From: an uncultured Gammaproteobacteria bacterium
GTDB taxonomy: Bacteria; Patescibacteriota; Patescibacteriia; UBA9934; GWF2-40-263
Direction: 5' to 3'
Assembly: GCA_964538435.1 (NCBI GenBank)
Contig: CAZIDX010000003.1
Coordinates: 110,039-174,038 of the forward strand
DNA length: 64,000 bases
In this document: positions 1 through 64,000 of the stretch, piece by piece
How positions within the stretch are numbered: the stretch's first letter is position 1
Layout of the letters: every line of letters begins with the position of its first letter
Made by a program: the position numbers and the translations under genes
Notes under the pieces: generated by a model
The model's input: the letters and a program-made list of their open reading frames with translations, nothing else
Told to the model about the DNA's origin: nothing
The model's database searches: none

Positions 1-1035
1 GTCGGTTGATTGTTCATGACATTCGACATGACAAGAGCAAGCCCACCTGAAGCTCCCAGCATGTAAAACGGATTTGTAAGTGACACAATCCAATGCGACA
101 CACGATCCACAAACCCAAGCTCAGTAAGGCGCTGCACAAACACAAACATCACAGCAATAAACGGTAGGATCTGCCACGGCATTCGTTTGTATGAAAGCAG
201 TGCCCCCTTCGAAGAACTTGGGTGAGTGTTAATAAGCACAAACCCAAGTGCAAACAAAACTGTAACAAGCCAAATCTCAAACCCAAGAAATTCTGAAAAA
301 ACAAGCGTGACGAGCATCGCAAGCAAAAGAGAAAAGCTCAAAATCGCATGCACCCAACTTTGAACATAAGCCTTGTCATTCGGCTTGATGGAAAACTTCC
401 TGTTGATCTGCTTTCTAAAAACGAGCCAAAGCAACGCAAAGTTACACACGAACGCAAACAATCCCGGCACCCAAGTATGAGTTGAAAACTCCAAAAACCC
501 AACACCAAGCGATGACCCCAAAATGATATTTGTAGGATCCCCAACAAACAAAATCATGCTTGCCGTATTTGCAACAAAAAACTCAGCAAACAAAAACGGA
601 ATCACATTAATCTTTGCGTGATGACTCATGTAAAAAATCACTGGCGTAAGCGTGAGAATAACAACATCGTTTGAAGTAAGAAGTGTAAGCAGCGCTCCAA
701 ACAAATAAAACCCAAGAAACAACTTGAACCCATCGCCTTTAACCGCGTGCGTAATCCGATACGCAAAGTAATCAAAAATCCCCGTTGCGTCCGTGCTCAC
801 ACTCACATACGCAACAGAGAAAAAGATAAGAATGATTTTCCATGGCTCAAACGAACCATTACTGATGAGTCCGTGATAAATCGTCTCGGCCTCAACCACC
901 CCGAAAGCAATAAAAAAAACGAGGAATATCAAACTCGCCAAACCAAAAGAAACACGAATCCTCCTTTTTCTGAATGGATGAACCGCTAATGCAACAGTGA
1001 GAATAATTGCCCAAAAAATCAATGCGATCTGCATG
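1..1035 (-). CDS. ArsB/NhaD-family anion permease (C-terminus runs off the window start)
   Basis: Manual translation of the minus strand from the ATG at 1035 gives one continuous polytopic membrane protein (MQIALIFWAIILTVALAVHPF...GDPTNIILGSS...). It is absent from the ORF track because no stop lies in the window. The composition matches arsenite/citrate-transporter-like permeases. Confidence 0.5.
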
Positions 1036-1135
1036 AGAATATTGTACCAAATATTGACAAAATAGGCTGAAAAAGATACCCTTAATCGTCACCAAGCAAT
1101 TCGGTGATACCATTTCCTCTCACCCCGAGAAAATA

Positions 1136-1615
1136 ATGAAGCTCCTTTTCGCAATCTTGTGTACACTTGTACTCTCACTGCTCTGCCCCACCGCTCACGC
1201 ACAGCAACAAAAGTGTGCTGAGCAAACCAAGCCCCTGGAAGTTACTGATGTTCCAGTGCGACACAACTCAAACGGCATTCTCGCGTTCTACCAGACCGAG
1301 CTGTGTCCACCAGCCGCTGCTGAAAACGAACGTTGGTTCCTAATCTGGCGCCCCAGTGAGCTGGACGCGCAAAGAAACCAAGCAATCGTCAGAGCAACCC
1401 CTGAAATCATCACAGCCCTCTGGATCGATCCCAAGCTCGGTCAGGTAGGCTACTTCAACCTGGCATTCACAGACCTCTGGATGCTCACACTCGTGGACGT
1501 TCACACGTACCACTACCACACGTACATGATCGACACGAGTGATCCACGCATGAAGGTCGAGTGGAGCAACTCCACACCCATCCCGCTCCCACGCAACCTA
1601 CGAAGCGACCACTAG
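1136..1615 (+). CDS. secreted hypothetical protein (N-terminal signal peptide ...PTAHA)
   Basis: 159-aa ORF with a hydrophobic N-terminus and an AxA cleavage site. A hairpin plus T-run follows at 1626-1651. Confidence 0.45.
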   Translation: MKLLFAILCTLVLSLLCPTAHAQQQKCAEQTKPLEVTDVPVRHNSNGILAFYQTELCPPAAAENERWFLIWRPSELDAQRNQAIVRATPEIITALWIDPKLGQVGYFNLAFTDLWMLTLVDVHTYHYHTYMIDTSDPRMKVEWSNSTPIPLPRNLRSDH

Positions 1616-1625
1616 GTCTCCTCAC

Positions 1626-1651
1626 ACCCCGTCCAGATGGGGTGTTTTCAA
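1626..1651. terminator. hairpin acaccccgtccagatggggtgt followed by TTTT, between the secreted-protein gene and the 5S rRNA
   Basis: Perfect 7-bp GC-rich stem followed by a T-tract on the plus strand. Confidence 0.5.
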
Positions 1652-1678
1652 TTTCACAACCAAAAAACAGTGCAAAGT

Positions 1679-1787
1679 CTTGGCGTCTACCTACTCTCGC
1701 GCAATCGCACTACCATCGGCCCTAGAGAGCTTAACTGCCGTGTTCGGGAAGGGAACGGGTGTTGCCTCTCTGGAAGAAACACCAAGA
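1679..1787 (-). rRNA. rrf: 5S rRNA
   Basis: The reverse complement reads cttggtg...acacccgttcccttcccgaacacggcagttaagctc...gccgatggtagtg...gcgagagtagg...gacgccaag, the canonical 5S consensus. Confidence 0.85.
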
Positions 1788-1990
1788 CTCTGCACTGTTT
1801 AAATTGTTTACTAAAGATAGTCGATATTCTCTGAGAAGGGTTTTCTCTTCATTCATATAGATTGTCAAAACGAGATGAAGCGCGCCGCTCTGGAAGGTGG
1901 AAAGTCGCCGAGCTGTACTGAACGTACAGCGAGGTGATTTCCGCCTGAAGAGCTAGCGATTCGCTCGTTTTGGCGATCTAACCAAGAGAG

Positions 1991-5108
<3,118 letters not shown>

Positions 5109-5623
5109 ACTCCTAGGCTAGATCTCTTGAAGAGAAGATCTGCCACTCGCATGGAGTGATCTGAATTCCGGCCACTCACGAAAAAAGAGTGGACGAAATT
5201 AATTCTCGTATTTTGATATTATTATCGACTGATCTTCAGTTGTAAGGATCTTTCTGTTCGATTTCGTCTGCTGTTCTATTCTTCGAATCAGAGTGCAACT
5301 CACTTGAGCTCTGCTCTGAATCCAAGGGAACAAAAAACCGCCAGTATCTCTGCGGTCTTATCAAAACAAATTTGATAGTGGATCGCTAATTCTTTTGATG
5401 TAAGATTGGTGTACTCATGATGTGGTTTTGATTTGATTCATAACTTTCCCTCCATCCCTCAGTGTGCAAACCTTCCCGTTTACTTTGCAACTTTAGCGAT
5501 CCTTGGGACAAAGAAAGTAGAACTAATCCACAAATGTCACGGGAAGTATAGTGGAAGTCATTAAACCTGTCAAGGGCTCTATCCTCAATGTTTCCACACC
5601 AAAAATAAGGTATAATTTCACAT

Positions 5624-6097
5624 ATGTTTTCCCTAAAAATCACCTCAATTGGCAAACAAAAAGCCGGACCTGAATCCGAGCTTGTTTCTCGCTATCTCAA
5701 GCAACTGAAGACCTTTGCTAAAATCGAGATTCAAGAACTCTCTGAATCAAAGCACGCTCGCACAGGCGACCTCGACCGAGCTCGCTCAGAAGACGCCGAA
5801 TCGCTCCGCTCTGCACTCGTCCCAGGAGCCAAACATATCCTCCTCACCGAGCACGGAAAAACCTTCTCCTCACCCGACTTTGCAAAGACCCTCCAAGACT
5901 GGAGCGAGAACGAGACTGTCCCAATCCAATTCCTCCTAGCAGGGCCGCACGGCATAAGCAAAGAACTCGAAAGCGAAGTTGACCTGAACCTCTCCCTCTC
6001 CCCCATGACCTTCCCGCACGACATCGCCCGCGCACTCCTGCTCGAGCAACTCTACCGCGCCATGACCATCCTCTCAGGCAAGACGTATCATTACTAA
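5624..6097 (+). CDS. rlmH: 23S rRNA (pseudouridine1915-N3)-methyltransferase RlmH (SPOUT)
   Basis: 157 aa with C-terminus ...LLEQLYRAMTILSGKTYHY, typical of RlmH/YbeA. TATAAT at 5612-5617 and a GG-rich RBS precede the ATG. Confidence 0.8.
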   Translation: MFSLKITSIGKQKAGPESELVSRYLKQLKTFAKIEIQELSESKHARTGDLDRARSEDAESLRSALVPGAKHILLTEHGKTFSSPDFAKTLQDWSENETVPIQFLLAGPHGISKELESEVDLNLSLSPMTFPHDIARALLLEQLYRAMTILSGKTYHY

Positions 6098-6174
6098 CAA
6101 CACCCTATCCACATAAGGTCCGATCGGTCCTTTAATGGATACAAAAAACACCCAGCTTGCGCCGGGTGTTTTAT

Positions 6175-6789
6175 TTACATCTCAATCTCCGCAAGACTTG
6201 TTGCTACTTGCCACGCCTGCCCATCTTCAGGATGCGCCTCAATCGTATGCCGCGAATCATCACGTACCATCCGCACAAGTTGTATCGGTAGACCCGCATC
6301 TCGCACCGCCTCAAGCTCACGAGGATTGTCATCTACAAACACAAGATCCTCATACTCATCCAAAAACTCTTTTAGCTGCACATCCTTTCGTCTTTCAGGT
6401 CGCGCAATGTGAATCTCATCAATGAGCTCATCAAGCCCTGCGGCTTCAATCTTAAAATGCTGGAAGTCAGGCTCGCCAAATGTCAGGATCGAAAACGTGT
6501 GCTTCTTCTGATTCTCTCGAATAAACTCTTTTACCTCACCAAACACCAACTGCTCCCCCTCTTCTTCAACCCACTGCTCAAACTCACTAACAATCTCATC
6601 AAGATCACCTCCAGCAATCCCTGACTGCTCAGCATGCTCACGAAGGGTAAATCCAAGCCCAAACAATTTCTCTCCAATCTCTGTTGCCTCATCGCGATCA
6701 ATCCCCTGATCAACCAAACGATCAAGCCAATTGTTCCAAAGATGCTCTGTATGGTAGAGCGTCCCATCAAAATCTAAAACGATATGCAT
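6175..6789 (-). CDS. HAD-superfamily hydrolase
   Basis: Motif I MHIVLDFDGTLY (DxDxT). The ORF-track start at 6993 overlaps the upstream gene, so the start was trimmed to the internal Met. Confidence 0.65.
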   Translation of the reverse strand: MHIVLDFDGTLYHTEHLWNNWLDRLVDQGIDRDEATEIGEKLFGLGFTLREHAEQSGIAGGDLDEIVSEFEQWVEEEGEQLVFGEVKEFIRENQKKHTFSILTFGEPDFQHFKIEAAGLDELIDEIHIARPERRKDVQLKEFLDEYEDLVFVDDNPRELEAVRDAGLPIQLVRMVRDDSRHTIEAHPEDGQAWQVATSLAEIEM

Positions 6790-6790
6790 A

Positions 6791-7441
6791 CTAATCTTCA
6801 ATTCCTTCGTAATCATCACTGAGTGCCGCACCTGGATCATACTCAACAGGCTTCTCAGCAATGCGCTTAATAATCTCAGCAAGAATCGGATACTGCTCAC
6901 CCATGAAGTGCCCTTGCCCATCCACTTCAAGAAGTTTTGCTTTGAGTTGCTTAGCAAGGCGCTGACCATGCTCAAACGGAACAAGCTTGTCATCCTTTGA
7001 GTGAAGCACGAAAAACTCCCTTGCCTTCCACATCAAAACATCTGCATCAAGATCGGCAATAAACAGCTGCCTGAGCTCTGATCGCGAAACCTTCCACGGA
7101 GCAGAAACAAGAAGGACAGCGCGCGGTGTCTCAGTCATCTCAACCGCCTCAAGGTATTGCAGAATAATAAAAGCCCCGAGCGAATGTCCGAGCAAAATAT
7201 CATCTGATTTTAGATACCCAACCTGACTCTTCATGGACTCAATAATCTCCGGCAGGTTAAGCGGATCGTTTGTAGAAAGCGGAAGCTCTGGCGTTTCCAC
7301 CTCAAACCCCATGTCTCGCAATGTGTCTGCGAGCCAAGGATGAAAATTCATCTGAGGGCTGGCATTAAAGCCATGTACAAGAATGATTCTCATAAGCACC
7401 GGGAGAATAACCGAAAAGAGACTTTTTGTCGAGAGTGCCAT
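6791..7441 (-). CDS. alpha/beta-fold serine hydrolase (YdeN/RBBP9-like)
   Basis: ILVHGF...GHSLGA nucleophile-elbow motif. The likely true start is the Met at 7393. Confidence 0.6.
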   Translation of the reverse strand: MALSTKSLFSVILPVLMRIILVHGFNASPQMNFHPWLADTLRDMGFEVETPELPLSTNDPLNLPEIIESMKSQVGYLKSDDILLGHSLGAFIILQYLEAVEMTETPRAVLLVSAPWKVSRSELRQLFIADLDADVLMWKAREFFVLHSKDDKLVPFEHGQRLAKQLKAKLLEVDGQGHFMGEQYPILAEIIKRIAEKPVEYDPGAALSDDYEGIED

Positions 7442-7471
7442 TGACCAAGAACATGATTTGCGATAGTATCC
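7441..7471 (+). promoter_or_regulatory. sigma70-like promoter (TTGACC, 17-nt spacer, TAGTAT) upstream of tRNA-Leu
   Basis: ttgaccaagaacatgatttgcgatagtatcc has canonical spacing and lies ~30 nt upstream of the tRNA 5' end. Confidence 0.35.
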
Positions 7472-7502
7472 CTCCGTAACTATTTCAAACGAATAGTTTG
7501 TG

Positions 7503-7587
7503 GGCGAGTGGTGGAATTGGTAGACACGCTAGCCTTAGGAGCTAGTGCCCTTGCGGCGTGGAGGTTCGAGTCCTCTCTCGCCCACCA
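7503..7587 (+). tRNA. tRNA-Leu (anticodon TAG), CCA encoded
   Basis: Acceptor stem gggcgag/ctcgccc, anticodon loop cttaggag, long variable arm, T-loop ggttcgagtcc, 3' ACCA. Confidence 0.85.
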
Positions 7588-7640
7588 GAAAAATACTCCA
7601 TTCATTGGAGTATTTTTTGTTTACGCTATACTAGATAGGT

Positions 7641-7979
7641 ATGACCATCCTCACCGTCTGCCAATTTGGCATGAACCGATCTCGCTATCTAGCAGAGTAT
7701 CTCAACTCCCTCGGCTACAACACAATCTACGGAGGTGTGCGCGAAGAGCCAAACGTCTTGCAAAGCAAGATTGATCAAGCTGATATTATTATCTCAGTCA
7801 CACCAGAAATTACAGACAAGCTTCACACATTCAACTTGAGCAGTCGAAAAGTGATCGGACTCGATGTAAACGACAAAACCGACTCACTCTCAGGAGACGC
7901 CTGGTGCAGCTTCCAATCCTCCTCTGTCTACCCCCGCCTGAAAGCTCAAATAGATAAACATCTTCCACTGAAACCGTAG
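7641..7979 (+). CDS. low-molecular-weight phosphotyrosine-phosphatase/ArsC-like protein with a degenerate P-loop (CQFGMNRS)
   Basis: The N-terminal ILTVCQFGMNRSR resembles the CxGNxCRS P-loop but has one residue missing. Confidence 0.35.
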   Translation: MTILTVCQFGMNRSRYLAEYLNSLGYNTIYGGVREEPNVLQSKIDQADIIISVTPEITDKLHTFNLSSRKVIGLDVNDKTDSLSGDAWCSFQSSSVYPRLKAQIDKHLPLKP

Positions 7980-8143
7980 ATATCCCCACTCCAACCCCTT
8001 GACGAAACCGTCACGCGATGTTGTGATGGAAACACAAGACAAAGAACTCCCCTTCACTGTCCGCGCCATGCTTGCGGATAGCGATTGGGAGTTCTTTTCT
8101 TTGCGCGCATTACTCTCGAGAGCTCATTAACAATTCAATAAGT

Positions 8144-10591
8144 ATGAAACTATTCGATAAAACATGGATCGCCATGCTCATGCTTTCAGCTGTGCTCGTC
8201 ATTCCCATGCGCACACAAGCATCCGCGCCGCACGTAATCATCTCCGAAATCGGTTGGGCAGGTTCTGAAGTCTCAAGTTCTGACGAGTGGATCGAGCTTA
8301 CCAACACAAGCACAACCCAGATCAACATCTCAGGCTACATGCTCACAGGAGCAGGTTCTGGCGGAGAAAGCATAGTGATCCCAGACGGTAGCCTACTCGA
8401 ACCTCACTCAACATATCTCATCGCAAACTATGATCAAACGCACGAAAACTCCACCCTTGGAGCAACACCAAACATTATCGACGCCACCCTGTCTCTCTCA
8501 AACTCAGGATTCGCTGTGCATCTCAACAACCATGACGGTGCCCAAATCGATTCTGCAGGAGATGGAACAACCCCTTTCGCTGGAGGATCTGGTGGCACTG
8601 AGGAGTCTGATGACGGACGATATCGATCCATGGTCCGAGTGGATGGATCGCTAAACGGAACACTAGAAACCTCTTGGATGAATGCGACAACCTCCACCGG
8701 ATTCAAAGAAGCATCAACAGGACTCGGCACTCCTGGTTACGCAGACGTGTGGCTCCTACTCGAAGAAATAACAGAAGAAGAACCCACAGAAGAAGCTGCG
8801 ACGGACTCATTAATCATAACTGAATTCGTCTCAAACCCACTCGAAAACGAAGTGGAATGGATCGAAGTCTTGAACGCATCCAACCAAGACGTGGATCTAA
8901 CTGGGTGGACCATCGAGGACGCCACAGAGCGACAAACACCCCTTGGAGAAGAAACCTTGCTTGCAGGAGCATTCTTCTTAATTGAGTCACCGACCGGGCA
9001 ACTTAACAACGACGGCGACTCAATCATCATCAAAGACAAAGCAGGGTCTGTAGTCGATCAGCTCGAATACGGAACGGACGAAATTCCAGCCCCAGACAAA
9101 GGCCAAGCAACCGCACTAACCTCAGATGGTTTTCAAGTTACAGACACACCAACACCTGGAGACGAAAACCTAATCGAAATCCTCGAGGCAGTTGAGGAAC
9201 CTGTCCCTGACGTCATTTCGAGCGATAGTGAAGAATCCCACGAGGAAACAGAGGCAGCACCCTCTCCAGAGGAAGAGGCAGAGAACCCTGAGCCACAAAT
9301 CGAAACCGAACCCGAGCCAGAACCAACAACCTCTGGCACCACAACCATTGTTGAAGACGAAGAATACACCGACCCAACAACACTCTTCTTTGTTGAGCTC
9401 TACCCAAACACACCCGGCTCTGATGCAGATGAGGAATACATCATCCTGAAAAACACAGGAATAGAAACGCTCGAGCTCAAAGACTGGAGCATCTCAGACG
9501 AAGCAGGGAATCACCACACATTCTCAAGTGGAGCGCTCGCAGCAAACACAGAGCTGACTCTCATGCGAACAGAAAGCGACATTACACTCAACAACAACGG
9601 AGATATTCTGTTCCTCTACTCACCCAAAGACGATCTCATTGACACAGTCATCTATGACAAGGCTGCTTCTGGTGAGAAATATGTACTCACAAATGGAGTA
9701 TGGACTTGGGAATCAGAGCAGGTGCAAACCACTGAAACAACCGAGGTAATCGAGCAGGGCAACAACACCCCAACACCGACTCCCGCTCCGCAACAGGTAG
9801 AACCAACAAAAACCACCACAACCTCATCCACAACAAACACAAGTTACTCACACGCGACTTACTCATCCGCAAACGCAACCCAAAACACAACCATCAATGA
9901 GGCAAAAACTCTCTCAGACGGATCTCATGTCACACTCAGCGGAGTCGTCACAGCAATTCCAGGAACACTTGGGAAGCAAATCTTGTACATCCAAGACGAA
10001 ACAGGGGGCATCCAAGTCTACAAGCACGACAGCCTGTTCCCAGAACTTGATATCGGAGACGTAATCTCTTTCACAGGAGAACTCTCAACAACAAGATCAG
10101 AAAGACGAGTTAAACTCGCGACTGATGCTCAAATCACAATCACCCAAACACCAAACACTGAGCCAATCGAGCTCGACGCAGACGAACTCGAAGAAACGCT
10201 CGTGGGGCAACTTGTGACAACTACCGGAACGGTGCAAACCAAAGCATCTACCCGAGTCACACTTGAGCAAGACGGAGAGGAAGCTATCATCTACCTAGGC
10301 TCAAGCGGAATCACAACAGACCTGTTCGAGCGCGGTGCAAAACTAAAAGTCACAGGTGTGCTCACAAACACCAGCGGAGAACTTCGTATCAGACCCCGAT
10401 CTGAAAACGACATCCTTATTCTGGAAAACGAAACCGAACTAATCACAACAACCGCAACAACAGGAAAAGATGCGCATACAAACAATCAATCAAAAACAGG
10501 TTGGATTCTCGTTCTCATCACAGCTGGAACTCTGGGGATCCTCGCACTGCGCAAATACTTCCCGCACGGAAGAACACATGCACCAGCATAA
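8144..10591 (+). CDS. large secreted surface protein with three lamin-tail-like domains, an acidic linker and a C-terminal TM anchor
   Basis: The signal peptide starts at MKLFDKTWIAMLMLSAVLVIPM. Three LTD-like modules are present (VIISEIGWAGSEV..EWIELTN; LIITEFVSNP..EWIEVLN; LFFVELYPNTPG..EEYIILKN). A polyacidic E/P-rich linker and a C-terminal hydrophobic helix plus basic tail follow. Confidence 0.65.
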   Translation: MKLFDKTWIAMLMLSAVLVIPMRTQASAPHVIISEIGWAGSEVSSSDEWIELTNTSTTQINISGYMLTGAGSGGESIVIPDGSLLEPHSTYLIANYDQTHENSTLGATPNIIDATLSLSNSGFAVHLNNHDGAQIDSAGDGTTPFAGGSGGTEESDDGRYRSMVRVDGSLNGTLETSWMNATTSTGFKEASTGLGTPGYADVWLLLEEITEEEPTEEAATDSLIITEFVSNPLENEVEWIEVLNASNQDVDLTGWTIEDATERQTPLGEETLLAGAFFLIESPTGQLNNDGDSIIIKDKAGSVVDQLEYGTDEIPAPDKGQATALTSDGFQVTDTPTPGDENLIEILEAVEEPVPDVISSDSEESHEETEAAPSPEEEAENPEPQIETEPEPEPTTSGTTTIVEDEEYTDPTTLFFVELYPNTPGSDADEEYIILKNTGIETLELKDWSISDEAGNHHTFSSGALAANTELTLMRTESDITLNNNGDILFLYSPKDDLIDTVIYDKAASGEKYVLTNGVWTWESEQVQTTETTEVIEQGNNTPTPTPAPQQVEPTKTTTTSSTTNTSYSHATYSSANATQNTTINEAKTLSDGSHVTLSGVVTAIPGTLGKQILYIQDETGGIQVYKHDSLFPELDIGDVISFTGELSTTRSERRVKLATDAQITITQTPNTEPIELDADELEETLVGQLVTTTGTVQTKASTRVTLEQDGEEAIIYLGSSGITTDLFERGAKLKVTGVLTNTSGELRIRPRSENDILILENETELITTTATTGKDAHTNNQSKTGWILVLITAGTLGILALRKYFPHGRTHAPA

Positions 10592-10603
10592 TCAATAACG
10601 ATA

Positions 10604-10780
10604 TGGATAAAAAAGAAATCAAGCACTGTGTTGAACGAAAAGCTTATGCCTTTGGAGTGTCATCTGCAGTCTCAACCCTGCTTGGAGAATATGTAGAACA
10701 ATTAATCACAAAAACCTATGGAGGAAGACAAAAAGAACAATTGGTATCGCAGTCTACTCGACCGAATTACAAACCTGTCT
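10604..10780 (+). CDS. small hypothetical protein (58 aa)
   Basis: ATG at 10604 just after the upstream stop (MDKKEIKHCVERKAYAFG...). It overlaps the next ORF in another frame. Confidence 0.3.
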
Positions 10781-10924
10781 GAACAATTCGAGCTCGATGA
10801 CTCACAAGAAAACACCTTCCGCGACTTCGTCGTGACACTCGCACGCGAACAATACAAACGCGGATCCAGATCAGGAGCCGGCTGGGCATTTGCTCAAGCA
10901 AAGAAAGGAAATATGTCTGGATAA
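10718..10924 (+). CDS. small hypothetical protein (68 aa)
   Basis: ORF MEEDKKNNWYRSLLDRITNLSEQFELDD..., followed by a GC hairpin at 10936-10959. Confidence 0.3.
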   Translation: MEEDKKNNWYRSLLDRITNLSEQFELDDSQENTFRDFVVTLAREQYKRGSRSGAGWAFAQAKKGNMSG

Positions 10925-10935
10925 GCAACACAAAA

Positions 10936-10959
10936 GGGCCCGGAATCAAATCCGGGCCC
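10936..10959. terminator. palindromic GC hairpin gggcccgga-atcaaa-tccgggccc
   Basis: Perfect 9-bp stem with no strong T-run. Confidence 0.35.
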
Positions 10960-10980
10960 CCATGGTATAATCAAACCAGT

Positions 10981-11205
10981 ATGAAGCAATCGCTGGTCAA
11001 AAATTTCACATCACATCTCAACAGACTTGAAAAAAAGAAAAACGAATGCACAAACAACAGTGACAAACGTTTTTATTTAACTCTCATTGAAACTTGTTGC
11101 TCTATTAAAAAAACTTGCCAGAAACTAGATCGTAACTATCAAAAAATTGAAGGTCTGAATAGACAAATGTCTCGAATTAGCACAATGCTTACACGAGAAT
11201 TATAA
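10981..11205 (+). CDS. small Cys-containing basic hypothetical protein (74 aa) in a very AT-rich (~33% GC) segment
   Basis: ORF MKQSLVKNFTSHLNRLEKKKNECTNNSDK...; hairpins bracket the gene. Confidence 0.3.
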   Translation: MKQSLVKNFTSHLNRLEKKKNECTNNSDKRFYLTLIETCCSIKKTCQKLDRNYQKIEGLNRQMSRISTMLTREL

Positions 11206-11228
11206 AATCCGGCCCACAGCCGGATTTT
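11204..11228. terminator. bidirectional rho-independent terminator aaaatccggc-ccaca-gccggatttt
   Basis: Stem with A/T runs on both sides, between convergent genes. Confidence 0.55.
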
Positions 11229-11232
11229 AAAT

Positions 11233-11640
11233 TTACATATAGTAAATAATCGCCGACATAATCAAGAAGCTAAGCAGATAATATCCATTATCCAAAAACC
11301 ACAGCTTCACTGGTCGCCCTCCCCATGTCACCGCATTCATGCTAATCGTTCCAACAAAACCAAACCATAGAAGAAGCGCAATAAAGAAAAAGTAAACTAA
11401 AGAAGGAACCGCAAGCGCAAGAACATAGGCAAGGGCAAGCGCCATGACAATCGAATTAACAAACCCAATCACATAATACTTCCACACACCTGTTTCATTT
11501 TCACACTCATGATGTTCAGCAACCCCAACAAGCTTCACCCAAATCTTCCCAAACATCGAAGGTGAATACCAAACCGCACCAAACGCAATATTCACAACCG
11601 CAGCAACAAGCACTGCAAGCAAATTAATATCAGGAATCAT
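11233..11640 (-). CDS. DUF1761-like small integral membrane protein
   Basis: MIPDINLLAVLVAAVVNIAFGAVWYSPSMFGKIW... matches the DUF1761 N-terminal signature. The start was trimmed from 11715 to the internal Met. Confidence 0.5.
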   Translation of the reverse strand: MIPDINLLAVLVAAVVNIAFGAVWYSPSMFGKIWVKLVGVAEHHECENETGVWKYYVIGFVNSIVMALALAYVLALAVPSLVYFFFIALLLWFGFVGTISMNAVTWGGRPVKLWFLDNGYYLLSFLIMSAIIYYM

Positions 11641-11901
11641 ATAATCATCGTAAAATTCTGCTCTTAGTATACCGCAAAAACCCACTCCTTGCAGCCAATC
11701 TCTTGCCAAAGACAAAGCCCCTTGCTACACTTCTCATCGCATTGAGCTATAAAGAAAAGTCGCACTAAACATGTGCATCAAATCTTTCTAGAATTGAGTG
11801 AGATTTCACTGCCCGAACGAGCACCGATTGAGCCGACCTTCCTGGTCGGTGATTGAGGAGCGCAGTGAGAAAGTGAAAGGTCGCCAATTCTAGGAAGATT
11901 T

Positions 11902-11977
11902 GCGGTAGTAGCTCAGTTGGTAGAGCGCTTCCTTGCCAAGGAAGAGGTCGCCGGTTCGAATCCGGTCTACCGCTCCA
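11902..11977 (+). tRNA. tRNA-Gly (anticodon GCC), CCA encoded
   Basis: gcggtagtagctcagttggtagagcgcttccttgccaaggaagaggtcgccggttcgaatccggtctaccgctcca. Confidence 0.9.
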
Positions 11978-12034
11978 TCAAAAACCTTCCAGCTTGTCTG
12001 GGAGTTTTTTGATACATGCTACAATTCACGATGT

Positions 12035-12784
12035 ATGAAAAAGCATCTCCTCGAAGTAGAAAAGGCCCTCAAGAACACTGTCACTGATGACCCTGCCTAC
12101 GCAGACTTCAGATCAAAATGCACCAACCTGCGCGTCCTCGGCCACCGCCTCCCACTCATGCATGAACTCGAGGAGAAGGGCTTTTCTTTTTACAAGCTCT
12201 CAAAGCAAGAAATCCTCAAAACCTGGACCTACATCTGGAATACCAGCAAGTTCCACGAACCCATGTACCTCCCCCTCTTTTACTACCGCCGCCATCTAGA
12301 CGGTCTCGACAAAAAAGCTTGGAGTACACTCAAAACCTGGGTCGACCGCGTAGAAAACTGGGAACACGCCGACGCGCTCTGCGCACTTTACTCAGTCCTG
12401 CTCGAACGCTACCCAAAACTCATCGAGCCAACGCTTCGCAAATGGAACAAAGACAAAAACCCATGGAAGCAGCGCTGCTCAATCGTGAGTACAATCTACT
12501 ACGCGAGTAAAAACCGCAAAGCACCACCACTCAAACTCGTCTTCGAGCTAGCAGAACCCCTCATCAAACACTCTGACCCCTACGTACAAAAGGGAGTGGG
12601 TTGGCAGCTGCGCGAAGCTTACAACCTCGACCCCAAGCAGACCCTCAAATTTCTAAACAAACATCTTCTCACCCTCCCAGCCACAGCATTCTCCTACGCC
12701 ACCGAAAAACTCGACAAGAAAACCAAGGCTGAAATGAAAGCAAAACGCAAAGCAGCTCGAACAAAAATAAACAAAAGAACTTAG
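12035..12784 (+). CDS. DNA alkylation repair protein (AlkD/AlkC-like HEAT-repeat glycosylase family)
   Basis: Start trimmed to MKKHLLEV, because the ORF-track start lies inside tRNA-Gly. ...VENWEHADALCALYS...NPWKQRCSIVS... resembles the DNA_alkylation family. A palindromic hairpin at 12784-12820 follows the stop. Confidence 0.5.
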   Translation: MKKHLLEVEKALKNTVTDDPAYADFRSKCTNLRVLGHRLPLMHELEEKGFSFYKLSKQEILKTWTYIWNTSKFHEPMYLPLFYYRRHLDGLDKKAWSTLKTWVDRVENWEHADALCALYSVLLERYPKLIEPTLRKWNKDKNPWKQRCSIVSTIYYASKNRKAPPLKLVFELAEPLIKHSDPYVQKGVGWQLREAYNLDPKQTLKFLNKHLLTLPATAFSYATEKLDKKTKAEMKAKRKAARTKINKRT

Positions 12785-12869
12785 GCAGCTATACGTCGAT
12801 CGTCGCATAGCTGCCTAAAATGAAAAACCCACCATCGCTCTAACGAGCTATGGCGGGCAAGACCGCGGG

Positions 12870-13757
12870 TTACCCCTGCGGTTTCGTGTCCTCCTCGCGG
12901 ATACGGAGTGCCCCCTCAATCAGGGTCTTGATCGGATCCGGTGCCCCTGAAGCCATGGTGGTCGCCTGGAGCCCAAGGAGCTCCTTCACACGTGCTCGTC
13001 GGCCAGCAACATGGTCATCATCCAACCCATGACAGCTGTAGATGACCTCCATTGCTGTCTCGTTCTGCTCAGCCGTCAAGTTGTGCTCGCGAAACAGCTC
13101 TTTTCGCCTGAGCGCAATCGAGGAGTCATCGAGCCCATGCTCGCGAAGAAGCTCGGCCTTCTTGCGTCTGAGCGAATCGAGATCGCACCCATTCTCGCGA
13201 GCGAGCGTGCCTCTACGCTGAGACACATTCCACTGGTCGATCTGCAGACGCTCCTGCACACGCCTTTCCATCAGGATCTGCACGAGCTTGAGCGCAAGCT
13301 CTACACCCACCACCACCTCACAAAGCAGGTAATGATGATTGTTACCAGCGTCATGTGGAGTCTTGTACTCATCGTTCCCCACCAGGAACGAAATGAACAG
13401 CCGGTACGAACTCGTCTGCTCCTCATCCCCTTCAGGACTGATCGCATGCACGCTGATCGTGTTGATCACAGGAAACGAGACAGGTGACGTTGTGATCGAA
13501 AGACTTGCGAAAGAATCCCTTCCGATTCGCGCCTTTCTCTCAGCTTCTCGAACAGCCGCCTGATGAGTCCTGGCAGCCTCCTGTACCTCCTCCGGAAACT
13601 CCTCGATCGGAATCTCCACCCCATCCTCGGTCTTGAATGTGAACACTACATCCACATCTTTGAGATCAAAATCCTCGACCTGAGGCTTGTGAGACCTGCT
13701 CTGTGGCCCACCCTTGTAAACCAACAGAAGCGCCAGTGGCCTTGCATTCTCAAACAT
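12870..13757 (-). CDS. hypothetical protein in a high-GC (~58%) island, with internal REHxL/DD helical repeats
   Basis: Start taken at MFENARPLALLLV. Repeated ...LLREHGLDDSSIALRRKELFREHNLTAEQ... It abuts tRNA-Leu(TAA). Confidence 0.4.
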   Translation of the reverse strand: MFENARPLALLLVYKGGPQSRSHKPQVEDFDLKDVDVVFTFKTEDGVEIPIEEFPEEVQEAARTHQAAVREAERKARIGRDSFASLSITTSPVSFPVINTISVHAISPEGDEEQTSSYRLFISFLVGNDEYKTPHDAGNNHHYLLCEVVVGVELALKLVQILMERRVQERLQIDQWNVSQRRGTLARENGCDLDSLRRKKAELLREHGLDDSSIALRRKELFREHNLTAEQNETAMEVIYSCHGLDDDHVAGRRARVKELLGLQATTMASGAPDPIKTLIEGALRIREEDTKPQG

Positions 13758-13859
13758 CTTCGTCCTCCCTTTCTTGGCTTCACAGACGTTAACACCACCC
13801 CAAACAAGCGTCAACAAACCCTTGATTTCACACGCTTTCTCTGTTACTCTTCCCGTCGA

Positions 13860-13946
13860 GGGCGAGTGCTGGAACTGGTAGACAGGAGGGACTTAAAATC
13901 CCTTGCAGGAAACTGCGTGCGGGTTCAATTCCCGCCTCGCCTACCA
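13860..13946 (+). tRNA. tRNA-Leu (anticodon TAA), long variable arm, CCA encoded
   Basis: gggcgagtgctggaactggtagacaggagggacttaaaatccct...gcgggttcaattcccgcctcgcctacca with a G1-U72 wobble. Confidence 0.85.
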
Positions 13947-14022
13947 AAAGACCGTTTGCAAATGCATGCGGTCTTTTAAGTTAGTTGCATGCTCTGGCCC
14001 CCTGCGTCATAATGAAGGCACT

Positions 14023-15039
14023 ATGATTGAACGCGACGAAATCGACCAGCCAAAACGAGTTACAGCAGCAGACGCCCCTGAAGAAGAGCGAGATTTTGAA
14101 GTTGGACTTCGCCCGCAATCACTCTCTGAATTCGTCGGGCAAGACGATATAAAGGAAAACCTCCACATCTTCATGGAGGCTGCAAAAAAACGCGAAGAAC
14201 CGATCGAGCACGTCCTCCTCTATGGCAACCCAGGACTCGGTAAGACAACACTTGCCCACATTATTGCAAACGAGATGGGCTCCCAGGTCCGCGTCACCTC
14301 AGGCCCAGCCCTCGAACGTGTCGGAGACCTCGCAGCCATCCTCTCCAACCTCGAACGTGGAGACATCCTCTTCATCGACGAGATTCACCGCATGAACAAA
14401 ACCATCGAAGAGGTCCTCTACCCAGCCATGGAAGACTATGCACTCGATATCATCGTTGGAAAAGGCCCGACTGCGCGCACACTTCGCCTCAACCTCGAAC
14501 GCTTCACCATCATCGGCGCCACCACTCGACTGTCTCTCCTCTCCTCTCCTCTCCGAGACCGCTTTGGCGCAACCTACCACCTTGATTTTTACAAAGACAA
14601 CCACATCGCCGACATCATCCGTCGCAGCTCAAAGCTTCTCGACACAAACGTGCACGACGATGCCGTCGATCTCCTCGCCTGCCGCTCCCGTCGCACCCCT
14701 CGAATCGCAAACCGCCTTCTCAAACGCGCGCGCGACTACGCACAAGTAAAATCAGATGGAAACGTAAGCACAAACACATGCCAAGGCGCGCTCGATCTAA
14801 TGCGAGTTGATCACAAAGGACTAGACCAAACCGATCGCCGCATTCTCGAAGCTATCATTCACAAATTTGGAGGTGGCCCCGTCGGACTCGGCACCATCGC
14901 AGCAGCCACACAGGAGGAAATCCAAACCATCGAAGACATTCACGAACCCTTCCTCATCCAAATCGGATTTCTCCAGCGCACAGCCCGCGGTCGCATCGCA
15001 ACAGACCACGCCTACAAACACCTGAACGAAAACAACTAA
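14023..15039 (+). CDS. ruvB: Holliday junction branch migration ATPase RuvB
   Basis: LLYGNPGLGKTTLAHIIANEMG (Walker A), DEIHRMNK, sensor and arginine motifs. The start was moved to MIERDE because the ORF-track start overlaps the tRNA. Confidence 0.9.
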   Translation: MIERDEIDQPKRVTAADAPEEERDFEVGLRPQSLSEFVGQDDIKENLHIFMEAAKKREEPIEHVLLYGNPGLGKTTLAHIIANEMGSQVRVTSGPALERVGDLAAILSNLERGDILFIDEIHRMNKTIEEVLYPAMEDYALDIIVGKGPTARTLRLNLERFTIIGATTRLSLLSSPLRDRFGATYHLDFYKDNHIADIIRRSSKLLDTNVHDDAVDLLACRSRRTPRIANRLLKRARDYAQVKSDGNVSTNTCQGALDLMRVDHKGLDQTDRRILEAIIHKFGGGPVGLGTIAAATQEEIQTIEDIHEPFLIQIGFLQRTARGRIATDHAYKHLNENN

Positions 15040-15093
15040 CAAGAAACAAACAAAAGCCCCAAACAGGGGCTCTTGTGATACAATATTGTTGAT

Positions 15094-15378
15094 ATGTTTG
15101 ACATGCCATCAATCAGCATTCCAATCGCTGTATTCCTCATCGTCTACGGTGCATACATGCTGTTTTACATTCTCTACAGTCTCTTCAACATCTACCACCT
15201 TGTTCGCTACGGAATCTACGGCTTTGGACTGTACGTAATCGTAACAGTGTTTGCTGGTGGAACCATCCTTCTTATTGGTGCATCTCTTTTCATGCTCATG
15301 GAATACGACTGGAGTATGCCAATCAGCCTAGGGAGTGCTGTTGAATATTATAACGAAGATCTCTTTCCTGGCTTATGA
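15094..15378 (+). CDS. small two-TM membrane protein
   Basis: 94 aa with two hydrophobic helices. Its stop overlaps the next start (ATGA). Confidence 0.4.
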   Translation: MFDMPSISIPIAVFLIVYGAYMLFYILYSLFNIYHLVRYGIYGFGLYVIVTVFAGGTILLIGASLFMLMEYDWSMPISLGSAVEYYNEDLFPGL

Positions 15379-15956
15379 TGCGACTTGACCATCTCCCAAA
15401 CCAAAGAGACAACGAAAAAGTTGTGCTGTTCTTGCGCAGACATTGGTTTGCACTCCTCTCCATCGTAACAGCATTCTTGGTCCTCACGATTCTTCCGGGT
15501 GTTATTATCTGGTACTTCTGGGACACTGTCACAATCTGGCTTGAGCATCCAATGATCGGCCCACTCTTTGTCATAGTGTCAAGTATCTACTTCCTCTCAG
15601 TTTGGTTGTTTGCCTTCCTCGAGTTCACCGACTACTACCTAGACACCTGGATTGTCACAAACGAACGCATCATCAACATCGAACAAGAAGGTCTGTTCAA
15701 CCGCATCGCCTCAGAACTCGACCTGGCAGCTGTTCAAGATACCACCGCAGAAATCCACGGCATCATCCAAACCGTTTTTACCTACGGACAAGTCTATGTC
15801 CAAACAGCTGGTGAGCGCGGACGCTTCCACTTCAAAAACATCGACAACCCAGAACACGTAAAAGAGCTTGTCACAAAGCTCGTAGAAGAAGACAAAAAAC
15901 GCCTCAGCGCCATGGGAGGAACAGGAAAAGGAAAAATCAAATCTACAGTAAAATGA
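15375..15956 (+). CDS. membrane protein with a bacterial PH-like (bPH_2/DUF304) domain
   Basis: Two N-terminal TM helices, then ...ERIINIEQEGLFNRIASELDLAAVQDTT...GQVYVQTAGERGRFHFKNIDNPEHV..., typical of YdbT-like bPH_2 proteins. Confidence 0.5.
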   Translation: MMRLDHLPNQRDNEKVVLFLRRHWFALLSIVTAFLVLTILPGVIIWYFWDTVTIWLEHPMIGPLFVIVSSIYFLSVWLFAFLEFTDYYLDTWIVTNERIINIEQEGLFNRIASELDLAAVQDTTAEIHGIIQTVFTYGQVYVQTAGERGRFHFKNIDNPEHVKELVTKLVEEDKKRLSAMGGTGKGKIKSTVK

Positions 15957-15959
15957 CAA

Positions 15960-15988
15960 AAAAACAGGAGCCAACCTCCTGTTTTTTG
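15960..15988 (+). terminator. rho-independent terminator acaggagccaacctcctgtttttt
   Basis: 7-bp stem plus T6. Confidence 0.7.
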
Positions 15989-16048
15989 ATTCAGCTCTTG
16001 ACGAATAACCACCCCACCGCTAACCTCCTTCCCTAGGAGGTGACGCAA

Positions 16049-16408
16049 GTGCAGACCGTCTTTCTGCTCCACTGGCAGGGTCAGCGTCCAACCAAGGAAG
16101 AGCTCCAGATGGCGCTCGAGGACTACATCGGCACCGGGGGTGTCCGAGGAAGTATTGCCGAGGTTCGAAAAACCGACGTCGGCATCGTGATCAACATCCA
16201 AGGGCGCTCAAGCCACCCGCTCAAGCGAATCGGCAAGCCCAAATTCTCACCCAACGACCTAACAGTCGCACGCACGTTCCGTGTACTCTGGAATGAGAAC
16301 GGGTTCGAGCTGAGCTGCATGGACAAGTCCGACCCCATCACCATTGCGATCATGCAGGGCTTCGCGCGCTTCTGTCTCGCATACTGGGAAATGCGCGCGC
16401 AGGAGTAA
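16049..16408 (+). CDS. hypothetical protein, high-GC (~58%) single-gene insertion
   Basis: GTG start 9 nt after a GGAGG RBS. A TTGACG promoter-like element lies upstream, and the hairpin aagaggtctaacacctctt lies downstream. Confidence 0.4.
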   Translation: MQTVFLLHWQGQRPTKEELQMALEDYIGTGGVRGSIAEVRKTDVGIVINIQGRSSHPLKRIGKPKFSPNDLTVARTFRVLWNENGFELSCMDKSDPITIAIMQGFARFCLAYWEMRAQE

Positions 16409-16468
16409 CCAAAAAAGAGGTCTAACACCTCTTCTAACTCCGGTATCAACCGGAGTTTTCTAATTTGT

Positions 16469-17539
16469 TTATTCTACTGACTGCCAGTCATGCACTTCCC
16501 ACGCCCAGTCCGCTAGTGCATTCGCATCCTCAAACGAGGCTGATCTCGATTCCGCTCCAAACACCACAATCAAAAGCTCTTCATCAGTCTGCCACGCACT
16601 CGGCCTAAGTGACACCACCAAATTCCACCCAGACTCAATAAGATACCCCGTCTTCCCACCTGTCACATACACATCATCATACTCACTCTTCCAGAGCATC
16701 CAGTTTGTATTTGTCAGATACTTACTCGTCCCCTGTGAGAGCACATCAACATACACACTTGCTGTTGTGCTAAAACGCCGAATATCATCCTGCGCCAAAA
16801 TATCACGAGCAAGCCGTGCCATCTCACGCGCAGTCGACACATTCCCCAGCTCAATCCCAGTTGGATCCACAAACTCAGTCTTTGTAAGATTAAGAGCTTC
16901 AGCACGATCATTCATGAGCTCAAGAAAATACTCTGATGAATACCCACATGTGCGCGAAAGCGCATTCGCAGCATTATTCGCACTAGCAACAAGCGTCGAG
17001 TAAAAAAGATCCTCAATCGTAAACGTATCACCATCCTCAACCCAAAGCCGAGCTCCACCCACATTATCACTATTTAGAACACTCCCAACCGAACTCATGC
17101 TCACCCCCTCATCTAAAACCACATCAGCAGTCACAAGCTTTGTAAGTGACGCAATCGGCCACTGACGGTTTTCTTGCTTCACTGTCAAAATCTTCCCAGT
17201 CGACCTGTCCATCACAACATATGCAGTTGACCCAATCTGTGCCTCAATCTCATCCATACTCACCCGCTCAGGCACTCCATCCCCGCTCTCAGGTCCGTAC
17301 GACCGAAGCTCCTCATGCTCTGCCCAACCATACTGACGCGCCCAATCTTCAAGATCAAGTAAGAACCCTGCTGCCGTTCCTGGCACAGCTAAACCTGTCT
17401 CAGGCTCAAACGCAACCTGCAAATCACCCCGTTGCTCATAAACCCCCCAAAGCACATCCGAGTCAGAAGCCAAAACCGTCGCAGGTAAAACCGCGACGAT
17501 TATTGCAAATGATAATGTAGCAAATCTCCTTACTCCCAT
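16469..17539 (-). CDS. D-alanyl-D-alanine carboxypeptidase (peptidase S11, PBP5-like)
   Basis: Signal peptide, SLTK (SxxK), SAN (SxN) and KTG motifs. Confidence 0.75.
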   Translation of the reverse strand: MGVRRFATLSFAIIVAVLPATVLASDSDVLWGVYEQRGDLQVAFEPETGLAVPGTAAGFLLDLEDWARQYGWAEHEELRSYGPESGDGVPERVSMDEIEAQIGSTAYVVMDRSTGKILTVKQENRQWPIASLTKLVTADVVLDEGVSMSSVGSVLNSDNVGGARLWVEDGDTFTIEDLFYSTLVASANNAANALSRTCGYSSEYFLELMNDRAEALNLTKTEFVDPTGIELGNVSTAREMARLARDILAQDDIRRFSTTASVYVDVLSQGTSKYLTNTNWMLWKSEYDDVYVTGGKTGYLIESGWNLVVSLRPSAWQTDEELLIVVFGAESRSASFEDANALADWAWEVHDWQSVE

Positions 17540-19428
17540 CGCCGTGTCAAATCAATATCTGTGTAGAAATAATGCAAAATATCTTCCCAACTGTCTCCCT
17601 CTTCTGCCATATCAAGCGCCTCAGTCGCGCTCATTCCAACTCCATGCCCCCAAAGCGTACGCCCAGCAGCAGCATCATGCGGAGTCGGCACTCCTTTACA
17701 CCAAGCCACTTCTCCACCCCAAACCTCAGACCAGTCACGAGTACGCCCGTCTGACCTGGAGAAGTACGGCGTAATTGCCGTAGCATTGTTATAACTCACT
17801 GTCACTCCCCTTGTATCCTCTACAGAATCCTTAATCGATGGATGACGATTCTCGTACTCATATCCCTTATATACTTGATCATCCGCGTAGGCATTCATGT
17901 GAAAATACCCACGATGCTTAGAATTTCGTTCAAAATGATAAAGCGCGTATGTCCGAGCAACGGTCATCAATGTCTTTTTAAACTCCTCATGAGAATAATC
18001 AGACGTCTCAGCCAAACCATAAAGATACTCTTCAACCGGAAGCTCGTTGATCACCCAAACCTCATCTTTATACGGAATATACTGAAGCTCAAGCGTGTCG
18101 CGGAACGTATTATCAGCATACGCAGCATTGCGCGTTGCGCGCCTGTCAAAATTCTCAATCTCACAAATCGCATCCTCGCTACCAGGCACAAATCTCAAAT
18201 ACTTATGTGTCTCTTCAATGCCCTGCCCACGATTAAAGTAGTATCGCTGATTCTTGTAAAACGCACGCACAGACTCATTTGTCTCCATTACACCAAGCAA
18301 TCCACCCTCACTATCCTCAAGCCGCCAGTCAGTATTACAACTAATCTCTGTCACCCAATCCGTTTCCTCATCAATAGTAAGGAGTCCAATGCGAACAATT
18401 GGCTCGTCAATCACACGATCAGCCTGAATCGTTGACTCATCAACCGTAACCTCTTCATCAATAATTGTTGCAGCGCCACTTGTAACCTCAACTGGAATGT
18501 CGATATAAAAATCTGGAACAACAGCATCGTTCACAGCTAACCGATATTGAACCGTATGACTCCCTCGTGTTGACGGAGCACTAAACGTAAACTTAAGAAA
18601 ATCAAGCGCACCAGGTTTCACACTTCCTGAATCATTCACAACAAGCTGAGTAGAGCTTGCCCATGATGAATGCTCTGTGTCTGCAGAAGCAATAGCATAA
18701 TCCCCTGTCACAACCTCTCTCGTGCTCCATGTAGCTGTTCCTGTATTCTTCACACCTACCGTATAAGAAATCTCCTCTCCAGCCTTTGCTCGAATCGTAT
18801 CTTTAGACGAGCGAAGCAGGATCATGGCTGAAAGACCGTCAGTTTCAGGAGAAGCCTCTCCATCTGTTGTACTTGAACTTGAAGACGATGAGCTAGAACT
18901 ACTTGCCTCCTCTGTCTCACCCACATCAATCACGAGCGTAAACTCTCCACCTGGAATCCAAGTCGTATCCTCAGCTGCCAAATAAAATGTTTCTTCGTAT
19001 CGCCCTTCATGCTGCGGGGCTTCAAGAGTCAAATAAACGTGCCCAATCTGCCCGACAGCAACTGACGACTCATGCAAAAGCGCAGCCTGTGTCCAGTCCT
19101 CCCAATCATCAGCCTCAAAATCAGAATACCGATACTTAGGGTTATAGGTATAGATCGATACATAGGATGAACCCGAGTTCGCCCATGTCTTCTCCCCAAT
19201 ATTCTGGAAGCCGATCATGACCTGTTGTGTACCACCAGGCTCCATTGAGAAACCTTGTTTTGGAGCAATAACCTGAAGCGCCTCAAAACCTTTTTTTGAT
19301 GCCGCCTCAGCTGAATGTGAAAATAAAAAGATCCCAACAATCGCAAGGACAAGCCCAAACACAACCAATAATGATCGTGTGGCTCTTCCCCGAGATGCAT
19401 GAGATTCTCTGGTAAGAAGAATTGTCAT
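17530..19428 (-). CDS. SpoIID/LytB-domain protein with N-terminal Ig/CARDB-like domains and a poly-Ser linker
   Basis: C-terminal ...YLYGLAETS..FKKTLMTVARTYALYH...HMNAYADDQVYKGY... is the SpoIID amidase-enhancer signature. The gene overlaps dacB by 10 nt, suggesting an operon. Confidence 0.7.
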   Translation of the reverse strand: MTILLTRESHASRGRATRSLLVVFGLVLAIVGIFLFSHSAEAASKKGFEALQVIAPKQGFSMEPGGTQQVMIGFQNIGEKTWANSGSSYVSIYTYNPKYRYSDFEADDWEDWTQAALLHESSVAVGQIGHVYLTLEAPQHEGRYEETFYLAAEDTTWIPGGEFTLVIDVGETEEASSSSSSSSSSSTTDGEASPETDGLSAMILLRSSKDTIRAKAGEEISYTVGVKNTGTATWSTREVVTGDYAIASADTEHSSWASSTQLVVNDSGSVKPGALDFLKFTFSAPSTRGSHTVQYRLAVNDAVVPDFYIDIPVEVTSGAATIIDEEVTVDESTIQADRVIDEPIVRIGLLTIDEETDWVTEISCNTDWRLEDSEGGLLGVMETNESVRAFYKNQRYYFNRGQGIEETHKYLRFVPGSEDAICEIENFDRRATRNAAYADNTFRDTLELQYIPYKDEVWVINELPVEEYLYGLAETSDYSHEEFKKTLMTVARTYALYHFERNSKHRGYFHMNAYADDQVYKGYEYENRHPSIKDSVEDTRGVTVSYNNATAITPYFSRSDGRTRDWSEVWGGEVAWCKGVPTPHDAAAGRTLWGHGVGMSATEALDMAEEGDSWEDILHYFYTDIDLTRRWE

Positions 19429-19507
19429 ATTTCAAAGAAATTTTACCATTTTTTCACCCCTCAAACAATTCACAGTTTATCAACGTTTCTGTTACACTAT
19501 AGTCACT

Positions 19508-20932
19508 ATGATTTCAGCCCGATCTTTAGCCTCAAACTTCTCAATTCAGCTCGTTGGAAAGGCTCTCTCCGTCCTGGTGGGGCTCTTTGCGATCGCAATC
19601 ATTACACGTGTTCTTGGAACAGAAAGTTTTGGTGAGTACACCACAGCCGTCACCTACCTACAGATGTTTGGAGTGGTTGTTGACTTTGGTCTCACCCTCA
19701 CACTCGTTGTGATGATCTCAGAAAAAGGCGTGGACGAAGAACGTGTGGTCGGTAACTTCTTTGGGCTCAGGCTTGTTTCTGGTTTCCTGCTCTTTAGCCT
19801 GGCCCCACTCTCAGTCCTTGCCCTCCCCTATTCAAGCGTTGTGCAACAAGCTGTACTCATCGGAGCACTTGCATACTTCCTGATGGGTGGCGCAACCATG
19901 CTCGTTGGAATCTTCCAGCGCCACGAAAGCATGTGGCGAGCAGCATTAGCTGAGCTCATAAACCGAATCGTGCTCCTGCTCTTTGTCTGTTTTTTTGCAT
20001 GGCTAAGACCTGGAGTTGTAGAAATGATCCTGGCAGCTGTAATCGCAAACGCCATCTGGCTCTTTGCCATGATCCGCCTTGCAAAACCTTTTGTAAACGT
20101 ATCACCACGCTTTGAATGGAAATTTTGGAAAACCATCTTTTCCAGATCTTGGCCAATTGCCCTCTCAATTATCTTTAACCTGCTCTACCTTAAAGGTGAC
20201 ATTCTTTTCCTGGCCTATTTCCGTGAAAACTCAGAAGTAGGACTCTACGGAGTCGCATACAGAATCTTGGATGTGCTCACAGTACTCCCAGTCATGTTCA
20301 TGGGGCTCGTGCTCCCAAGCCTGGTGGCGGCGTGGAGCGCAAACAAGGTGAATGAATTCCGACGTCGCACAGCAAAAACATTCGACATCTTCATGCTCGC
20401 TATTATACCTATCGTTATTGGAGCCCAAGTCGTTGCATCTGAACTAACCATTCTAATCGCTGGAAAAGATTTCGTTGAAGCCGGACCTGTGCTCGCCTTA
20501 CTCACCCTCGCACTCATCGGGGTCTTTATCGGAGCACTGTACGGCCACCTCATCGTTGCCATCAACAAACAACGCGTCATGCTTTGGGGCTATCTCTTTG
20601 TAGCAATCCTCTCAGTCATCGGCTACCTCTGGCTGATTCCAGATTACGGAATGTGGGGAGCCGTCTGGGTAACACTTTTCTCTGAAGCTGTAATCTCAAT
20701 CCTGACTTTCACCGTTGTCTATCGCGTAACAGGAGCAAAACCAAATCTCACCGTCGCGCTCAAAGCACTCATCGCTGGAATCTTTATGTACGGAATTCTT
20801 CGAGCGCTCCCTCATATGCATATTGTTTTTGATATTCTCATCGGTGCAATCACTTACCTGGCAGCGACGCTCACCCTCAAAGCCATCAGCATCTCTGAAA
20901 TCAAGACTCTACTCAAAGGACAAGCTGTATGA
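19508..20932 (+). CDS. MOP-superfamily oligosaccharide flippase (Wzx-like)
   Basis: 474 aa, ~12-14 TM helices; the N-terminal ...QLVGKALSVLVGLFAIAIITRVLG is typical of polysaccharide-biosynthesis flippases. Confidence 0.75.
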   Translation: MISARSLASNFSIQLVGKALSVLVGLFAIAIITRVLGTESFGEYTTAVTYLQMFGVVVDFGLTLTLVVMISEKGVDEERVVGNFFGLRLVSGFLLFSLAPLSVLALPYSSVVQQAVLIGALAYFLMGGATMLVGIFQRHESMWRAALAELINRIVLLLFVCFFAWLRPGVVEMILAAVIANAIWLFAMIRLAKPFVNVSPRFEWKFWKTIFSRSWPIALSIIFNLLYLKGDILFLAYFRENSEVGLYGVAYRILDVLTVLPVMFMGLVLPSLVAAWSANKVNEFRRRTAKTFDIFMLAIIPIVIGAQVVASELTILIAGKDFVEAGPVLALLTLALIGVFIGALYGHLIVAINKQRVMLWGYLFVAILSVIGYLWLIPDYGMWGAVWVTLFSEAVISILTFTVVYRVTGAKPNLTVALKALIAGIFMYGILRALPHMHIVFDILIGAITYLAATLTLKAISISEIKTLLKGQAV

Positions 20933-22143
20933 TCACGCTCATCTACTTTTTACTGGCCTTTGCCTACGCAGGAATCTCTTGGATGAACTCACGCATTGGG
21001 CTAATACTCCTAGTAGCCGTTCTCCCATCCTACCTGCTGCGTTTTGAACTGTTTGGCATCCCATCCACCCTGCTCGAGCTTCTCGTACTCGGGTTTTTAC
21101 TTACATGGATCCTGAAAAACCGCTCTCAAATCAAAGAGCTCTTCAAACTTCCAGAGCTCCTGAAACTGGCAATTATCCTGTTTGTAATCGCAGGAATCAT
21201 AGGAATCGGCGTAGCCCCAGACACCCTCTCTGCTCTTGGCACATTCAAAGCCTACCTGCTTGAACCAATCCTTCTCTTCCTCATCGTGCGCCTTGAGCTT
21301 CTAAACAAACGCGTAAGCGCAAACGATCTTTTTGCTGCACTTGGTTTGTCTGCGATCATTTTGAGTCTCGTGGCATTCGCGCAAAAACTCACAGGGCTCG
21401 GCATTCCTGCCCCATGGGATATTGAGGGGAGAGTCACAAGCGTATTTGATTACCCAAACGCCCTTGGTCTCTACCTAGGTCCAATCATTGTAATCGCATT
21501 GCTCAAAATCAAAGACAGAAAAAATTGGATGCTTTGGATTCCAGCAGCTGTTTTCTCCATCCGAGCAATCACCCTCTCTCAATCTGAAGCTGCAATTGTC
21601 GCTGTAATAGCCACCATCCTTCTTGCAGGACTCGTTCACTGTCGCACACGAATCTTTGCAATCGCAATCACAGCGCTCTTGCTCGTGGCTGTGCTCCTAT
21701 CTCCTGCCCTTCAATCCAAACTCACACTACAAGACTACTCAGGTGGCGTGCGCCTATCCCAATGGGAAGAAACAACCGAAATGCTCAGAAGCAACTGGGT
21801 GTTTGGCGCGGGACTAAACGGATACCCTGAGGCTCTTGAGCCTTACCACACCGCAACTCACTACGAAATTTTCCAATACCCACATAATTTCATCTTCAAT
21901 ATCTGGACTGAACTAGGAATCCTGGGGCTTATTGCATTCGTAGTACTAACACTCGCAATCCTCAAAACCACTCATCGCTCATCGCTCATCGCTCATCGCT
22001 ACATTGCCTTTTTCGCACTCATCGAGATAACGATTCACGGTCTCGTTGATGTTCCTTATTTTAAAAACGACCTTGCGATACTGACATGGGTCCTAATCGC
22101 AATCCTCTATGCCAATGCTTGCCAGAAAACTCGTTCGAAGTAA
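20929..22143 (+). CDS. O-antigen ligase/polymerase-like (Wzy_C) membrane protein
   Basis: Polytopic protein with a large periplasmic loop (...AITLSQSEAAIVAVIATILLAGL...). It contains a 7-nt x4 tandem repeat at 21971-22000. Confidence 0.7.
   Translation: MITLIYFLLAFAYAGISWMNSRIGLILLVAVLPSYLLRFELFGIPSTLLELLVLGFLLTWILKNRSQIKELFKLPELLKLAIILFVIAGIIGIGVAPDTLSALGTFKAYLLEPILLFLIVRLELLNKRVSANDLFAALGLSAIILSLVAFAQKLTGLGIPAPWDIEGRVTSVFDYPNALGLYLGPIIVIALLKIKDRKNWMLWIPAAVFSIRAITLSQSEAAIVAVIATILLAGLVHCRTRIFAIAITALLLVAVLLSPALQSKLTLQDYSGGVRLSQWEETTEMLRSNWVFGAGLNGYPEALEPYHTATHYEIFQYPHNFIFNIWTELGILGLIAFVVLTLAILKTTHRSSLIAHRYIAFFALIEITIHGLVDVPYFKNDLAILTWVLIAILYANACQKTRSK
21971..22000 (+). repeat. tandem heptanucleotide repeat (ctcatcg)x4 inside the ligase-like CDS
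   Basis: cactcatcgctcatcgctcatcgctcatcgcta; the unit length is not a multiple of 3. Confidence 0.9.
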
Positions 22144-22765
22144 ACTCAAGACCTCAGGAGATGGTTCTGGGTGCGCAATCCCAGTCCTTGTCATCATTAT
22201 TGCCGCCACGATTATCCTAAGGCTCATCACCTGGCTTCAAGACCCTGCTCCTATTCCTCTCCTTCCAGAAGCAGAGGGAATTGTGCGACTGGAATACACC
22301 GAAGACGTCGCCTCTTACACAGATACAGATTTTCTTCTTCCAATGGAAACCTACGGAGCCGAGCTCCAAGCCATTGCAGTCTACACCGAGCCAAACGACC
22401 TCCTTCCAGTAGGAACAGTCTCTCTGGTTTATGTGCGCGACGGTTGGCGCTTTGTACAAATCGACTACAGACCAAGCACCTACCTTGAAGAATACGAACC
22501 TGGACTCAAAAAATTCCAAACTGAAGAACTTTGGATCAGTGACTACAACCCAGCTCTAATTGCAGACATCTGGGACTTCCCATCATGCCTCGAGTCAGAG
22601 GTTGAGGGATTCCCTGGAAAGTGCGAATTTACAAACCAGCTCTATTTCAACGACCACAGCATTCTTGTCTCTGTCTCAGTCGATGGAAACCACGCAACAC
22701 GGGGCGAGCTCATCGGCATCGCACAATCCATAGCAAACCACCGCATCCTACTCACCGAACCTTAA
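22109..22765 (+). CDS. hypothetical membrane-anchored protein
   Basis: 218 aa with an N-terminal TM (VLVIIIAATIILRLITWL). It overlaps the end of the ligase-like gene. Confidence 0.4.
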   Translation: MPMLARKLVRSKLKTSGDGSGCAIPVLVIIIAATIILRLITWLQDPAPIPLLPEAEGIVRLEYTEDVASYTDTDFLLPMETYGAELQAIAVYTEPNDLLPVGTVSLVYVRDGWRFVQIDYRPSTYLEEYEPGLKKFQTEELWISDYNPALIADIWDFPSCLESEVEGFPGKCEFTNQLYFNDHSILVSVSVDGNHATRGELIGIAQSIANHRILLTEP

Positions 22766-22903
22766 AAAAGGCACCATTATGCAAGCTATTTTCTCTGATT
22801 TTCGCTTCTGGATATTCGCCTTCATCACCTTTGCAGCCATTATCTTTATCCTCTTTCACATTTCCAGACCATAACTGTCCACCGCGTCCACAGGGCGCGG
22901 TTT

Positions 22904-22929
22904 TTGGATCAATGCAAATCCGCTATAAT
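22904..22929 (+). promoter_or_regulatory. sigma70-like promoter candidate (TTGGAT ... TATAAT) upstream of galU
   Basis: ttggatcaatgcaaatccgctataat; the 14-nt spacer is short. Confidence 0.3.
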
Positions 22930-22941
22930 AAGGGTAATTCT

Positions 22942-23823
22942 ATGCAAATACGAAAAGCCATTATTCCGGTCGCAGGAATGGGAACACGTTTCCTCCCGGC
23001 CTCAAAAGCACAGCCAAAAGAAATGCTGGCTGTAGTCGACAAACCAATCATTCAATACATCGTTGAAGAAGCTGTTGCCAGCGGCATTGAGGAGATCATC
23101 TTCGTCACTGCCATTGGAAAACGCGCCATCGAAGATCACTTCGACCGCAACTTCGAACTTGAATACCGTCTTCAGCAAAAAGGAAAAGACGAGGTCTACG
23201 CAGAGGTGGCAAAAATCGGCAAACTCGCCAAGTTCGCCTTTGTCCGCCAAAACAAACCTCTTGGTGATGGGCACGCCGTGCTCTCAGCCCTCCCCTTCAT
23301 CGAGGCACATGAACCTGTAGCTGTTCTCTTTGGAGACGACATCATTGACTCAGGGCGCAACAAACCAGCCCTCAAGCAACTCATGGACGTCTATCACAAA
23401 TATGGCGACCCCGTATCAGCGCTCATGCAAGTTCCCAAAAAAGAAGTGTACCGCTACGGAGTCATCGATGGTGTTGAGGTGTCAGACGGTGTTTGGGAGA
23501 TCAATAAGTTTGTTGAAAAACCACCAGTTGAAAAAGCTCCTTCAAACCTCGTTCACATTGGCCGCGAAATCCTCACACCAGATATCCTTCAACTTCTTCC
23601 GCAAGTACAAGCTGGAAATGGTGGTGAGATACGACTTGCCGACGCATTCGCCGAGTATATCAAACAAAAACGGGCGCTCTACGGCTGTGTATTCAAAGGC
23701 ACACGCTACGACTGCGGAGACAAACTTGGTTTCCTAAAAGCTCAAATCGAGCTCGGTCTCAAGCACCCTGAGATCGGAAAAAGTCTCAAACGCTACCTCA
23801 AAAAGACAACAAAGAATCTATGA
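22942..23823 (+). CDS. galU: UTP--glucose-1-phosphate uridylyltransferase
   Basis: MQIRKAIIPVAGMGTRFLPASKAQPKEMLAVVDKPIIQYIVEEA... is the canonical GalU N-terminus. The ORF-track upstream extension was rejected. Confidence 0.9.
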   Translation: MQIRKAIIPVAGMGTRFLPASKAQPKEMLAVVDKPIIQYIVEEAVASGIEEIIFVTAIGKRAIEDHFDRNFELEYRLQQKGKDEVYAEVAKIGKLAKFAFVRQNKPLGDGHAVLSALPFIEAHEPVAVLFGDDIIDSGRNKPALKQLMDVYHKYGDPVSALMQVPKKEVYRYGVIDGVEVSDGVWEINKFVEKPPVEKAPSNLVHIGREILTPDILQLLPQVQAGNGGEIRLADAFAEYIKQKRALYGCVFKGTRYDCGDKLGFLKAQIELGLKHPEIGKSLKRYLKKTTKNL

Positions 23824-25193
23824 ACCTCAGGTCATTTCGATTAATTCTTCTCGTGCTTGTATTCGCACTCGTCACATCAGGTTGCGGAGGACCCTCAGCA
23901 GCCGAGCGCGCAGCAAACACATCTGTCACACTCTCAGTGTGGCGCGTGTTTGATGACGACGAAACATTTGACACCCTGATGAGGTCTTACCAATCAATTC
24001 ACCCAAACGTTTCGTTTGAATACCGAGAAATGCGTTTTGATGAATACGAAGACGAACTCATCCGGGCCTTTGCAGAAGGAACAGGACCGGATATTTTTTC
24101 TGTTCACAACACCTGGCTTGGAGGCTACGAGAGTCTTATCTCACCAATGCCAGATTCTGTAAGCATCCCTTACTGCGAAACACGAGGGAGCATCAAAAAA
24201 GAAACGGTCTGCACCATCCAGGAAGAACCAACAATTTCTCAACGAACACTCAAAAACGATTTTGTTGACGTGGTTGCAGAAGACGTTATTCGCTCATACA
24301 AAGCAACAAGCAAATCCGAGGCTGAGGACCGTATCTTTGGTCTTCCAATGGGAGTTGATACACTTGCCCTCTTCTACAACAGAGATCTCCTCAACGCCGC
24401 CGGCCTCCCTGAACCTGCCTACGACTGGACACAGTTCCAGGAGCACGTAACAGCACTCACAACCCTTGGATCCGACGAGGAAATCAAACAATCAGGAGCA
24501 GCTATTGGAACAAGCCAAAACGTTGAGCGTGCCTTTGACATCATCTCCGTACTCATGATGCAAAACGGAACAACAATGACAGATTCTCGTGGACGCGCAA
24601 CCTTTGGAAACGATGTAGATGGAGAATACTTCGCAGGACAAGCCACACGCTTCTACACAGACTTTGCCAACCCACTCAAACAGGTCTACACCTGGAACGA
24701 AGACATGGAAGATTCTTTTGATGCATTCACAAGTGGAGCAACAGCCTACTTCTTTGGCTATTCCTACCACCATGACCTCATCATGACAGCAAATGAAAAG
24801 ATGAACCTCGGCATTGCACCTCTTCCTCAAATCGATGGTGGGAAAACCGTTAACTACGCAAACTACTGGGTCGAAACCGTTGCCAAATCAACAGATCACG
24901 AAGACTGGGCCTGGGACTTTATCGAATTCGCTGCCTCAGCTGACCGAGTCGATAGCTACCTAAGCACTGCCAAAAAACCAACCGCTCTGCGAGCACTTAT
25001 CAACGATCAAGTCGACGACGAAGTACTCTCAGTATTTGCCGGACAAACACTCACAGCCGAAAGTTGGTACAAAGGAGATGAGGTTGCTGTTGTAGAAGAA
25101 GCGCTTCTTGACCTCATTAACGCCTTCCTTGCAGGCGAAGAACAAGAACGCGCTCTCAAAGATGCACAAAACAAAGTGAACCAAACTCTATGA
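23820..25193 (+). CDS. ABC-transporter extracellular solute-binding lipoprotein (family 1, sugar-type)
   Basis: Lipobox LVTSGCGG, and SBP-1-like sequence throughout. Confidence 0.7.
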   Translation: MNLRSFRLILLVLVFALVTSGCGGPSAAERAANTSVTLSVWRVFDDDETFDTLMRSYQSIHPNVSFEYREMRFDEYEDELIRAFAEGTGPDIFSVHNTWLGGYESLISPMPDSVSIPYCETRGSIKKETVCTIQEEPTISQRTLKNDFVDVVAEDVIRSYKATSKSEAEDRIFGLPMGVDTLALFYNRDLLNAAGLPEPAYDWTQFQEHVTALTTLGSDEEIKQSGAAIGTSQNVERAFDIISVLMMQNGTTMTDSRGRATFGNDVDGEYFAGQATRFYTDFANPLKQVYTWNEDMEDSFDAFTSGATAYFFGYSYHHDLIMTANEKMNLGIAPLPQIDGGKTVNYANYWVETVAKSTDHEDWAWDFIEFAASADRVDSYLSTAKKPTALRALINDQVDDEVLSVFAGQTLTAESWYKGDEVAVVEEALLDLINAFLAGEEQERALKDAQNKVNQTL

Positions 25194-25936
25194 TCCGTCG
25201 GATCCTCCTCTCAACTCTCCTATTCCTACTTCTACTTGCACCACAGGTCGGCTTAGCCTATGACAGCGGCATCTGCAGCGCAGATCCATGCGAAGCACAT
25301 GAAGTCGGACCACTCATGCAAGACATTTCCAAAGAGTGTGGAAACTCAGGAACATGCTCTCTAGCTGACATCATGACCGTCTTTGCAAACGCAGGTAACT
25401 ACATCTTGGGAATCATTGGTGGAATCGTCCTGCTCATGTATGTCATTGGAGGAATCTACATGCTCACATCAGGAGGAAAACCAGATCGCGTAACAAAAGG
25501 AAAAAAATACCTTACCGTCTCCACCATGGGACTCCTCATTGTCCTGTTTGCCTTCCTGGGAATCCATTCTCTGCAAAGCGCCATTGTCTCAGGAACATTC
25601 TTTACCCCTTATCCAGACGGAGACGGCTACTATGTATGCACAGATGAATCTGTGGGGCGCCCATGTGGTTTAAACCAAACCTGCCAGAGCGACCTCTCGT
25701 GTAAAGACAAGTGCACGTTGCAATACGGAGGCGGAACAGAAGACGTAGACACCGGATCTTACAAGATCTTCTCGGGATTTGCGTGTGTTGATCGCGACAA
25801 CACACTTGATCAAAACGAAGCAGACGCAGAAACAAGCTGGAATGGCTGGTATGACAGCACAACATGCATGTCAAACTTATGCCCTGGCGACACTGCTGTT
25901 CAATGCTGTAAAAAGTATATTGTTGTCCCTTACTAG
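25190..25936 (+). CDS. pilin-like exported two-TM protein (paralog 1 of 5) with an extra Cys-rich C-terminal domain
   Basis: Signal peptide, then the conserved hairpin ILGIIGGIVLLMYVIGGIYMLTSGGKPDRVTKGKKYLTVSTMGLLIVLFAFLG. About 110 aa carrying 12+ Cys follow (CTDESVGRPCGLNQTCQSDLSCKDKC...CCKK). Confidence 0.55.
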   Translation: MIRRILLSTLLFLLLLAPQVGLAYDSGICSADPCEAHEVGPLMQDISKECGNSGTCSLADIMTVFANAGNYILGIIGGIVLLMYVIGGIYMLTSGGKPDRVTKGKKYLTVSTMGLLIVLFAFLGIHSLQSAIVSGTFFTPYPDGDGYYVCTDESVGRPCGLNQTCQSDLSCKDKCTLQYGGGTEDVDTGSYKIFSGFACVDRDNTLDQNEADAETSWNGWYDSTTCMSNLCPGDTAVQCCKKYIVVPY

Positions 25937-25944
25937 AAAAAAAT

Positions 25945-26277
25945 ATGAAAAAAGCAATTATTGTTTCAGTAATACTGATCCACCTCCCAAACATCGCTCT
26001 TGCAACACAGCTAGAAGACCCTCTCTCAACAGGAGGGGATCTCAATGTCGTGATCGCACGCCTCATCCAGGCCCTGCTCGGAATCGTCGGAGGTCTAGCA
26101 CTCCTCATGTTTATCTGGGGTGGTTTTCTCTGGCTCACTTCAATGGGATCACCAGACAAAATCAAAAAAGGGAAAGACACGCTCATCTGGGCCACAATCG
26201 GAATCGCCATAATCCTCATGGCTTACACACTTGTCAAAACCGTTATCATGGCCCTTGAATCCGGAACAGTTTACTAG
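25945..26277 (+). CDS. pilin-like exported two-TM protein (paralog 2)
   Basis: Signal peptide (..IALATQ), then LLGIVGGLALLMFIWGGFLWLTSMGSPDKIKKGKDTLIWATIGIAIILMAYTLV. Confidence 0.55.
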   Translation: MKKAIIVSVILIHLPNIALATQLEDPLSTGGDLNVVIARLIQALLGIVGGLALLMFIWGGFLWLTSMGSPDKIKKGKDTLIWATIGIAIILMAYTLVKTVIMALESGTVY

Positions 26278-26410
26278 ACCTGTGTGGATATCTTTTTCCC
26301 GCCAATCCAAAAAACCGGTAAAATATAACAAAACTTCTTAACTTATTTCTAATTGTTTAATTTCCTTTGTTCCTGAGGCTAACTCAGGAATATGAAAGGG
26401 GGTGACGTCT

Positions 26411-26851
26411 ATGTACACATTATCTAAACGACACGTCGGCTACCTTCTAGGTGCCGCAATCGCACTCTCTATCGGTGCACTTTTGTTCATCGGTATTGAT
26501 AGCGCGCATGCTCAAGCCCTTGGAGCTGACGACCTTTTTGGTGGTTATGATGGAGACAGCTTTGCAGGAGAAGCTGGACTTGGTGACGCAGATCTAGTAG
26601 ACACCATTGCACAGATCATCCGAATCGCACTTGGATTCCTCGGAATCATCGCTGTGGTAATCATCTTGCTTGGTGGATTCAAGTGGATGACAGCTGGCGG
26701 AAACGACGACAAGGTCAAAGATGCAAAGAAGCTTATCTTCTCTGGAATCATCGGTCTCGTTATCGTGCTTACTGCATACGCAATCGCAAGCTTCGTGATC
26801 GACTCAATCATGACAGCAACCGCAGGTGGCGGAGGTGGAGACGCAGGTTAA
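26411..26851 (+). CDS. pilin-like exported two-TM protein (paralog 3), Gly/Asp-rich N-terminal region and poly-Gly tail
   Basis: ATG 9 nt after RBS gaaaggggg. ...IALGFLGIIAVVIILLGGFKWMTAGGNDDKVKDAKKLIFSGIIGLVIVLTAYAIA. Confidence 0.55.
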   Translation: MYTLSKRHVGYLLGAAIALSIGALLFIGIDSAHAQALGADDLFGGYDGDSFAGEAGLGDADLVDTIAQIIRIALGFLGIIAVVIILLGGFKWMTAGGNDDKVKDAKKLIFSGIIGLVIVLTAYAIASFVIDSIMTATAGGGGGDAG

Positions 26852-26940
26852 TTTCAGCAACATCCCCTATCCATCTTGGATGGGGGCTTGCCTTGCTCCC
26901 GAGAGTCTTCTCTAGAGAGCAAGGTTAGCTAGCAAACCCT

Positions 26941-27357
26941 ATGACAAAAACCAAAAAGATTGCTCTTGTTATTGTGGCTGCAATGGCCCTAGCAGGACTC
27001 ATGCTCGCTCTCACACCAGCCCCTGTATCAGCTGACGTGGCTGCAACACTATCAGAAGGACTTGGAAAAGCCGCAGGAGATAATTACGACACAGGAGGTA
27101 CACTCCCTGGATTTGCAGGAAATATTATTAGCGCGCTATTAGCCGCAACTGGAATGATTTTCCTTGTCATTACTGTGTACGCCGGTGTTATGTACATGAC
27201 AGCAGCCGGAGACGAAGCAAAGGTAAAAAAAGGGAAAGCCATGCTGGTGCAATCCATGATAGGCCTGATCATTATCATTGGCGCCTACGCCTTCACCAAG
27301 TTCGTTATTGATGAAATCGGTGCTGCAGCAGACGCCGGAACACCAACACAAGAATAA
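26941..27357 (+). CDS. pilin-like exported two-TM protein (paralog 4)
   Basis: Signal peptide ..PVSADVA, then ISALLAATGMIFLVITVYAGVMYMTAAGDEAKVKKGKAMLVQSMIGLIIIIGAYAF. Confidence 0.55.
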   Translation: MTKTKKIALVIVAAMALAGLMLALTPAPVSADVAATLSEGLGKAAGDNYDTGGTLPGFAGNIISALLAATGMIFLVITVYAGVMYMTAAGDEAKVKKGKAMLVQSMIGLIIIIGAYAFTKFVIDEIGAAADAGTPTQE

Positions 27358-27392
27358 TTTCAAATAAACCAATTAGCCGTTAACACACACCT

Positions 27393-27776
27393 ATGAAAAA
27401 GCTCTTCCACAAATATGGTGCTTGGCTCTCAACCCTCCCTGTGCTGCTTCTTCCAGTAGCAGCAAACGCACAATTGTCAGAGGCTGGCGAACACCTCGAC
27501 ACTGTAGCAACAGGAATCGGAGCTGATGCCCAAAATGATCTTCCAACACTTATCGGAAACATCATTGCTGTGCTTCTCTCAGTTCTTGGAATCATCTTCG
27601 TTGTACTTGTTGTATACGCAGGTTTCCTCTATCTCACCTCACAAGGTGAAGAAGACAAGGTTAAGAAAGCAAAGAAGCTTCTCAGCCAGGCTGTCATCGG
27701 ACTCGTGCTCATCATCGCAGCTTACGCAATCGCAGACTTCGTGATTGCCTCACTCGTAGACGTAGCAAGCACCTAG
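27393..27776 (+). CDS. pilin-like exported two-TM protein (paralog 5)
   Basis: Signal peptide ..VAANAQ, then IIAVLLSVLGIIFVVLVVYAGFLYLTSQGEEDKVKKAKKLLSQAVIGLVLIIAAYAIA. Confidence 0.55.
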   Translation: MKKLFHKYGAWLSTLPVLLLPVAANAQLSEAGEHLDTVATGIGADAQNDLPTLIGNIIAVLLSVLGIIFVVLVVYAGFLYLTSQGEEDKVKKAKKLLSQAVIGLVLIIAAYAIADFVIASLVDVAST

Positions 27777-27802
27777 CCGCAGATCAAATCCACAAACAAC
27801 AA

Positions 27803-27827
27803 GACCCGGAGCAATCCGGGTTTTTTG
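27803..27827 (+). terminator. rho-independent terminator acccggagcaatccgggtttttt ending the pilin-like array
   Basis: 7-bp GC stem plus T6. The sequence downstream switches abruptly to >60% GC. Confidence 0.75.
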
Positions 27828-27950
27828 TTAGCAAAATACAACCGCCCCCGAGAACCTGAATCTGTTTCCAGACCAGGCCCTGCGGGGGCGTCGTTGTTTG
27901 CCATGGCGTTCCCATGGCTAGGACCACTGCTTGAGCAGCCCTCGTGGATC

Positions 27951-28868
27951 TCAGTCCCACACGCGAGCACCTTCGGTGCCATCGTAGTCCCAGGACCCAC
28001 CTCGGTCGTTGCCGCCGTAGTGAGCGCGGCCCTTTCCGTTACGCGGGTGCTTGACCCACACCTGATGGTGCACGAGCAGGCCCGAGTAGGGATCCAGCAC
28101 CTCTTCGTACTCACCCTCCAGCGGCACCAGATACCAGACCGTGATGTCATCACTGGACTTCCAGTTCATCCAGAGGCTCTGGACAACCCGCGGGTTCACA
28201 CCCTTGTAGGCGATCGGGTCGGTGTGACCATCGCCATCCAGGTCCGCGTACACCGGAACGAAACCCGAGGGCTGACCTGGCTCGGCCGAAACCGGCATGG
28301 GGTTACCCTTGTTGATGACCACCACGCGAACCTCGGAGTAACCCTCAGCCCACGTCTTGGCACCAGAGCTCAGGCGCTGAAGATGCAACCGACCCGAGCC
28401 AGGAAGCTCGCTGACGCTCACCCGGCTGGGCGTGGACACCCGACGATGCGAGGTGCCACCGTACACGACCCGCCGTGGGCCCTGCGTGCCGCGCTGCTGC
28501 GCAACCGGCCCCGGCATCGGCTGTGCCGGCACAGGCACCTGCTCGGTGCTCGCCGTACTCTGCATGGCTGCCAGGTCGCCCTGGATCTCTCGGATCTGGG
28601 CGTTGAGCTCGTCCACCTGGGACGAAAGACTCTCTGCCAGCGACGAATCCTCTTCGGACCGCGCTTCCATGACCGAGATCTTCGCAACCAGGATGCACTG
28701 CTGCACGCGCAGCGTCTGCACCTCGAGCAGGTCACTGTAGTTGGTGCCGAGGCACTCGGCGCGCTTGTCAGCGTACCAGTCGTCGAGCTCGTCGGCGCTG
28801 GCGCTCAGGGGGACGATCAGAAGAAGGGTGACCAGGATGGCCAGAAGGATGGTTTCGATGGTCTTCAT
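27951..28868 (-). CDS. secreted hypothetical protein with a coiled-coil and a DxDGDG (FG-GAP/Ca-binding-like) motif; high-GC island
   Basis: GGAGGA RBS and signal peptide MKTIETILLAILVTLLLIVPLSASA. ...VYADLDGDGHTDPIAYKG... The opposite-strand ORF 27825..28949 is rejected as antisense. Confidence 0.5.
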   Translation of the reverse strand: MKTIETILLAILVTLLLIVPLSASADELDDWYADKRAECLGTNYSDLLEVQTLRVQQCILVAKISVMEARSEEDSSLAESLSSQVDELNAQIREIQGDLAAMQSTASTEQVPVPAQPMPGPVAQQRGTQGPRRVVYGGTSHRRVSTPSRVSVSELPGSGRLHLQRLSSGAKTWAEGYSEVRVVVINKGNPMPVSAEPGQPSGFVPVYADLDGDGHTDPIAYKGVNPRVVQSLWMNWKSSDDITVWYLVPLEGEYEEVLDPYSGLLVHHQVWVKHPRNGKGRAHYGGNDRGGSWDYDGTEGARVWD

Positions 28869-28949
28869 GGATTCCTCCGGGCCGCCTCAGGCGACCACGC
28901 AAGTAGATGTGTGCGTGGTCAACCCGAGACTATCCCAAGCCGACCGTGA

Positions 28950-29510
28950 TCAGGGGTTGGCGATCTTGCCGATCGCCTCGGTCTGCCAGTCGTTGCGCGC
29001 ACGCTCTTCCCGCACGCACGCAGCGATCTCGCTGAGTGTGACCGGATTCTCCGGGCACGTGGCGCTGGGGTCGATGGCCTCGCTTGCAGATGCCGGACTC
29101 ACGGTGTAGCCCTGCTGCCCCAGAACGGGCAGGTCTGGACCGGCTTGCACGGGGATCGCGCCACCAGGACCTGGGCCCACGGTGATCACGTCCGGAGCGA
29201 CCTGGCCGTAGCCGTAGTAGCCACCACCGTAACCGCCGTACATGCCGTAGCCGGTGTAGCCGGCCGACAGGCTGGTGCCATGCTCGCTGGTCTGCATGGA
29301 GATGGGCATGCCCTGCTCCACCGCGACGCGGGCCGTCTCGGCGTTGTAGCCGGTCGTGTCCGCGTTCATGACCGCGACAGCTCCACCTGCCGGTCCGTTG
29401 TAGTCCACCCGCATCACATCCCCATCCGGGGACTGACGCAGACTCGTCACATGCGCTGCACATCCCTGCATCAGCAGGGCCAGCACAATCAAGCTCAGGA
29501 TGCGATTCAT
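28950..29510 (-). CDS. probable lipoprotein with a Gly/Tyr-rich low-complexity segment; high-GC island
   Basis: AAGGAGG RBS before MNRILSLIVLALLMQGCAAH. ...GYTGYGMYGGYGGGYYGYG... Confidence 0.45.
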   Translation of the reverse strand: MNRILSLIVLALLMQGCAAHVTSLRQSPDGDVMRVDYNGPAGGAVAVMNADTTGYNAETARVAVEQGMPISMQTSEHGTSLSAGYTGYGMYGGYGGGYYGYGQVAPDVITVGPGPGGAIPVQAGPDLPVLGQQGYTVSPASASEAIDPSATCPENPVTLSEIAACVREERARNDWQTEAIGKIANP

Positions 29511-30093
29511 CGCTTCCTCCTTCATACCAACTCACCCTGCTGGGCTGTCGGCTCTGTGTGATTGTGATTCTCTGAGTAGCAGTTAGCGAAACTCAAGTGA
29601 TCTACTCGCTCTTCGCTAACCGCTACTCGCTTCTTAAAGGTACAAAAAAGGCAGCGATGTCGAGGGGGGTTCCGCCTATCAACAGATATGCGGTACATCG
29701 ATGCCTTATTTGACCCCTCAAATATCATATTTTCTAACGAACAACTATACCACAAAATGGCCATTTTGTCAATACATTTAAACACTCTCAAACACTCTCA
29801 AAGTCCAGCTTCCGAAGTCCAGCTTTGGAAGCTGGACTTCGAATTTGAGTTTATAAAATGAAAAACAATAAAATTTGAAAATGTGTTATCTGCAGACAAA
29901 ATATTTCAATCTGTTTCATTCTTTTGATAGTAATTCAAAACAATCGAAAGACCGGTGCCAGCCTCACACTTCCCGAAGGTTGTGAAGGCCGGACACCGGT
30001 CCGTTTCGTACTCAGGTCTTTCGCGCCTGAGCGTAGAGCTCTACGAACGTAACACGAGGGTCACTCAAGCTCGCGGAGGGGATCAAACCCTCA

Positions 30094-32280
30094 TCACTTG
30101 CACAAGATCGCGCGATCGCGCGCTGGCATGCTAGGGTCCGAGCACAGATCCCGACCCTTGGGCTTGGGTGCCGGGGCCGAAGCCTGCACCACCGTACCCT
30201 TGCGCTTCTCGAAGGTGTCCCCACTCGCGTAGGTGATCTCCTTCTCACGCATGCGGCTACCCGTAGTCGGGTCCACGGTCGTGATGTCCGTAACCGACAC
30301 CTTGGGATCCACGATGTCTGTGAGAACCAGCTTCTCGGCCGGATCTGCAAACCAGACGTAACCCATCATGGCCACGAGGATCAGGCCGATGCACGCACCA
30401 GCCCACCGCACCTTGCTGCGCACGTTGTAGAAGCGCGCACCGATCTTGACAGGCCGAACGCTCAGGCGGTGAACCAGAAGCGCGAACACTAGGCCCATGA
30501 CCGCAACTGCCACCGTGGACAACCACTTGGAAGCGACCACCATCTTGGCGATGAAGGCCCAGGCCATCCCCACGAGGGTCAGACCGGTCACGAACTCGCC
30601 CGTGTGAGCACTGAGCGTACCGCACAGGTACACCATAACGATCGGCACCACACCAATCGCGTACTCGATGTACACAATGCTATTGGCGTACTTCTGGCGC
30701 GCCCTGTGGTTGTAGCCGATATCCACCAGGCCCATGGCCGTGGCGATCGGGGTGAGCACACCCACCACCAGGAGCAGTCGCCAGATCACGTCGATACCCA
30801 GCAGAGCTGAGACAACGGACATACCACCGAAGACGATGGCAAAGGCGCTGATCTTGCGACCGAGCGACTTCATCCAGTCGACCTCGCCCTTGAGGCCCGG
30901 GATGGCATCCAGTAGCTTCTGCCAGATCGGCAGGACCCAGGTGAGGGCCCAGATCATGACATAGCCCTTGATCATCGTGTAGGCAGCGTACTTGACACCA
31001 GACACCGTCTCACCGCCGAGCTGAGCCACAGCATCAGGCTGAGTGCTGAACCCATCGATGAACATCAGGATGAACTGGAGGAACCCGAACAGGTACAGCG
31101 CCGCAGCAGCCACGAACGGCGAAGCCACCAGGATGGTGACCAGGAACATGGCAACCGGGTTGAACCCCCGATTTCGGGCAGCCTCGATGATGGACGAGGC
31201 CAGCAGAAGGATCTTGTTGCTAGCCTGCAGTTCAGCCTTGAGCCACTTGTCCAGCACGCTCTTGGCATCCAGGTAGTCCTCACGCTCGAAGGTCGGCCGG
31301 TTCTGATCCCGGTCGATCACGAGCGGCGCGAACGGCCCGCCGAACAGGCGGTTGATGTCGTCCGGGCTGACCTTGTCAGGCAGATCCTTGGACAGATCCT
31401 CGGCCACGATATCCTCGAGGCCACCGAACCGACGGCTAGCGCGCGAGTAGGCCTGAATGCACAGGACCGAATCGTCACTGAGCCGCTGGGCCCAGGAGCG
31501 CTTGGGGCCGAACAGGCGACGAACTTCTTCGATGTCGCCAGGAGTGGCACCACCGGCCTGCATGATCTCCACGACCCGCTCGGGCGGAACGTTTTCATAC
31601 GGGAACGGCTGACCAGGAACGATCACGGTCTGACGATTCCGGGCATTGCCACGCGTCTCACGACGGGCCGCATTGGCAGCGACCCACATGTCATGGGCAT
31701 TGGCCCACTCGTTGGTCGAGCCGCTGGCATCCCGACACATGGGGACGTTGTCGTCGTAGCGGCGGATCTCTCCGTTGTCGTCGAGCAGTGCGATGAACAC
31801 ACGCCCGGGAACGAGCCGCGTGCGAAACACGCGATCCATGACGCCAGTACGGTCTGCCTGCGCCACGGTGGGGCTGTTCTGGACATTATCCACCCAACCG
31901 CGGAGGATGTCGGAGAACGAGTCACCAACACCAACCGTTGCGGCCGGCAGCATCTGGAACATGGTGCGCGCGGTCTGCGCGAACACGCTGTTGTCGTCGG
32001 GGAGGATGTGCTGCGAGAGATTGCGCGAGGCAATCCAACGCCCAAGCCCAGCAGCCAGGATGTGCGGACCGTAGGTGGCACCTGGAATGGCGCCGACGAT
32101 TCGACGAGCGGCACGCTCGAAGTTCCGGTTGCCAGTCAGGTTCTCCAGAGCACTACGAACGGCCGCACGCGGATCTTCTCCACGCGACTGCGCGTTTGCC
32201 AGAGCTCGGTTGATGGTCTCACGGAACAACCGTTCCGTTACCTCATTTGCGAGGCCAGTTGCGATGGTTCCTGCACTCAT
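30094..32280 (-). CDS. large hypothetical membrane protein (cytoplasmic N-domain ~400 aa plus ~10 TM helices); high-GC island
   Basis: Start chosen at MSAGTIATGL, 7 nt after an AGGAGA RBS; the ORF track extends it to 32418. No recognisable catalytic motif. Confidence 0.45.
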   Translation of the reverse strand: MSAGTIATGLANEVTERLFRETINRALANAQSRGEDPRAAVRSALENLTGNRNFERAARRIVGAIPGATYGPHILAAGLGRWIASRNLSQHILPDDNSVFAQTARTMFQMLPAATVGVGDSFSDILRGWVDNVQNSPTVAQADRTGVMDRVFRTRLVPGRVFIALLDDNGEIRRYDDNVPMCRDASGSTNEWANAHDMWVAANAARRETRGNARNRQTVIVPGQPFPYENVPPERVVEIMQAGGATPGDIEEVRRLFGPKRSWAQRLSDDSVLCIQAYSRASRRFGGLEDIVAEDLSKDLPDKVSPDDINRLFGGPFAPLVIDRDQNRPTFEREDYLDAKSVLDKWLKAELQASNKILLLASSIIEAARNRGFNPVAMFLVTILVASPFVAAAALYLFGFLQFILMFIDGFSTQPDAVAQLGGETVSGVKYAAYTMIKGYVMIWALTWVLPIWQKLLDAIPGLKGEVDWMKSLGRKISAFAIVFGGMSVVSALLGIDVIWRLLLVVGVLTPIATAMGLVDIGYNHRARQKYANSIVYIEYAIGVVPIVMVYLCGTLSAHTGEFVTGLTLVGMAWAFIAKMVVASKWLSTVAVAVMGLVFALLVHRLSVRPVKIGARFYNVRSKVRWAGACIGLILVAMMGYVWFADPAEKLVLTDIVDPKVSVTDITTVDPTTGSRMREKEITYASGDTFEKRKGTVVQASAPAPKPKGRDLCSDPSMPARDRAILCK

Positions 32281-32487
32281 GGCGATCTCCTGTGTGCGCG
32301 GGCAATGCCCTGCGTCTTGTAGGTTTTGATGAACTGAAAACGACATCCAAACAGCCTCGAGGTTGCCCCCAAAGCCGCTCAGAATCGGAAAACCTTCTCT
32401 TTGTGGACGCAAAGTCACACACAGAAGAAGGTAGGTTTATACCATATTTTGGGCTTTTTGTCAATCTGTCTTGACGTATCAAAATCA

Positions 32488-32516
32488 AAAAACAGCTGTA
32501 TTTCAAGCTGTTTTTA
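32488..32516. terminator. bidirectional rho-independent terminator aaaaaacagctgtatttcaagctgttttt at the right edge of the high-GC island
   Basis: Stem acagct/agctgt flanked by A6 and T5. Confidence 0.65.
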
Positions 32517-32542
32517 CACTCTGTTGATAGTTGCAAACAAAT

Positions 32543-33724
32543 CTATTCAAGCTCTTGAACTAACTCAGAAATGGTTTCTTGCTTATCAATCGCATTTGTA
32601 ACTATTTTTCGGTCCAAATTACGCCCAACAATCACAGCACCCACAACTCGACCCTCTCGACCAAAAAGCTGAGTAATTCCCCCAGCCTCTTTTGACCCAA
32701 CAAGCTTAACCTCATCTGCCGCGCTAATCTCCACATCTCCCACAAAAATCACATCAAGCCCAAGCACCTTCATTGCATACGAAGACACAAGCCTAAACCC
32801 TGTCCTCTCTCCAAACATGTTTCTAGCCACGCACCGCCCCTGACTGATCGCATTCATCCAAGTCCCAATCGTCATCTGTCGTCCTATAACAACATCATCA
32901 AACTCTGCGACGTCCCCAGCTGCATACACATCTTTCAGGTTTGTCTCTAAAAACTCATTTGTCTTAATCCCAACATTTGTATTAAGCGACTCATCAAGCC
33001 AAAGAAAGTCTGACTTCACTCCAATACCCACACCCAGCACATTGCAGGCATACTCCCCACTTGCAGTTAAAACCCCCGTCAGTTCCTTCTCACCCTGAAG
33101 CTCTTTAAGCTCAGAGTTTGGCCTCACGTCCACACCCTGTACGCTGAGATGATCGTTAACAAACTCTCCAACCTCCCTCTCAAGCAAACGATTCCAAAAA
33201 TGATCCCCTCGCATGATGAGTGTGGTGGAAATTTCTCTATGCGCAAACAAATTAAGATACTCCATTGCAATAAACCCTCCACCATAAATCACTGCCCTGC
33301 CATCTTCTGGAAACTCTTGCATAAGCTGCTTAATATGATCCGCATCATCAATCGTGCGAAAGTACATCACCCCACGCAGATCATCATCAATCGGCCGCAC
33401 TTCTTTTCCAGTTGCAATCAGAAGCTTGTCATACTCAATCTCGCGCTCACTATGAAGGCGAACAAACTTATTCTTCGCATCATGCGACTGCACCACCTCA
33501 CCACGAAGCCACTCTATTCTTTGCTCCGCATACCACTCAGGCTTTTTCAAAAACACCCGCTCCCGCTCAACCTTATCCTGAACGTAGTGACCCAAAAGCA
33601 CCCGCGAGTAAAGCGGATGCTGCTCTTCACAAATCAAAGTGATCTCAGACTCGGGGTCAAGCCTACGAAGCTCCTCTGCAGCCGTTGTTCCAGCCACTCC
33701 ACCACCGACAATCACGTATCGCAT
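32543..33724 (-). CDS. FAD-dependent pyridine-nucleotide-disulfide oxidoreductase (NADH oxidase/CoA-disulfide-reductase-like)
   Basis: N-terminal MRYVIVGGGVAGTTAAEEL (GxGxxG), a second Rossmann motif VIYGGGFIAMEY, and AAGDVAE. Confidence 0.75.
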   Translation of the reverse strand: MRYVIVGGGVAGTTAAEELRRLDPESEITLICEEQHPLYSRVLLGHYVQDKVERERVFLKKPEWYAEQRIEWLRGEVVQSHDAKNKFVRLHSEREIEYDKLLIATGKEVRPIDDDLRGVMYFRTIDDADHIKQLMQEFPEDGRAVIYGGGFIAMEYLNLFAHREISTTLIMRGDHFWNRLLEREVGEFVNDHLSVQGVDVRPNSELKELQGEKELTGVLTASGEYACNVLGVGIGVKSDFLWLDESLNTNVGIKTNEFLETNLKDVYAAGDVAEFDDVVIGRQMTIGTWMNAISQGRCVARNMFGERTGFRLVSSYAMKVLGLDVIFVGDVEISAADEVKLVGSKEAGGITQLFGREGRVVGAVIVGRNLDRKIVTNAIDKQETISELVQELE

Positions 33725-33727
33725 AAT

Positions 33728-33997
33728 CTACATGTCAGGAAATAATTGATTCCCTTCTTCATCAAAAATAAATACAGCAAGCGTTGGGCACGACTGAGCG
33801 CCAAGCAAAATAGTCTCGTACTCGTCCTCTGTCACCTCCATTGAACGCTCATACATATGCCCATCAGGCTCTGTGCCATGATCCAAAACCCAAGCCTTGT
33901 TCTCTTCGTTCATCGCAAATGTCTCAGGAGCAATTGTGACGCAACTTGCTGCGCCGATACACAGGTCTTCATCAACCCGCACCTTGATTTTTTTCAT
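33728..33997 (-). CDS. small [4Fe-4S] ferredoxin
   Basis: MKKIKVRVDEDLCIGAASCVTIAPETF...AQSCPTLAVFIFDEE; a CxxAxxC...CP mono-cluster ferredoxin pattern. Confidence 0.6.
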   Translation of the reverse strand: MKKIKVRVDEDLCIGAASCVTIAPETFAMNEENKAWVLDHGTEPDGHMYERSMEVTEDEYETILLGAQSCPTLAVFIFDEEGNQLFPDM

Positions 33998-34125
33998 ATA
34001 CAAATAGTTATTTCGTTCCTTGTAAGCGAGACGAGGTGGCCAAGTCTCAATTTGCAACATCTCCTCGAGCTGGGGCGTTCGACGCCGGGTTCCAGCGAGA
34101 GTGTGATGTTGTGAATTGAGACTTC

Positions 34126-34797
34126 CTATCCAAAATATTTCTCTTTATAAAAACGAATGAGCTCCTCAACCGCAGGCAAACAACCTGGATTCCCAAGCCC
34201 AACCTTAGTCTTTTGCTGAACAAGCTCGATTGTGTGAGCCCCTTCAAGCACAGCCTCCTCGATATCAGAATCCGTAACTTTTGATACAGAATCAATAATT
34301 CGCGCTGATTCCTTGATGATTTTATCAAATTGTTCAGTTCTACGATAGAAATCATTAATCGCATCTCGGAGCGCCTTATCGCACAGCACACTGCAATGAA
34401 ACTTCCTCTGAGGCAAACCTCCAAGACGGCTCATAATGTCTTGCGGTTTAATCTTCCGAGCCTCTTCAAGTGTCATACCACCATTCTCAGTCACCATCAC
34501 ACTCGTCATCGAAGTAGAAGCGATCGCACTCCCACATCCAAACGTTTTCCATTTAAACTCAGTAATCTTTTCCGTCTCAAGATCAACACAAAGCCAAACC
34601 CTAAGCTCATCACCACAGGCAGGAGACCCAACCTTTCCATTCGCATTGAACTGACTCTCATCTACCTCGCCCTTAAGAAAATTCTTCGGATCAAAAAAAT
34701 GTTCCTTCACCACATCCGTATAAAACCAAGACTGAGACTTGTCACGACTAGACACGTCCCCACCTTTTCCCTGAATTGGATCTGATGAATGACTCAT
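34126..34797 (-). CDS. iscU: Fe-S cluster assembly scaffold (IscU/NifU N-terminal domain) with a C-terminal extension
   Basis: ...GSPACGDELRVWL...FGCGSAIASTSM...RKFHCSVL...; the three conserved Cys are in canonical context. Confidence 0.8.
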   Translation of the reverse strand: MSHSSDPIQGKGGDVSSRDKSQSWFYTDVVKEHFFDPKNFLKGEVDESQFNANGKVGSPACGDELRVWLCVDLETEKITEFKWKTFGCGSAIASTSMTSVMVTENGGMTLEEARKIKPQDIMSRLGGLPQRKFHCSVLCDKALRDAINDFYRRTEQFDKIIKESARIIDSVSKVTDSDIEEAVLEGAHTIELVQQKTKVGLGNPGCLPAVEELIRFYKEKYFG

Positions 34798-34819
34798 AAT
34801 TCTTACAAAACCACAGTGA

Positions 34820-34937
34820 GCAACAATGATATTGCTTTGGTTTTAAGTGAGGACGGTCCTAGCACCGAGATCAAGCGCGAAGCGCGCAGAGATCGGGCGC
34901 CGTTCCGCAGCAAAAACCAAAGCAATATCATTGTTGC
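34820..34937 (+). ncRNA. candidate structured RNA or miniature palindromic element, copy 1 (25-bp perfect terminal stem around a 68-nt conserved core)
   Basis: 5' arm gcaacaatgatattgctttggtttt and 3' arm aaaaccaaagcaatatcattgttgc are perfectly complementary. The core is aagtgaggacggtcctagcaccgagatcaagcgcgaagcgcgcagagatcgggcgccgttccgcagca. It lies in the nifS-iscU intergenic space. Confidence 0.45.
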
Positions 34938-34945
34938 GATCCCCC

Positions 34946-36148
34946 TTATTCAAAATATTTCTCATCAACACTCACAGGACTAATACTACGAAGCTTTTCA
35001 ACAAGCGGCGGAAGTGTCTCAAGGACGTAATCAATGTCTTCCTCAGTCGTTCCCTTTCCAAGCGAAAACCGAATTGACCCATGCGCAACCTCATACGGAA
35101 GCCCAAGCGCCAAAATCACATGCGAAGGATCAAGCGATGCACTCGTACACGCACTCCCAGTCGAAGCTGCAATCCCAGCCGCATCAAGGTAAAGCAGAAG
35201 TGCCTCTCCCTCAATATCCATAAACGAAATATTCACATTATTACAAAGCCGTTCTTTTGCACTTCCATTCAACCGAGTTTTCTCTACTCGACTCTGTATC
35301 CCCTCAATAAATTTATCGCGAAGCAAGGTCAACCGTTCCATCTCACTCTGTCGATTCGCCTGTGCCAGCTCAAGCGCCTTGCCAAGCCCCACAATCCCAG
35401 CAACGTTTTCTGTTCCTGGACGAAGACCACGCTCTTGAGCGCCACCAAACTGCAAAGGCTCAAGCTTGACCCCACGCCGAGCATACAAAAGCCCAACACC
35501 TTTTGGTCCATAAATCTTTGAACCGTTGAGTGCAAGCATGTCCGCATGAAGCTTTTCAAGATTCAGTTCCAAATACCCAGCCACCTGACACGCATCAGTG
35601 TGAAACACAAGCTCTGGACGGTTATGCTCTGCGCGCCACTTGCTGATCATGTTCCCAATATCCCGAATCGGCAAGATGGTTCCGATCTCGTTATTTGCAA
35701 ACATGATACTCACAAGAATCGTATCCTCACGAAGCGCTGCCTCAACCTGTTCTACTGTAATCATCCCATCACGATCAGGTTCAAGATACGTCACTTCAAA
35801 CCCCTCCTTCTTCTCAAGATGAAGCACAGCCTCAAGCACAGCATGATGTTCAATCTTTGTTGTGATGATGTGCTTCCCAGCCTGTCTATTCTTCCGCGCA
35901 TACCCCAAGATCGCCAAGTTATCTGATTCAGTTCCACCAGACGTAAACAAAATCTCATCTGGCCGACACGAAAGCACGCCAGCAATTCTTTCTCGAGTCT
36001 CATTCAATGCATCCTTCACCTCTTTCCCCTGCGAGTGAAAACTCGATGGATTCCCAAACCTTTCTTCAAGGTACGGCAACATCACCGCTTTAACCTGTGG
36101 GTCAAGCGGCGTCGTAGCAGCATAATCTAGATAAACGTTTCTTTGCAT
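34946..36148 (-). CDS. cysteine desulfurase (NifS/IscS family)
   Basis: Start at MQRNVYLDYAATTPLDP...; ...SGGTESDNLAI...; and ...SSGSACTSASLDPSHVILALG, the active-site Cys loop. Confidence 0.85.
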   Translation of the reverse strand: MQRNVYLDYAATTPLDPQVKAVMLPYLEERFGNPSSFHSQGKEVKDALNETRERIAGVLSCRPDEILFTSGGTESDNLAILGYARKNRQAGKHIITTKIEHHAVLEAVLHLEKKEGFEVTYLEPDRDGMITVEQVEAALREDTILVSIMFANNEIGTILPIRDIGNMISKWRAEHNRPELVFHTDACQVAGYLELNLEKLHADMLALNGSKIYGPKGVGLLYARRGVKLEPLQFGGAQERGLRPGTENVAGIVGLGKALELAQANRQSEMERLTLLRDKFIEGIQSRVEKTRLNGSAKERLCNNVNISFMDIEGEALLLYLDAAGIAASTGSACTSASLDPSHVILALGLPYEVAHGSIRFSLGKGTTEEDIDYVLETLPPLVEKLRSISPVSVDEKYFE

Positions 36149-36299
36149 AAGCAATAACTCCCCCACCCAACGTGGAGCAAAAGCCTCTAAATTAGCAATA
36201 CCTACTCCAGAAATGTCGTCGATTTCTCCAAGAAAAACGTATTGCAAACACGGCTGAGCGTAACAAAAAAAACCCTATTTAGCAAGGATTCCACCCCAA

Positions 36300-37181
36300 C
36301 TATTTCATCCAAGATAAAAACAGCTCACCAAGATCGATCCCAGCAACCTGCAGCGCCTTTGGAAGCAAAGACTCATTAGTGAGCCCTGGAATCGTATTAA
36401 TTTCAATAAACCAAACTCCTCCTTGCTCATCAACCATCATGTCACTGCGCGAGAGATGCCGCGCTCCCAAAACATCGTGAGCTCGAAGAGCCATCTCATG
36501 AAGCTTTAGCTCCAACTCAGTGTCAATACATGCAGGACAAACCTCATCAGCAAGCGCACTGTCGTACTTGCTTTCAAAATCAAAAAAGTCGTTCTTAGAT
36601 TTAATCTCCACCACCGGCAAAGCCCGATGCTCACCCTCATGCTCAACAACAGCCACAGTAAACTCCCTACCAGTCACAAGATCCTCCACAAGCACACGCT
36701 CACTCTCCGCAAACGCACCCAAAAGCGCATCTGCATGCTGCTCCCCGGTTCGTGCAAGCTGAATCCCGATCGAACTCCCACCATCAAGCGGCTTCACAGC
36801 AACTGGTCTTTCAAAAACGTGATCTTCTCTCTTGTCCACCACAGCCCAATCAGGAGTCTGGATCCCATGCGCGCGAGCAAGTCTCTTTGTCACATCCTTA
36901 TCAAGCCCCATCGCATGCGCACTCACATCTGAAAACACAAACGGAACACCAAGTGTGTTAAGGAGGCCCTGAATCTCGCCACTCTCTCCACCTCGCCCAT
37001 GAAACACAGGTACAGCGCAAGAAATTTCCTCTCGCTCACTCACAAGCCTCTCAAGATCACCAGGAAGATCATACCAACTCAAATCAACATGATCCTCAAG
37101 TGCACCACGCACAGTCTCAGCTGAGCGAAGCGCAACCTCCCGCTCACTACTTGTCCCTCCAGTTAAAATGGCTACGTGCAT
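36300..37181 (-). CDS. ddl: D-alanine--D-alanine ligase
   Basis: MHVAILTGGTSSEREVALRSA..., an ATP-grasp core, and ...FIEINTIPGLT... Confidence 0.85.
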   Translation of the reverse strand: MHVAILTGGTSSEREVALRSAETVRGALEDHVDLSWYDLPGDLERLVSEREEISCAVPVFHGRGGESGEIQGLLNTLGVPFVFSDVSAHAMGLDKDVTKRLARAHGIQTPDWAVVDKREDHVFERPVAVKPLDGGSSIGIQLARTGEQHADALLGAFAESERVLVEDLVTGREFTVAVVEHEGEHRALPVVEIKSKNDFFDFESKYDSALADEVCPACIDTELELKLHEMALRAHDVLGARHLSRSDMMVDEQGGVWFIEINTIPGLTNESLLPKALQVAGIDLGELFLSWMK

Positions 37182-37182
37182 A

Positions 37183-38376
37183 TCAATAAATATCAGTAGT
37201 AGAAAGTGTTTTATGCATCATTAAGAGAATAAATGCAAACGGAACCGTCACAATAAACGGAATAAAGAAATACGTCATCTGAATCGAAATCCGCGACGCG
37301 GCGTACCCAAAAATCAAAACAGTGATTGTCTTAATAATCCCATTCCCAACCTCAATGATCGATAAAAAGCTTGATCTCGACCCTGAAGCAATAAGCTGAT
37401 TACGCACATCATTCATGGATGTTCGCATCACCCCCCAAAGAATCGATGGAAGAATAAGAATCCCTGCAGCAACCCACGGCGATTGAATGAACGCATAAAA
37501 CCCAAGCAAAAACAAAGACCAACCAGCACCAATCGCAAACATCCAAACAGGCGAAACTCTCTTTAGTATCACATGAGCATAGTGAGAACTGATTGTAGTC
37601 AAAAGTCGTTTGCACGCAAACACTGCGCCTAAGTAAACAATAATGAACCCCATCTCTTCCAAGAACAACTGATGGAACTCTGCAATCGCATACACTAAAC
37701 CAAGAAAAAGCGCCTGGTACAACCCAACCCAGAAAAACGGATGACTAAATGACAAAAGATGTTTATTCTTTTGCACCCCCTTCCAGAACCCAGAAAACCC
37801 CTCTTCTTTTTGAACAGAGTGAGTATCATCCCCATCCTTAATCGAATAAATAAAGTAAGCAGCCAGAATAAACTGAAGCACTCCAACCAGAAACGGAAGG
37901 TTAGGATCAACAACATAAAGCACCGAACCAAACGTCAGCATCACAATCCCCATTGCATTTGCAATCGCAAAACTCTGTCCCCAAAACTTCTTATGAAGAT
38001 GCAGCTGCTTTCGCTTCTCAAGAAGCTCATACAAAAACGCATCGTTCGTGCCTGTAAAAAGTGTCCCTGCTCCCCAGTAAAGCGCAGTTGCAATGAGCAT
38101 TCCCCAAAACCCTGATAGCGTAATGTACAAAAGCATCGAAAGCCCCTGGAGCAATGACGAGATAATCAGCGTGCGCTTATGCCCAAAGATATCCGCAATC
38201 GCACCGCTTGGCACCTCAAGCACCAACCCAAGAATTCCTGACACCGCAATCACATAACCAATCTGAGCCAAATCAAGCCCTTGCGAGAGCATGTACACAA
38301 GCACAATCGGCACCACAATCCTTTTGATAAGACCACGGTAAAGCGAGTAGCGATGAAAATCAGTGAGTTTAAACAT
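37183..38376 (-). CDS. MFS transporter
   Basis: 397 aa, ~12 TM helices, with a conserved loop motif after TM2. Confidence 0.65.
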   Translation of the reverse strand: MFKLTDFHRYSLYRGLIKRIVVPIVLVYMLSQGLDLAQIGYVIAVSGILGLVLEVPSGAIADIFGHKRTLIISSLLQGLSMLLYITLSGFWGMLIATALYWGAGTLFTGTNDAFLYELLEKRKQLHLHKKFWGQSFAIANAMGIVMLTFGSVLYVVDPNLPFLVGVLQFILAAYFIYSIKDGDDTHSVQKEEGFSGFWKGVQKNKHLLSFSHPFFWVGLYQALFLGLVYAIAEFHQLFLEEMGFIIVYLGAVFACKRLLTTISSHYAHVILKRVSPVWMFAIGAGWSLFLLGFYAFIQSPWVAAGILILPSILWGVMRTSMNDVRNQLIASGSRSSFLSIIEVGNGIIKTITVLIFGYAASRISIQMTYFFIPFIVTVPFAFILLMMHKTLSTTDIY

Positions 38377-38438
38377 GTAGATAAAGTATAGCAGGGATTG
38401 AAGAATTTCTCTGGATCTGATATTCTCACGCAGGTAAT

Positions 38439-38515
38439 GGCCACGTGGCGAAGTTGGTTAACGCGGGGGACTGCAAATCCTCTATGCGCCGGTTCGAATC
38501 CGGCCGTGGCCTCCA
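38439..38515 (+). tRNA. tRNA-Cys (anticodon GCA), CCA encoded
   Basis: ggccacgtggcgaagttggttaacgcgggggactgcaaatcctctatgcgccggttcgaatccggccgtggcctcca. Confidence 0.9.
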
Positions 38516-38526
38516 TCAACAAACAA

Positions 38527-38557
38527 AACACCTCTACCAATTGGAAGAGGTGTTTTT
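38527..38557 (+). terminator. rho-independent terminator aacacctct..agaggtgttttt after tRNA-Cys
   Basis: 9-bp stem plus T5. Confidence 0.7.
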
Positions 38558-38581
38558 CATATTACTTTCATCTCTTTGAGA

Positions 38582-38699
38582 GCAACAACTAGATCCATTT
38601 GTCTTTAAGTGAGGATGATCCTAGCACCGAGATCAAGCGCGTAGCGCGCAGAGATCGGGCGCCGTTCCGCAACAAAAGACAAGTGGGTCTAGTTGTTGC
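38582..38699 (+). ncRNA. candidate structured RNA or miniature palindromic element, copy 2
   Basis: Same 118-nt architecture as copy 1, with 4 changes in the 68-nt core. The terminal stem has a different sequence but is still complementary, with two G-U wobbles on the plus strand only. The outermost GCAACAA/TTGTTGC is conserved. Confidence 0.45.
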
Positions 38700-38707
38700 A
38701 ATTATCC

Positions 38708-39403
38708 TTAAAACGTTTCAATGGTTGCGTACTGCAATCCAAACGTCTTTGCCTCATCATACTCCTTCATCCACACATCCATCTTGTAATAGTATCGCGC
38801 GTTCATGCGGTCCTCCACATAAAACACACGGTCACCAAACAATTCTGGAATGCGAACCTGAGTTCCCATCGGCAAAAAGTTTGCTGCCACAACATTCTCT
38901 ACATTACGCTCACACACATCAAGCCCTGAGGCTGTGATGCATGGCGTGTCATCTGTCTGCGCAACGTCAGATGTGTACGCTGTAATCGGAATCGTAAATG
39001 AATACCGTGGTGTCGCATTCTCAGCCACAGGCAAACTTCCATACGCAAGCGTATCATTTTGCATTGCCTCAACAAGAAGTGCTGTGGTCTCCGCATCCGG
39101 ATGCGTTAGCTCAAAGAATGGGTCAGCATTAGCAACGGTTGGGAAACAAATATAGACAGCGACCACGAGCACAAACGAGACCCCAGACAAATTAAGTGCA
39201 TGCTTGCGAACTGGACGAACCAAACGCTCAAGCCGAACCCATTGTCCAAGAACTGCGCCAGCGCAAGTGCGCATGTAACACATATCCTCTTCCCAATAAA
39301 TCTTCAATTGTTCTGCCAAGCGGTGAGTATACTCACGCGCAAGTGTCTTGAATGTCTTATTCCACATACCCCACACATTCCTCCTGGAAATATCCAGATG
39401 CAT
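38708..39403 (-). CDS. 3D-domain (MltA/YocH-like) cell-wall protein
   Basis: ...ITAYTSDVAQTDDTPCITASGLDVCE..VVAANFLPMGTQVRIPELFGDRVFYVEDRMNARY... The likely start is the Met at 39274. Confidence 0.55.
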   Translation of the reverse strand: MHLDISRRNVWGMWNKTFKTLAREYTHRLAEQLKIYWEEDMCYMRTCAGAVLGQWVRLERLVRPVRKHALNLSGVSFVLVVAVYICFPTVANADPFFELTHPDAETTALLVEAMQNDTLAYGSLPVAENATPRYSFTIPITAYTSDVAQTDDTPCITASGLDVCERNVENVVAANFLPMGTQVRIPELFGDRVFYVEDRMNARYYYKMDVWMKEYDEAKTFGLQYATIETF

Positions 39404-39599
39404 AGGGCAGGCGGAATACCTGACGAAGCTCTAAACAAAAAGCGCTCCCTTGTTGGAAGCGACACAAGGGTACCATAAATACGCCTATCTGTCAATGACT
39501 TTATCCTCACTCCAGACAAACAAAAAAGTGATTTGAGCACTGATTTTCTTAATCAATTCACTCAAATCACTCACCGAATCACAAGGATGAATACTACCT

Positions 39600-41426
39600 T
39601 TATTCAACCGTTACACTCTTAGCTAAGTTACGCGGTTTATCAGGATCAAGACTGCGCGCCACAGCCATCTCATAGGCAAGAAGTTGCGTTGGAATCACCG
39701 TCAAAATCGGCTGAAGCACCTCGAGTGTCTCTGGCACCTCAATCACATAATCAACTTCAAGATCTCCATTCCCTTCAGTGGTGATAGCAATAATTGGACC
39801 GCGCCGCGCCTTTAGCTCCTCAATATTTGACCACGTCTTATCAAACAAGCTGTCGCGCGGACAAAGCACAAACGACGGGAACCCTTTATCAATAAGTGCA
39901 ATCGGCCCATGCTTCATCTCCCCGCTCGTATACCCTTCAGCATGCACGTAACTCACCTCCTTCATTTTAAGCGCGCCTTCATATGCAATCGGCGCCTGAA
40001 ACTTCCTTCCAAGAAACAAACAATTCTCAACTCCATTCAATGCTTGCATCACCTTTGAAATATTCTCACGCCCACCAATTACAGAACCAACTTTTGATGG
40101 AAGCTCTGCAAGCTCACCAAGCACAGCTTTGGATCGTGTAAGCGAGAGCGTGCCGCGCAGCCTCCCAAACTGAATCGCCAAAAGCGTAAGCACAACAAGC
40201 TGACTCACAAACGCTTTCGTCGATGCCACACCAATCTCCGGCCCAGCATGATTGTAAACACCCGCATCAGTCTCACGAGCAATTGAAGACCCAACCGCAT
40301 TCACAATCCCGAGTGTGAGCGCTTGCTTGCGCTTAGCCTCACGAATCGCCTCGAGCGTATCTGCAGTCTCACCAGACTGCGACACAGCCAGCACGGCCGT
40401 ATTTTTTGTAATGATCGGCTTGCGATAACGAAACTCACTTGCAAGCTCAACCTCTACCGGAATCCCTGCAAGCTCCTCAAACAAATACTCACCAACCTGC
40501 CCAGCATAAAACGCACTTCCACACCCCACAATAATCACACGCTCAATCTCAGAAAGACGATCCTTCACTTCAGCAAGCCCCCCAAGCACCGATGTTCCTG
40601 CCTGCAAATCAATCCTTCCTCGAATCGTATTCCGAATCACGTCCGGCTGCTCCAAAATCTCTTTTAACATGTAATGCGGATGCCCATCCTTTTGCGCGCA
40701 TTCCATATCCCACTCAATTCGCTCAGGTTGCTTATGCACTTGCCGCTCATCAATAGCACAGAGCGACACCCCCTCTGAATTCACCACCGCAATCTCCCCA
40801 TCATCGAGAAACATCACCTCCTTTGTGTGAGCAACAATCGCAGACGCATCAGACGCCACAATATTCTCCCCTTCACCAACCCCAATCACAAGCGGACTTC
40901 CCATCCGAGCCGCAATCATTGTCTGCGGCAAATCCCGAAACATCACCACAAGCCCATAAGTTCCCCTGACACGCTTAAGAGCTTTTTTCACAGCAGACAG
41001 CGGATTCTCGCTACAGCCATAATAAGACTCAATTAGATGCGCAAGCACCTCCGAATCCGTATCAGACGAAAACTCATGACCAGAAGCAAGTAGTTCCTTT
41101 CGAAGATCCTTATAGTTTTCAATGATTCCATTGTGCACAATCGCAACAGCACCCGAACAATCCCTGTGAGGATGAGCATTGCGCTCCTCAGGCACACCAT
41201 GCGTAGCCCATCGGGTATGAGCAATACCAGCTGTACCCTCAAGATCATGCTTTTCTGCCTTTTCCTCAAGAACTGAAATCTTCCCCTCACTGCGGACGGT
41301 TTTTAGTTTCCCGTTTTGCACACAAAGACCCGCAGAGTCATATCCACGGTACTCAAGTGTTGCAAGACCCTTTAATAAGATTGGAGCAGCGGCTCTTGAG
41401 CCAACATAACCAACGATTCCACACAT
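39600..41426 (-). CDS. glmS: glutamine--fructose-6-phosphate aminotransferase
   Basis: MCGIVGYVGSR... (N-terminal nucleophile Cys) and SIS domains. Confidence 0.9.
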   Translation of the reverse strand: MCGIVGYVGSRAAAPILLKGLATLEYRGYDSAGLCVQNGKLKTVRSEGKISVLEEKAEKHDLEGTAGIAHTRWATHGVPEERNAHPHRDCSGAVAIVHNGIIENYKDLRKELLASGHEFSSDTDSEVLAHLIESYYGCSENPLSAVKKALKRVRGTYGLVVMFRDLPQTMIAARMGSPLVIGVGEGENIVASDASAIVAHTKEVMFLDDGEIAVVNSEGVSLCAIDERQVHKQPERIEWDMECAQKDGHPHYMLKEILEQPDVIRNTIRGRIDLQAGTSVLGGLAEVKDRLSEIERVIIVGCGSAFYAGQVGEYLFEELAGIPVEVELASEFRYRKPIITKNTAVLAVSQSGETADTLEAIREAKRKQALTLGIVNAVGSSIARETDAGVYNHAGPEIGVASTKAFVSQLVVLTLLAIQFGRLRGTLSLTRSKAVLGELAELPSKVGSVIGGRENISKVMQALNGVENCLFLGRKFQAPIAYEGALKMKEVSYVHAEGYTSGEMKHGPIALIDKGFPSFVLCPRDSLFDKTWSNIEELKARRGPIIAITTEGNGDLEVDYVIEVPETLEVLQPILTVIPTQLLAYEMAVARSLDPDKPRNLAKSVTVE

Positions 41427-41606
41427 AAGATGTTTTGATGAATTACCATACTCATTATGCAAGCCAAGAAGATATTCCGGCAAAAAATTCACAACGATTC
41501 TGTGGAGAAGTTATAATCCCACCAAAAAACAGCTTGATCCACCCAAGCCGTTTGTCAATATTCTCCCGACAATTCAATTAGAAAAGCCCGGAACTAACCG
41601 GACTCG

Positions 41607-42236
41607 TCACACTTCTTGCGTAGAAGCGTTGCGCTTGAGCCAACCCAGACCCCATGCGTTGATCTTGTAGGTCACTGGATCACCAGGATACACACGCACC
41701 AGACGTTGGCTCGCAAGGTTCTCGAGCAACCTCCTGGTGCTGCTCACACCACCACACCGATTCACGTTCCTGTTGATCCCTTCTGCTGTACATTCTCGAC
41801 CCAGATCTCGGAGCACCCGCAGCACCTGCTCAAGCCGACGCGCAGTAGAACCTCGCGGCGAAAGCGGTTCGTAGCAACCACCCCACTTCACAAGACCCAG
41901 CTTGGCCATGCCCCGCTTGTTGATCTTGTAACCGTACTGCATGGTTCCTGTGTTGGGATTCTCATGCGTATGCATGGATCGGTCAACCAAGCCCTTGCGC
42001 CACAAATCCACGACCGTGCTTGTGATCGGACTTGGTTTGTAGCCCTCCACCGAAGCGATGATCTCGTCCTCGAACGCCCATTGACTCATCCCAGCCATGC
42101 TAGCCAAGACCTTCCAGCGATTCTGCCGAAAGCTCAGATGATCCAGAAGAAAAAGGCCTCCCACCACACTTGCAATGATCGGAATCCCGACGCCGATCTC
42201 GATCGCGTCTTCGACAGGACACAGACTGCGCCCCAT
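41607..42236 (-). CDS. hypothetical protein (one N-terminal TM; ~56% GC single-gene insertion)
   Basis: 209-aa ORF between glmS and PBP1A. GC is higher than the flanks; no recognisable domain. Confidence 0.4.
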   Translation of the reverse strand: MGRSLCPVEDAIEIGVGIPIIASVVGGLFLLDHLSFRQNRWKVLASMAGMSQWAFEDEIIASVEGYKPSPITSTVVDLWRKGLVDRSMHTHENPNTGTMQYGYKINKRGMAKLGLVKWGGCYEPLSPRGSTARRLEQVLRVLRDLGRECTAEGINRNVNRCGGVSSTRRLLENLASQRLVRVYPGDPVTYKINAWGLGWLKRNASTQEV

Positions 42237-42416
42237 GACTCACTTCCTTCCGACAGAAACCTGCCGATTGCCGAAAAGCCGACAATTCAAAATAGAGGAT
42301 TATCCCCAAACTGTCAACAAGTGGGTAACTCTGAAAAATTTGCCTCAAAAGAGCGAAAACAAAAGACATACCCTTTAAAAAACTTGGAAAAACCGGTACG
42401 CTTGGTGCGAAATCTT

Positions 42417-45400
42417 ATGACTAGACACACCTACAATCGCTCCAGTTGGAAGCGAAAAAAGAAACGACGCTCTTCTCGCGGCATGCTTAAAACACCTGCC
42501 AATCTCAAGAAGAATATTCTCCTAGGACTGATCGCTTGCATCATCCTTGGCTCTCTTGGAATGCTTGGTTTTCTTGCCTATATCAGCCGCGACCTTCCAA
42601 ACCCAAACAGCCTAACAGAGCGCGCCATTTCCCAAACCACAAAAATCTACGACAGCACCGGAGAGCATGTGCTCTACGAAATCTTTGGAGATGAAAACCG
42701 CACACTCAAGACTCTGCAAGAAGGATTCTGCGGCGACGCAAGCGAGCTAAATCTAGACGAGCAGGGCATCCCCCTCTTTGCTGTGCAAGCCACTATCGCT
42801 GCAGAGGACCGAAATTTTTGCGAGCACAACGGATACGACATTAAAGGAATCCTGCGCTCTGTTTATCGCAACATTGTTGGAGGCACACGCGTAGGTGGAT
42901 CAACACTGACCCAGCAGCTTGTTAAAAACGCCATTCTCTCAAACGAAAAAACCTACACACGAAAAGCAAAAGAGTTAATCCTCTCTGTTGAGCTTGAGCG
43001 TCGATATACAAAAGACGAAATCCTCCAGATCTACCTCAACGAAATCCCTTACGGATCAACCTACTACGGAATCGAAGCAGCTGCACAAAACTACTACGGA
43101 AAATCAGTAAACGAGCTTTCTCTTGCCCAGGCTGCCACACTCGCTGGAATTCCAAAGGCCACCACCTACTACATCAACAACCCGGACATGCTCCTCGCGC
43201 GCCGCAACTACATCTTAGATGGCATGCTCGAGCTCGGGTTTATCACACAAGAAGAACACGACACTGCAACCGAGGACGAAACCCCTGTTGAAGTAGCTCT
43301 TATCAACATTGATGCACCGCACTTTGTTCTCTACGTAAAAGAACAACTCGAGGAAACCTACGGACAACGCATGGTGGAAGAAGGCGGACTCAAGGTCATC
43401 ACAACCCTCGACTACGACAAGCAAATGATCGCAGAAGAGGAAGTGCTCCGTATTGTTGATGAAAACAGTGAACTTTACGGATTCTCAAATGCTTCTCTTG
43501 TTGCCATTGACCCATCAAACGGACATGTACTCTCAATGGTGGGATCAAAAGATTATTTTGATGATGAAATCGATGGGCAAGTAAACGTATCAACACGCCT
43601 GCGCCAACCAGGATCAAGTTTCAAGCCGATTGTCTACACCAAAGCATTCGACATGGGCTACACACCAAACACACTCACCTGGGACGTGCTTACAAACTTC
43701 CCAACCCTCACAGGAAACTACGAACCAAAAAACTACGACCTAGAAGAACGCGGACCAATCCGTCTGCGCGACGCCTTGCAAGGCTCGCTCAACATCCCTG
43801 CAGTAAAAATGGTCTACATGGTCGGAGTGGAAAATGCTCTTGATTTCGCCACTTCTCTAGGCTACAGCGCGTTTGGCGACCACAGCGCGTTTGGTCTCTC
43901 TCTTGTGCTAGGTGGTGGAGAAGTCAAGCTTCTTGAGCACACCAATGCTTACGCAACGCTTGCAAACGACGGAGTACGAAACGACATTGTTTCCATCCTG
44001 AAAGTTGAAGACGCCGAAGGGACTGTGCTCGAAGAATGGAAAGAAACAGATGGAGTGGAAGTCATTGACAAAAATGTTGCTCGCACCATCTCCCACGTAC
44101 TCTCAGACAACAACGCACGAACACCTTTCTTTGGCGCATCAAGCTACCTTCAACTTGGCGACCGGCCTGTTGCTGCAAAAACAGGAACAACAAACGACAA
44201 CCGTGATGCCTGGCTCATGGGATACACACCTTCTCTCGCTGTGGGTGTATGGGGAGGAAACAACGACAACACAGAAATGTCTGACAGCGCTGGAGGGTCA
44301 ACTGTCGCAGGACCAATCTGGAACGCATTCATGAGCCGTGCGCTCGAAGGAACAACCGTTGAATCATTTGTCACTCCAAACATCGAAGCAACAGGTAAAA
44401 CCGTGCTCGACGGAGAGATCACATCCACCACAGTCACAGTTGATAAAGCCTCAGGTCTGCTTGCAACCGAATACACCCCAGACTCACAAAAAGAAGAACG
44501 CACCTACGCGCAGTATCATTCAATCCTGCACTACGTAGATCGTGCTGATCCACTCGGAGGCGAACCAAACGACCCAAGCATCGATGAAATGTACCAACCA
44601 TGGGAATCAGCAATCCAGACTTGGATCGAGGCAAAGGAAGAAGAAACAGGAATTGAAATCCTCAACGAAGCTCCACCAACTGAATACGACGACGTTCATG
44701 TTCCAGAAAACTTCCCAACCGTAAACATTACAAACCCAGACAGCGGAGACGAGTTTGACGAGCGCGAACTCTCTATTAGCGTCTCAGCAGACGCAGAGCG
44801 CGGCATCTCACGCGTAGAGTTCTACATCGACGGCCTCTACCTGGGATCTGACTCCTCTTCCCCGTACCGACTCTCTGCAACGGTTCCAAGCTCAGTCTCG
44901 CGCGGTGTCCACTCACTAAAAGCCGTTGCCTACGACGACGTTGATAACTCAAGTTCAGACTCTATAACCATCGAACTTAACACGGACGGATCTGACACCA
45001 CATTTGAAATTCTTGACCCAAAGAACGGACAAACAATCGAGAGAACCTCTGACATCTACACACTCGTTGTCTCACTCCAAGACCCAGAAAACTTCAGAGA
45101 AGTTCGAGTGTACGCAGAGCCTCTTGGCGGAGGATCAAGGCAGCTCGTTGACATGCAAAGCTACCCATCATCTCCATTCCTCACCATCGACTGGGAACTA
45201 CCAGAAGAAGGAACTTGGGCGCTAAGTGCACAGGCAACAGAAACAGACGGAGGCGACACGCTTGTCACAGCAGGAATCCTAGTTGAGATCGAACCGGCTG
45301 ATGTTCCAGCTGAAGAAACAACCGAAACCGAAGGAGAAGAAGGCGGCGAAGTCTACACCCCAGACTCCTCACTCGACCTCTTCACAGGCGAACCTACCGC

Positions 45401-45455
45401 AACAGAAGAAGAGGAAGAAACCTCTCCTGAAGAGGAAACAGAGCCAACTGAATAA
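42417..45455 (+). CDS. penicillin-binding protein 1A (bifunctional transglycosylase/transpeptidase) with a long C-terminal Ig-like/acidic extension
   Basis: Start at MTRHTYNR. GT51 motifs (...AAEDRNF..., GGSTLTQQLVKN), the transpeptidase SxxK/SxN/KTG triad (GSSFKP, SLN, KTGTT), and a C-terminal EEEEETSPEEETEPTE tail. Confidence 0.8.
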   Translation: MTRHTYNRSSWKRKKKRRSSRGMLKTPANLKKNILLGLIACIILGSLGMLGFLAYISRDLPNPNSLTERAISQTTKIYDSTGEHVLYEIFGDENRTLKTLQEGFCGDASELNLDEQGIPLFAVQATIAAEDRNFCEHNGYDIKGILRSVYRNIVGGTRVGGSTLTQQLVKNAILSNEKTYTRKAKELILSVELERRYTKDEILQIYLNEIPYGSTYYGIEAAAQNYYGKSVNELSLAQAATLAGIPKATTYYINNPDMLLARRNYILDGMLELGFITQEEHDTATEDETPVEVALINIDAPHFVLYVKEQLEETYGQRMVEEGGLKVITTLDYDKQMIAEEEVLRIVDENSELYGFSNASLVAIDPSNGHVLSMVGSKDYFDDEIDGQVNVSTRLRQPGSSFKPIVYTKAFDMGYTPNTLTWDVLTNFPTLTGNYEPKNYDLEERGPIRLRDALQGSLNIPAVKMVYMVGVENALDFATSLGYSAFGDHSAFGLSLVLGGGEVKLLEHTNAYATLANDGVRNDIVSILKVEDAEGTVLEEWKETDGVEVIDKNVARTISHVLSDNNARTPFFGASSYLQLGDRPVAAKTGTTNDNRDAWLMGYTPSLAVGVWGGNNDNTEMSDSAGGSTVAGPIWNAFMSRALEGTTVESFVTPNIEATGKTVLDGEITSTTVTVDKASGLLATEYTPDSQKEERTYAQYHSILHYVDRADPLGGEPNDPSIDEMYQPWESAIQTWIEAKEEETGIEILNEAPPTEYDDVHVPENFPTVNITNPDSGDEFDERELSISVSADAERGISRVEFYIDGLYLGSDSSSPYRLSATVPSSVSRGVHSLKAVAYDDVDNSSSDSITIELNTDGSDTTFEILDPKNGQTIERTSDIYTLVVSLQDPENFREVRVYAEPLGGGSRQLVDMQSYPSSPFLTIDWELPEEGTWALSAQATETDGGDTLVTAGILVEIEPADVPAEETTETEGEEGGEVYTPDSSLDLFTGEPTATEEEEETSPEEETEPTE

Positions 45456-45468
45456 GAATTAAAAAAAC

Positions 45469-45515
45469 AACACGATACAAAAACTCGTACGTACGAGAAT
45501 TTGTGTCGTGTTTTT
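45469..45515 (+). terminator. nested-palindrome rho-independent terminator after PBP1A
   Basis: aacacgatacaaaaactcgtacgtacgagaatttgtgtcgtgttttt. Confidence 0.65.
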
Positions 45516-45609
45516 GATTTGATGCTTGACAAAAACATAAAAAAGCATATTCTTGCTCTACAGCAAACAGAAAGAGGTGCTCGACCGGATGGTCGAAGAA
45601 GGGCCGAAG

Positions 45610-45879
45610 ATGAAATTCTCCCGGCCAAACATGATGTCGGAAATCTTCTACCTAAACGGAAAAGAGATTCGCGACAACGACACCCTCATGATCAAATGGC
45701 CGGATGGAACCGAAGAGCTTCACTGCGTCAAACGCCAACGGATCCGAAGTTTCTTTTCCCCATCCTTCATCCGGTACTGGATCATGATCAAGCACAACGA
45801 AGCTCTAATCAAGGTAACACTCAAGCGGTCAAGACCAGACCTCCTCATGGCCTGGCCCGAGAAACCCCAAGAACCCTGA
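45610..45879 (+). CDS. small hypothetical protein (MKF... family; paralog of the N-terminus of 47110..47655); high-GC island
   Basis: Both paralogs start MKF after a GGAGGG/GAAGGG RBS and share LxIxWxxGT (...TLMIKWPDGTEEL.. versus ..ILFIEWENGTQTL..). Confidence 0.4.
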   Translation: MKFSRPNMMSEIFYLNGKEIRDNDTLMIKWPDGTEELHCVKRQRIRSFFSPSFIRYWIMIKHNEALIKVTLKRSRPDLLMAWPEKPQEP

Positions 45880-46015
45880 CACGCACCGAGTCCTTAAACT
45901 CGGCCTGCCCGCCGAAGCTTTAGCAAAGGCGGGTTTTCGTATTGATCTATTGACAAAACAAGGAAAATCCGTAAAGTCCAAACCACTGCATCAAACGCAG
46001 ATATGGGAGGAAACC

Positions 46016-46912
46016 ATGTTCGAAGCCTTGCTGCTCGTCATCCCCGCCTGGGGACTGCTACTCACAGGAATCATCTTCCTCGCACTCTTCTTCTTCATCG
46101 AGTTCGAGCGCCCTGGTTGGGCCACCATCTCGGTCATCCTCACGATCGCCGTGCTCCAGATCGGTAACATCTGGGACTCGGGTGTGAACGTCATCGGACT
46201 CCTGATCGAGCACCCCTTCTACGCACTCCTGGCCTTCTGCGCCTGGTTTGTGATCGGAGGGTTCTGGTCCGTGGGCAAGTGGTGGTTCTTTGTGCGTCGC
46301 CTGCGCGACAAGTACGAAGAGAAGAAGCGTCGGTTCCTACTCTCGCACGGAATCAAGGACACCCTCACCATCCCGGACGAGCTCAAGGAGCGCTTCCTCT
46401 ACGAGAACTACCTCCACGAGTACGACCGTGCCATCAACACGCTACTCAGAGCGTTCCCGGACTACAGCAACGCCGCCTCACGAGTCAACGACCGTGTCGG
46501 TGGCGGAACCGACCTGACAGCCACCGCAACGCATTTCGGAGTCAACGAAGAAGCTCTGCGCGACCTGGCCACGTTCACCAACGCTCGCCCAGACGATCGC
46601 AAGGACCTGCTGTCCCTGAACCTACCCGATGAAATGAAGGCTAAGTTCAGCGCTGAGCTGAGCGGCCCGGAGATGCGCGCAGCCATCGTCCCCTCTGCTC
46701 GGGACCACAAGTGGCGCATCATGACATGGATGGCCTGGTGGCCCTGGTCCATGCTCTGGACCCTGCTCAACGACCCCATCCGCCGCATCTGGCGCTGGGT
46801 CTGGAAGAACCTGCAAAAGACGTTTGCGAGCATCGCCACAAGCGCGTTCCGCAGCGTCGACGACGACCTGGTCAGCACCCACGAGACTCCTACCAAGGAC
46901 CTCGAGGCCTGA
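46016..46912 (+). CDS. hypothetical membrane protein (3-4 N-terminal TM helices plus a cytoplasmic domain); high-GC island
   Basis: GGGAGG RBS then MFEALLLVIPAWGLLLTGIIF...; the track start 45950 is rejected. Confidence 0.45.
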   Translation: MFEALLLVIPAWGLLLTGIIFLALFFFIEFERPGWATISVILTIAVLQIGNIWDSGVNVIGLLIEHPFYALLAFCAWFVIGGFWSVGKWWFFVRRLRDKYEEKKRRFLLSHGIKDTLTIPDELKERFLYENYLHEYDRAINTLLRAFPDYSNAASRVNDRVGGGTDLTATATHFGVNEEALRDLATFTNARPDDRKDLLSLNLPDEMKAKFSAELSGPEMRAAIVPSARDHKWRIMTWMAWWPWSMLWTLLNDPIRRIWRWVWKNLQKTFASIATSAFRSVDDDLVSTHETPTKDLEA

Positions 46913-47109
46913 CCCACGCACGATCCCACTCGCACACCCCGCGACCGAGGGCTCGCCCGCCACAGCTCACTAGAGCAAAGGCGGGTTTTCTAATTGACAC
47001 AAAAACCTAAAAATGATAGTTTTTTCAGTCCAGATTCGCCTGAACCCAGCTGGTTCTGTTAGTCGAAATAAGATGATATCTGTTTTCTTTTTCTGACCAG
47101 GAGGGTCAG

Positions 47110-47655
47110 ATGAAGTTCGAAGAACTACGTATCGGGAAGGGTCTGAGCATCCTCCTTGGAGACCGTGTCCTCGTGCCCGGCAATATCCTGTTCATCGAAT
47201 GGGAGAATGGCACACAGACCCTCGCCCAGATCCTCGAGAGCACGGACATCAGCCGGGACAGCTACGTGATCGATGCAGAGGCCATCTGGTTCGAGATCCA
47301 GAATCTCGTCAACAACCAGAACGCTGGCGTCCTCCGCAGCGGCAAGTGCCGCGCCGCGTTCGTGGCCGAAGGCGGAGAGATCCGCTTCGCCAGGCCCGTG
47401 GGCGCGGACAAGAACTTCACGCTCCGCGAGCGCCGTCTGGCCAACTTCCAGTGGGTTCTGGTGCGCTGGCCGAACAAGGCTGTGAGCGCGCACCGTGTCC
47501 GCCGCGAGCAGCGCACCGCGCGCCACTACGGTCAGGCCTTCGCTGAAACCACCTGGCACTACTGGCTCGAGATCTGGCACAACGGTCACCTGATCTGCGA
47601 GCCAATCACCAGCCAGACCAAGCTGCGGCTCTGCCACATCCCCAAGCCCGCGTAG
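47110..47655 (+). CDS. hypothetical protein (MKF... family paralog); high-GC island
   Basis: RBS ggaggg, then MKFEELRIGKGLSILLGDRVLVPGNILFIEWENGT... Confidence 0.45.
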   Translation: MKFEELRIGKGLSILLGDRVLVPGNILFIEWENGTQTLAQILESTDISRDSYVIDAEAIWFEIQNLVNNQNAGVLRSGKCRAAFVAEGGEIRFARPVGADKNFTLRERRLANFQWVLVRWPNKAVSAHRVRREQRTARHYGQAFAETTWHYWLEIWHNGHLICEPITSQTKLRLCHIPKPA

Positions 47656-47682
47656 CCCTCGAGCTCGCGAGCAACGCAACGA

Positions 47683-47751
47683 CACGCCCCCGGGCGTGTT
47701 TCAGTTTTCAAACCAAAAAACCCTGCCTTCCGGCAGGGAGGCAGGGTTTTT
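47683..47751. terminator. pair of convergent terminators (acacgcccccgggcgtgt+T; aaaaaccctgcc...ggcagggttttt)
   Basis: Two GC hairpins with flanking T/A runs, between the plus-strand gene ending at 47655 and the minus-strand gene ending at 47753. Confidence 0.6.
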
Positions 47752-47752
47752 C

Positions 47753-48310
47753 TTACACAACATCGAACCCCTCAAGCCGAGGATAGTAATCTGGCTGATG
47801 AAAATCTGGCTTTTCCCCAGGAACAGGGCTAAGCGCCAAATGATTCCCAGCAAGAATCGCAAACGCGTTCATTGCTCGAATATTCTCTGGAAGCACATCC
47901 CAAGGAAGCACAATGCGACTCCTCCACATCTTCTCATCAGTACGCTCGAACTGCACAAGCGGCTCAAAACGATCAAACTCCTGACTCCTATGATGAATAC
48001 GATCAAACCCCAAGAAAAGCCAATGCCCACCTGCACCAAGCTCAAGCTCAATATACTCATGCCCAGGCCCAACAAGAAAAAGCTCAACAACATCAAACTC
48101 CCAAAGCCCATCCACCCGAGTTCCCATAGGCACCTGCGGCACGCTCTGCTCATGAAGCATCGGCGAAACCACAGTAACATCAAGACCTTCTCTGCTCCGA
48201 GTCAGCGTCACTTTTGCCCAAAGCCGATCATCCCCGCACTCTCGCCCATTCCAAAGCTTATCAATCTTCAATGTGAGCCCATCTGGGCTTTTAGGAATCA
48301 TAAAACTCAT
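47753..48310 (-). CDS. hypothetical protein
   Basis: 185-aa ORF with no recognised motif. Confidence 0.4.
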   Translation of the reverse strand: MSFMIPKSPDGLTLKIDKLWNGRECGDDRLWAKVTLTRSREGLDVTVVSPMLHEQSVPQVPMGTRVDGLWEFDVVELFLVGPGHEYIELELGAGGHWLFLGFDRIHHRSQEFDRFEPLVQFERTDEKMWRSRIVLPWDVLPENIRAMNAFAILAGNHLALSPVPGEKPDFHQPDYYPRLEGFDVV

Positions 48311-48387
48311 ACAATATCCACTAAATCAGGTCTCGACTTCTCTGTAAAGCAAAAACTCGAGCCATAGCCCGAGTTTTTTTGTTTTTA

Positions 48388-49635
48388 CTATTCTTCTGTC
48401 TCCTCCTCAACCTCTTCTTCCATATCAACCTCCCCCATCTCTTCATCTTCCTCGCTCTCATCGAGAGCCTCACTATCTTCGACAACTTCTTCATCCTCAA
48501 CCACCTCTTCAACCTCTTCTACAACTGGTTCATTAAGGCGAATAAACTCACCGCCTGTCACTTGCAAGAGTGATGGCTCAAAATCAGTGTTTCCATTCTC
48601 GTCAAAACTAAACGTTCCAAGCGCACCGCTCCAAGCATTGATCTGAGAACCTAGGTATTCAGCAACATCTTCTCCACCATTCTCAATAGCTTCTGCAAGC
48701 AAGTACACACTGTCATACGCAGCTACACCAACCACAGGATCACTTGGCAACGTCTCGTAAAGCCCCAAGTATGATTCAAGGAACAGACTTGTCTTCTCAC
48801 TAGCAGGAAGCTGAACCGCTGTCACAACAAGCTCTTCGTAAAGACTTAGTGTCTCTTCGCTCATCTGAACCATAATAAGCTCAGTGCTTCCATATACTCC
48901 AACATTCATCCAGCTTGTTGAAAGCGCCTCAAGCACAACCTGACCTGTTTCCCCAGAGCCTGGCAAAATATATACAGCATTTGGATTCTCTGCGCGAACA
49001 GTAGCCATGAGCTCAGTCATGTCGGTCTCGCTATCAAACGCATGTGCAGTGACCACATCGTCGCCATAGGCAACTGTTAGACCATCAATATACACCTGTG
49101 ACTCATCTGACTCTTCGTAAAGAACAGCCATTCGATCAAGACCAGCCTCTTTTGCATGCTCTGCAATTAGGAGCGTTTCCTGTGCTTTTGTCGGATACAA
49201 AGAGAACACATTCGCAGAAGACTCTTCCATTGGGCTAAGCGCCAATGGTGAGAGATAAACCACACCTGACTCCTTTGCAAACGCTGCAAGAGCATCTGCC
49301 TCTAAAAGACATTCCCCTCCTAGTACGTACGACACCCCATGAGTCTCCACAAGCTCCTGTGCTCGCGCACTTGCCTCTTCAGCACTGCAAGCACCATCTT
49401 GGTACACAAACTCGATTGTGTGACCATTCACTCCTCCTTGTTCATTAATCTGAGCAGCAGCTAAATCATAGGATCGCTGCAAATCTGATGCTGTCTCCCC
49501 ATTCTGTGAAGCCACAACACCAATCGTAAGGGTCTTATCAAACGAAAAAGGACCAAGAGTAAAGTACACAACACCGAGAATGATCAAGGCAATTCCGATC
49601 GCCCACATCAAACCCGTATTCGATGATTTCGCCAT
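48388..49635 (-). CDS. periplasmic-binding-protein type I ABC substrate-binding protein (Liv-like) with a ~50-aa polyacidic C-terminal tail
   Basis: N-terminal TM/signal anchor, then LTIGVVASQNGETA... (PBP-1 fold pattern). Tail EEVEEVVEDEEVVEDSEALDESEEDEEMGEVDMEEEVEEETEE. Confidence 0.65.
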   Translation of the reverse strand: MAKSSNTGLMWAIGIALIILGVVYFTLGPFSFDKTLTIGVVASQNGETASDLQRSYDLAAAQINEQGGVNGHTIEFVYQDGACSAEEASARAQELVETHGVSYVLGGECLLEADALAAFAKESGVVYLSPLALSPMEESSANVFSLYPTKAQETLLIAEHAKEAGLDRMAVLYEESDESQVYIDGLTVAYGDDVVTAHAFDSETDMTELMATVRAENPNAVYILPGSGETGQVVLEALSTSWMNVGVYGSTELIMVQMSEETLSLYEELVVTAVQLPASEKTSLFLESYLGLYETLPSDPVVGVAAYDSVYLLAEAIENGGEDVAEYLGSQINAWSGALGTFSFDENGNTDFEPSLLQVTGGEFIRLNEPVVEEVEEVVEDEEVVEDSEALDESEEDEEMGEVDMEEEVEEETEE

Positions 49636-49658
49636 AAAGTTTTACGGAGAGTAAATGA

Positions 49659-50795
49659 TTATTGTTTTATCGGCATGACAACGTAACGATACGCGTCAGT
49701 GTCGTTATTAGAAGACAAAAGACAAGGGTTCCCAGCATCAATCATTTCAAACAAAATCTGATCAGACCCAATTGCATTTAACCCATCAAGCAAGTAACGA
49801 AAATTCACCGTAACATTGTTATTCACCCCTGAAACATCTCCACTACAATTCGTTTTATTCTTCCCACGCGTAGCATCTGTTGCACTCACAGAAAGTGTTT
49901 TTGCTTCTGCATCAAGCTCCAAAGTAATATCAAAGAGCCCTTGGCGAGAGAACAAAGAAGCTGTTTTTACAGCCTTAATCACATCATCGCGATCAAGAAC
50001 AGCTTGGGTCTGGAACTGGGTGGGGATAATCTGTTGGTAGTCTGGATAATCCTCTTCAATCGTTCGAGAGATAAGTTCAACTGGTCCATACATAAACACA
50101 ACCTGGTTTGAACTAAGGCTCATGGTGATGGTTGCAGGTAAATCCACTTCATCTTTGAACACAGATAATATTCGACTCACCTCAGACAGACTCTTAGAAG
50201 GAATAACCAACCTAAGCTCTTCTTCAACACCGCTCACAACAGGAATCGTTGTCTCAGAGAGCCTGTAAGAATCTGTTGAAGCAAGTGTAAGCCTCCCCTC
50301 ACCTTCATGAAGATAAAACTTAAACGCCACACCTGTAAGCTCAGGCCTTGATTCGTTTGTTGCTACAGAAAAAAGCGTTTGCCCAAGCGCCTTTCGAAAA
50401 TCATCAACAGGAATCTGAAAAGTGATCTGACCCTCAACCTTCGGAACGAGTGGAAACTCAGAAGCAGCTAACCCATTAATCTGTGTTGAGTGTGTTCCAC
50501 AATTAACAGCAACTGTCTGATCATCAACATCAAGATCAATTGTCTCATTTGGAAGTAGTGTCACGTAATCAAAAAATAACTTTGATGGAATAGTGAATTC
50601 ACCTGGTTCATCCACCTTTCCTCTAACCGTACAGTTCACAGCCATCTCAAGATTTGTTGCTGTAAATCTAATTGCTCCTCCTTCTGCCTTCACAAGAACA
50701 TTCTGTAAGATAGGAAGGTTCACATTCTTCGTCATCAAATGAGAAGTGATTGAAAGTCCTTGGTGAAGATTTTCCTTTGTGCAAGAGAGCTTCAT
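49659..50795 (-). CDS. dnaN: DNA polymerase III beta sliding clamp
   Basis: 378 aa with the three-domain clamp pattern. The N-terminal MKLSCTKENLHQGLSITSHL...LPILQNVLVKA is canonical. Confidence 0.9.
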   Translation of the reverse strand: MKLSCTKENLHQGLSITSHLMTKNVNLPILQNVLVKAEGGAIRFTATNLEMAVNCTVRGKVDEPGEFTIPSKLFFDYVTLLPNETIDLDVDDQTVAVNCGTHSTQINGLAASEFPLVPKVEGQITFQIPVDDFRKALGQTLFSVATNESRPELTGVAFKFYLHEGEGRLTLASTDSYRLSETTIPVVSGVEEELRLVIPSKSLSEVSRILSVFKDEVDLPATITMSLSSNQVVFMYGPVELISRTIEEDYPDYQQIIPTQFQTQAVLDRDDVIKAVKTASLFSRQGLFDITLELDAEAKTLSVSATDATRGKNKTNCSGDVSGVNNNVTVNFRYLLDGLNAIGSDQILFEMIDAGNPCLLSSNNDTDAYRYVVMPIKQ

Positions 50796-51055
50796 ATTTA
50801 TAAAGGAAATATATATTTAGAAAAAGTAATAGTAATAAGGGGTGTGGATGGCGGGGATAAATCAATTCAAGACTGATTTATTGGGCCGAACCCACCTGTG
50901 CAAATGTGCAAAACCATGTGCTTAAACACGGGGTGAAACTGGGATGAATTTTTCCATTTTTCAACCCTCAATTTCTTCAGCAAGTTATCCCTATTCCTAA
51001 CCACAGGCTTTTCCCATGACTCTTCCCGATTCTTTCCCCAGGGATAAGGTGTGGA
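50796..51055. other. candidate oriC segment (dnaA-dnaN intergenic) with DnaA-box-like 9-mers and an AT-rich unwinding stretch
   Basis: AT-rich aaatatatatttagaaaaagtaatagtaat. Boxes tgtggatgg (50843), ttatcccta (50985), tgtggatta (51050) and ggggataaa. Confidence 0.5.
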
Positions 51056-52486
51056 TTAGGTTGTGTAGAGTCTCTGCTTAATAAGTTCAAGATCATGCTG
51101 CAACTTTTCATCCTCTAATAAACAGTTTGAGATCTTATCATACGCATGCATAGCTGTTGTGTGATCTCGTCCACCAAGCTCTGTTCCTATAGACGGGTAA
51201 CTCGACTTCATCTCCTCTCGCATAAGGTACATCACGATCTGCCGAGGGAAAGCCAGGCGTTTTTGCCTGCTTTTTCCAAGCAAATCTTCAATAGCCACAT
51301 CAAAGTAGATGGCAACAGTATGAATAAGCTGTTTAGGAGTAACCGTCTTTTTCGTCGAAGTTGGCTGGAAGCTTGTAAGAATCGGCTTCACACTCTCCAT
51401 GTTTGGTCGTGCATTCTTAAACTGGTGGAAAGCAATAATCTTGTTTAATGCACCCTCAAGCTCACGCACATTTGTCTGAACAAGTGTTGCAACATGATGC
51501 AAAATTTCACGCTCTAGCTGATAAGCCTTCTCGCGACACTTAGCTTCCAGGATTGCCACGCGCGTCTCAAAGTCTGGAGAACCAACATCTGCTAGCATTC
51601 CACACTCAAACCGAGAGACAAGACGGTCTTCAAGCGCTGGAATCGCCTTTGGAGGCCTGTCAGAAGAGATGACAATCTGTTTGTTGTTCTGATAAAGCTG
51701 GTTAAACGTGTGAAAAAACTCTTCTTGAGTACCTTCTTTACCTGTAATGAACTGAATATCATCAACAAGGAGCACATCAACAGTTCGATAACGATTTTTA
51801 AACTCTCCAATACGCCCAGACCGAAGCGCACTGATAAAATCATTTGTGAAGCGCTCACAAGTTACATATAAAATCTTTGTCTGCGGATTCTTTCGAATAA
51901 GTTCATTCCCCACAGCTTGTAAAAGGTGAGTTTTTCCAAGACCAACACCACCATAGAGAAACAATGGGTTGTACACACCGCCTGGCTGTTGAGAAACCGC
52001 CTGTGAAGCAGCATGCGCGAGCTCATTCTGTTTACCTACAACAAAAGTGTGGAAGGCATACTTATTATTAAGAGAGAACTCTCCAGACCTGATTTCTCGC
52101 GGCTCAGCTCTTTGAGGAGTCTGAAGGTTTTGTGTAGGCGAAGCAGGTGTATTAGAAAAACCAACGGTTTCTTCTTCCTTTTCAAACATAGGCACTGACT
52201 GTGGAGCAGCTTGCTTTGTTTCCACACGGTAAGTGATTGTTTTAACAGATCCGTTGGTTAACTCCTGAAGAGACTTCAAAATCTCCTTTGCATATTTCTT
52301 TTCAAGCCACGCCTTTGTAAACATGTTTGGCACACCAATCACCGCAGATGTTTCATCCACATCTGAAATGAACGTGTTTTTGAACCAGGTTGTGAAATTG
52401 GCCTTGCTAAGTGCAAGTTCAAGTTCACCAAGCACTGCTTGCCAAAGCTCTGTGGTGTTCATAGGGCGAGTAGAAAAGTCCTCCAT
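51056..52486 (-). CDS. dnaA: chromosomal replication initiator DnaA
   Basis: ...NPLFLYGGVGLGKTHLLQAVGN... (Walker A), ...LLVDDIQFITGKE..., and a C-terminal DNA-binding domain. Confidence 0.9.
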   Translation of the reverse strand: MEDFSTRPMNTTELWQAVLGELELALSKANFTTWFKNTFISDVDETSAVIGVPNMFTKAWLEKKYAKEILKSLQELTNGSVKTITYRVETKQAAPQSVPMFEKEEETVGFSNTPASPTQNLQTPQRAEPREIRSGEFSLNNKYAFHTFVVGKQNELAHAASQAVSQQPGGVYNPLFLYGGVGLGKTHLLQAVGNELIRKNPQTKILYVTCERFTNDFISALRSGRIGEFKNRYRTVDVLLVDDIQFITGKEGTQEEFFHTFNQLYQNNKQIVISSDRPPKAIPALEDRLVSRFECGMLADVGSPDFETRVAILEAKCREKAYQLEREILHHVATLVQTNVRELEGALNKIIAFHQFKNARPNMESVKPILTSFQPTSTKKTVTPKQLIHTVAIYFDVAIEDLLGKSRQKRLAFPRQIVMYLMREEMKSSYPSIGTELGGRDHTTAMHAYDKISNCLLEDEKLQHDLELIKQRLYTT

Positions 52487-52510
52487 AATAAAAGATGCTA
52501 ATTGCAGAGC

Positions 52511-52605
52511 GGATTATCCCGCACGTGGGTCTTAGTTTAGACTATTTATCCACATGTGAGCAAGTACCCCCTCCCTGTGTATAGGGGTTGATCATTTGTG
52601 GATAA
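52511..52605. promoter_or_regulatory. DnaA boxes upstream of dnaA (perfect TTATCCACA at 52546-52554, perfect TGTGGATAA at 52597-52605, TTATCCCGC at 52514-52522)
   Basis: Exact matches to the consensus DnaA box in both orientations. Confidence 0.7.
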
Positions 52606-52710
52606 TATGTTAGTATCCTCATGCTCAAAAAAAAGCGAAATGGTAAGCTTTGGTCGCGAGAAATAGTATCAAAATCAAAGCAATACCAATAACACCTTTA
52701 TTCCTCTGTT

Positions 52711-52857
52711 ATGCCTAAGCGAACGTATCAACCAAAGAAGCGCAAGCGTGTAAAAACTCATGGGTTTTTGTCTCGCATGAAGACAGCAACTGGGCGCAAT
52801 GTGCTCAAGCGTCGTCGCGCAAAAGGAAGAAAGCGCCTGACTGTTAGCTCAAAGTAA
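52711..52857 (+). CDS. rpmH: 50S ribosomal protein L34
   Basis: [48 protein letters not shown]. It is not in the ORF track (<60 aa), but the canonical L34 sequence occupies the canonical position upstream of rnpA. Confidence 0.85.
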
Positions 52858-52869
52858 GATTCAGGTGTT

Positions 52870-53211
52870 ATGTTCCCCAAGGAGAATCGACTCAAATCAG
52901 AAAAAGATATTCAAACGCTCTTTGCCAGTGGCAAGAGCGTCTTTGGTATCTTTGTTGGTATAAAAACAAAAAAGAACACCTTAGATTATTCAAGATTTAC
53001 AGTTGTTGTTGGAACAAAGGTGTCAAAAAAGGCTGTTGTGCGCAACCGGTTAAAACGCCAAGTACGCGCAATCGTTCATGAGAAGTTAAGCGAGCTTACA
53101 AGTGGATATGATGTTGCTTTTCTTGTAAAGAAAGAAGCCGTAGGGAAAACTTTTGAAGAGCTTCAAGGGGATGTGGAAAAACTGTTGAGAAAATCAAAGT
53201 TGCTCACATGA
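52870..53211 (+). CDS. rnpA: RNase P protein component
   Basis: ...RNRLKRQVRAIVHE... RNR motif; 113 aa. Confidence 0.8.
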   Translation: MFPKENRLKSEKDIQTLFASGKSVFGIFVGIKTKKNTLDYSRFTVVVGTKVSKKAVVRNRLKRQVRAIVHEKLSELTSGYDVAFLVKKEAVGKTFEELQGDVEKLLRKSKLLT

Positions 53212-53474
53212 AGTACGTTTTCTCTTATCCAAAGCTCTTTATCCTCCTGCTTATTCGTGTGTATCAAAAGACACTTTCGTTTGATCACGGCTTCCTACGT
53301 GTGCTTTACCCAGACGGATACTGCAAGTACCACCCAACCTGCTCTGAGTACGGCTACACCTGTATCAAGCACCATGGATTAATCAAAGGATCAGTACTCA
53401 CTCTCTGGAGAGTGCTTCGCTGTAATCCTTTCTCAAGCGGTGGAATCGATGAGCCTCCAGAAAAAAAAGACTAA
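53208..53474 (+). CDS. yidD: membrane protein insertion efficiency factor YidD
   Basis: ...CKYHPTCSEYGYTCIKHHG... Confidence 0.8.
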   Translation: MKYVFSYPKLFILLLIRVYQKTLSFDHGFLRVLYPDGYCKYHPTCSEYGYTCIKHHGLIKGSVLTLWRVLRCNPFSSGGIDEPPEKKD

Positions 53475-53509
53475 ACAAAGCAAAAATACGGACATTCACG
53501 TCCGTATGT

Positions 53510-53728
53510 TTAGTTGATTTTAAATTGTTTTATACGAGCAGTTGCGCCGCGCACAAGCTCAATCGATGACTTTGAGACCTTCAACTCATTTGCCAGAAGT
53601 GAAGTCACAGCCTTGTTTGCCTTCCCCTTTTCTGGTGGCGCACTCACACTAATCTTGCATGTGTCCTCATCAATCCATTCAATTGAGTTTTGTCTCGCGC
53701 TTGGTCTTACATGCGCTGTGAGAATCAT
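53510..53728 (-). CDS. DUF167 (YggU-like, UPF0235) protein
   Basis: 72 aa: ...SAPPEKGKANKAVTSLLANELKV... Confidence 0.55.
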   Translation of the reverse strand: MILTAHVRPSARQNSIEWIDEDTCKISVSAPPEKGKANKAVTSLLANELKVSKSSIELVRGATARIKQFKIN

Positions 53729-54633
53729 AAAAGCTCCTCATCCTCACAGTTATACAAAGCCTTGTTGTCAGTGATTGCGATAAGCTGATCATGGAGAACG
53801 CCATTTGTCCCCACAAGATCCTCAGACCCAATCTTCCACGGCTTTCCACAGTATTCCGTCACTTTCCCCCCTGCTTCTTGAATAAGAAGCGCTCCTGCAG
53901 CCAAGTCCCAAGCCTGATTTCCAGTCAAAATCACTGAATCAGCACGACCTGCAGCAACACTTGCAAGCATGATGGCAGCAGACCCAAGTCGTCTAAAGTA
54001 TGAGGTCTGTTTTTCAAGTTGAAAAATAATCTGACCATGGCGAATTCGGTCTCGCTCTTTGTATCCACGCCCAGCAAACAGCATTGCGCGCCGTGTCGAG
54101 CTGTGAGAGGAAACCTCGAGCACGTCCCCATTAACAGTTGCCCCCTTTCCTTTTTCTGCAACAAACAAATCATCATGCAAAGGATCGTAGATGATCCCTA
54201 GCTCGGTTTCTTTATTCTTCACAAGAGCAACAGTAATCCCAAAAAGAGGGATTTCCGCCATGTAGTTTGAAGTACCATCCAGAGGATCAATAATCCACGT
54301 GGGTTCGTCTGTAAGTTGCTTTGTGTCAGCACCAGGATCTTCCTCGCTCAAAATCAAATGATCCGGAAAAGCAGTCCGGATCACTTCGGTTATTATTCGA
54401 TTGCTTTCCAAGTCAAACTCAGTAACTGGTGAGGAGTCATCCTTTTTTCGAACATTTTTTGGGGTCTGCCCAAAATGATCTCGAAGATAGGTTCCAGCTT
54501 GTTTTACAGCTTTTTTCACTACAATGAGTTCTTCCTCAGACATAAAAACACAAATAAGAGTGCTCTTATAGACTAGCTCTTTCTCATTGTTTTGAGAAGG
54601 GTCAAACAAAAAGGCGATGAATAACTCCATCAC
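53725..54633 (-). CDS. inositol-monophosphatase-family phosphatase (SuhB/CysQ-like)
   Basis: ...LSEEDPGA...WIIDPLDGTSNYMAEIPLFGITVAL... plus the C-terminal WDLAAG motif. Confidence 0.75.
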   Translation of the reverse strand: MMELFIAFLFDPSQNNEKELVYKSTLICVFMSEEELIVVKKAVKQAGTYLRDHFGQTPKNVRKKDDSSPVTEFDLESNRIITEVIRTAFPDHLILSEEDPGADTKQLTDEPTWIIDPLDGTSNYMAEIPLFGITVALVKNKETELGIIYDPLHDDLFVAEKGKGATVNGDVLEVSSHSSTRRAMLFAGRGYKERDRIRHGQIIFQLEKQTSYFRRLGSAAIMLASVAAGRADSVILTGNQAWDLAAGALLIQEAGGKVTEYCGKPWKIGSEDLVGTNGVLHDQLIAITDNKALYNCEDEELL

Positions 54634-54655
54634 CTTTCTTTTCTTTATTGCTTTG

Positions 54656-55951
54656 CTACTTTTTCACAATTGTCTCCCTGAGGAAATCAATCACCTTTCG
54701 ATTGCGCATGATCTGCTCCATATAATCGCGGTACTCAGCTGAGAAAATCTGATCCTTTGCTTCCTTGTTCTCCTTGTACTGCTCAGCAAGACGATCAAGC
54801 TCCTCATCAAGCTCCTTTTCTTCAACCTGAATGTCTTCCTTTTTAGCAACAGCTCGCATAGCAAGCGCAACCTTGATCCTTGTCAGTGCCTGCGGGGTAA
54901 ATTCAAGCTTGAGATCTGCAAGAGTCTTCTTCATGGCTTCCAAGTACTTCTCAAATTCACCACCTTGAGCCTCAACAGCACGCTGAAGCTCCATAATCAT
55001 CTTATTAATCTCCTCGTTTACAAGTGCGTCAGGGACATCATCGAACTGACTCTTGGTAGCAATCAACTCCAGCATCTCACGCTCCTGTCGAGCAAGTTCT
55101 TCCTGGTCCTTTTCATTAAGAAGATTCTCTTTGATCCGCTCTTTCAGCTCTGCCAAGTCCTTCATGCCAAGCGTCTTTGAAAAAGCATCGTCAAGTTCTG
55201 GTGATTCCAAGTGGAAAAGCTCCTTAAGCTCCACTTCGAATTCAACATCATTTCCTGCAAGCATTTTCTGAGCATGGTCTTCAGGGAACGGAAGAGTAAA
55301 TGTCTTCTTCTCTCCCTCCTTCATGCCACGAACCTCATCCTTAAACCCAGGGATATAGTAATCTTCATTCATGAACACAACATGATTCGGAGACTGACCA
55401 CCCTCAACAGGCACACCTTCTTTTTTCATGTCCATAGCAACAACCAGCTTATCGCTATCAGTTGCGCCTTCCTCTGCTGTGGCGCGCACCTCCTTTGTTT
55501 GCATGCGTTGCAAATCACGAAGAGCAAGGTCGATGTCCTTATCTGCAATCTCAACTTTCTTTACCTTCACCTCAAGCTTTGTGTAGTCCGCAAGTTCTTT
55601 TACAGCCGGCATAAGAGTTACCTCAGCAGTAAACTCAATGTCATTTTCTGGAGCAAGCTTTGAAACATCTACCTTTGGCGAACCAACAGTGTCGATGTCA
55701 TTAGCCAAAATAGCTTCAATGTAAGACTTGCGAATAATAGTCTCAAGCGCTTCTTCAAGAAGTGCCATCTCACCGACCTGTTGCTTTACAACATCATAGC
55801 CAGCTTTTCCAGGACGGAATCCTGGGATTTCTTTTTGTTTTGAAATTCGCTCTGCCGCTTCCTCCAAGTAGGGCTTTGCCTCTTCTTGGGTCACAACAAA
55901 CGTGATTTTTTTCTTGTTTGAATCAAGGTCCTCGATCTTAATGTTTGGCAT
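54656..55951 (-). CDS. tig: trigger factor
   Basis: Start at MPNIKIEDLDSNKKKITFVV...; ...GFRPGKAGYDVVKQQVG... (ribosome-binding signature) and a PPIase middle domain. Confidence 0.85.
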   Translation of the reverse strand: MPNIKIEDLDSNKKKITFVVTQEEAKPYLEEAAERISKQKEIPGFRPGKAGYDVVKQQVGEMALLEEALETIIRKSYIEAILANDIDTVGSPKVDVSKLAPENDIEFTAEVTLMPAVKELADYTKLEVKVKKVEIADKDIDLALRDLQRMQTKEVRATAEEGATDSDKLVVAMDMKKEGVPVEGGQSPNHVVFMNEDYYIPGFKDEVRGMKEGEKKTFTLPFPEDHAQKMLAGNDVEFEVELKELFHLESPELDDAFSKTLGMKDLAELKERIKENLLNEKDQEELARQEREMLELIATKSQFDDVPDALVNEEINKMIMELQRAVEAQGGEFEKYLEAMKKTLADLKLEFTPQALTRIKVALAMRAVAKKEDIQVEEKELDEELDRLAEQYKENKEAKDQIFSAEYRDYMEQIMRNRKVIDFLRETIVKK

Positions 55952-56023
55952 AATTTTTCGAAAAACAGATTTGTATAACGCCCGGAGAGTAACGAATCTT
56001 AGGCAAAAAGTCAAGGGTTAAGG

Positions 56024-56071
56024 ATAAGAAAACCCCACAGGCATCCGTGGCTTCACGGTTGCTTGTGGGGT
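56024..56071 (-). terminator. rho-independent terminator (minus strand) at the left boundary of the 56-64 kb high-GC island
   Basis: The reverse complement is ccccacaagcaaccgtgaagccacggatgcctgtgggg followed by ttttcttatcc. Confidence 0.6.
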
Positions 56072-56080
56072 GGTGTGTTG

Positions 56081-57778
56081 CTACTGACCGAGCGTGCCTC
56101 GGTCCGAGCAATGGTTGGTCCAGAGTTGTTCGATGCCCGCGCAGACGTCGGGTGGGGTGACTTGCGGCACGATGGCCAGGTCTGTCACGTTGATCTGCAC
56201 CTGCCCATCAGGCTCGACCTCTTCGCTGCGCAACCACGCGAACGTGGCCTCGCGCGTCTCGAACGGACCGTGCACCTCGTTGGTCTTGGAGTCCACGAAC
56301 ACCGTAGCGACCACGCGAGCGTAGTCCTCCGGGGTGATCGAGAGCATCCAGAACAGGCGATCCTGCCCCTTGGGTGTGACCGGCCTCGGTTCCACGATGC
56401 GGTAGGTGCCGCTAGCGTTCTTACCACTTCCCTCGTACCAGACGTAGTTGGGGAGGGACTTGGCGTACGAGATCACCTTGCGTGGACCTTGCAGGTTCGC
56501 AGGGCGACCTTCGATATCGTAGCGGTAGACCTGCCGCTCGCCAGTCTTGGCGTTGATCGTGTAGATCCGCATGAGCGAGAAGGCATCACCATCAGGCTCG
56601 ACCGTGGCCAGGTACTGGTAGGTGCTGTCCTGCATAGGCAGGAAGAACGGCATCTGCTCCTTCCCTGGGAGAGGAGGGATCTCGATCTTGCCAGGGCGGC
56701 GCACGACACCGAACCACATCTGCGCGAGCATGAAGCTGCCAGCATCGTAGCGCTGCGAGTAGATGTAGTTCTTAGCCATCTTCTCCGGGAACAGACGGCT
56801 GGTGACCTGGAGTCGCTCATCGACAGCTGCCTGCTCCGGGCTCAGATCTTCGACGGTTCCATCGGGATGGAAGATCGCGACACCTCCCCATCTGGGAACC
56901 AGGATACCCCACCAGAAGCGATAGCCGATGTAGGGAACCACACCCACGATCTCAGTGACTTCACCTTGCTCGTCGTAGAGTGGGGCGTAGTAGATCTCGG
57001 GATAGGTCTTGAAGAAGCCCACCTCCCAGATCAACTTGCGGTGGATGTCGTCGAAGATCTCCATGTCCTCACCCCACTTGAAGGGGGTGGTGGTCATGGT
57101 CTCGACGCGCTGTCCGTTCTCGCTGGTTCCGCCATCATCGAAGTACATGAAGCCTTCGTTCTTCTCCAGCAGTGCATTCCACATCCCCTGAGGGACAAGT
57201 GGCGCGATGTAGTCGACGCCGTTCTCACTGCCGATCGGTCGCGTCTCACCTGGGGTGAACTGCGAGGTCTGCGTGCGGCGCACGATCTCTTCAGCAGCCA
57301 CCTGGGCCGGGGTGTAGCGCACCAGCTCGTTGGAGACAAGAGGCATCTGGTCGGTTTCCACGAACTGGGAGTCGCGGTAGACCTGGACCCAGACAGCACC
57401 TTTCATGAACCCGACCACGAACAAGGAAACGAACACAGCGAATCCCATCGCAGTGATCACGATTGGGTTGATCCAACCACGAATCCCTTCTCCCCTGACC
57501 ACGTAGCGCTTGACGAAGCGGAAGGCCAGGTACATGCAGGCAAGACCAGCCAGAATAGCAGGTGCCTGGAGGATGATGACCTCGAAGGTCCAGTGGTGGA
57601 TCCACACCGGTGCCAGCTTGTAGCAGACGTAGAAGATCACAGCGCCCGGGAAGAGCATTCCGAAGTAGTTGGCGAAGAAGAAGCGCATCAGACGATGGTA
57701 CACGGAGGTTCCTGTGTACTTCTTCTCAGCACCCTTCTTGACCTTCCTGATGATGTTCCAGAGATCGAGCGGATTCAT
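56081..57778 (-). CDS. hypothetical polytopic membrane protein with a large extracytoplasmic domain; high-GC island
   Basis: 565 aa, several N-terminal TM helices, 4-nt overlap with the upstream M48 peptidase gene. The opposite-strand ORF 56063..57874 is rejected. Confidence 0.5.
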   Translation of the reverse strand: MNPLDLWNIIRKVKKGAEKKYTGTSVYHRLMRFFFANYFGMLFPGAVIFYVCYKLAPVWIHHWTFEVIILQAPAILAGLACMYLAFRFVKRYVVRGEGIRGWINPIVITAMGFAVFVSLFVVGFMKGAVWVQVYRDSQFVETDQMPLVSNELVRYTPAQVAAEEIVRRTQTSQFTPGETRPIGSENGVDYIAPLVPQGMWNALLEKNEGFMYFDDGGTSENGQRVETMTTTPFKWGEDMEIFDDIHRKLIWEVGFFKTYPEIYYAPLYDEQGEVTEIVGVVPYIGYRFWWGILVPRWGGVAIFHPDGTVEDLSPEQAAVDERLQVTSRLFPEKMAKNYIYSQRYDAGSFMLAQMWFGVVRRPGKIEIPPLPGKEQMPFFLPMQDSTYQYLATVEPDGDAFSLMRIYTINAKTGERQVYRYDIEGRPANLQGPRKVISYAKSLPNYVWYEGSGKNASGTYRIVEPRPVTPKGQDRLFWMLSITPEDYARVVATVFVDSKTNEVHGPFETREATFAWLRSEEVEPDGQVQINVTDLAIVPQVTPPDVCAGIEQLWTNHCSDRGTLGQ

Positions 57779-58677
57779 GCGTGGCTTTCCTCCAGCTGCT
57801 TGAGCATGGTGATTCTGTTGGACATGTTTGGGTGGCTGAGCAGGAGCTCGTCCATCTGCGGTCGTCGCAGTTGACCTAGCGGGCTCTTCTTGCCTTGGTT
57901 GCTCTCATCCTTGTACCAGGCCTCCATCTTCTTGAAAGCGCTGATCAAAGGTTGGACCTCACCAGTCAAGTGTGCGCTGTAGGCATCGGCTGCGTATTCG
58001 CGCAGTTGTGTGATACCTGCTGCGACCACACGGGGGAAGTAGTTGGCGAGCTCGATGGCGATCGCGATCAGTAGCGCAAGGCGACCGACCTTCATCATCT
58101 GGTTGGTGAAGTTGTTGAGAACCGTCATGGTGATACCGATGATGGTCATCAAGGCCGTGTCTCGTGAGCGGATGTGTCCGATCTCATGAGCGAGCACAGC
58201 CTCAACTTCGTCATCATCGAGGATCTCCAGAAGCGGCTGTGTGACTGCCACCCCAGAGCCCCCCATGATTCCACTCCCAAACGCGAACGCGTTGGGCATC
58301 TCCATCTTGGAGACAAACAAGGTGGGGGTGTACTTCAGGCCAGAGCGCTCCACCAGTCGCTTGAGCATGGGGAGGAGGCGCTTTGACTGCTCCTCGCTCG
58401 GGGTCTCGCAGTCCATCAGAGCGATCACGATACGACCGCTGTTGAGGAAGATCAGCGTCTGCACAACCGTGATGGTTACGAGCAGACTGATCACAGCGGG
58501 CGGCTTGAGGAATCGCATCCCCACAGCCGAGACAATCAACACGACCACGAACAGGAAGATGAAGAACAACCACGAGTTGTGTTTGTGCTCCTTCCATTCC
58601 TGGAGTGCTCGCGCTTTATCGATGCCAGTTTTGGGCATGTTCTGCTCCTTTTCGTTGTGAAGAACGACGCGAAACAT
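57775..58677 (-). CDS. M48-family zinc metallopeptidase (HtpX-like)
   Basis: N-terminal TM helices, and ...VEAVLAHEIGHIRSRD... (HExxH) with the downstream E. Confidence 0.7.
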   Translation of the reverse strand: MFRVVLHNEKEQNMPKTGIDKARALQEWKEHKHNSWLFFIFLFVVVLIVSAVGMRFLKPPAVISLLVTITVVQTLIFLNSGRIVIALMDCETPSEEQSKRLLPMLKRLVERSGLKYTPTLFVSKMEMPNAFAFGSGIMGGSGVAVTQPLLEILDDDEVEAVLAHEIGHIRSRDTALMTIIGITMTVLNNFTNQMMKVGRLALLIAIAIELANYFPRVVAAGITQLREYAADAYSAHLTGEVQPLISAFKKMEAWYKDESNQGKKSPLGQLRRPQMDELLLSHPNMSNRITMLKQLEESHA

Positions 58678-58767
58678 TAGCTTTTTTCAAAGGTTTTGTC
58701 AAGGAAACAACGCAATAAGAAAACCCCACAGAGCGCGACTACTCGCTGTCTCTATGGGGTCGTTGCT

Positions 58768-60834
58768 CTAAGCCGCAGCCTCGAGCAGGCGGACGTGGAT
58801 CTGTCCGGCGCGATGGCGAAGCCAGGCGCTCTCAGACTGTCCTTGTCCGGTCGTGGGGTCTCGTTGCAGCAGCGACGGGTTGCGTCGCAGCTGGTCCTGA
58901 GCGATGCACAGCGCGATCTGGGTGATCGCCTGCGTGCGCCGCACGTCGTCCGAGCCCTTGTAGATCGGGTGGGCGAAGTTCAGGCCGATGCGCGTGGGGC
59001 GCTCACCAAGACCTTCCCAGAGCCAGCCAACCTCCCACCCCTCGTCTTCGTACTTGGGTCGATGGTTGCGAATGCTCAGCTCGTAGCGCACACCATCCCA
59101 CACGAACTCCGTACGAGACGTGCGTCGGGTGCGCTGCGGACGTTCGCCCTTGTGGGCCACGAAGATCGTGCAGGTGCTGCTCAGGCGCGTCCCCTTGCGG
59201 GTCTGCCCCTTGACCGTCACCTCGAACGTCCCCTCTTCGTCACCGATCATGTGCGTGGCTGAGAGGCAGTCACGCGCCACCTTGACCACACCACCAGCCT
59301 TCCGGTGTTCCCAGACAGGCTTGCCTTGTAGTGTGCTGGGCACCTGCAAGGTGTGGGTGATCATCTGCCCAGGCTCGATGTTGTGCCGCGAGCCCACCAG
59401 GAAGCAGAACGGCAGCTCGCGCACGACCTTGACCGTGATCTCGGCCCTCTTGCCATTGCCACGAACCAGGATCTTGCCACGCGCGGGCCTGCGACCAGCC
59501 GTGAACGTGACCTGCGGGCCATGGAGCGAGCTCAGACGACCCGGTGCCCCACTAGCATCCCAGGTGTAGTCCTTCCCGCTCTCAGGTTGCTCGATCGCGA
59601 TGTCGATGCTCTGACCAGGCTCCAGAATGATCCGCGAACGGCTCAGTCCGAGCTTGGTCTTGAGTGTCACATCAGCGACCTGACGATCCGTCTCCGGAGC
59701 GCCACCCACCTGCTGGAACTCCTGAACCAGAGCATCGCGGATCGTCTCGTTGTCCGAGACGGCCCTGTTGCGATCCTGGCCAGTCTTGGCTTCCACCAGG
59801 GGCACGATCTCGTTGTAGAGCCACTTGAGGAAGTTGAAGATGACGTCGTCGTTGTCGAAGAACGCCGGCTTCCACCCCTTGCGATCCGAGGTCACGAACT
59901 GATTCCACGAGGGAATCACGATCGAACCGATCACATGCGGATGGTCCAGGCTCACCGAGATGGCATCGAGGAGCGGCGATACAGCCGGAGTCGGATGCAC
60001 CTGGTTGAGGAAGTCGCGGATCGAGCTGACCTTGTCGTACGCCCACAGCATGAGCTCGTCGCGGTCAGCCTGACGCTGGGTCACAGCGATGGTGTAGGCC
60101 ACCTGGCCCACATCCTCGACCTGCGCCACACCTTCGAGCTTGTCTCCGCGGATCTTGCGGGGCGCCAGCTTGAGCTTGCGACCACGCGCGTCGATCACGG
60201 TGATGGCTTGAGCCAGGTCCGGCGGCAGCTCCTGCGCAAGCTCGTTGATCACACGCTTGAGCGAGCGGTTGTGCCTGGGATCCACGTTCGTGCCCTTGCC
60301 AATGTTCTCCCAGGTAAAGCACGTGCCGTGCCCCTGGATGATGCAGTCGGCCGGGACCTCGAAGATCCCCCAGCGCACGTCTTCACCGCGGTCCCACATC
60401 TCGATCAGCTCTTCAGCTGTGTACGAGATCCGGTACAGGGCGTTCTCAGCGCGCCTGATCGTCTCCACGGTCAAGCGAGCGGCATGGTAGCAGAAGGCCT
60501 TGGAGCCCTGGCCAGCCTTGCCGTGCTTGTTGGGATCGTCTGCGCTCGAGGACTGGTTCAGGCTCACGATATCCGAGAGGCCCGAGTTCGAGACGCCTTC
60601 ACCATTGCCGTAGATCCGCAGGTCAGTGCGGTTCTTGCTGCGCTTGACGAACTGGATCACGATGTTGAGATCACCGCAGGTCTTCTGCGTCCAAGCATCG
60701 TGTTCGTTCCTGACCGCCTGAAGCAGTGCGATGATGAAGTCCTGGAAACTCTCCGTGTTCTTCCAGAGCGTGGTGTTATGCACACCAGAGCTCACCGCGA
60801 TTTCACCGCGGCGCGTCAGATGGTTGTCAGCCAT
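58768..60834 (-). CDS. large cytoplasmic hypothetical protein; the N-terminus has Bergerat-fold (GHKL-ATPase)-like motif spacing but non-canonical key residues
   Basis: GAGGAGG RBS before MADNHLTRRG. Motifs LLQAVRNEHDA (N-box-like, ~aa 43), RIYGNGEGV (G1-like, ~aa 76) and HGKAGQGSKA (G2-like, ~aa 104) are in canonical order and spacing, but the catalytic Glu and G1 Asp are not conserved. Confidence 0.35.
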   Translation of the reverse strand: MADNHLTRRGEIAVSSGVHNTTLWKNTESFQDFIIALLQAVRNEHDAWTQKTCGDLNIVIQFVKRSKNRTDLRIYGNGEGVSNSGLSDIVSLNQSSSADDPNKHGKAGQGSKAFCYHAARLTVETIRRAENALYRISYTAEELIEMWDRGEDVRWGIFEVPADCIIQGHGTCFTWENIGKGTNVDPRHNRSLKRVINELAQELPPDLAQAITVIDARGRKLKLAPRKIRGDKLEGVAQVEDVGQVAYTIAVTQRQADRDELMLWAYDKVSSIRDFLNQVHPTPAVSPLLDAISVSLDHPHVIGSIVIPSWNQFVTSDRKGWKPAFFDNDDVIFNFLKWLYNEIVPLVEAKTGQDRNRAVSDNETIRDALVQEFQQVGGAPETDRQVADVTLKTKLGLSRSRIILEPGQSIDIAIEQPESGKDYTWDASGAPGRLSSLHGPQVTFTAGRRPARGKILVRGNGKRAEITVKVVRELPFCFLVGSRHNIEPGQMITHTLQVPSTLQGKPVWEHRKAGGVVKVARDCLSATHMIGDEEGTFEVTVKGQTRKGTRLSSTCTIFVAHKGERPQRTRRTSRTEFVWDGVRYELSIRNHRPKYEDEGWEVGWLWEGLGERPTRIGLNFAHPIYKGSDDVRRTQAITQIALCIAQDQLRRNPSLLQRDPTTGQGQSESAWLRHRAGQIHVRLLEAAA

Positions 60835-60927
60835 TCCACTCTCCTCCTCAGCTTCTGACAAGGACTGGAAACACAATGTTTCCAGCTCTTGTTGAAAGCG
60901 GGGACAAGAGTGTTGTCCCCACACGCA

Positions 60928-62475
60928 CTACGGCTTGCGCTGTTCGCGCACAAGTCCGATCGCGTGCTGTTGAAGCCCCTGCTGTTCCAGGAACTTCTCT
61001 GGTTCCTCGAGTTCGAGGGCAAAGAACAGATCTGAGAGCGTTGTCAGCGGGTTATCCATCTCGCGAAGGATGCGGTCACGGATATCGTCTGACCAGGTGC
61101 AGATGGTGCGCACGATCACCTCGAGCTCACGCACACGCCTGATCGACGCCTGCTCGAGCTCTGGTGTGTGTTGCACATCTCCCTGCATCAGCACAGCCTC
61201 CAGTGGGCAGGCCTGACACAAGGATGGCTTCTGCCCTGCTCCGAGTCCGTCAGGAAGACGCTCTGAGAGCTCTGGGTGCAGTCTGAGAATCTCCTGTACC
61301 GCAGCCGCTGATTTGGCCAGTTCGATCAGGGTGCTCTCCGGCACCTGCACCGAAGGTTCGCTCACAGGAGCGGGCTCAGCCGGAGGCTCCGCGCGTTCGA
61401 GCGAACTGATTCTCTGTCCTGGTGCCACAGCGCGATCACTCTGCTGCTCAGGCTTGCTCACAGGAGCAAGATCCAGTGCAGGAGCAGGGGCTGCCTGCTC
61501 AGCATCATCTACCACATGCCAGTACACCGGCATGGTCACGCGCCGCTTTCGACCCGTCTTCTTCAGGCTCGCAACCGCACGCTTGTAGCGACCCAGGATC
61601 TCCGGGCGCTTGCGCTCGATCACGATTTCCATCAAGCGAATGATGGTGTCAGAAGCAGTTCTCCCATCGCTCGGGTAGCTCCAGTTCTTGAGACGATCGA
61701 TCACTGACTCAGAAAGTCCGGTCTTGTTCTTGATGACAGATGTGGTGCGACCCTCGAGATCTCGGAAGACCTCACTGTGAAGCTCTTCGAACGTTTCGAT
61801 CCCCAGAACATCCTTGGTAGGAGCGCCCAGAAGACGTTCTCCGAGCACGCGGAAGCGAACCGTATCTCGACACGGCCGCTCCGGATCCAGGGCACGAGTG
61901 AATCCGATGGTGAGCATGATCACGCAGCGCTTGAGCGCTTCGCCTGCAGGCATGCGAACCGTGGCTTCCTGGCGGGTTGAGCTCTGAGCCTTTCCCCAGC
62001 TGTTGATGCCGCTCGGACTCTCGCCAAGCTGCAAGCCAACGAGTCCACCCTGGATCTCGTCGATGACCTCCTGGATCTGACTCAGGATCTCCCCTCGTGT
62101 GGGGGCGATGCCAAGGTCGAGCTTGTCGCGAAGGTTGGGGTCCCGTGTGAGCATCCAAGCCAGAGATGGGTTCTCACCGCGAATCTGATCGATCCGATCC
62201 AGATCAGCAAGGATCTCCCGCTTGGTCTCCAGGACCATCAGGCGATCGATCTCGATGCCGGTCACGGAGATGAATTGCTTGATGCGGCTGGTGGTCAGAG
62301 CCGTGGTCCACTCATTGGCAAGCCACTTGCGCAGCGTGCCAGGTTTGACCTCCATGGCGCGAGCAACAGCCTCTACGCGGGGGGTTCCGTTGGCTTTCAT
62401 GAAGACCGACAGAAGCGATTTCAGGGTAGCATTGCTGTTGTAGTGGTACCCAGGGTTGATCCATTCGCGGGGCAT
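60928..62475 (-). CDS. hypothetical protein with an N-terminal helix-turn-helix
   Basis: ...TPRVEAVARAMEVKPGTLRKWLANE... is HTH-like. It sits 3 nt upstream of the 688-aa gene, suggesting an operon. Confidence 0.45.
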   Translation of the reverse strand: MPREWINPGYHYNSNATLKSLLSVFMKANGTPRVEAVARAMEVKPGTLRKWLANEWTTALTTSRIKQFISVTGIEIDRLMVLETKREILADLDRIDQIRGENPSLAWMLTRDPNLRDKLDLGIAPTRGEILSQIQEVIDEIQGGLVGLQLGESPSGINSWGKAQSSTRQEATVRMPAGEALKRCVIMLTIGFTRALDPERPCRDTVRFRVLGERLLGAPTKDVLGIETFEELHSEVFRDLEGRTTSVIKNKTGLSESVIDRLKNWSYPSDGRTASDTIIRLMEIVIERKRPEILGRYKRAVASLKKTGRKRRVTMPVYWHVVDDAEQAAPAPALDLAPVSKPEQQSDRAVAPGQRISSLERAEPPAEPAPVSEPSVQVPESTLIELAKSAAAVQEILRLHPELSERLPDGLGAGQKPSLCQACPLEAVLMQGDVQHTPELEQASIRRVRELEVIVRTICTWSDDIRDRILREMDNPLTTLSDLFFALELEEPEKFLEQQGLQQHAIGLVREQRKP

Positions 62476-62602
62476 GGGCAGCCTCCTCGCTTGCGAAAAA
62501 GGGCTAATTTCTCAGTAAACTAAGGAGAACTTGACGCACTCCTTAGAAGATAACGAGATTATCAGTGAAAAACACTTCTGTCAAGCATAAAACCTCGCTC
62601 TA

Positions 62603-62652
62603 TTGACATATGTTTCTTTGCTCGCTAGGGTACTTTCTCGACATGTTGTCGA
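62603..62652 (+). promoter_or_regulatory. sigma70-like promoter (TTGACA, 17-nt spacer, TAGGGT) with the perfect palindrome tcgacatgttgtcga at the predicted start site
   Basis: ttgacatatgtttctttgctcgctagggtactttctcgacatgttgtcgaac, in the divergent intergenic region between the HTH gene and the repeat-protein gene. Confidence 0.4.
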
Positions 62653-62788
62653 ACCCTGGAGGAATTCCCAATGCCCGATGAGTCCAACACGCAGGGACGA
62701 AATGCACTTCGACGCGACACAGAGGTTGTGGTCGAGGCATTCGACCGCCCTGGAGCAACGGAACATCGATCAGTGCAGGAGAGTCGAA

Positions 62789-64000
62789 TGACCCGCAAGC
62801 CCAAGATCGTCAAGCTCGGTGAGGTGTACCTTCGCTGCACCATCGACCTGATCGATTTCTTCATCCAGCACGGTCGTCGCCCCATCCTCAAGGAGGATCG
62901 CGACGAGATTATTGCCAGGCACTCTTCAAGTCCTGGTGCAACGATCATGAACCAGCTGGAGAACAAGTACGGCGTGCTCTACACCGAGGACGAAGGCTCC
63001 GAGATCGACAAGACCTGCCGCATGATCATCGAGATCATTCTGGTCAAGTTCCAGCGAGGAGCCGCCGATGAAGATCTGATCGTGCACTACCCCCACGAGC
63101 ACAAAGGCAAGCGCTTGGGTGATCTCAAGCAGGAGCTCGGGCTCAACGGTGACATGCCGATCGAAGGTGATGAGGGTGAGAGTCAGGGTGAGCCTGAAAC
63201 GGTTCACAGCGGCATTCCCACCTACGCGGCTAACGCCCAGCCCATCGCCCTGCGCGGTCAGAGGCACCATGGCTACACCTTGATCAAAAACGAGGCGAGA
63301 GAGAGGAGTGGACGCCCCTTCTCACCCAGTGAGCTCGAGCAGGTGCTCGAGGCAACAGGATCCAAGTCAGTCCGTAGCCTGATCAGCTGGCTCGAAAAGA
63401 CCGGCTTCCTCCATGTGGTCTCAGGGGAGAAAAGGAGCCGCACCAACCCTTCCATGCGCGTAGTCGTCTTCCGTCCCACCATGAATGAGAACGAGACGCT
63501 CATTGTCCCGCCCGAGTGTCTTCCCTCAGAAGGAGATGCTCAGCAGGAGGAAGAGGTCGAGGGGCCCAAGGTCCTGACCTTGCCTGCCGATACCGAGCCG
63601 CTCGTTCTGCGCGGACTCAAGATCCCCGGCTACAAGGTTCTGCTCGAACTGCTTCGAGGTGTTGACTACGAGCCGGTCAGCTCCCAGCAGATCAAGAACG
63701 CACTCTCCCCCACAGGGGTGAGCAATCCGTTCAGCCTGCTCAATTCACTCGCTGCAGATGATCTCTGCGAAGTGGTCTCCGGCGAGGTAGGAAGCAAGCA
63801 CAACCCACCCATGCGCCTCTTCCGCTTCCGTCCCTTCCAAGAAGGAGACGACGGCAAGGTGGTGGTCCCACCCGAGTGCCAGGAACCCGAGCCGGTCATC
63901 AGCGAACCCATCGACGCTGAAGAGAGTCTTCCTGTCGAGCCCGAAGAGGTGCTCGAGCAGGAGGAGGTTGAAGTTCCGGTGGTTGTCCCCGGTGTCTCCC
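62789..64000 (+). CDS. hypothetical protein with two tandem ~110-aa winged-helix-like repeat modules (3' end beyond the window)
   Basis: AGGAGA RBS then MTRKPKIVKLGEVYLRCT.... The repeats are ...ISWLEKTGFLHVVSGEKRSRTNPSMRVVVFRPTMNENETLIVPPECLP and ...LNSLAADDLCEVVSGEVGSKHNPPMRLFRFRPFQEGDDGKVVVPPECQEP. No stop in the window, so it is absent from the ORF track. Confidence 0.5.

Follow-up and report, generated by a model that had tools for sequence, protein, structure and literature searches.

In the genome of Candidatus Uhrbacteria (Patescibacteria/CPR; GTDB class ABY1) analysed here, five VirB2/TrbC-type pilin paralogs form an array that is chromosomal and inherited vertically. The array was found in a 64-kb stretch of DNA, hereafter the window, as five co-oriented genes on the + strand spanning positions 25190-27776, each coding for a signal peptide and a pair of hydrophobic helices linked by a Lys-rich loop. 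We consider it likely, by analogy with conjugative pili, that these proteins are exported by Sec and polymerised by a VirB4-powered machine encoded elsewhere, with divided roles among the paralogs. The window also includes 23S and 5S rRNA, dnaA, dnaN and cell-wall genes, which places the array on the chromosome, within about 25 kb of dnaA. Orthologs of pilin 5, 53-80% identical, were present in about 27 Uhrbacteria MAGs. A conserved order was identified, galU, sugar-type binding lipoprotein, pilins 1 to 5 and terminator, the elements of which are as follows.

22942..23823, + strand: galU-type UTP-glucose-1-phosphate uridylyltransferase (longest ORF from 22621), Pfam NTP_transferase; first gene of the module
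23820..25193, + strand: sugar-type solute-binding protein (SBP) homolog, Pfam SBP_bac_1 (8.7e-21), distant GanS/MalE similarity
25190..25936, + strand: pilin 1, 248 aa
25945..26277, + strand: pilin 2, 110 aa
26282..26324, + strand: elements in the spacer between pilins 2 and 3, the 11-mer GTGTGGATATC (26282-26292) and a -10-like TAAAAT (26319-26324)
26411..26851, + strand: pilin 3, 146 aa when read from the ATG with a strong SD (149 aa from the GTG at 26402)
26864..26929, + strand: double RNA hairpin between pilins 3 and 4, -38.7 kcal/mol, z -4.4
26941..27357, + strand: pilin 4, 138 aa
27393..27776, + strand: pilin 5, 127 aa
27795..27829, + strand: intrinsic terminator that closes the array, stem-loop of -19 kcal/mol, z -4.7, followed by the U-run UUUUUUGUU

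Family assignment and architecture of the five proteins

A family profile made from homologs recovered exactly the five array ORFs in the window, with E values from 1e-35 to 1e-70, and the paralogy of the five genes is therefore far above chance. Paralogs 2-5 share 25-35% identity with protein 1. The Pfam gathering cut-offs are 26.6 bits for PF18895 (T4SS_pilin) and 27.9 bits for PF04956 (TrbC/VirB2). Against PF18895, proteins 1 to 5 scored 30.2, 51.2, 38.2, 26.5 and 42.6 bits; four are above the cut-off, and pilin 4, which is 0.1 bit under it, matched the family profile made from homologs with an E value of 7e-35. Precomputed Pfam results on independent Logan gene calls, which also gave 146 aa for pilin 3, agreed with the PF18895 assignment. 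The TrbC profile scored 31.5 bits with protein 2 (above the cut-off) and 21.6 bits with protein 5 (below it), and its search of proteins 1, 3 and 4 reported no match. The best NCBIfam match of four of the five proteins was NF045849 (Mycoplasma ICE, Mbov_0395 family), at 26.9-39.2 bits for a cut-off of 40. On profile evidence, all five proteins are members of Pfam T4SS_pilin, in agreement with the resemblance to VirB2/TrbC-type pilins and to the 'T4SS pilin' families of CPR pointed out in the earlier note, and the search against the two pilin profiles and the rest of Pfam placed no unrelated family above its cut-off.

The features that define a VirB2-type protein, namely a predicted cleavable signal, two hydrophobic helices and a short positive loop, were all found by hydropathy, alignment and AlphaFold modelling. 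In proteins 1 to 5 a basic and hydrophobic N-terminal segment ends at a predicted AxA-like site (GLA↓YD, ALA↓TQ, AHA↓QA, VSA↓DV and ANA↓QL, respectively). Beyond it, each protein has two hydrophobic 19-mers with Kyte-Doolittle peaks of 2.1-3.2, and the loop between the helices reads T(S/A)xGxx(D/E)(K/R)(V/I)(K/T)K(G/A)K in the alignment of the five. AlphaFold modelled proteins 1 and 2 as helical hairpins with a pLDDT of about 90, a value of 82 being also recorded for the hairpin model of pilin 2.

The earlier note had described the five consecutive genes, their sizes (that of pilin 3 corresponding to the ATG start) and their topology of signal peptide, two helices and conserved loop, and all of this was borne out. 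Its estimate of about 70 aa for the mature proteins was too low, since the predicted lengths are about 90-111 aa. Neither does its picture of a short pilin with a tail apply to protein 1. In this protein the predicted signal peptide is followed by an N-terminal ectodomain with four conserved Cys before helix 1, by hairpin helices at residues 58-93 and 98-134, and by a Cys-rich, beta-rich C-terminal domain of 115 aa, modelled by AlphaFold with a pLDDT of about 88-93 versus 81.5 for the whole model. The Cys residues are conserved across 28 pilin 1 homologs.

Linked genes and the search for a secretion ATPase

The galU product scored 331 bits against NCBIfam TIGR01099 (GalU; cut-off 326.8), and its Logan gene call is 293 aa long. 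In most Uhrbacteria loci, and also in loci L031 and L048, this gene is found 5' of the SBP gene. The SBP has a lipoprotein-like signal at its N-terminus (…LVTSG↓C), and its end and the beginning of pilin 1 share 4 nt (ATGA), an overlap that was seen in 14 of 23 arrays. The SBP gene is directly 5' of the pilins in every locus with upstream sequence, including L036 from Paceibacterota; the coupling thus spans ABY1 and Paceibacterota and is not confined to one CPR class. The 64-kb window contains no genes for an ABC permease or ATPase to go with the SBP.

Genes for VirB4, VirB3, VirB6, VirB8 and VirD4, and T4SS Pfam matches in general, were absent from the window, where the Walker-A ORFs of at least 300 aa were RuvB and DnaA, besides two chance matches. 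The earlier statement that the window holds no T4SS ATPase was therefore confirmed. In 46 related loci neither virB4 nor other T4SS genes were found within about 10 kb of the pilins, with the exception of a T4CP-like gene in L050, so that the designation of the array as an 'orphan' is valid for the window and for the related loci examined.

This gene context suits a rather unlikely alternative, in which the module would operate with no type IV secretion ATPase, the VirB2-like hairpins and the lipoprotein forming a self-contained surface or membrane complex. An example would be a hetero-oligomeric stalk or pore, inserted by Sec, that displays the sugar-binding protein or serves it in the capture of host-derived glycans. 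The abutting SBP gene that lacks transporter partners and the absence of virB4 from the vicinity of related arrays are consistent with such a complex. However, we know of no VirB2-family protein that works without a T4SS. A published survey detected VirB4 in one of the five array-bearing Uhrbacteria MAGs that could be mapped, compared with about 80% for Patescibacteria overall, and the four MAGs in which it was undetected would also fit the ATPase-free complex. Nonetheless, the same survey found VirB4 in the closest mapped relative, whose pilin 5 is 76% identical, and VirB4 was detected in 18 of 36 closely related Rifle Uhrbacteria MAGs. Because detection is patchy even in near-identical populations and the genomes are drafts, in which absences may reflect incomplete bins, a missing VirB4 is weak evidence. 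Distance from virB4 is not unusual for pilin genes either: they are near virB4 in 1,135 of 1,948 assemblies, and unlinked pilins are common in virB4-bearing genomes. Using the MPF-T virB2 profile, an independent study identified as VirB2 two genes of the array that is orthologous to this one in Uhrbacteria GW2011_GWF2_39_13.

Paralog stability and expression signals

The same five genes, in the same order and with 1:1 positional orthologs, were found in 24 arrays. The best match was at the same array position in 23 of 23 comparisons for pilins 1, 2, 3 and 5, and identity was 0.48-0.66 between orthologs versus 0.22-0.44 between paralogs. This conservation of order and of position-specific orthologs indicates that the divergence of the paralogs is ancient. 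Among the paralogs, pilin 4 is closest to pilin 5; identity of the two is a little higher within genomes (0.48) than across genomes (0.44), a small hint of exchange.

The earlier note had suggested that the proteins are 'antigenically or functionally varied'. The first of these possibilities would make the array a repertoire for antigenic or host-range variation, with interchangeable major subunits that diversify fast or are swapped by recombination, as proposed for the VirB2 proteins of Bartonella and Anaplasma. The idea has been raised in the literature for Patescibacterial arrays, and it would agree with the low paralog identity and with exposed N- and C-terminal segments that are less conserved than the helices. 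However, the 1:1 positional orthologs in 24 arrays argue against antigenic shuffling, no long DNA repeats, inverted repeats or invertible segments able to drive conversion or inversion were found at the array, and the members are not interchangeable, since strong expression signals belong to gene 3 alone and a unique domain to gene 1. We regard antigenic variation as improbable; 'functionally differentiated' fits the paralogs better.

Possible signals of gene 3 lie in the spacer that precedes it. The 11-mer GTGTGGATATC, which is single-copy in the 64-kb window, was found just 3' of the pilin 2 stop in 14 further array loci, and TA(A/G)AAT is kept about 85 nt upstream of the pilin 3 ATG across array loci. 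Together they are a candidate internal promoter or operator of this gene. A strong SD (AAGGAGGTGA-like) precedes pilin 3 in 15 of 24 arrays, compared with 0-3 of 24 for the other array genes, and pilin 3 is jointly the most conserved member (ortholog identity 0.66).

The 80 nt 3' of the pilin 3 stop fold with -24.5 to -44.7 kcal/mol in all 24 arrays, while the means 3' of pilins 1, 2 and 4 in the same arrays are -8 to -12 kcal/mol. The double hairpin formed there occurs once per locus, solely between pilins 3 and 4. Compensatory changes were observed in 17 of its 20 pairs, and 92% of its cells were paired versus 31-45% in slid controls, a level that none of 500 shuffles reached. An Rfam search with this structure gave no match. 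Taking into consideration the only strong SD of the array, the promoter-like box and the covarying double hairpin 3' of the gene, pilin 3 is probably the major subunit. A stable structure was also present 3' of pilin 5 in 24 of 24 arrays (mean -24.8 kcal/mol), comparable to the terminator in the window, whose -19 kcal/mol hairpin and U-run agree with the strong terminator noted earlier at the end of the array.

Known systems and proposed mechanism

Tandem VirB2-like arrays are already known in Patescibacteria, and the five-gene array of Uhrbacteria belongs among them. A survey that counted as arrays 2-11 pilin genes in tandem or one gene apart, with low pairwise identity, in a Patescibacteria genome found 441, with a mean identity of 25% and a maximum of 54% (Quinonero-Coronel et al. 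2025, PMC12102498); the locus described here has five tandem genes, at 25-35% identity to protein 1, in Uhrbacteria. It shares with the arrays of that survey, with that of Southlakia and with the 'Sec-secreted array' of TM7x the Pfam family, the divergent tandem pilins, a monoderm CPR host, the chromosomal location and the lack of a relaxase. However, the reported arrays are most abundant in Microgenomatia and Saccharimonadia rather than ABY1, and the essential pilin array of Southlakia epibionticum ML1 is inside a T4SS cluster (Wang et al. 2023, PMC10633639), whereas that of Uhrbacteria is neither inside nor beside a virB4 cluster. The searchable literature on such arrays makes no mention of the galU-SBP-pilin order, the Cys-rich first member, the gene 3 signals or the covarying hairpins; according to the literature, a Patescibacterial T4SS pilus has so far never been directly seen.

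VirB2, TrbC and TraA of Gram-negative T4SS (PF04956) have the same signal peptide, two hydrophobic helices and short basic loop. Pilins of the VirB2 type, whose genomes also code for the VirB4 ATPase and the channel proteins VirB3, VirB6 and VirB8, assemble with phospholipid into helical filaments outside the cell. In contrast to them, the array has a monoderm host, five paralogs instead of one, no adjacent virB operon and longer mature proteins, with an N-terminal extension of 25-40 aa; mature classical VirB2 or TraA is 20-40 aa shorter. The pilin-like conjugal transfer protein of Mycoplasma ICE (Mbov_0395 family, NF045849) is also a VirB2-like hairpin from a wall-less/monoderm lineage, but the array proteins all score below 40 bits and their context is not an integrative conjugative element. 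The VirB2 paralog clusters of Bartonella and Anaplasma similarly consist of several tandem divergent genes. They are part of effector-translocating T4SS in diderm pathogens with an intracellular life, and antigenic variation has been proposed for them, unlike the Uhrbacteria paralogs, which form stable sets of orthologs and differ in their expression signals. Operons for pap/fim-type pili have a promoter-proximal, strongly translated major subunit, then a stable RNA structure, then minor subunits; their likeness to the array is in regulatory logic only, as the pilus family and the assembly pathway are unrelated.

Other protein classes were also compared. Type IV pilins (PilA-like) have a class III signal peptide, a G↓F/M-x-x-x-E prepilin peptidase site and one N-terminal hydrophobic helix; the array proteins, with Sec-type AxA signals, two downstream helices and no G-F-x-x-x-E motif, were not assigned to them. 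Holins, which have no cleavable Sec signal, and class II bacteriocins, which have a double-glycine leader with an ABC exporter or immunity gene, are expected in a phage or lysis context; both were rejected, as the neighbours are housekeeping and envelope genes and neither family was above or near threshold in Pfam or NCBIfam. Fold searches with the monomer models gave no match with E ≤0.001 and no conjugative pilin among the top matches listed; such searches do not separate the array hairpin from any other helical hairpin. That these are unrelated small membrane proteins (holins, bacteriocins with immunity proteins, generic two-TM proteins) matching Pfam by hydrophobic composition is hardly credible: short hydrophobic proteins do draw weak matches (protein 5 lists 14 sub-threshold families) and structure searches are non-specific, but PF18895 and TrbC alone exceed the curated cut-offs, with other families well below theirs, the loop motif and Gly positions are common to the array and about 91,000 cluster representatives of the T4SS_pilin family, and the predicted cleavable signals occur in a housekeeping context that lacks phage, lysis and ABC-exporter genes.

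The array is best explained as one of VirB2/TrbC-type pilins, probably served by a distant VirB4. As in conjugative pili, each pilin would be exported by Sec and lose its signal peptide, leaving in the membrane a hairpin whose two ends face outwards and whose basic loop is cytoplasmic. The pilins would then be extracted and polymerised into a surface filament or conduit by a type IV secretion-like machine that is powered by VirB4 and whose genes would lie in another part of the genome; in cultivated Saccharibacteria, an apparatus of this kind is essential for growth on the host bacterium. Gene 3, through its promoter-like box and strong SD, would provide the abundant major subunit, and the hairpins 3' of it could make its mRNA more stable or limit read-through to genes 4 and 5. 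Minor subunits would come from genes 2, 4 and 5. Gene 1, whose product would have its disulfide-rich ectodomains on the exposed face, would code for a specialised adhesin or a tip subunit. We infer the roles of the individual paralogs and of the SBP from sequence signals only; the binding lipoprotein, co-transcribed with the pilins, probably acts together with the filament on the cell surface.

The five-gene array and its protein family

Features of the pilin locus and of the two genes upstream of it
22942-23823, + strand: gene for a GalU-type nucleotidyltransferase (331 bits against the GalU cut-off of 326.8)
23820-25193, + strand: gene for an SBP_bac_1 homolog, a sugar-type solute-binding lipoprotein (SBP), directly upstream of pilin 1
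25190-27776, + strand: five co-oriented ORFs, pilins 1 to 5, of 248, 110, 149 or 146, 138 and 127 aa
26282-26292: conserved 11-mer GTGTGGATATC just 3' of the gene 2 stop, also present in 14 other array loci
26319-26324: -10-like TAAAAT, a conserved TA(A/G)AAT box about 85 nt before the gene 3 start codon
26864-26929: double RNA hairpin between pilins 3 and 4, also in the same spacer of related loci L002-L028
27795-27829, + strand: stem-loop and U-run closing the array (-19 kcal/mol, z -4.7)

Logan SRR8146440_5620, in which this DNA was assembled independently, has the five gene calls as well, of 248, 110, 146, 138 and 127 aa. The third gene likely starts at the ATG at 26411 because GGGGGTGA precedes this codon at the right distance. 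All five proteins have a basic, hydrophobic N-terminus closed by an AxA-type site, and two further hydrophobic segments joined by a short Lys-rich loop with the pattern T(S/A)xGxx(D/E)(K/R)(V/I)(K/T)K(G/A)K. The AlphaFold models of proteins 1 and 2, obtained with alignments of 28 and 40 sequences, respectively, are long helical hairpins with a pLDDT of about 90. A profile built from homologs recovered exactly the five ORFs of the array, and no others, from the 64-kb window. The ORFs, hydrophobicity, AlphaFold models and profile thus confirmed the earlier note, which had described five tandem exported paralogs with AxA sites and two helices separated by a conserved loop; the strong terminator that it placed at the end of the array was also found. 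The mature proteins are longer than the 70 aa or so that it had estimated, at about 90-111 aa.

All five proteins matched the Pfam family T4SS_pilin (PF18895, cut-off 26.6 bits). Proteins 1, 2, 3 and 5 scored above the curated cut-off (30.2, 51.2, 38.2 and 42.6 bits, respectively), and protein 4, at 26.5 bits, was 0.1 bit under it. Protein 2 also passed the TrbC/VirB2 cut-off (31.5 vs. 27.9 bits), and the other Pfam families among the matches listed were all well under their own thresholds. This hmmscan comparison with PF18895 and PF04956, proposed in the earlier note, supports assignment to the T4SS_pilin family and with it the VirB2/TrbC-type reading of the array. The top NCBIfam match for four of the five proteins was a Mycoplasma-ICE 'pilin-like conjugal transfer protein', just below its cut-off. 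A PDB sequence search with the pilin profile found no related solved structure, only sub-significant matches to an ABC permease, and structure searches with the pilin models returned only generic helical hairpins. The modelled fold is consistent with that of a VirB2-like pilin but is too simple to be diagnostic. The family is large, as 91,115 cluster representatives were matched by the pilin profile at E <= 0.001.

About 27 MAGs have an ortholog of protein 5 with 53-80% identity; most carry the title Candidatus Uhrbacteria, a group placed in the GTDB class ABY1 (PMC12102498). Relatives with 29-50% identity came from MAGs titled Paceibacterota, Spechtbacteria, Gracilibacteria and Peribacteria. 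Contigs of third-party assemblies titled 'uncultured Gammaproteobacteria bacterium' (L004, L009, L012, L018 and L027) have pilin arrays with flanking genes typical of the Uhrbacteria loci, and these taxon labels look wrong. Three other related loci (L040, L043 and L045) show almost no ORFs of at least 90 aa under table 11 but a normal coding density once TGA is translated as sense. Their genetic code is probably code 25, even though the titles of L043 and L045 say Peribacteria. The large ORFs beside the single pilins of L043 appeared by eye to be surface proteins and a polytopic membrane protein rather than T4SS parts.

A fixed set of subunits and the signals around gene 3

The complete five-gene array was present in 23 other Uhrbacteria loci (24 with the window), with a common size pattern of about 240, 111, 150, 140 and 128 aa. 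In all 23 other arrays, window proteins 1, 2, 3 and 5 were most similar to the protein at their own position; this held for protein 4 in 12 of them, and elsewhere it matched position 5, its nearest paralog. Identity over the profile columns was 0.48-0.66 between orthologs versus 0.22-0.44 between paralogs. Conservation was highest in the helices and lowest in the C-terminal tails and in the C-terminal domain of protein 1, except for its Cys residues. Neither the array nor its surroundings contain long DNA repeats or inverted repeats; the best candidate was 105 nt with 72% identity. Recombination-based variation of the pilins was rejected for want of suitable repeats. Given the position-specific orthology and the lack of long repeats, the sequences fit a functionally distinct, old set of subunits better than antigenic-variation cassettes. 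The earlier note had suggested that the proteins are 'antigenically or functionally varied'; the second alternative fits better and the first is not supported.

A canonical AAGGAGGTGA-type Shine-Dalgarno sequence precedes gene 3 in 15 of the 24 arrays, and each of the other four genes in 0-3 of them. The spacer before gene 3 is AT-rich and 100-200 nt long. The 11-mer GTGTGGATATC within it occurs once in the 64-kb window, and together with the TAAAAT box it may constitute an internal promoter or operator for pilin 3. The 80 nt 3' of the gene 3 stop folded with -24.5 to -44.7 kcal/mol (mean, -36.9) in all 24 arrays, and the means 3' of genes 1, 2 and 4 were -8 to -12 kcal/mol. Alignment of the spacers revealed two adjacent hairpins with compensatory changes in 17 of 20 pairs. 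Paired cells amounted to 92%, compared with 31-45% when the partners were slid, and none of 500 shuffles reached the observed covariation. The double hairpin was found once per locus, only at the gene 3-4 spacer, in 766 kb of related sequence, and an Rfam search with this element gave no family match. The covarying intercistronic structure predicts unequal expression of the subunits. On the simplest reading, pilin 3 would be the major subunit, made in abundance; the hairpins could make the gene 3 mRNA more stable or attenuate the expression of the two genes that follow.

Protein 1, which the earlier note took for a short pilin with a tail, has a Cys-rich N-terminal segment, with four conserved Cys upstream of helix 1, and a C-terminal domain of 115 aa that is Cys-rich (about 10 Cys), beta-rich and confidently modelled. 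No structural match was found for this domain, and some homologs of protein 1 are shortened to about 172-182 aa. In a hairpin with both termini outside, both Cys-rich segments would face outward, an arrangement that fits disulfide bonding and a possible role of pilin 1 as an adhesin or tip subunit. Pilin domains are also fused to larger extracellular modules in related loci, so decorated pilins are a recurring theme: in L032 (9770-11743) the partner is a Big_5 Ig-like domain in a 657-aa protein, and in L042 (2666-11323) the pilin domain lies within a 2,885-aa ORF as part of a large extracellular protein fusion. Many database proteins, represented by P0068, P0076 and others, contain 2-16 pilin stretches per chain. 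Such multi-pilin chains and large fusions may be genuine, or they may result from translating whole arrays with an incorrect genetic code.

The lipoprotein partner and the chromosomal setting

A same-strand gene for an SBP_bac_1 homolog of 440-500 aa is located immediately upstream of every array for which upstream sequence is available, and its stop overlaps the pilin 1 start by 4 nt in 14 of 23 arrays. A GalU-type gene usually precedes it. The SBP-pilin order extends beyond the Uhrbacteria arrays to L027, L030, L031, L036 and L048, covering at least two CPR classes: L031 and L048 have galU, the SBP gene and seven pilins, and L036, from Paceibacterota, has GyrA, the SBP gene and four pilins. 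ABC permease or ATPase genes were not seen near galU-SBP in the window (22942-25193), in L007, L031, L036 and L048, or in most other loci. No mention of the SBP-pilin linkage was found in the Patescibacteria VirB2-array survey (PMC12102498) or by full-text literature search. This invariant pairing of pilins and lipoprotein suggests that they act at the cell surface, in contact with a host or with nutrients.

Further upstream, at 19508-22765, are genes for a Wzx-type flippase, a Wzy_C/O-antigen-ligase-like protein and a 218-aa protein, syntenic in many Uhrbacteria loci. The Wzy_C protein showed weak matches to O-glycosylation ligases. Since Wzy_C enzymes include pilin O-glycosyltransferases, glycosylation of the pilins by the Wzx/Wzy_C genes is conceivable, although this is speculation.

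The window is chromosomal, with 23S and 5S rRNA genes, four tRNA genes, dnaA and dnaN (49.7-52.5 kb) and cell-wall genes for PBP1, Ddl, GlmS, a D,D-carboxypeptidase and SpoIID; about 23 kb separate the array from dnaA. The 23S rRNA (1678-5105), linked to the 5S, spans 3,115 nt against a model of 2,925 positions, which suggests insertions, and a 16S gene is absent from the whole 64 kb. At 49659-53724, dnaN and dnaA are followed by 1.2 kb (52487-53724) without an ORF of at least 120 aa; because of this ORF-free stretch and the flattening of the GC skew beyond it, 52487-53724 is the probable replication origin. An 839-aa protein encoded at 8072-10591 has three lamin-tail domains and an OB-fold nucleic-acid-binding domain.

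Islands of 58-67% GC are found at 27950-32420, 46000-48000 and 56000-64000 in a genome of about 47% GC, and PADLOC found nothing in them. The first holds three conserved minus-strand genes of 305, 191 and 774 aa, for which no Pfam, NCBIfam, PADLOC or PDB relatives were found; the same island occupies the same place in another Uhrbacteria species (L007, 10400-14100). The 774-aa polytopic protein was considered as a divergent VirB6. It had two word-search homologs only, and a profile of 10 orthologs found no PDB relative. It was excluded from the pilin system because its gene is convergent with the array and absent from more distant SBP-pilin loci.

VirB4 and the known VirB2 arrays

A large part of all bacterial diversity belongs to the Patescibacteria, whose cells live attached to other microbes. 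The 2025 survey of 3,035 of their genomes used profiles that included PF18895 and PF04956 (PMC12102498). It catalogued 441 'VirB2 arrays' of 2-11 pilin genes each in 383 assemblies, with a mean pairwise identity of 25%, a total that includes the pilin array inside the Southlakia epibionticum T4SS cluster (PMC12102498). Tn-seq showed that both the T4SS and the pilin genes of Southlakia are essential for epibiotic growth (PMC10633639), and a 2025 review counts six sequence-divergent VirB2-like pilins in this organism and regards a T4SS pilus in a monoderm as possible (PMC12857230). Since VirB2 arrays are already catalogued in Patescibacteria, the Uhrbacteria five-pilin array is a further example of a described kind. 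What is added is its anatomy: the five subunits form a fixed set, the first of them is rich in Cys, an SBP lipoprotein gene is obligately linked to the array, and the RNA between two of the genes shows covariation.

The proposed mechanism starts from family membership, topology-compatible sequence features, operon-like organisation and conservation patterns, and its remaining steps are drawn from established VirB2/TraA-type pilus biology. The pre-pilins would be exported by Sec and their signal peptides cleaved, leaving membrane-resident hairpins with the Lys-rich loop in the cytoplasm and both termini outside. A VirB4-driven machine would then extract and polymerise the pilins.

VirB4, VirD4, VirB6 and relaxase genes were not found in the window, and its unannotated ORFs gave no match to T4SS Pfam families even at E <= 5. 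The Walker A ORFs of at least 300 aa were RuvB and DnaA only, besides two chance matches. Both searches agree with the earlier note, which had reported no VirB4, VirD4, relaxase or other T4SS gene in these 64 kb. A VirB4-like neighbour within about 10 kb was found in none of the 46 related loci; among them only L050 has a gene of T4CP type near its single pilin, at a distance of 2.5 kb. Pilin genes lie near virB4 in 1,135 of 1,948 assemblies (PMC12102498); therefore, unlinked pilins are common. VirB4 is detected at a rate of about 80% across the Patescibacteria (PMC12102498). Its status was checked for five array-bearing Uhrbacteria MAGs that could be mapped by name: it is listed as absent from four (GW2011_GWF2_39_13, RIFOXYA2_FULL_40_9, RIFOXYB12_FULL_58_10 and CG10_big_fil_rev_8_21_14_0_10_48_16) and present in CG_4_9_14_3_um_filter_50_9, the closest mapped relative (survey Table S1; PMC12102498). 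The VirB4 calls for 36 Rifle Uhrbacteria MAGs were split 18 versus 18 and differed even where bins shared GC content and site, so incomplete bins or strain-variable regions are a sufficient explanation for the absences. We consider it unlikely that the module works independently of a T4SS ATPase. No less doubtful is the extended proposal that the galU-SBP-five-pilin module of Uhrbacteria and some Paceibacterota is a distinct, T4SS-ATPase-independent heteromeric VirB2-like filament or membrane stalk, with subunit 3 as core and Cys-rich subunit 1 as tip, that grasps or harvests host glycans with its sugar-binding lipoprotein, the previously undescribed gene 3-4 RNA setting the stoichiometry.

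The locus leaves unchanged the picture from the one genetically tractable species, where the T4SS-like system and its pilin array are essential, and offers testable handles, with a conserved five-subunit set that gives clear candidates for the major and specialised subunits. The Uhrbacteria lineage is a test case for whether VirB2-like pilins can work without VirB4, and the finding would be considerably more important if VirB4 were truly absent from closed genomes of the clade.

Follow-up and report, generated by a model that had tools for sequence, protein, structure and literature searches.

A repeated 118-nt hairpin in a Patescibacteria genome as a candidate lineage-specific palindromic insertion element

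Integron attC sites are recognised as a single-strand fold in which sequence conservation is limited to ~7 bp at each end and the remainder is conserved mainly in structure. Among small palindromic insertion elements, the ERIC (IRU) sequences of enterobacteria are ~127-bp imperfect palindromes with a 7-bp terminal inverted repeat that are co-transcribed and affect mRNA stability (PMC2229807). YPAL (RU-2) of Yersinia is 168 bp long, has no TA termini and makes target duplications varying from 3-26 bp; its targets adjoin dyad symmetries, and sites that are filled in one relative and empty in another show that it moved recently (PMC2229807). The Correia (NEMIS) elements of Neisseria are also co-transcribed and their stem of 24-26 bp is a proposed RNase III target modulating neighbouring genes (PMC2229807). 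REPINs are hairpin-forming doublets of REP sequences that RAYT tyrosine transposases mobilise; their hairpins are reported to show compensatory changes commonly, and their proposed mobile form is folded single-stranded DNA bearing an asymmetric single-stranded tail, served in trans by a single-copy enzyme (PMC3116915).

The window analysed here, a 64-kb stretch of DNA, comes from a tiny-genome (Uhrbacteria-like) bacterium of the Patescibacteria. A preliminary description placed two copies of a 118-nt hairpin element at 34820-34937 and 38582-38699, and both positions were confirmed; the copies lie 3.8 kb apart in the same orientation and are given on the plus strand, which is the better-folding strand, the mRNA of the flanking genes being the minus strand. 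Copy 1 occupies the nifS-iscU junction and consists of an outer conserved stem (34820-34826 / 34931-34937), a variable inner stem (34827-34844 / 34913-34930) and a core (34845-34912). A 22-nt tail (34798-34819, plus strand), inserted with copy 1 and missing from copy 2, lies between its hairpin and the iscU start codon (34795-34797, minus strand), and 8 nt, GATCCCCC (34938-34945, plus strand), likewise inserted, separate its stem from the nifS stop codon (34946-34948, minus strand). Copy 2 (core 38607-38674) lies between the stop codon of a 219-aa gene (38708-38710, minus strand) and a bidirectional terminator-like palindrome (38525-38556), which is pre-existing, is common to that gene and tRNA-Cys (38439-38515, plus strand) and is conserved in the relative L005. 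Alignment with the empty site of L005 defines a tail of ~21 nt (38561-38581, plus strand) that was inserted with copy 2 and is not found at copy 1; among the 8 nt between its stem and the TAA of the 219-aa gene (38700-38707, plus strand) ~4 (AATT) were inserted and ATCC is homologous to L005. The distance from the TAA stop codon to the start of the stem is exactly 8 nt at both copies. A 19-nt word from the core occurs exactly twice in the window against an expectation of 0.05, and no further copies were found there. The genome has several unrelated long intergenic hairpins, and DnaA boxes lie at 52546-52605 of the window.

The reported 64/68 identity of the core (element positions 26-93) was reproduced, the four differences falling at plus-strand positions 35, 37, 61 and 91. 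It was also described that the 25-bp terminal stem differs between the copies yet stays complementary, and this holds: the closing stem has 25/25 Watson-Crick pairs in copy 1 and 23 plus two U.G pairs in copy 2, with eight pairs substituted in both arms, two in one arm only (U-A to U.G) and none broken. That only the outermost GCAACAA/TTGTTGC is common to the copies is true in part. The outer 7 bp are indeed identical at 7/7 pairs (p ~0.016 at inner-stem identity), but the inner 18 bp, in which eight pairs differ and all are compensated, are still common at 10/18 positions, which is the neutral level. The core differs at 4/68 positions versus 8/18 per arm for the inner stem (Fisher p = 2.5e-4), and its conservation greatly exceeds that of neutral sites: between the window and L005, four-fold sites are 56.4% identical (n = 1084; binomial p for the core = 4e-12). 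The copies fold at -66.9 and -62.1 kcal/mol (z = -11.6 and -9.1), a stability reached by 0/200 shuffles. One detail of the preliminary description, an internal hairpin AGGAC-G-GUCCU with substitutions that preserve pairing, is infeasible as written as an RNA hairpin because its loop would be 1 nt. The most that could form is a 4-bp stem closed by a triloop, which would put the two substitutions in the loop; compared with the minimum free energy rod, forcing the hairpin carries a penalty of 8.6 kcal/mol for copy 1 and 1.6 for copy 2. In the rod one of the changes leaves its bases paired (C-G to U.G), and the other disrupts a G-C pair.

Comparison with relatives revealed filled and empty sites. 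In all syntenic relatives examined, with IscU 80-94% identical (L005 and L006 91%, L007 88%, JGI 3300072015 contig 94%, L031-L039 80-82%), nifS and iscU abut (TAA-N-ATG) or overlap; where they abut, the nifS TAA is followed by one base and then the iscU ATG, and the tail of copy 1 is absent. At the second site L005, the sole relative with a spacer alignable to the window, is without ~140 nt that the window carries. Judged by these alignments both copies are lineage-specific insertions and not ancestral sequence, because nifS and iscU abut or overlap in all syntenic relatives and L005 has no copy 2. The inserted DNA amounts to ~143-148 bp per site and so exceeds the hairpin, comprising in addition 21-22 unshared nt on the plus-strand 5' side and 4-8 nt on the other. 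The check for target-site duplications that had been proposed yielded no clean duplication at either copy, and no TA duplication; the tail of copy 1 bears a weak resemblance to the 3' end of nifS (17/22, shuffle p = 0.0055, uncorrected for the roughly 7 tests made), and that of copy 2 has no significant similarity to its flanks (p = 0.71) or to the first tail. Both copies have to postdate the divergence from relatives nearer than L005 and their inner stems are at neutral identity, so that the stems probably differed already at insertion, which would point to a pool of variants. Neither a promoter nor a terminator separates nifS from iscU; copy 2, inserted between the 219-aa gene and the pre-existing terminator hairpin, precedes that gene's terminator and so belongs to its 3' UTR. 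This gene context suggests that the element DNA is transcribed on the minus strand at both sites.

Evidence for another copy came from an independent assembly. Logan contigs of SRR8146440 are identical to the window, but break inside both copies at 31-mer boundaries. The longest exact run common to copies 1 and 2 is no more than 29 nt, and therefore they cannot cause the breaks on each other. A single additional sequence, whose core would be a mosaic haplotype and whose stem would carry another base at position 23, accounts for all four breaks, and the breakpoints imply that, beside the two sequenced copies, there is at least one other with a stem of its own.

Searches for known relatives of the element were made at several levels. 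The Rfam 15 search, one of the checks suggested beforehand, gave no family at the element, only rRNA and tRNA exceeding the gathering threshold in the window; below threshold there were generic hairpin matches to MIR171_2 (22 bits, gathering 65) and PyrR (22, gathering 54). Pattern scans of 185,579 species genomes, JGI metagenomes and IMG/VR returned chance matches only, although these were exact patterns which diverged members would escape. Phage and plasmid searches gave no matches, and the covariance-model search advocated for finding more members retrieved nothing from 127 kb of relatives' loci. The element has no protein homologue, and the reported lack of coding potential holds within the window, all six frames having stops or no conservation. 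A consensus scan found no sigma-70-type promoter or intrinsic terminator at the element. No transposase, recombinase or reverse transcriptase was detected in the window with Pfam, PHROGs, NCBIfam or PADLOC, so that the remark that no retron reverse transcriptase lies nearby is correct for the whole window. A retron msr-msd was rejected on this ground, the flanks being nifS, iscU, tRNA-Cys and the conserved 219-aa gene.

We put at about one in two the probability that the two copies represent a new family, specific to this lineage, of non-coding palindromic insertion elements that are small (~118 bp) and resemble ERIC, YPAL, Correia and REPIN. The element has the form of a MITE, being non-coding, shorter than 300 bp (118 bp) and bounded by terminal inverted repeats of 25 bp; every syntenic relative has an empty site 1, and L005 an empty site 2 as well. 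Two copies lie in 64 kb and at least one more is implied by the breakpoints. The window holds neither an autonomous element nor a trans-acting transposase with matching ends. The preliminary description had left the choice between an RNA and an RNA-like mobile element; empty sites, same orientation and breakpoints speak for the mobile or duplicative option, and the ncRNA gene stays conjectural. The element may spread via a folded single-stranded intermediate, single-stranded DNA being likelier than RNA, handled by a protein encoded elsewhere that would recognise the 7-bp ends, which are invariant, and the 68-nt core, which nearly is. A single-stranded fold read through core and termini probably explains the conservation pattern: the 18 bp between ends and core would need only to pair, and on this proposal the inner stems differ between copies yet stay complementary for that reason. 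Surviving insertions would sit in the few non-coding bases of a compact genome, directly after stop codons. In minus-strand transcripts (the operon mRNA of nifS and iscU, and the 219-aa gene's 3' UTR) the element is probably a passive passenger, its hairpin there (predicted at -54 to -63 kcal/mol) probably acting as a determinant of processing or stability, e.g. as a double-strand RNase target or a block to 3' exonucleases.

A number of caveats apply to the insertion-element reading. Only two copies have been sequenced, the window has no mobilising enzyme and the exact-pattern scans yielded no family member; the 21-22-nt tails are unexplained, with no clean target duplication. Known MITEs and REPINs conserve their ends, whereas here the centre is most conserved. 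If the copies are old, 94% core identity at both loci argues for host-level selection, that is for function, and not for a selfish passenger. It is a long shot that the element is a new structure-dependent mobile unit of Patescibacteria that moves without any transposase family now known, or a structured RNA carried by one, with a freely re-writable or even programmable inner stem. Were this so, the invariant 68-nt core and 7-bp ends would be the handle for an undescribed enzyme and the 18-bp inner stem would be e.g. a guide or target duplex, beyond a mere drifting helix.

Function at the RNA level can be imagined on either strand. Minus-strand transcription of both copies, as predicted from gene context, and core conservation well above that of neutral sites would suit a domesticated cis-acting RNA element, the hairpin being kept by the host for the processing or stability of minus-strand mRNAs; it might uncouple nifS from iscU, protect the 3' end of the 219-aa mRNA or bind a core-specific protein. 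The identical 8-nt spacing from stop codon to stem, although the intervening bases differ in origin, fits the same idea, and the size of a ribosome footprint would place the base of the stem at the edge of the terminating ribosome. ERIC offers a precedent, being co-transcribed with an orientation-dependent effect on the stability of the flanking transcript (PMC2229807). However, the minus strand folds worse than the plus strand, by 4.2 and 7.9 kcal/mol, with five or six G.U pairs becoming A.C mismatches, the nearest relatives are without the element at both sites, and a stem, without any conserved 68-nt core, would suffice for an mRNA stabiliser or double-strand RNase site; we consider this account unlikely. 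Slightly less likely still is an independent, possibly mobile, structured ncRNA gene on the plus strand, with a functional core and the long stem as a protective closing helix. The better plus-strand fold, in which all stem irregularities are G.U pairs, a helix (28-38/80-89) with three conserved G.U pairs and the loop positions of core substitutions 61 and 91 are in keeping with it. The earlier deduction of a plus-strand RNA from the U.G pairs gains some support from these conserved pairs and from the stabler fold, but the U.G changes themselves are two events (p = 0.25) and such strand evidence suits plus-strand single-stranded DNA equally. By eye a -10-like hexamer (CATAAT / CATATT) lies 18-19 nt upstream of each hairpin, and many genes in the window have a -10-like box near the start codon and no Shine-Dalgarno sequence; the hexamers may nevertheless be accidental, because half of each is the flanking CAT, the reverse complement of ATG. 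There is no consensus promoter or terminator and no plus-strand U-tract 3' of the hairpin, the RNA would run antisense to an operon at the first site and follow a terminator at the second, and the Rfam search and the collections searched supplied neither a family nor a homologue. With no homologue in the other genomes searched there is no phylogenetic covariation, and the covariation between the copies is confined to a long perfect inverted repeat, where DNA-level processes, or selection on a single-stranded DNA transposition intermediate, leave the same signature. Structure-preserving variation, held in the preliminary description to be the hallmark of a functional RNA, is accordingly no proof of an RNA gene, because compensatory changes are common in mobile DNA hairpins as well.

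Two further explanations operate at the level of DNA, and both seem highly improbable to us. The core contains short palindromes (AGGAC-G-GTCCT / AGGAT-G-ATCCT and GCGCG-NAG-CGCGC) as well as GAGATC in direct repeat, the first palindrome stays symmetrical despite its two substitutions, and on the minus strand both copies precede genes of one cluster, all of which could reflect a double-stranded or cruciform module bound by a regulator or nucleoid protein and duplicated upstream of the MFS-ddl-nifS genes and of iscU. Relatives with the same operon have no such element, though, it is not obvious what a perfect inverted repeat of 25 bp would do around a binding site, and a tRNA gene and a terminator separate copy 2 from the MFS gene. 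The element is unlike the consensus sequences of parS and DnaA boxes. A one-off local duplication of a hairpin without mobility or function, whether segmental or by template-switch repair, would be in line with only two copies, close together and in the same orientation, in a genome with other long intergenic hairpins. It fails to produce stems with eight differences, all fully compensated, around a core that is 94% identical, and leaves unexplained both the two separate clean insertions adjoining stop codons and the assembly-graph evidence for a third variant.

With the insertion-element reading preferred, the element can be set against the systems described at the outset. Like attC it is an imperfect palindrome of similar length directly after a stop codon, but its centre is conserved where that of attC is variable. 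An integron attC was rejected: the ends contain AAC...GTT, but the flanking bases depart from RYYYAAC / GTTRRRY and are unpaired, and there is no integron integrase in the window. Nor are nifS and the conserved 219-aa gene cassettes, since they are core genes found also in relatives without the element. With REPINs (about 70-110 nt) it shares a hairpin-forming, non-autonomous unit and compensatory changes across the hairpin; in REPINs, however, conservation falls on the arms (REP, with a GTAG/CGTC tag) and variation on the spacer or loop, the reverse of what is seen here, and the copy number of the element is far lower. A REPIN/RAYT system was rejected on account of the GCAACAA ends without GTAG/CGTC tag, the variable arms and the lack of a RAYT, IS200/IS605 TnpA or Y1 transposase in the window. 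Correia is likewise a small palindromic insertion element with a long stem, but its terminal repeats are conserved over their full length, it makes TA duplications, holds IHF sites and promoter parts and is present in hundreds of copies. YPAL differs in sequence and in having internal inverted repeats, and any duplications made by the element are at best heavily decayed and at site 2 undetectable. As in YPAL, the termini have no TA, the element is not A+T-rich and sites are filled or empty between relatives, and the unshared flanks of 4-22 nt with a possible 22-nt copy of the nifS end fit a similarly untidy insertion. ERIC, from another phylum and without sequence similarity, ends in TA and makes TA target duplications, which the element does not; it is present in tens to hundreds of copies as opposed to two plus at least one, and is conserved over its whole consensus, not chiefly at the centre. 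The element is nevertheless like ERIC in its size, in its non-coding nature and position in intergenic DNA, here presumably transcribed, in a conserved terminal inverted repeat of ~7 bp, and in folding as one long stem-loop whose 5' and 3' ends pair.

Two 118-nt copies of the element were confirmed on the + strand, at 34820-34937 and 38582-38699, and the core identity claimed for them (64/68) was reproduced. Each closes with a 25-bp stem, of which the outer 7 bp (GCAACAA/TTGTTGC) are the same in both copies. It also held true that the stems differ yet stay complementary, with eight two-sided pair changes and none broken over the inner 18 bp, while one-sided changes affect two pairs in which U-A becomes U.G. 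Each copy folded into a single rod-like hairpin, at -66.9 kcal/mol for copy 1 (z = -11.6) and -62.1 kcal/mol for copy 2 (z = -9.1), and none of 200 shuffles was equally stable. A 19-nt core word has two exact occurrences in the window against 0.05 expected. No third copy was found in the window by repeat finding, blastn or a covariance model made from the two copies and run with filters off; that model returned the two copies and, at E > 0.01, generic hairpins. The internal hairpin AGGAC-G-GUCCU of the preliminary description did not survive, as its one-base loop is impossible in an RNA hairpin. It is absent from the minimum free energy folds, and a forced version with 4 bp and a triloop carries a penalty of 8.6 kcal/mol in copy 1 and 1.6 kcal/mol in copy 2. 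Nor do its two substitutions both preserve pairing, as had been stated; in the rod fold one is kept as U.G and one breaks a G-C pair. CTAG is strongly under-represented across the window (76 occurrences against 243 expected from base composition), yet copy 2 alone has three of these words and copy 1 has one.

Comparison with syntenic loci indicates that both copies are lineage-specific insertions, since both sites are empty in relatives. IscU homologues place the source organism with Candidatus Uhrbacteria-like Patescibacteria. In two fully syntenic loci, L005 and L006 (IscU 91% identical), a single base separates the nifS TAA from the iscU ATG. The two genes overlap in a third locus, L007 (IscU 88%), and in nine more (IscU 80-82%), and in JGI 3300072015, the closest relative found (IscU 94%, Ddl 90%), the gene layout has nifS running into iscU. 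Copy 2 is likewise missing from L005, where 7 nt separate the stop codon from the conserved terminator, compared with 147 nt in the window. The inserted DNA amounts to ~148 nt at the site of copy 1 and ~143 nt at that of copy 2, and comprises the 118-nt hairpin flanked by a 21-22-nt tail (5' on the + strand) and by 4-8 nt at its opposite end. Between the copies, these tails are not recognisably similar (p = 0.13). The check for target-site duplications gave a divided answer, tail 1 matching the nifS 3' end at 17/22 positions (p = 0.0055, uncorrected for some seven comparisons) and tail 2 having no comparable similarity to its flanks. Tail 1 may be a decayed long target duplication of the kind made by YPAL elements, whose target duplications measure 3-26 bp (PMC2229807).

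Conservation is unevenly spread over the element. The core differs at 4/68 positions and the inner stem at 8/18 per arm (Fisher p = 2.5e-4), and the outer 7 bp are identical throughout (7/7; p about 0.016 at inner-stem identity). Four-fold degenerate sites, taken as a neutral yardstick, are 56.4% identical between the window and L005 (n = 1084); inner-stem identity (10/18) is the same as at these sites and core conservation is far above them (binomial p = 4e-12). Because the insertions are younger than the split from relatives closer than L005, divergence in place from identical copies can barely explain the stem differences. Either the stems outpace neutral sites in change or, more simply, the source copies already differed in their stems before the two insertions. 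Either way, the family follows three rules: conserve the core, conserve the 7-bp tips, and maintain pairing elsewhere in the stem. Such a pattern is expected for a unit whose recognition, via loop and foot, takes place on a folded single strand. Template switching is known to turn long quasi-palindromes into perfect ones. In REPINs, which are believed to be mobilised as folded single-stranded DNA bearing an asymmetric tail, compensatory changes between the hairpin arms are reported to be frequent (PMC3116915). The compensated stem, put forward earlier as the hallmark of a functional RNA, is therefore not specific evidence for one, and this applies even to the perfect 25/25 stem of copy 1.

Attempts to extend the family returned little. 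Rfam 15 at gathering threshold matched only rRNA and tRNA in the window, and in E-value mode gave only sub-threshold generic hairpin matches to the two copies, none relevant. Exact-pattern scans yielded four matches in 185,579 GTDB species-representative genomes, 22 in JGI metagenomes and three in IMG/VR (four patterns), all ascribed to chance since none had similarity beyond the pattern. The scans were anchored on the best-conserved core blocks, so that a widely conserved core should have been caught and diverged members would escape. Neither blastn against phage and plasmid collections nor the covariance model across 127 kb of the relatives' loci found a match. Logan contigs of SRR8146440 agree base for base with the window, but terminate inside both copies. 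In - strand element coordinates the contigs end at 31-mers 28-58 and 52-82 in copy 2, and at 23-53 and 28-58 in copy 1. The cores differ at - strand positions 28, 58, 82 and 84, and the contig boundaries fall exactly on 31-mers anchored at variable positions. With k = 31, which we take to be the value used for these contigs, and no shared exact run longer than 29 nt, the two copies cannot branch on each other. One extra sequence accounts for all four ends; it would have the copy 1 base at 28, the copy 2 base at 58, not the copy 2 base at 82 and, at stem position 23 (T in both sequenced copies), some other base. We infer from the contig ends at least one further copy, a third family member with another stem, which could lie elsewhere in the source genome or in a co-occurring strain.

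The genes neighbouring both copies are all on the - strand. Their order on that strand runs from a conserved 219-aa gene through copy 2, a bidirectional terminator-like palindrome (38525-38556), tRNA-Cys (on the + strand), an MFS transporter, D-Ala-D-Ala ligase (Ddl) and NifS to copy 1, NifU/IscU, ferredoxin and an FAD oxidoreductase. Since copy 1 lies inside an operon and copy 2 between a gene and its terminator, gene context says that both should be present in - strand transcripts. The stem starts exactly 8 nt past the TAA of the - strand gene in both copies (34938-34948 and 38700-38710), a spacing that sets the hairpin foot roughly where a terminating ribosome would have its edge. The two might have been domesticated as a cis-acting mRNA element, a doubtful proposal that the shared spacing and transcript position would suit; the eight bases are all inserted at site 1 and half native at site 2, and it is the other strand that folds better.

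The irregular stem pairs of copy 2 are indeed U.G on the + strand and A.C on the - strand, and the strand preference drawn from them proved modest only. Helix 28-38/80-89 keeps three G.U pairs in both copies, and the + strand gains 4.2 and 7.9 kcal/mol in stability over the - strand when folded as RNA, and ~3 kcal/mol under DNA parameters. The + strand is thus modestly favoured for folding, a bias that suits a + strand RNA and + strand single-stranded DNA equally well. A + strand ncRNA gene, which would draw on this bias, is unlikely; consensus scans of both strands at the two copies detected neither a sigma-70-type promoter nor an intrinsic terminator. On the + strand, -10-like hexamers (CATAAT and CATATT) precede the hairpins by 18-19 nt. 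They are partly built from flanking CAT and were given little weight, although a similar box close ahead of the ATG, with no Shine-Dalgarno sequence, is seen at many genes of the window. It is very improbable that the element serves as a binding module at the DNA level.

The claim of no coding potential stood: one of six frames is open through copy 1, this frame is interrupted by TAG in copy 2, and of the four core substitutions three are non-synonymous in it. Concatenated six-frame core peptides had no relative among 5.8 billion proteins, and a 64-aa ORF across copy 1, compared with 1.84 billion representatives, gave a single chance match, to a repeat protein. Searches with Pfam, PHROGs, NCBIfam and PADLOC found no transposase or integrase in the window and, as previously noted, no reverse transcriptase, and a retron was rejected on that ground. 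An integron attC was ruled out on its end consensus, which the copies lack, and IS200/IS605-style insertion 3' of TTAC or TCAT on the sequence past the word, which differs between copies. Foreign origin from GATC enrichment was likewise rejected, as the genome does not avoid GATC (404 observed, 409 Markov-expected).

Other hairpins occur in the window. A 124-nt rod-like hairpin on the + strand (11779-11902), closed by an 18-bp stem, extends exactly to base 1 of tRNA-Gly (11902-11977). Its core begins AGTGAG and contains AGCACCGA, both common to the element core, and the latter is followed by an apical GC helix between direct repeats GATTGA...GATTGA, a layout like that of the element core. It was rejected as a third, distant member since the similarity is not significant (p = 0.12-0.2 against shuffles in local and global alignment; 10 bits with the covariance model). 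Another long hairpin, with a 20-bp stem, occupies the iscU-ferredoxin spacer (34042-34124), and its similarity to the element was also not significant. L005 has a hairpin with a wholly different, perfect 22-bp stem at the same place (10677-10775), the more distant loci L031-L039 carry there a 75-aa NifU-domain gene (PF01106), and L007 has neither; no remnant of the gene was detectable in the spacers. A 123-nt rod of -75.9 kcal/mol within the 5S-23S spacer (1858-1980) and a 161-nt structure with a 15-bp closing stem downstream of the 5S gene (1288-1448) may be processing stems or further insertions. Aligned to the bacterial model, the 23S rRNA (1991-5105, - strand) carries a 56-nt and a 59-nt expansion segment close to its 5' domain.

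The orientation of tRNA-Cys (38439-38515, between the 219-aa gene and the nifS cluster) varies among syntenic relatives, being parallel to the flanking genes in L005 (6541-6617) and L037 (8035-8110) and opposite in the window, L007 (840-916) and L031 (6460-6536), which suggests repeated local inversion. A Shine-Dalgarno-like motif is absent upstream of 27 genes inspected in the window, and a TATAAT-like box 7-9 nt before the ATG of several (e.g. 5594-5623, 38377-38406) suggests leaderless transcripts. An inverted pair of DnaA-box-like words, TTATCCACA, at 52546-52605 adjoins dnaA and dnaN (49659-52486), so the replication origin is probably at ~52.5 kb; both copies lie 14-18 kb from this putative origin, on the side where - strand genes are co-directional with the replication fork. 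Between a PBP gene and dnaN are ~4 kb (45501-49635) with four ORFs lacking a family match and a periplasmic binding protein, which may be an inserted island since the two genes are adjacent in L037. The stretch 56063-64000 holds a cluster of large proteins without family match (603, 139, 515 and >443 aa) and a 718-aa protein with a GHKL/MORC-type ATPase domain (PF13589); PADLOC gave no match there.

With a probability of about 0.5, the copies represent a new family of small palindromic insertion elements, confined to one lineage and falling in the general class of ERIC, YPAL, Correia and REPIN. The two sequenced copies, from one lineage, have the size, the lack of coding capacity, the terminal inverted repeats and the filled versus empty sites on which membership of that class is based. 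Such an element probably moves, or moved, via a single-stranded fold, probably acted on by an enzyme whose gene lies beyond the window, and is probably now carried in host transcripts as a very stable hairpin. Genomes of Patescibacteria (CPR) are small, tightly packed and thought very poor in repeated or mobile DNA. A recent insertion in the essential Fe-S cluster operon (nifS/iscU) would mean that they still acquire small selfish or regulatory insertions, and provides a natural case of tolerance of a hairpin of roughly -60 kcal/mol between formerly abutting genes. A lesson of method is that compensated stem differences in paralogous inverted-repeat copies do not alone prove a functional RNA. 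The unusual combination of invariant centre and tips with a free stem offers a testable clue to what the mobilising factor recognises. This is a clean, somewhat unusual element in a repeat-poor phylum, and it differs from ERIC, YPAL, Correia and REPIN in that its centre, and not its arms, is best conserved.

Follow-up and report, generated by a model that had tools for sequence, protein, structure and literature searches.

A degenerate MORC-like gene pair from a Patescibacteria-specific cluster lies beside a separate M48 protease module upstream of tig

Four long open reading frames, encoding proteins of 515, 688, 300 and 565 aa, occupy the minus strand between positions 56081 and 62475 of the 64,000-nucleotide stretch of DNA analysed here (the window), with the trigger factor gene tig (54656 to 55951, minus strand) as the bounding host gene, considered for context only. 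Are these genes the parts of one system, or unrelated genes that happen to be neighbours? A preliminary description of the locus favoured the first answer, a single high-GC operon beginning right after the terminator of tig. The reading frames are real and so is their composition: GC is 0.56 to 0.62, against 0.44 in the neighbouring dnaN-tig block, and GC3 is 0.68 to 0.81, against 0.35 to 0.48. The supposed starting point is wrong, however, in that transcription runs toward tig and the block stops 129 nt short of the tig start codon (55951). Nor is the block one operon. The four frames are two unrelated gene pairs, adjacent in the window genome only, and an explanation of the region as a whole by two independent modules is probably correct.

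The argument for at least two transcription units comes from strong terminators after the GHKL gene (the 688-aa frame) and the 565-aa gene, and from a promoter-like site before the M48 gene (the 300-aa frame). All of these are sequence predictions, and a simple consensus scan called none of the promoter sites, that of the M48 gene included. The GHKL intrinsic terminator (58714 to 58759, minus strand) is a predicted hairpin, CCCCAUAGAG...CUCUGUGGGG, followed by UUUUCUUAUU; its fold energy is -31.9 kcal/mol (z = -5.8), and in four other loci (L001, L012, L015 and L017) the terminator ahead of the tig promoter aligns with it. The corresponding terminator of the 565-aa gene (56024 to 56071, minus strand) has a fold energy of -27.6 kcal/mol (z = -5.2). 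The M48 promoter-like site (58674 to 58702, minus strand) consists of TTGACA (58697-58702), 17 nt and TAATGT (58674-58679). That of tig (55986 to 56014, minus strand), TTGACT (56009-56014), 17 nt and TACTCT (55986-55991), was recognised by alignment with the conserved TTGACA-17-TA(T/C)(T/A/C)CT upstream of tig in the same four loci, and the M48 site aligns with the -35 portion of the ancestral tig promoter region, which it duplicates. Transcriptional read-through could still join the two units.

How did the second pair come to lie between the GHKL gene and tig? The 17-mer CTGTGGGGTTTTCTTAT at 56024-56040, which comprises the 3' half and U-tract of the 565-aa terminator, is an exact copy of 58715-58731. 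It occurs exactly twice in the window, flanking the M48 cassette, and 0.14 matches would be expected by chance. Both flanking copies align with the single GHKL-tig terminator-promoter spacer of L001, L012, L015 and L017; since a duplicated piece of this ancestral spacer flanks the cassette, the cassette appears to be an insertion. It would have entered between the GHKL terminator and the tig promoter (from 58702 down to 56024), duplicating part of the spacer, and it carries its own predicted promoter and terminator. The preliminary description had let its proposal stand or fall with an ATPase fold in the 688-aa protein and with co-occurrence of the four genes in other genomes. The fold is present (see below), but no locus inspected for either pair has all four genes together. 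The inspection covered at least four further distinct genomes in which the HTH and GHKL genes adjoin tig, three additional GHKL-family loci and three distinct contexts of the M48 pair.

The M48 pair is a separate, self-contained two-gene module. The M48 reading frame can be extended to 58677 (300 aa; 57775-58677), which leaves the 90-nt gap to the GHKL gene noted previously, but translation most likely starts at M14 (ATG 58638), considering that AAGGAG precedes this codon and that the resulting 287 aa fit the homologues (282-289 aa). The ATG of the 300-aa frame sits inside the -10 box, which also favours the downstream start. As so defined (57775 to 58638, minus strand), the HtpX-like zinc metalloprotease matches Pfam Peptidase_M48 (2.7e-27), carries the previously noted HEIGH at aa 151-155 and a downstream E-x-x-A-D (REYAAD), and has two membrane helices predicted by hydropathy N-terminal of HEIGH and one or two after it. 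It was rejected as an HtpX orthologue, with about 100 bits against the NCBIfam HtpX models, far below their equivalog cut-offs of 245-422 bits. Its partner, the 565-aa protein (56081 to 57778, minus strand; its first 4 nt overlap the end of the M48 gene, as first described), had been called a polytopic membrane protein. About three N-terminal membrane helices are indeed predicted, but the remaining 430 aa or so form a predicted soluble alpha/beta domain. The AlphaFold model has a pLDDT of 70.8, neither fold nor sequence-profile comparison with the PDB gave a significant match, and the protein belongs to no Pfam, NCBIfam or PADLOC family.

The supposition that the protease and the membrane protein work as a pair is borne out by their relatives. 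The 565-aa protein has 23 homologues, with an overlapping M48 gene directly upstream in all three contexts inspected, each of which has housekeeping surroundings without a GHKL gene. Moreover, the two proteins are fused into one in P0011, P0012 and P0016, and the window M48 protein shares 45% identity with the N-terminal part of P0011. Like HtpX (M48B) and BlaR1/MecR1 (M56), the protease is membrane-embedded, with HEXXH, a downstream Glu and helices on either side, and, as in sensor-coupled proteases such as BlaR1/MecR1, an operon or a fusion links it to a large, probably non-cytoplasmic domain. Unlike that of BlaR1/MecR1, this domain is not a penicillin-binding sensor, and no Pfam, NCBIfam or PDB relative of it was detected. 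The recurrent fusion suggests that the 565-aa protein is a substrate-recognition or sensor subunit of the protease, its large domain probably extracytoplasmic. Proteolysis in the membrane or envelope is the most likely role of the cassette.

The other pair centres on the GHKL gene (58768 to 60834, minus strand). A length of 688 aa and a start 3 nt downstream of the preceding gene, both given in the preliminary description, are incompatible; the 3-nt gap belongs to a GTG-extended frame of 718 aa. The ATG at 60834, favoured by homologues and by a Shine-Dalgarno sequence, yields 688 aa and leaves a 93-nt spacer after the HTH gene. The reading of the product as a divergent or degenerate GHKL/MORC-like module, offered from motif spacing, has been strengthened by profile and structure comparisons. 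The protein scores 31.1 bits against Pfam HATPase_c_3 (cut-off 25), a model matched by 33 of 37 family members, and the family profile finds MORC2, MORC3 and MORC4 in the PDB at E = 2e-10 (MORC2, 2.4e-10), as well as MutL, TopoVI-B and Hsp90. Foldseek searches with the AlphaFold model (pLDDT 85.7), run against the PDB and also BFVD, match residues ~20-380 to the ATPase-plus-transducer modules of MORC, GyrB, Hsp90 and SMCHD1 in the PDB at E = 1e-11 to 1e-9 over about 400 columns, with identities of only 10-15% and low TM-scores (0.23-0.28, normalised to the query). As modelled, the protein thus has an ATPase-plus-transducer fold of the MORC/MutL/Hsp90 type, with a Bergerat ATPase-like domain (aa ~20-180, nt 60295-60777, minus strand) and a transducer-like alpha/beta domain (aa ~190-380, nt 59695-60267, minus strand), followed by Ig-like beta-sandwiches (aa ~400-620, nt 58975-59637, minus strand) and a C-terminal helical hairpin (aa 629-687, nt 58774-58950, minus strand).

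The Bergerat motifs occur in the right order and with key residues substituted, both as first noted. The N-box reads Q39-x3-N43-x2-D46-A47, G1 is G76-N-G78-E-G80 and G2 is G105-x2-G108-x-G110, so that Q39 stands in place of the catalytic Glu and G76 in place of the adenine-binding Asp. Among 92 relatives, of which 87 could be aligned for motif counts, the Mg-binding Asn is present in 87 of 87 and the glycine lids are also kept. The catalytic-base position is almost equally Glu (46) and Gln (40), with at least 11 switches between the two across a neighbour-joining tree, and the adenine-binding position is Asp in 77 and Gly in 8, the latter mostly one clade that includes the window protein. The protein is a fast-evolving, degenerate MORC-like ATPase and, given Q39 and G76, that of the window may bind no ATP at all.

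Prokaryotic MORC and paraMORC proteins have been described with intact motifs (Iyer, Abhiman and Aravind 2008, PMC2292703), unlike the present family, in which Gln replaces the catalytic Glu in about 45% of members. In both groups an N-terminal HATPase_c_3-type GHKL domain leads into a transducer-like alpha/beta domain and then a C-terminal extension peculiar to the family, and in both the protein is fast-evolving and its gene lies next to that of a DNA-binding partner (PMC2292703). The present family differs in that its extension consists of Ig-like domains and not of a nuclease or TIR domain, in the lack of a recognisable SFII helicase, methylase or restriction-fold nuclease near the pair, and in its restriction to one lineage and a fixed locus, where prokaryotic MORC and paraMORC genes are sporadic. 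The MORC-specific S5 motif, GhXhhpXXRhl, is missing in all 92 family members. The best profile and fold matches for residues ~20-380 are eukaryotic MORC2/3/4, SMCHD1, MutL, GyrB, TopoVI-B and Hsp90. In these proteins, ATP binding drives N-terminal dimerisation into a clamp, and eukaryotic MORC and SMCHD1 act on chromatin. The present family has no CW, coiled-coil insertion or hinge domains, and the window protein differs further in the loss of the catalytic Glu and the adenine-binding Asp.

Other two-gene systems also unite a protein of the GHKL superfamily with a partner that is DNA-binding or regulatory, next to conflict-type genes, among them the HEF_HK/Response_reg_2 paraMORC-like pairs (PMC8011034) and the CapK-CapS unit (PMC13373217). 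Neither fits: no protein here matches HEF_HK (PF19191) or Response_reg_2 (PF19192) at E <= 1, and CapK is a small kinase of the anti-sigma-factor type that lacks a transducer domain, paired with a CapS that has a STAS domain (PMC13373217).

The partner of the GHKL protein is the 515-aa HTH-like protein (60928 to 62475, minus strand). The N-terminal HTH assigned to it earlier is recovered as matches to HTH_26, HTH_3 and HTH_Tnp_1, but at E = 0.01-0.05 only, all below the Pfam cut-offs. One to three weak XRE/Cro-type HTH-like segments are followed by a linker rich in Pro and then by a C-terminal region that is helical and conserved; internal repeats have weak statistical backing (P = 0.004-0.007), and a search for a PDB relative found none. 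In six other loci, the gene of a homologue (485-513 aa, 25-37% identity) directly precedes the GHKL gene. In the window, the 93-nt spacer between the two genes (60835 to 60927, minus strand) is strongly structured (-45.4 kcal/mol, z = -5.2), with a GC hairpin and GCUUUC directly after the HTH stop and then a second hairpin, and in the predicted fold its outer stem pairs with the GHKL Shine-Dalgarno. Spacers in L001, L002, L010, L012 and L015 share this layout, each with a GC hairpin that is trailed by a CUUUUC-type tail and then another hairpin (z -3.4 to -6.0); their sequences differ, and automatic alignment and RNAalifold failed on them. Perhaps the spacer controls GHKL expression by hiding its ribosome-binding site.

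Divergent from the HTH gene is gene X (62671 to 64000, plus strand; partial, running off the window), homologous to the divergent gene in L001, L002, L010, L015 and L017. It has apparent winged-helix-like repeats, a reading taken from sequence pattern, ending in an RP..(5-10)..PPEC motif, and its homologues end in a coiled coil. No Pfam model matched it above cut-off, and a PHROG excisionase-type model gave a weak match (E = 0.0018). The control region between the two genes (62476 to 62670) has back-to-back TTGACA -35 boxes (62579-62584 minus, 62603-62608 plus) inside an imperfect inverted repeat; these promoters were assigned by eye from the conserved tig promoter pattern and were not called by the consensus scan.

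The HTH and GHKL genes together with gene X are the tig-proximal end of a Patescibacteria-specific cluster, which the window shows only up to position 64000. The cluster comprises up to seven unannotated families: D, A, B, C, X, the ~500-aa HTH-like partner and the ~670-aa GHKL protein. In at least four further distinct genomes of the Uhrbacteria type (Patescibacteria) it is bounded by H+-PPase/khpA and tig and lies within a few kb of dnaA, and the HTH and GHKL genes stand directly before tig, rnpA, dnaA and dnaN in L001/L009/L014, L012/L013, L015/L016 and L017-L019, with no M48 gene beside the pair in any of them. Families A to D are shared among the loci of the cluster, and in the distant L020 family A remains linked to the GHKL gene. 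All GHKL family members with a source name come from Uhrbacteria, Parcubacteria or Patescibacteria. The fixed position is open to ascertainment bias, since only genomes known to carry the GHKL gene were inspected.

The constant position, with several predicted DNA-binding and coiled-coil partners in the cluster, nearest structural relatives that act on chromatin and no effector domains typical of defence systems, would suit a native nucleoid-organising or transcription-regulating complex near the origin, a MORC-like clamp without a conflict role that has become a pseudo-enzyme in some lineages. Against it stand the repeated loss of catalytic residues and a fast evolution, with cluster proteins 27-36% identical between loci where DnaA is 77-87% identical; moreover, the L020 member is not near tig or dnaA. 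The synonymous-site composition is also aberrant: GC3 of the cluster exceeds that of flanking host genes by 0.2-0.3 in the window, L001 and L015, an excess in three genomes that a purely native locus does not explain. We regard this explanation as unlikely.

Could the GHKL module and the rest of the cluster instead be an integrated mobile element, or a decayed Uhrbacteria virus or plasmid, with a fixed insertion site beside tig and with the GHKL and HTH proteins serving maintenance, partition or exclusion? The GC3 excess would fit, as would the orphan status of all cluster genes, the excisionase-type match of gene X, the further high-GC orphan patches seen elsewhere in the 64-kb window, and an order of similarity that differs by marker (window tig is 61-69% identical to the tig after the GHKL gene in L001, L012, L015 and L017, and L015, with the closest tig at 69%, has the most distant GHKL protein of the tig-linked loci at 29%). 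Yet Pfam, NCBIfam and PHROGs reveal no integrase, transposase or relaxase, the cluster lacks flanking direct repeats in L001, L015 and L017, and a search of IMG/VR gave no relative. Cluster GC3 tracks the host, from 0.22-0.29 in low-GC L017 to 0.75-0.92 in higher-GC L015, and cluster identities match those of a fast-evolving host gene next door, that of the periplasmic binding protein (35-39%). This origin is quite unlikely, and a recent arrival of the GHKL pair as part of an acquired island is doubtful, given that several divergent genomes carry the pair at one and the same chromosomal position and that its GC follows the host. Finally, a single horizontally acquired operon acting as a new anti-phage or stress system, with the HTH and GHKL proteins as sensors and the M48 pair as effector, would account for the shared strand, the close spacing, the common high GC3 and the lack of any opposite-strand gene between the four, but it is very improbable, largely refuted already by the neighbourhood data and opposed by the terminators, the internal promoter-like site and the duplicated spacer that marks a secondary insertion, as well as by PADLOC, which finds nothing.

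What, then, might the GHKL pair do? PADLOC identified no defence system in the region, in line with the original remark that no known architecture matches, and PADLOC and PHROGs give nothing near the pair, where no nuclease, helicase, methylase or integrase is recognisable. The favoured reading is a DNA-bound MORC-like clamp. The GHKL protein would be a dimerising clamp or scaffold, nucleotide-gated or, in the window, possibly nucleotide-independent, and not a fast ATPase; its multi-HTH partner and the winged-helix and coiled-coil proteins of the cluster would recruit it to DNA. A role of such a clamp in genome conflict or silencing in these Patescibacteria is possible, and we propose it tentatively.

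Four open reading frames of the minus strand occupy the region 56024-62475: a 515-aa gene (60928-62475), the gene for a 688-aa GHKL protein (58768-60834), a 300-aa M48 peptidase frame (57775-58677) and a 565-aa gene (56081-57778). The preliminary description had the block begin just after a tig terminator; it is in fact read in the direction of tig, and 129 nt separate its end from the tig start codon. The high GC content reported there is confirmed, at 0.56-0.62 versus 0.44 in the adjoining dnaN-dnaA-rnpA-yidD-tig block, and the excess sits at synonymous sites (GC3 of 0.68-0.81 versus 0.35-0.48 in the dnaN-tig block). Since all four frames have homologues elsewhere, they are real genes; the long antisense frames of the region are a by-product of high GC. 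The GHKL gene encodes 688 aa from its ATG and 718 aa if an upstream GTG is used, and its homologues start at the ATG. The length of 688 aa first proposed therefore stands, but not the 3-nt gap proposed with it: the spacer that goes with the ATG is 93 nt long, and those of the relatives measure 86-123 nt. The M48 gene probably starts at its 14th codon, an ATG at 58638 with AAGGAG ahead of it, to give 287 aa as in its homologues.

Gene 2 encodes a GHKL protein of the type seen in MORC, MutL and Hsp90. Residues 35-140 match Pfam HATPase_c_3 (31.1 bits, cut-off 25), as do 33 of 37 family members. Exact look-up of the GHKL and 565-aa proteins in public assemblies returned no record, and a word-indexed homology search with the 37-sequence profile found four proteins only; the family was reached through an exhaustive profile search of 1.84 billion representatives of 50%-identity clusters, which yielded 255 relatives at E <= 0.001. 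The 92 full-length sequences among them (600-730 aa, the window's protein included) form the set analysed further, and every member whose source is named comes from Uhrbacteria, Parcubacteria or Patescibacteria. Searched against the PDB, the 37-member profile hits best the ATPase modules of MORC2, MORC3 and MORC4 (E = 2e-10 to 2e-9), followed by MutL, TopoVI-B, PMS2 and Hsp90. An AlphaFold model built on the 37-sequence alignment (mean pLDDT 85.7) aligns in Foldseek over about 400 columns with GRP94, MORC2/3/4, GyrB, SMCHD1 and TopoVI-B (E = 1e-11 to 1e-9), with a probability of 1.00 against GHKL-plus-transducer structures. An alignment of this length means that the match spans the Bergerat domain as well as a transducer-like second domain; the alpha/beta domain C-terminal to the GHKL domain aligns with transducer domains, and R226, a candidate for the conserved basic residue of an S5-fold transducer, is nearly invariant (69 of 86 members). 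Past residue 400 the model consists of Ig-like beta-sandwiches and then a terminal helical hairpin. The profile of the Ig-like region also matches repeats of giant proteins, viral BIG2 and Ig-like proteins match the region as well, and PKD or Ig Pfam models are matched in a few family members.

Together with the domain and fold matches, the active-site residues Q39 and G76 bear out the early suggestion that gene 2 is a degenerate GHKL/MORC-like module with substituted catalytic residues. The N-box of the superfamily, E-x3-N-x2-D-A, is recognizable in N43, D46 and A47, and its Mg-binding Asn is present in 87 of 87 aligned members; the catalytic base, four residues ahead of that Asn, is a Gln (Q39) in the window. 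The G1 box, D-x-G-x-G, reads G76-N-G78-E-G80, with the glycines retained and the Asp replaced by Gly, and so departs from the superfamily pattern. The family as a whole follows that pattern, the adenine-contacting residue being Asp in 77 and Gly in 8 of the 92 members. In the G2 lid, the glycines typical of the superfamily fold are conserved (G105, G108 and G110), and those of the G1 box are likewise kept across the 92 members. Throughout the 92-sequence alignment the catalytic-base position is divided almost evenly, with Glu in 46 and Gln in 40; the codons for the two lie one G/C change apart, at the first position, and the neighbour-joining tree of the family shows at least 11 changes of state between them. 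On the same tree the Asp-to-Gly change is mostly confined to one clade, inside which the window's protein falls, and Q39 and G76 occur together in only 3 of the 92 members, the window's included. By analogy with engineered mutants of MutL, GyrB and Hsp90, this pair of substitutions predicts a protein that would not hydrolyse ATP and would bind adenine more weakly.

Of the groups already described, the MORC/paraMORC radiation of prokaryotes comes closest; it has ties to restriction-modification systems (PMC2292703) and shares the GHKL-plus-transducer core with the window family. The S5 motif specific to MORC proteins, GhXhhpXXRhl (Iyer et al. 2008, PMC2292703), was found by regular-expression search in none of the 92 members, and the family is thus MORC-like in fold but not MORC in the strict sense. 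It differs further from MORC/paraMORC in its Ig-like C-terminal extension, in the widespread loss of the catalytic Glu and in its confinement to one lineage and a fixed locus. The helicase, methylase and nuclease neighbours are also missing: with Pfam, NCBIfam and PADLOC, no SFII helicase, DNA methylase or restriction-fold/HNH nuclease was detected among the cluster genes of the window or of four other contigs with relatives of the GHKL gene (L001, L015, L017 and L020). The HTH-like, GHKL and 565-aa proteins are unmatched in PADLOC-DB v2, where the M48 protein has only a chance-level match (E = 0.41), and the PADLOC check returned no system, in line with the initial remark that no known defence architecture resembles this combination. 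CapK/CapS and HEF_HK/Response_reg_2 were considered as identities for the pair of GHKL protein and partner, and neither fits.

Contigs with GHKL relatives represent six further distinct loci. On L001/L009/L014 (from Candidatus Uhrbacteria CG_4_9_14_3_um_filter_50_9), L012/L013, L015/L016 and L017-L019 (Candidatus Uhrbacteria), the genes for a partner of about 500 aa and a GHKL protein of about 670 aa are followed directly by tig, and then by rnpA, dnaA and dnaN. Upstream, in L001, L015 and L017, lie a divergent gene X and as many as four orphan families (C, B, A and D), up to H+-PPase/khpA, and all-against-all BLAST groups the neighbour genes into families common to several loci. The L012/L013 contigs stop just upstream of the partner gene; the short contigs L002 and L010 also carry gene X, the partner and the GHKL gene. 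In the window, gene X starts at 62671 and runs past the window end, and the remaining cluster genes of this genome would lie past 64000. L020, at 22% identity the most remote of the loci examined, has its GHKL gene away from tig, and of the accessory genes only family A is still linked to it. Family A (L001:3900-4928, L015:3010-4029, L020:7217-8374) is also the best-conserved accessory gene of the cluster, with 52% identity between L001 and L015. Its N-terminal half is, we presume from an NLDLDGS-type stretch, loosely like a Rossmann-fold methyltransferase, a likeness unaccompanied by any Pfam or PDB profile match. Apart from the GHKL gene, no cluster gene passes a Pfam, NCBIfam, PHROG or PADLOC threshold, and PDB profile searches with the HTH-like partner, gene X, family A and the 565-aa family returned nothing or coiled-coil noise. 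Scans of genomes and of metagenomes with a three-sequence alignment each led back to the L001 organism alone.

The constant partner of the GHKL protein was first described as a protein with an N-terminal HTH. XRE-type matches are indeed seen in the 515-aa protein, but all of them lie under the Pfam cut-offs (HTH_26, 16.5 bits against 22; HTH_3, 14.2 bits against 23), which falls short of an XRE/Cro-C1 assignment; HTH_26 appears at E <= 1 in only two of seven orthologues, and internal repeats are weak. An HTH in this protein is plausible. A 397-aa protein upstream in L020 was considered as a member of the HTH family, and at E = 0.04 the link is unsupported. The spacer between partner and GHKL gene (60835-60927, minus strand) is highly structured, with a folding energy of -45.4 kcal/mol (z = -5.2) and an outer stem that pairs with the GHKL ribosome-binding site. 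In order, it contains a GC hairpin after the stop codon, a U-rich tail of the CUUUUC type, a second hairpin and the Shine-Dalgarno sequence. This two-hairpin layout is common to the window and five other loci (L001:9890-10003, L002:3453-3544, L010:3083-3177, L012:1908-2031 and L015:9875-10003) despite their differing sequences, with z-scores of -3.4 to -6.0 relative to shuffles, and suggests a switch that controls the GHKL gene by attenuation or at translation.

The M48 pair is absent from the cluster in the other loci examined, and the sequence signals around it point to separate transcription units. A strong hairpin and U-tract follow the GHKL stop codon (-31.9 kcal/mol, z = -5.8); downstream of this predicted terminator come a TTGACA-17-TAATGT site, an AAGGAG ribosome-binding site and the M48 gene, and behind the 565-aa gene stand another hairpin and U-tract (z = -5.2) and then a promoter-like site for tig. 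With two predicted terminators, an internal promoter-like site and the two pairs found apart in the other loci examined, the single four-gene operon of the preliminary description is not supported; the lesson is that common strand, common GC content and short gaps did not, in this case, make an operon. The 17-mer CTGTGGGGTTTTCTTAT, with CCTTGAC a few bases on, occurs exactly twice in the window (chance expectation 0.14), once on each side of the M48 cassette, and both copies align with the single GHKL-tig spacer of four other genomes (terminator / TTGACA / TA(T/C)(T/A/C)CT). On this alignment, the simplest reading is that the cassette was inserted into an ancestral GHKL-tig spacer, part of which was duplicated. 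In L012, a 675-aa gene with a faint alpha/beta-hydrolase match (5569-7596, minus strand) is inserted between tig and an inositol-phosphatase gene, a second case of lineage-specific insertion in the otherwise syntenic origin-proximal block.

Gene 3 does encode an M48 zinc protease, as originally proposed: it reaches 96.2 bits with Peptidase_M48 (cut-off 20.3) and has HEIGH at residues 151-155 and REYAAD downstream. Eight HtpX equivalog models of NCBIfam all score far below threshold (best 107 bits, cut-off 355), and the protein is an ordinary member of family M48, not an HtpX orthologue. The 565-aa protein had been called polytopic, which holds for its roughly three N-terminal membrane helices but not for the rest, a large soluble domain; Foldseek, run with its model on the PDB, found nothing significant, and NCBIfam and PHROGs yielded no family for the protein either. 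The proposed pairing of the two has gained in substance. Among the 23 homologues of the 565-aa protein, those in L003/L004, L006 and L007/L008, three unrelated housekeeping contexts, have an overlapping M48 gene directly upstream and no GHKL gene nearby. In three homologues, P0011 (of Candidatus Uhrbacteria origin), P0012 and P0016, the M48 domain is fused N-terminally in one polypeptide, and P0011 shares 45% identity with the M48 protein of the window and 52% with its 565-aa protein. M48 and its partner with three membrane helices are thus a real two-component module, at times fused. In this module the M48 enzyme would work as a protease in the membrane, and the partner would contribute an extracytoplasmic domain for substrate binding or sensing.

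Is the GHKL cluster an acquired island or a resident locus? A foreign origin, or evolution under an unusual regime, can be argued from the GC3 of the cluster, which in L001, L015 and the window is 0.2-0.3 higher than that of the host genes, and from the similarity order of the loci, which disagrees between tig and GHKL. Long residence can be argued from the position of the cluster, which is the same in several genomes; no integrase was found with Pfam or NCBIfam, a search for att-like direct repeats around the cluster found none, and an IMG/VR scan gave no viral relative. The recently acquired conflict island that had been suggested is not supported. Furthermore, cluster GC tracks host GC, GC3 falling to 0.22-0.29 in the low-GC L017 genome, and cluster identities of 27-36% are close to those of the neighbouring periplasmic binding protein (35-39%), compared with 61-69% for tig and 77-87% for DnaA. 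We read the cluster as a fast-evolving resident locus, with the compositional offset left over. In each of the four genomes compared, cluster GC3 is higher than in the housekeeping genes alongside (by 0.2-0.3 in the window, L001 and L015 and by about 0.07 in L017), an offset for which recent transfer and plain vertical descent both fail to account; one idea for its source is biased gene conversion at a locus prone to recombination.

High-GC orphan blocks recur in the window genome, as two further patches indicate, 27800-32450 and 45900-47700. Both have a GC content of 0.56-0.62 versus about 0.47 for the genome and carry orphan frames: on the minus strand 305-aa and 191-aa frames and a 774-aa membrane protein, on the plus strand a membrane protein of 320 aa and a protein of 181 aa. 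The window holds no further copies of families A-D, so the patches are unrelated to those families. Just ahead of the first patch, at 26402-27776 on the plus strand, are three tandem genes of 127-149 aa, in each of which a Gly/Ala-rich stretch separates a first signal or membrane helix from a second membrane helix; we take them to resemble pilin genes of the TrbC/VirB2 type. The window also contains a 23S rRNA gene (1991-5105, minus strand) with an adjoining 5S gene (1678-1786); the 23S match spans 3115 nt against a 2925-nt model and so includes about 190 nt of inserted sequence, and there is no 16S rRNA gene within the 64 kb.

What might the GHKL pair do? The GHKL fold, the degenerate active site, the conserved cluster and the constant pairing with a partner of about 500 aa are firm. 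The GHKL protein may act as a dimerising clamp or scaffold on DNA, recruited or regulated by the HTH-like partner and by winged-helix/coiled-coil proteins, and ATP hydrolysis would be dispensable in many lineages. Genome conflict or silencing is our tentative first choice of role, at well below an even chance. A native role in the nucleoid or in regulation, for this pair at its resident locus, seems unlikely. Maintenance of a mobile element is less probable again. A more specific proposal, itself rather doubtful, sees the whole set of five to seven orphan genes that lie between khpA and tig as a Patescibacteria-specific DNA-targeting system not described before; gene X, the HTH-like partner and the GHKL protein are the members visible in the window. 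At its centre would stand a MORC-like clamp that carries Ig-like domains, with Glu and Gln at the catalytic base marking 'cycling' and 'locked' forms, and the system would serve in defence or in the silencing of foreign DNA. To our knowledge, very few immune systems have been recognised in ultra-small symbiotic bacteria.

A large part of bacterial diversity belongs to the Patescibacteria (CPR), whose lineage-specific genes mostly lack an assigned function. What is new here is a GHKL family with a constant partner and conserved orphan neighbours at a fixed site near the replication origin, and with a domain order (GHKL, transducer, Ig-like domains, helical tail) that was previously undescribed. 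The near-equal use of Glu and Gln, with repeated switches between them, offers a natural test of whether ATP hydrolysis is needed in MORC-type clamps, and both family and cluster bear on the biology of these ultra-small bacteria.
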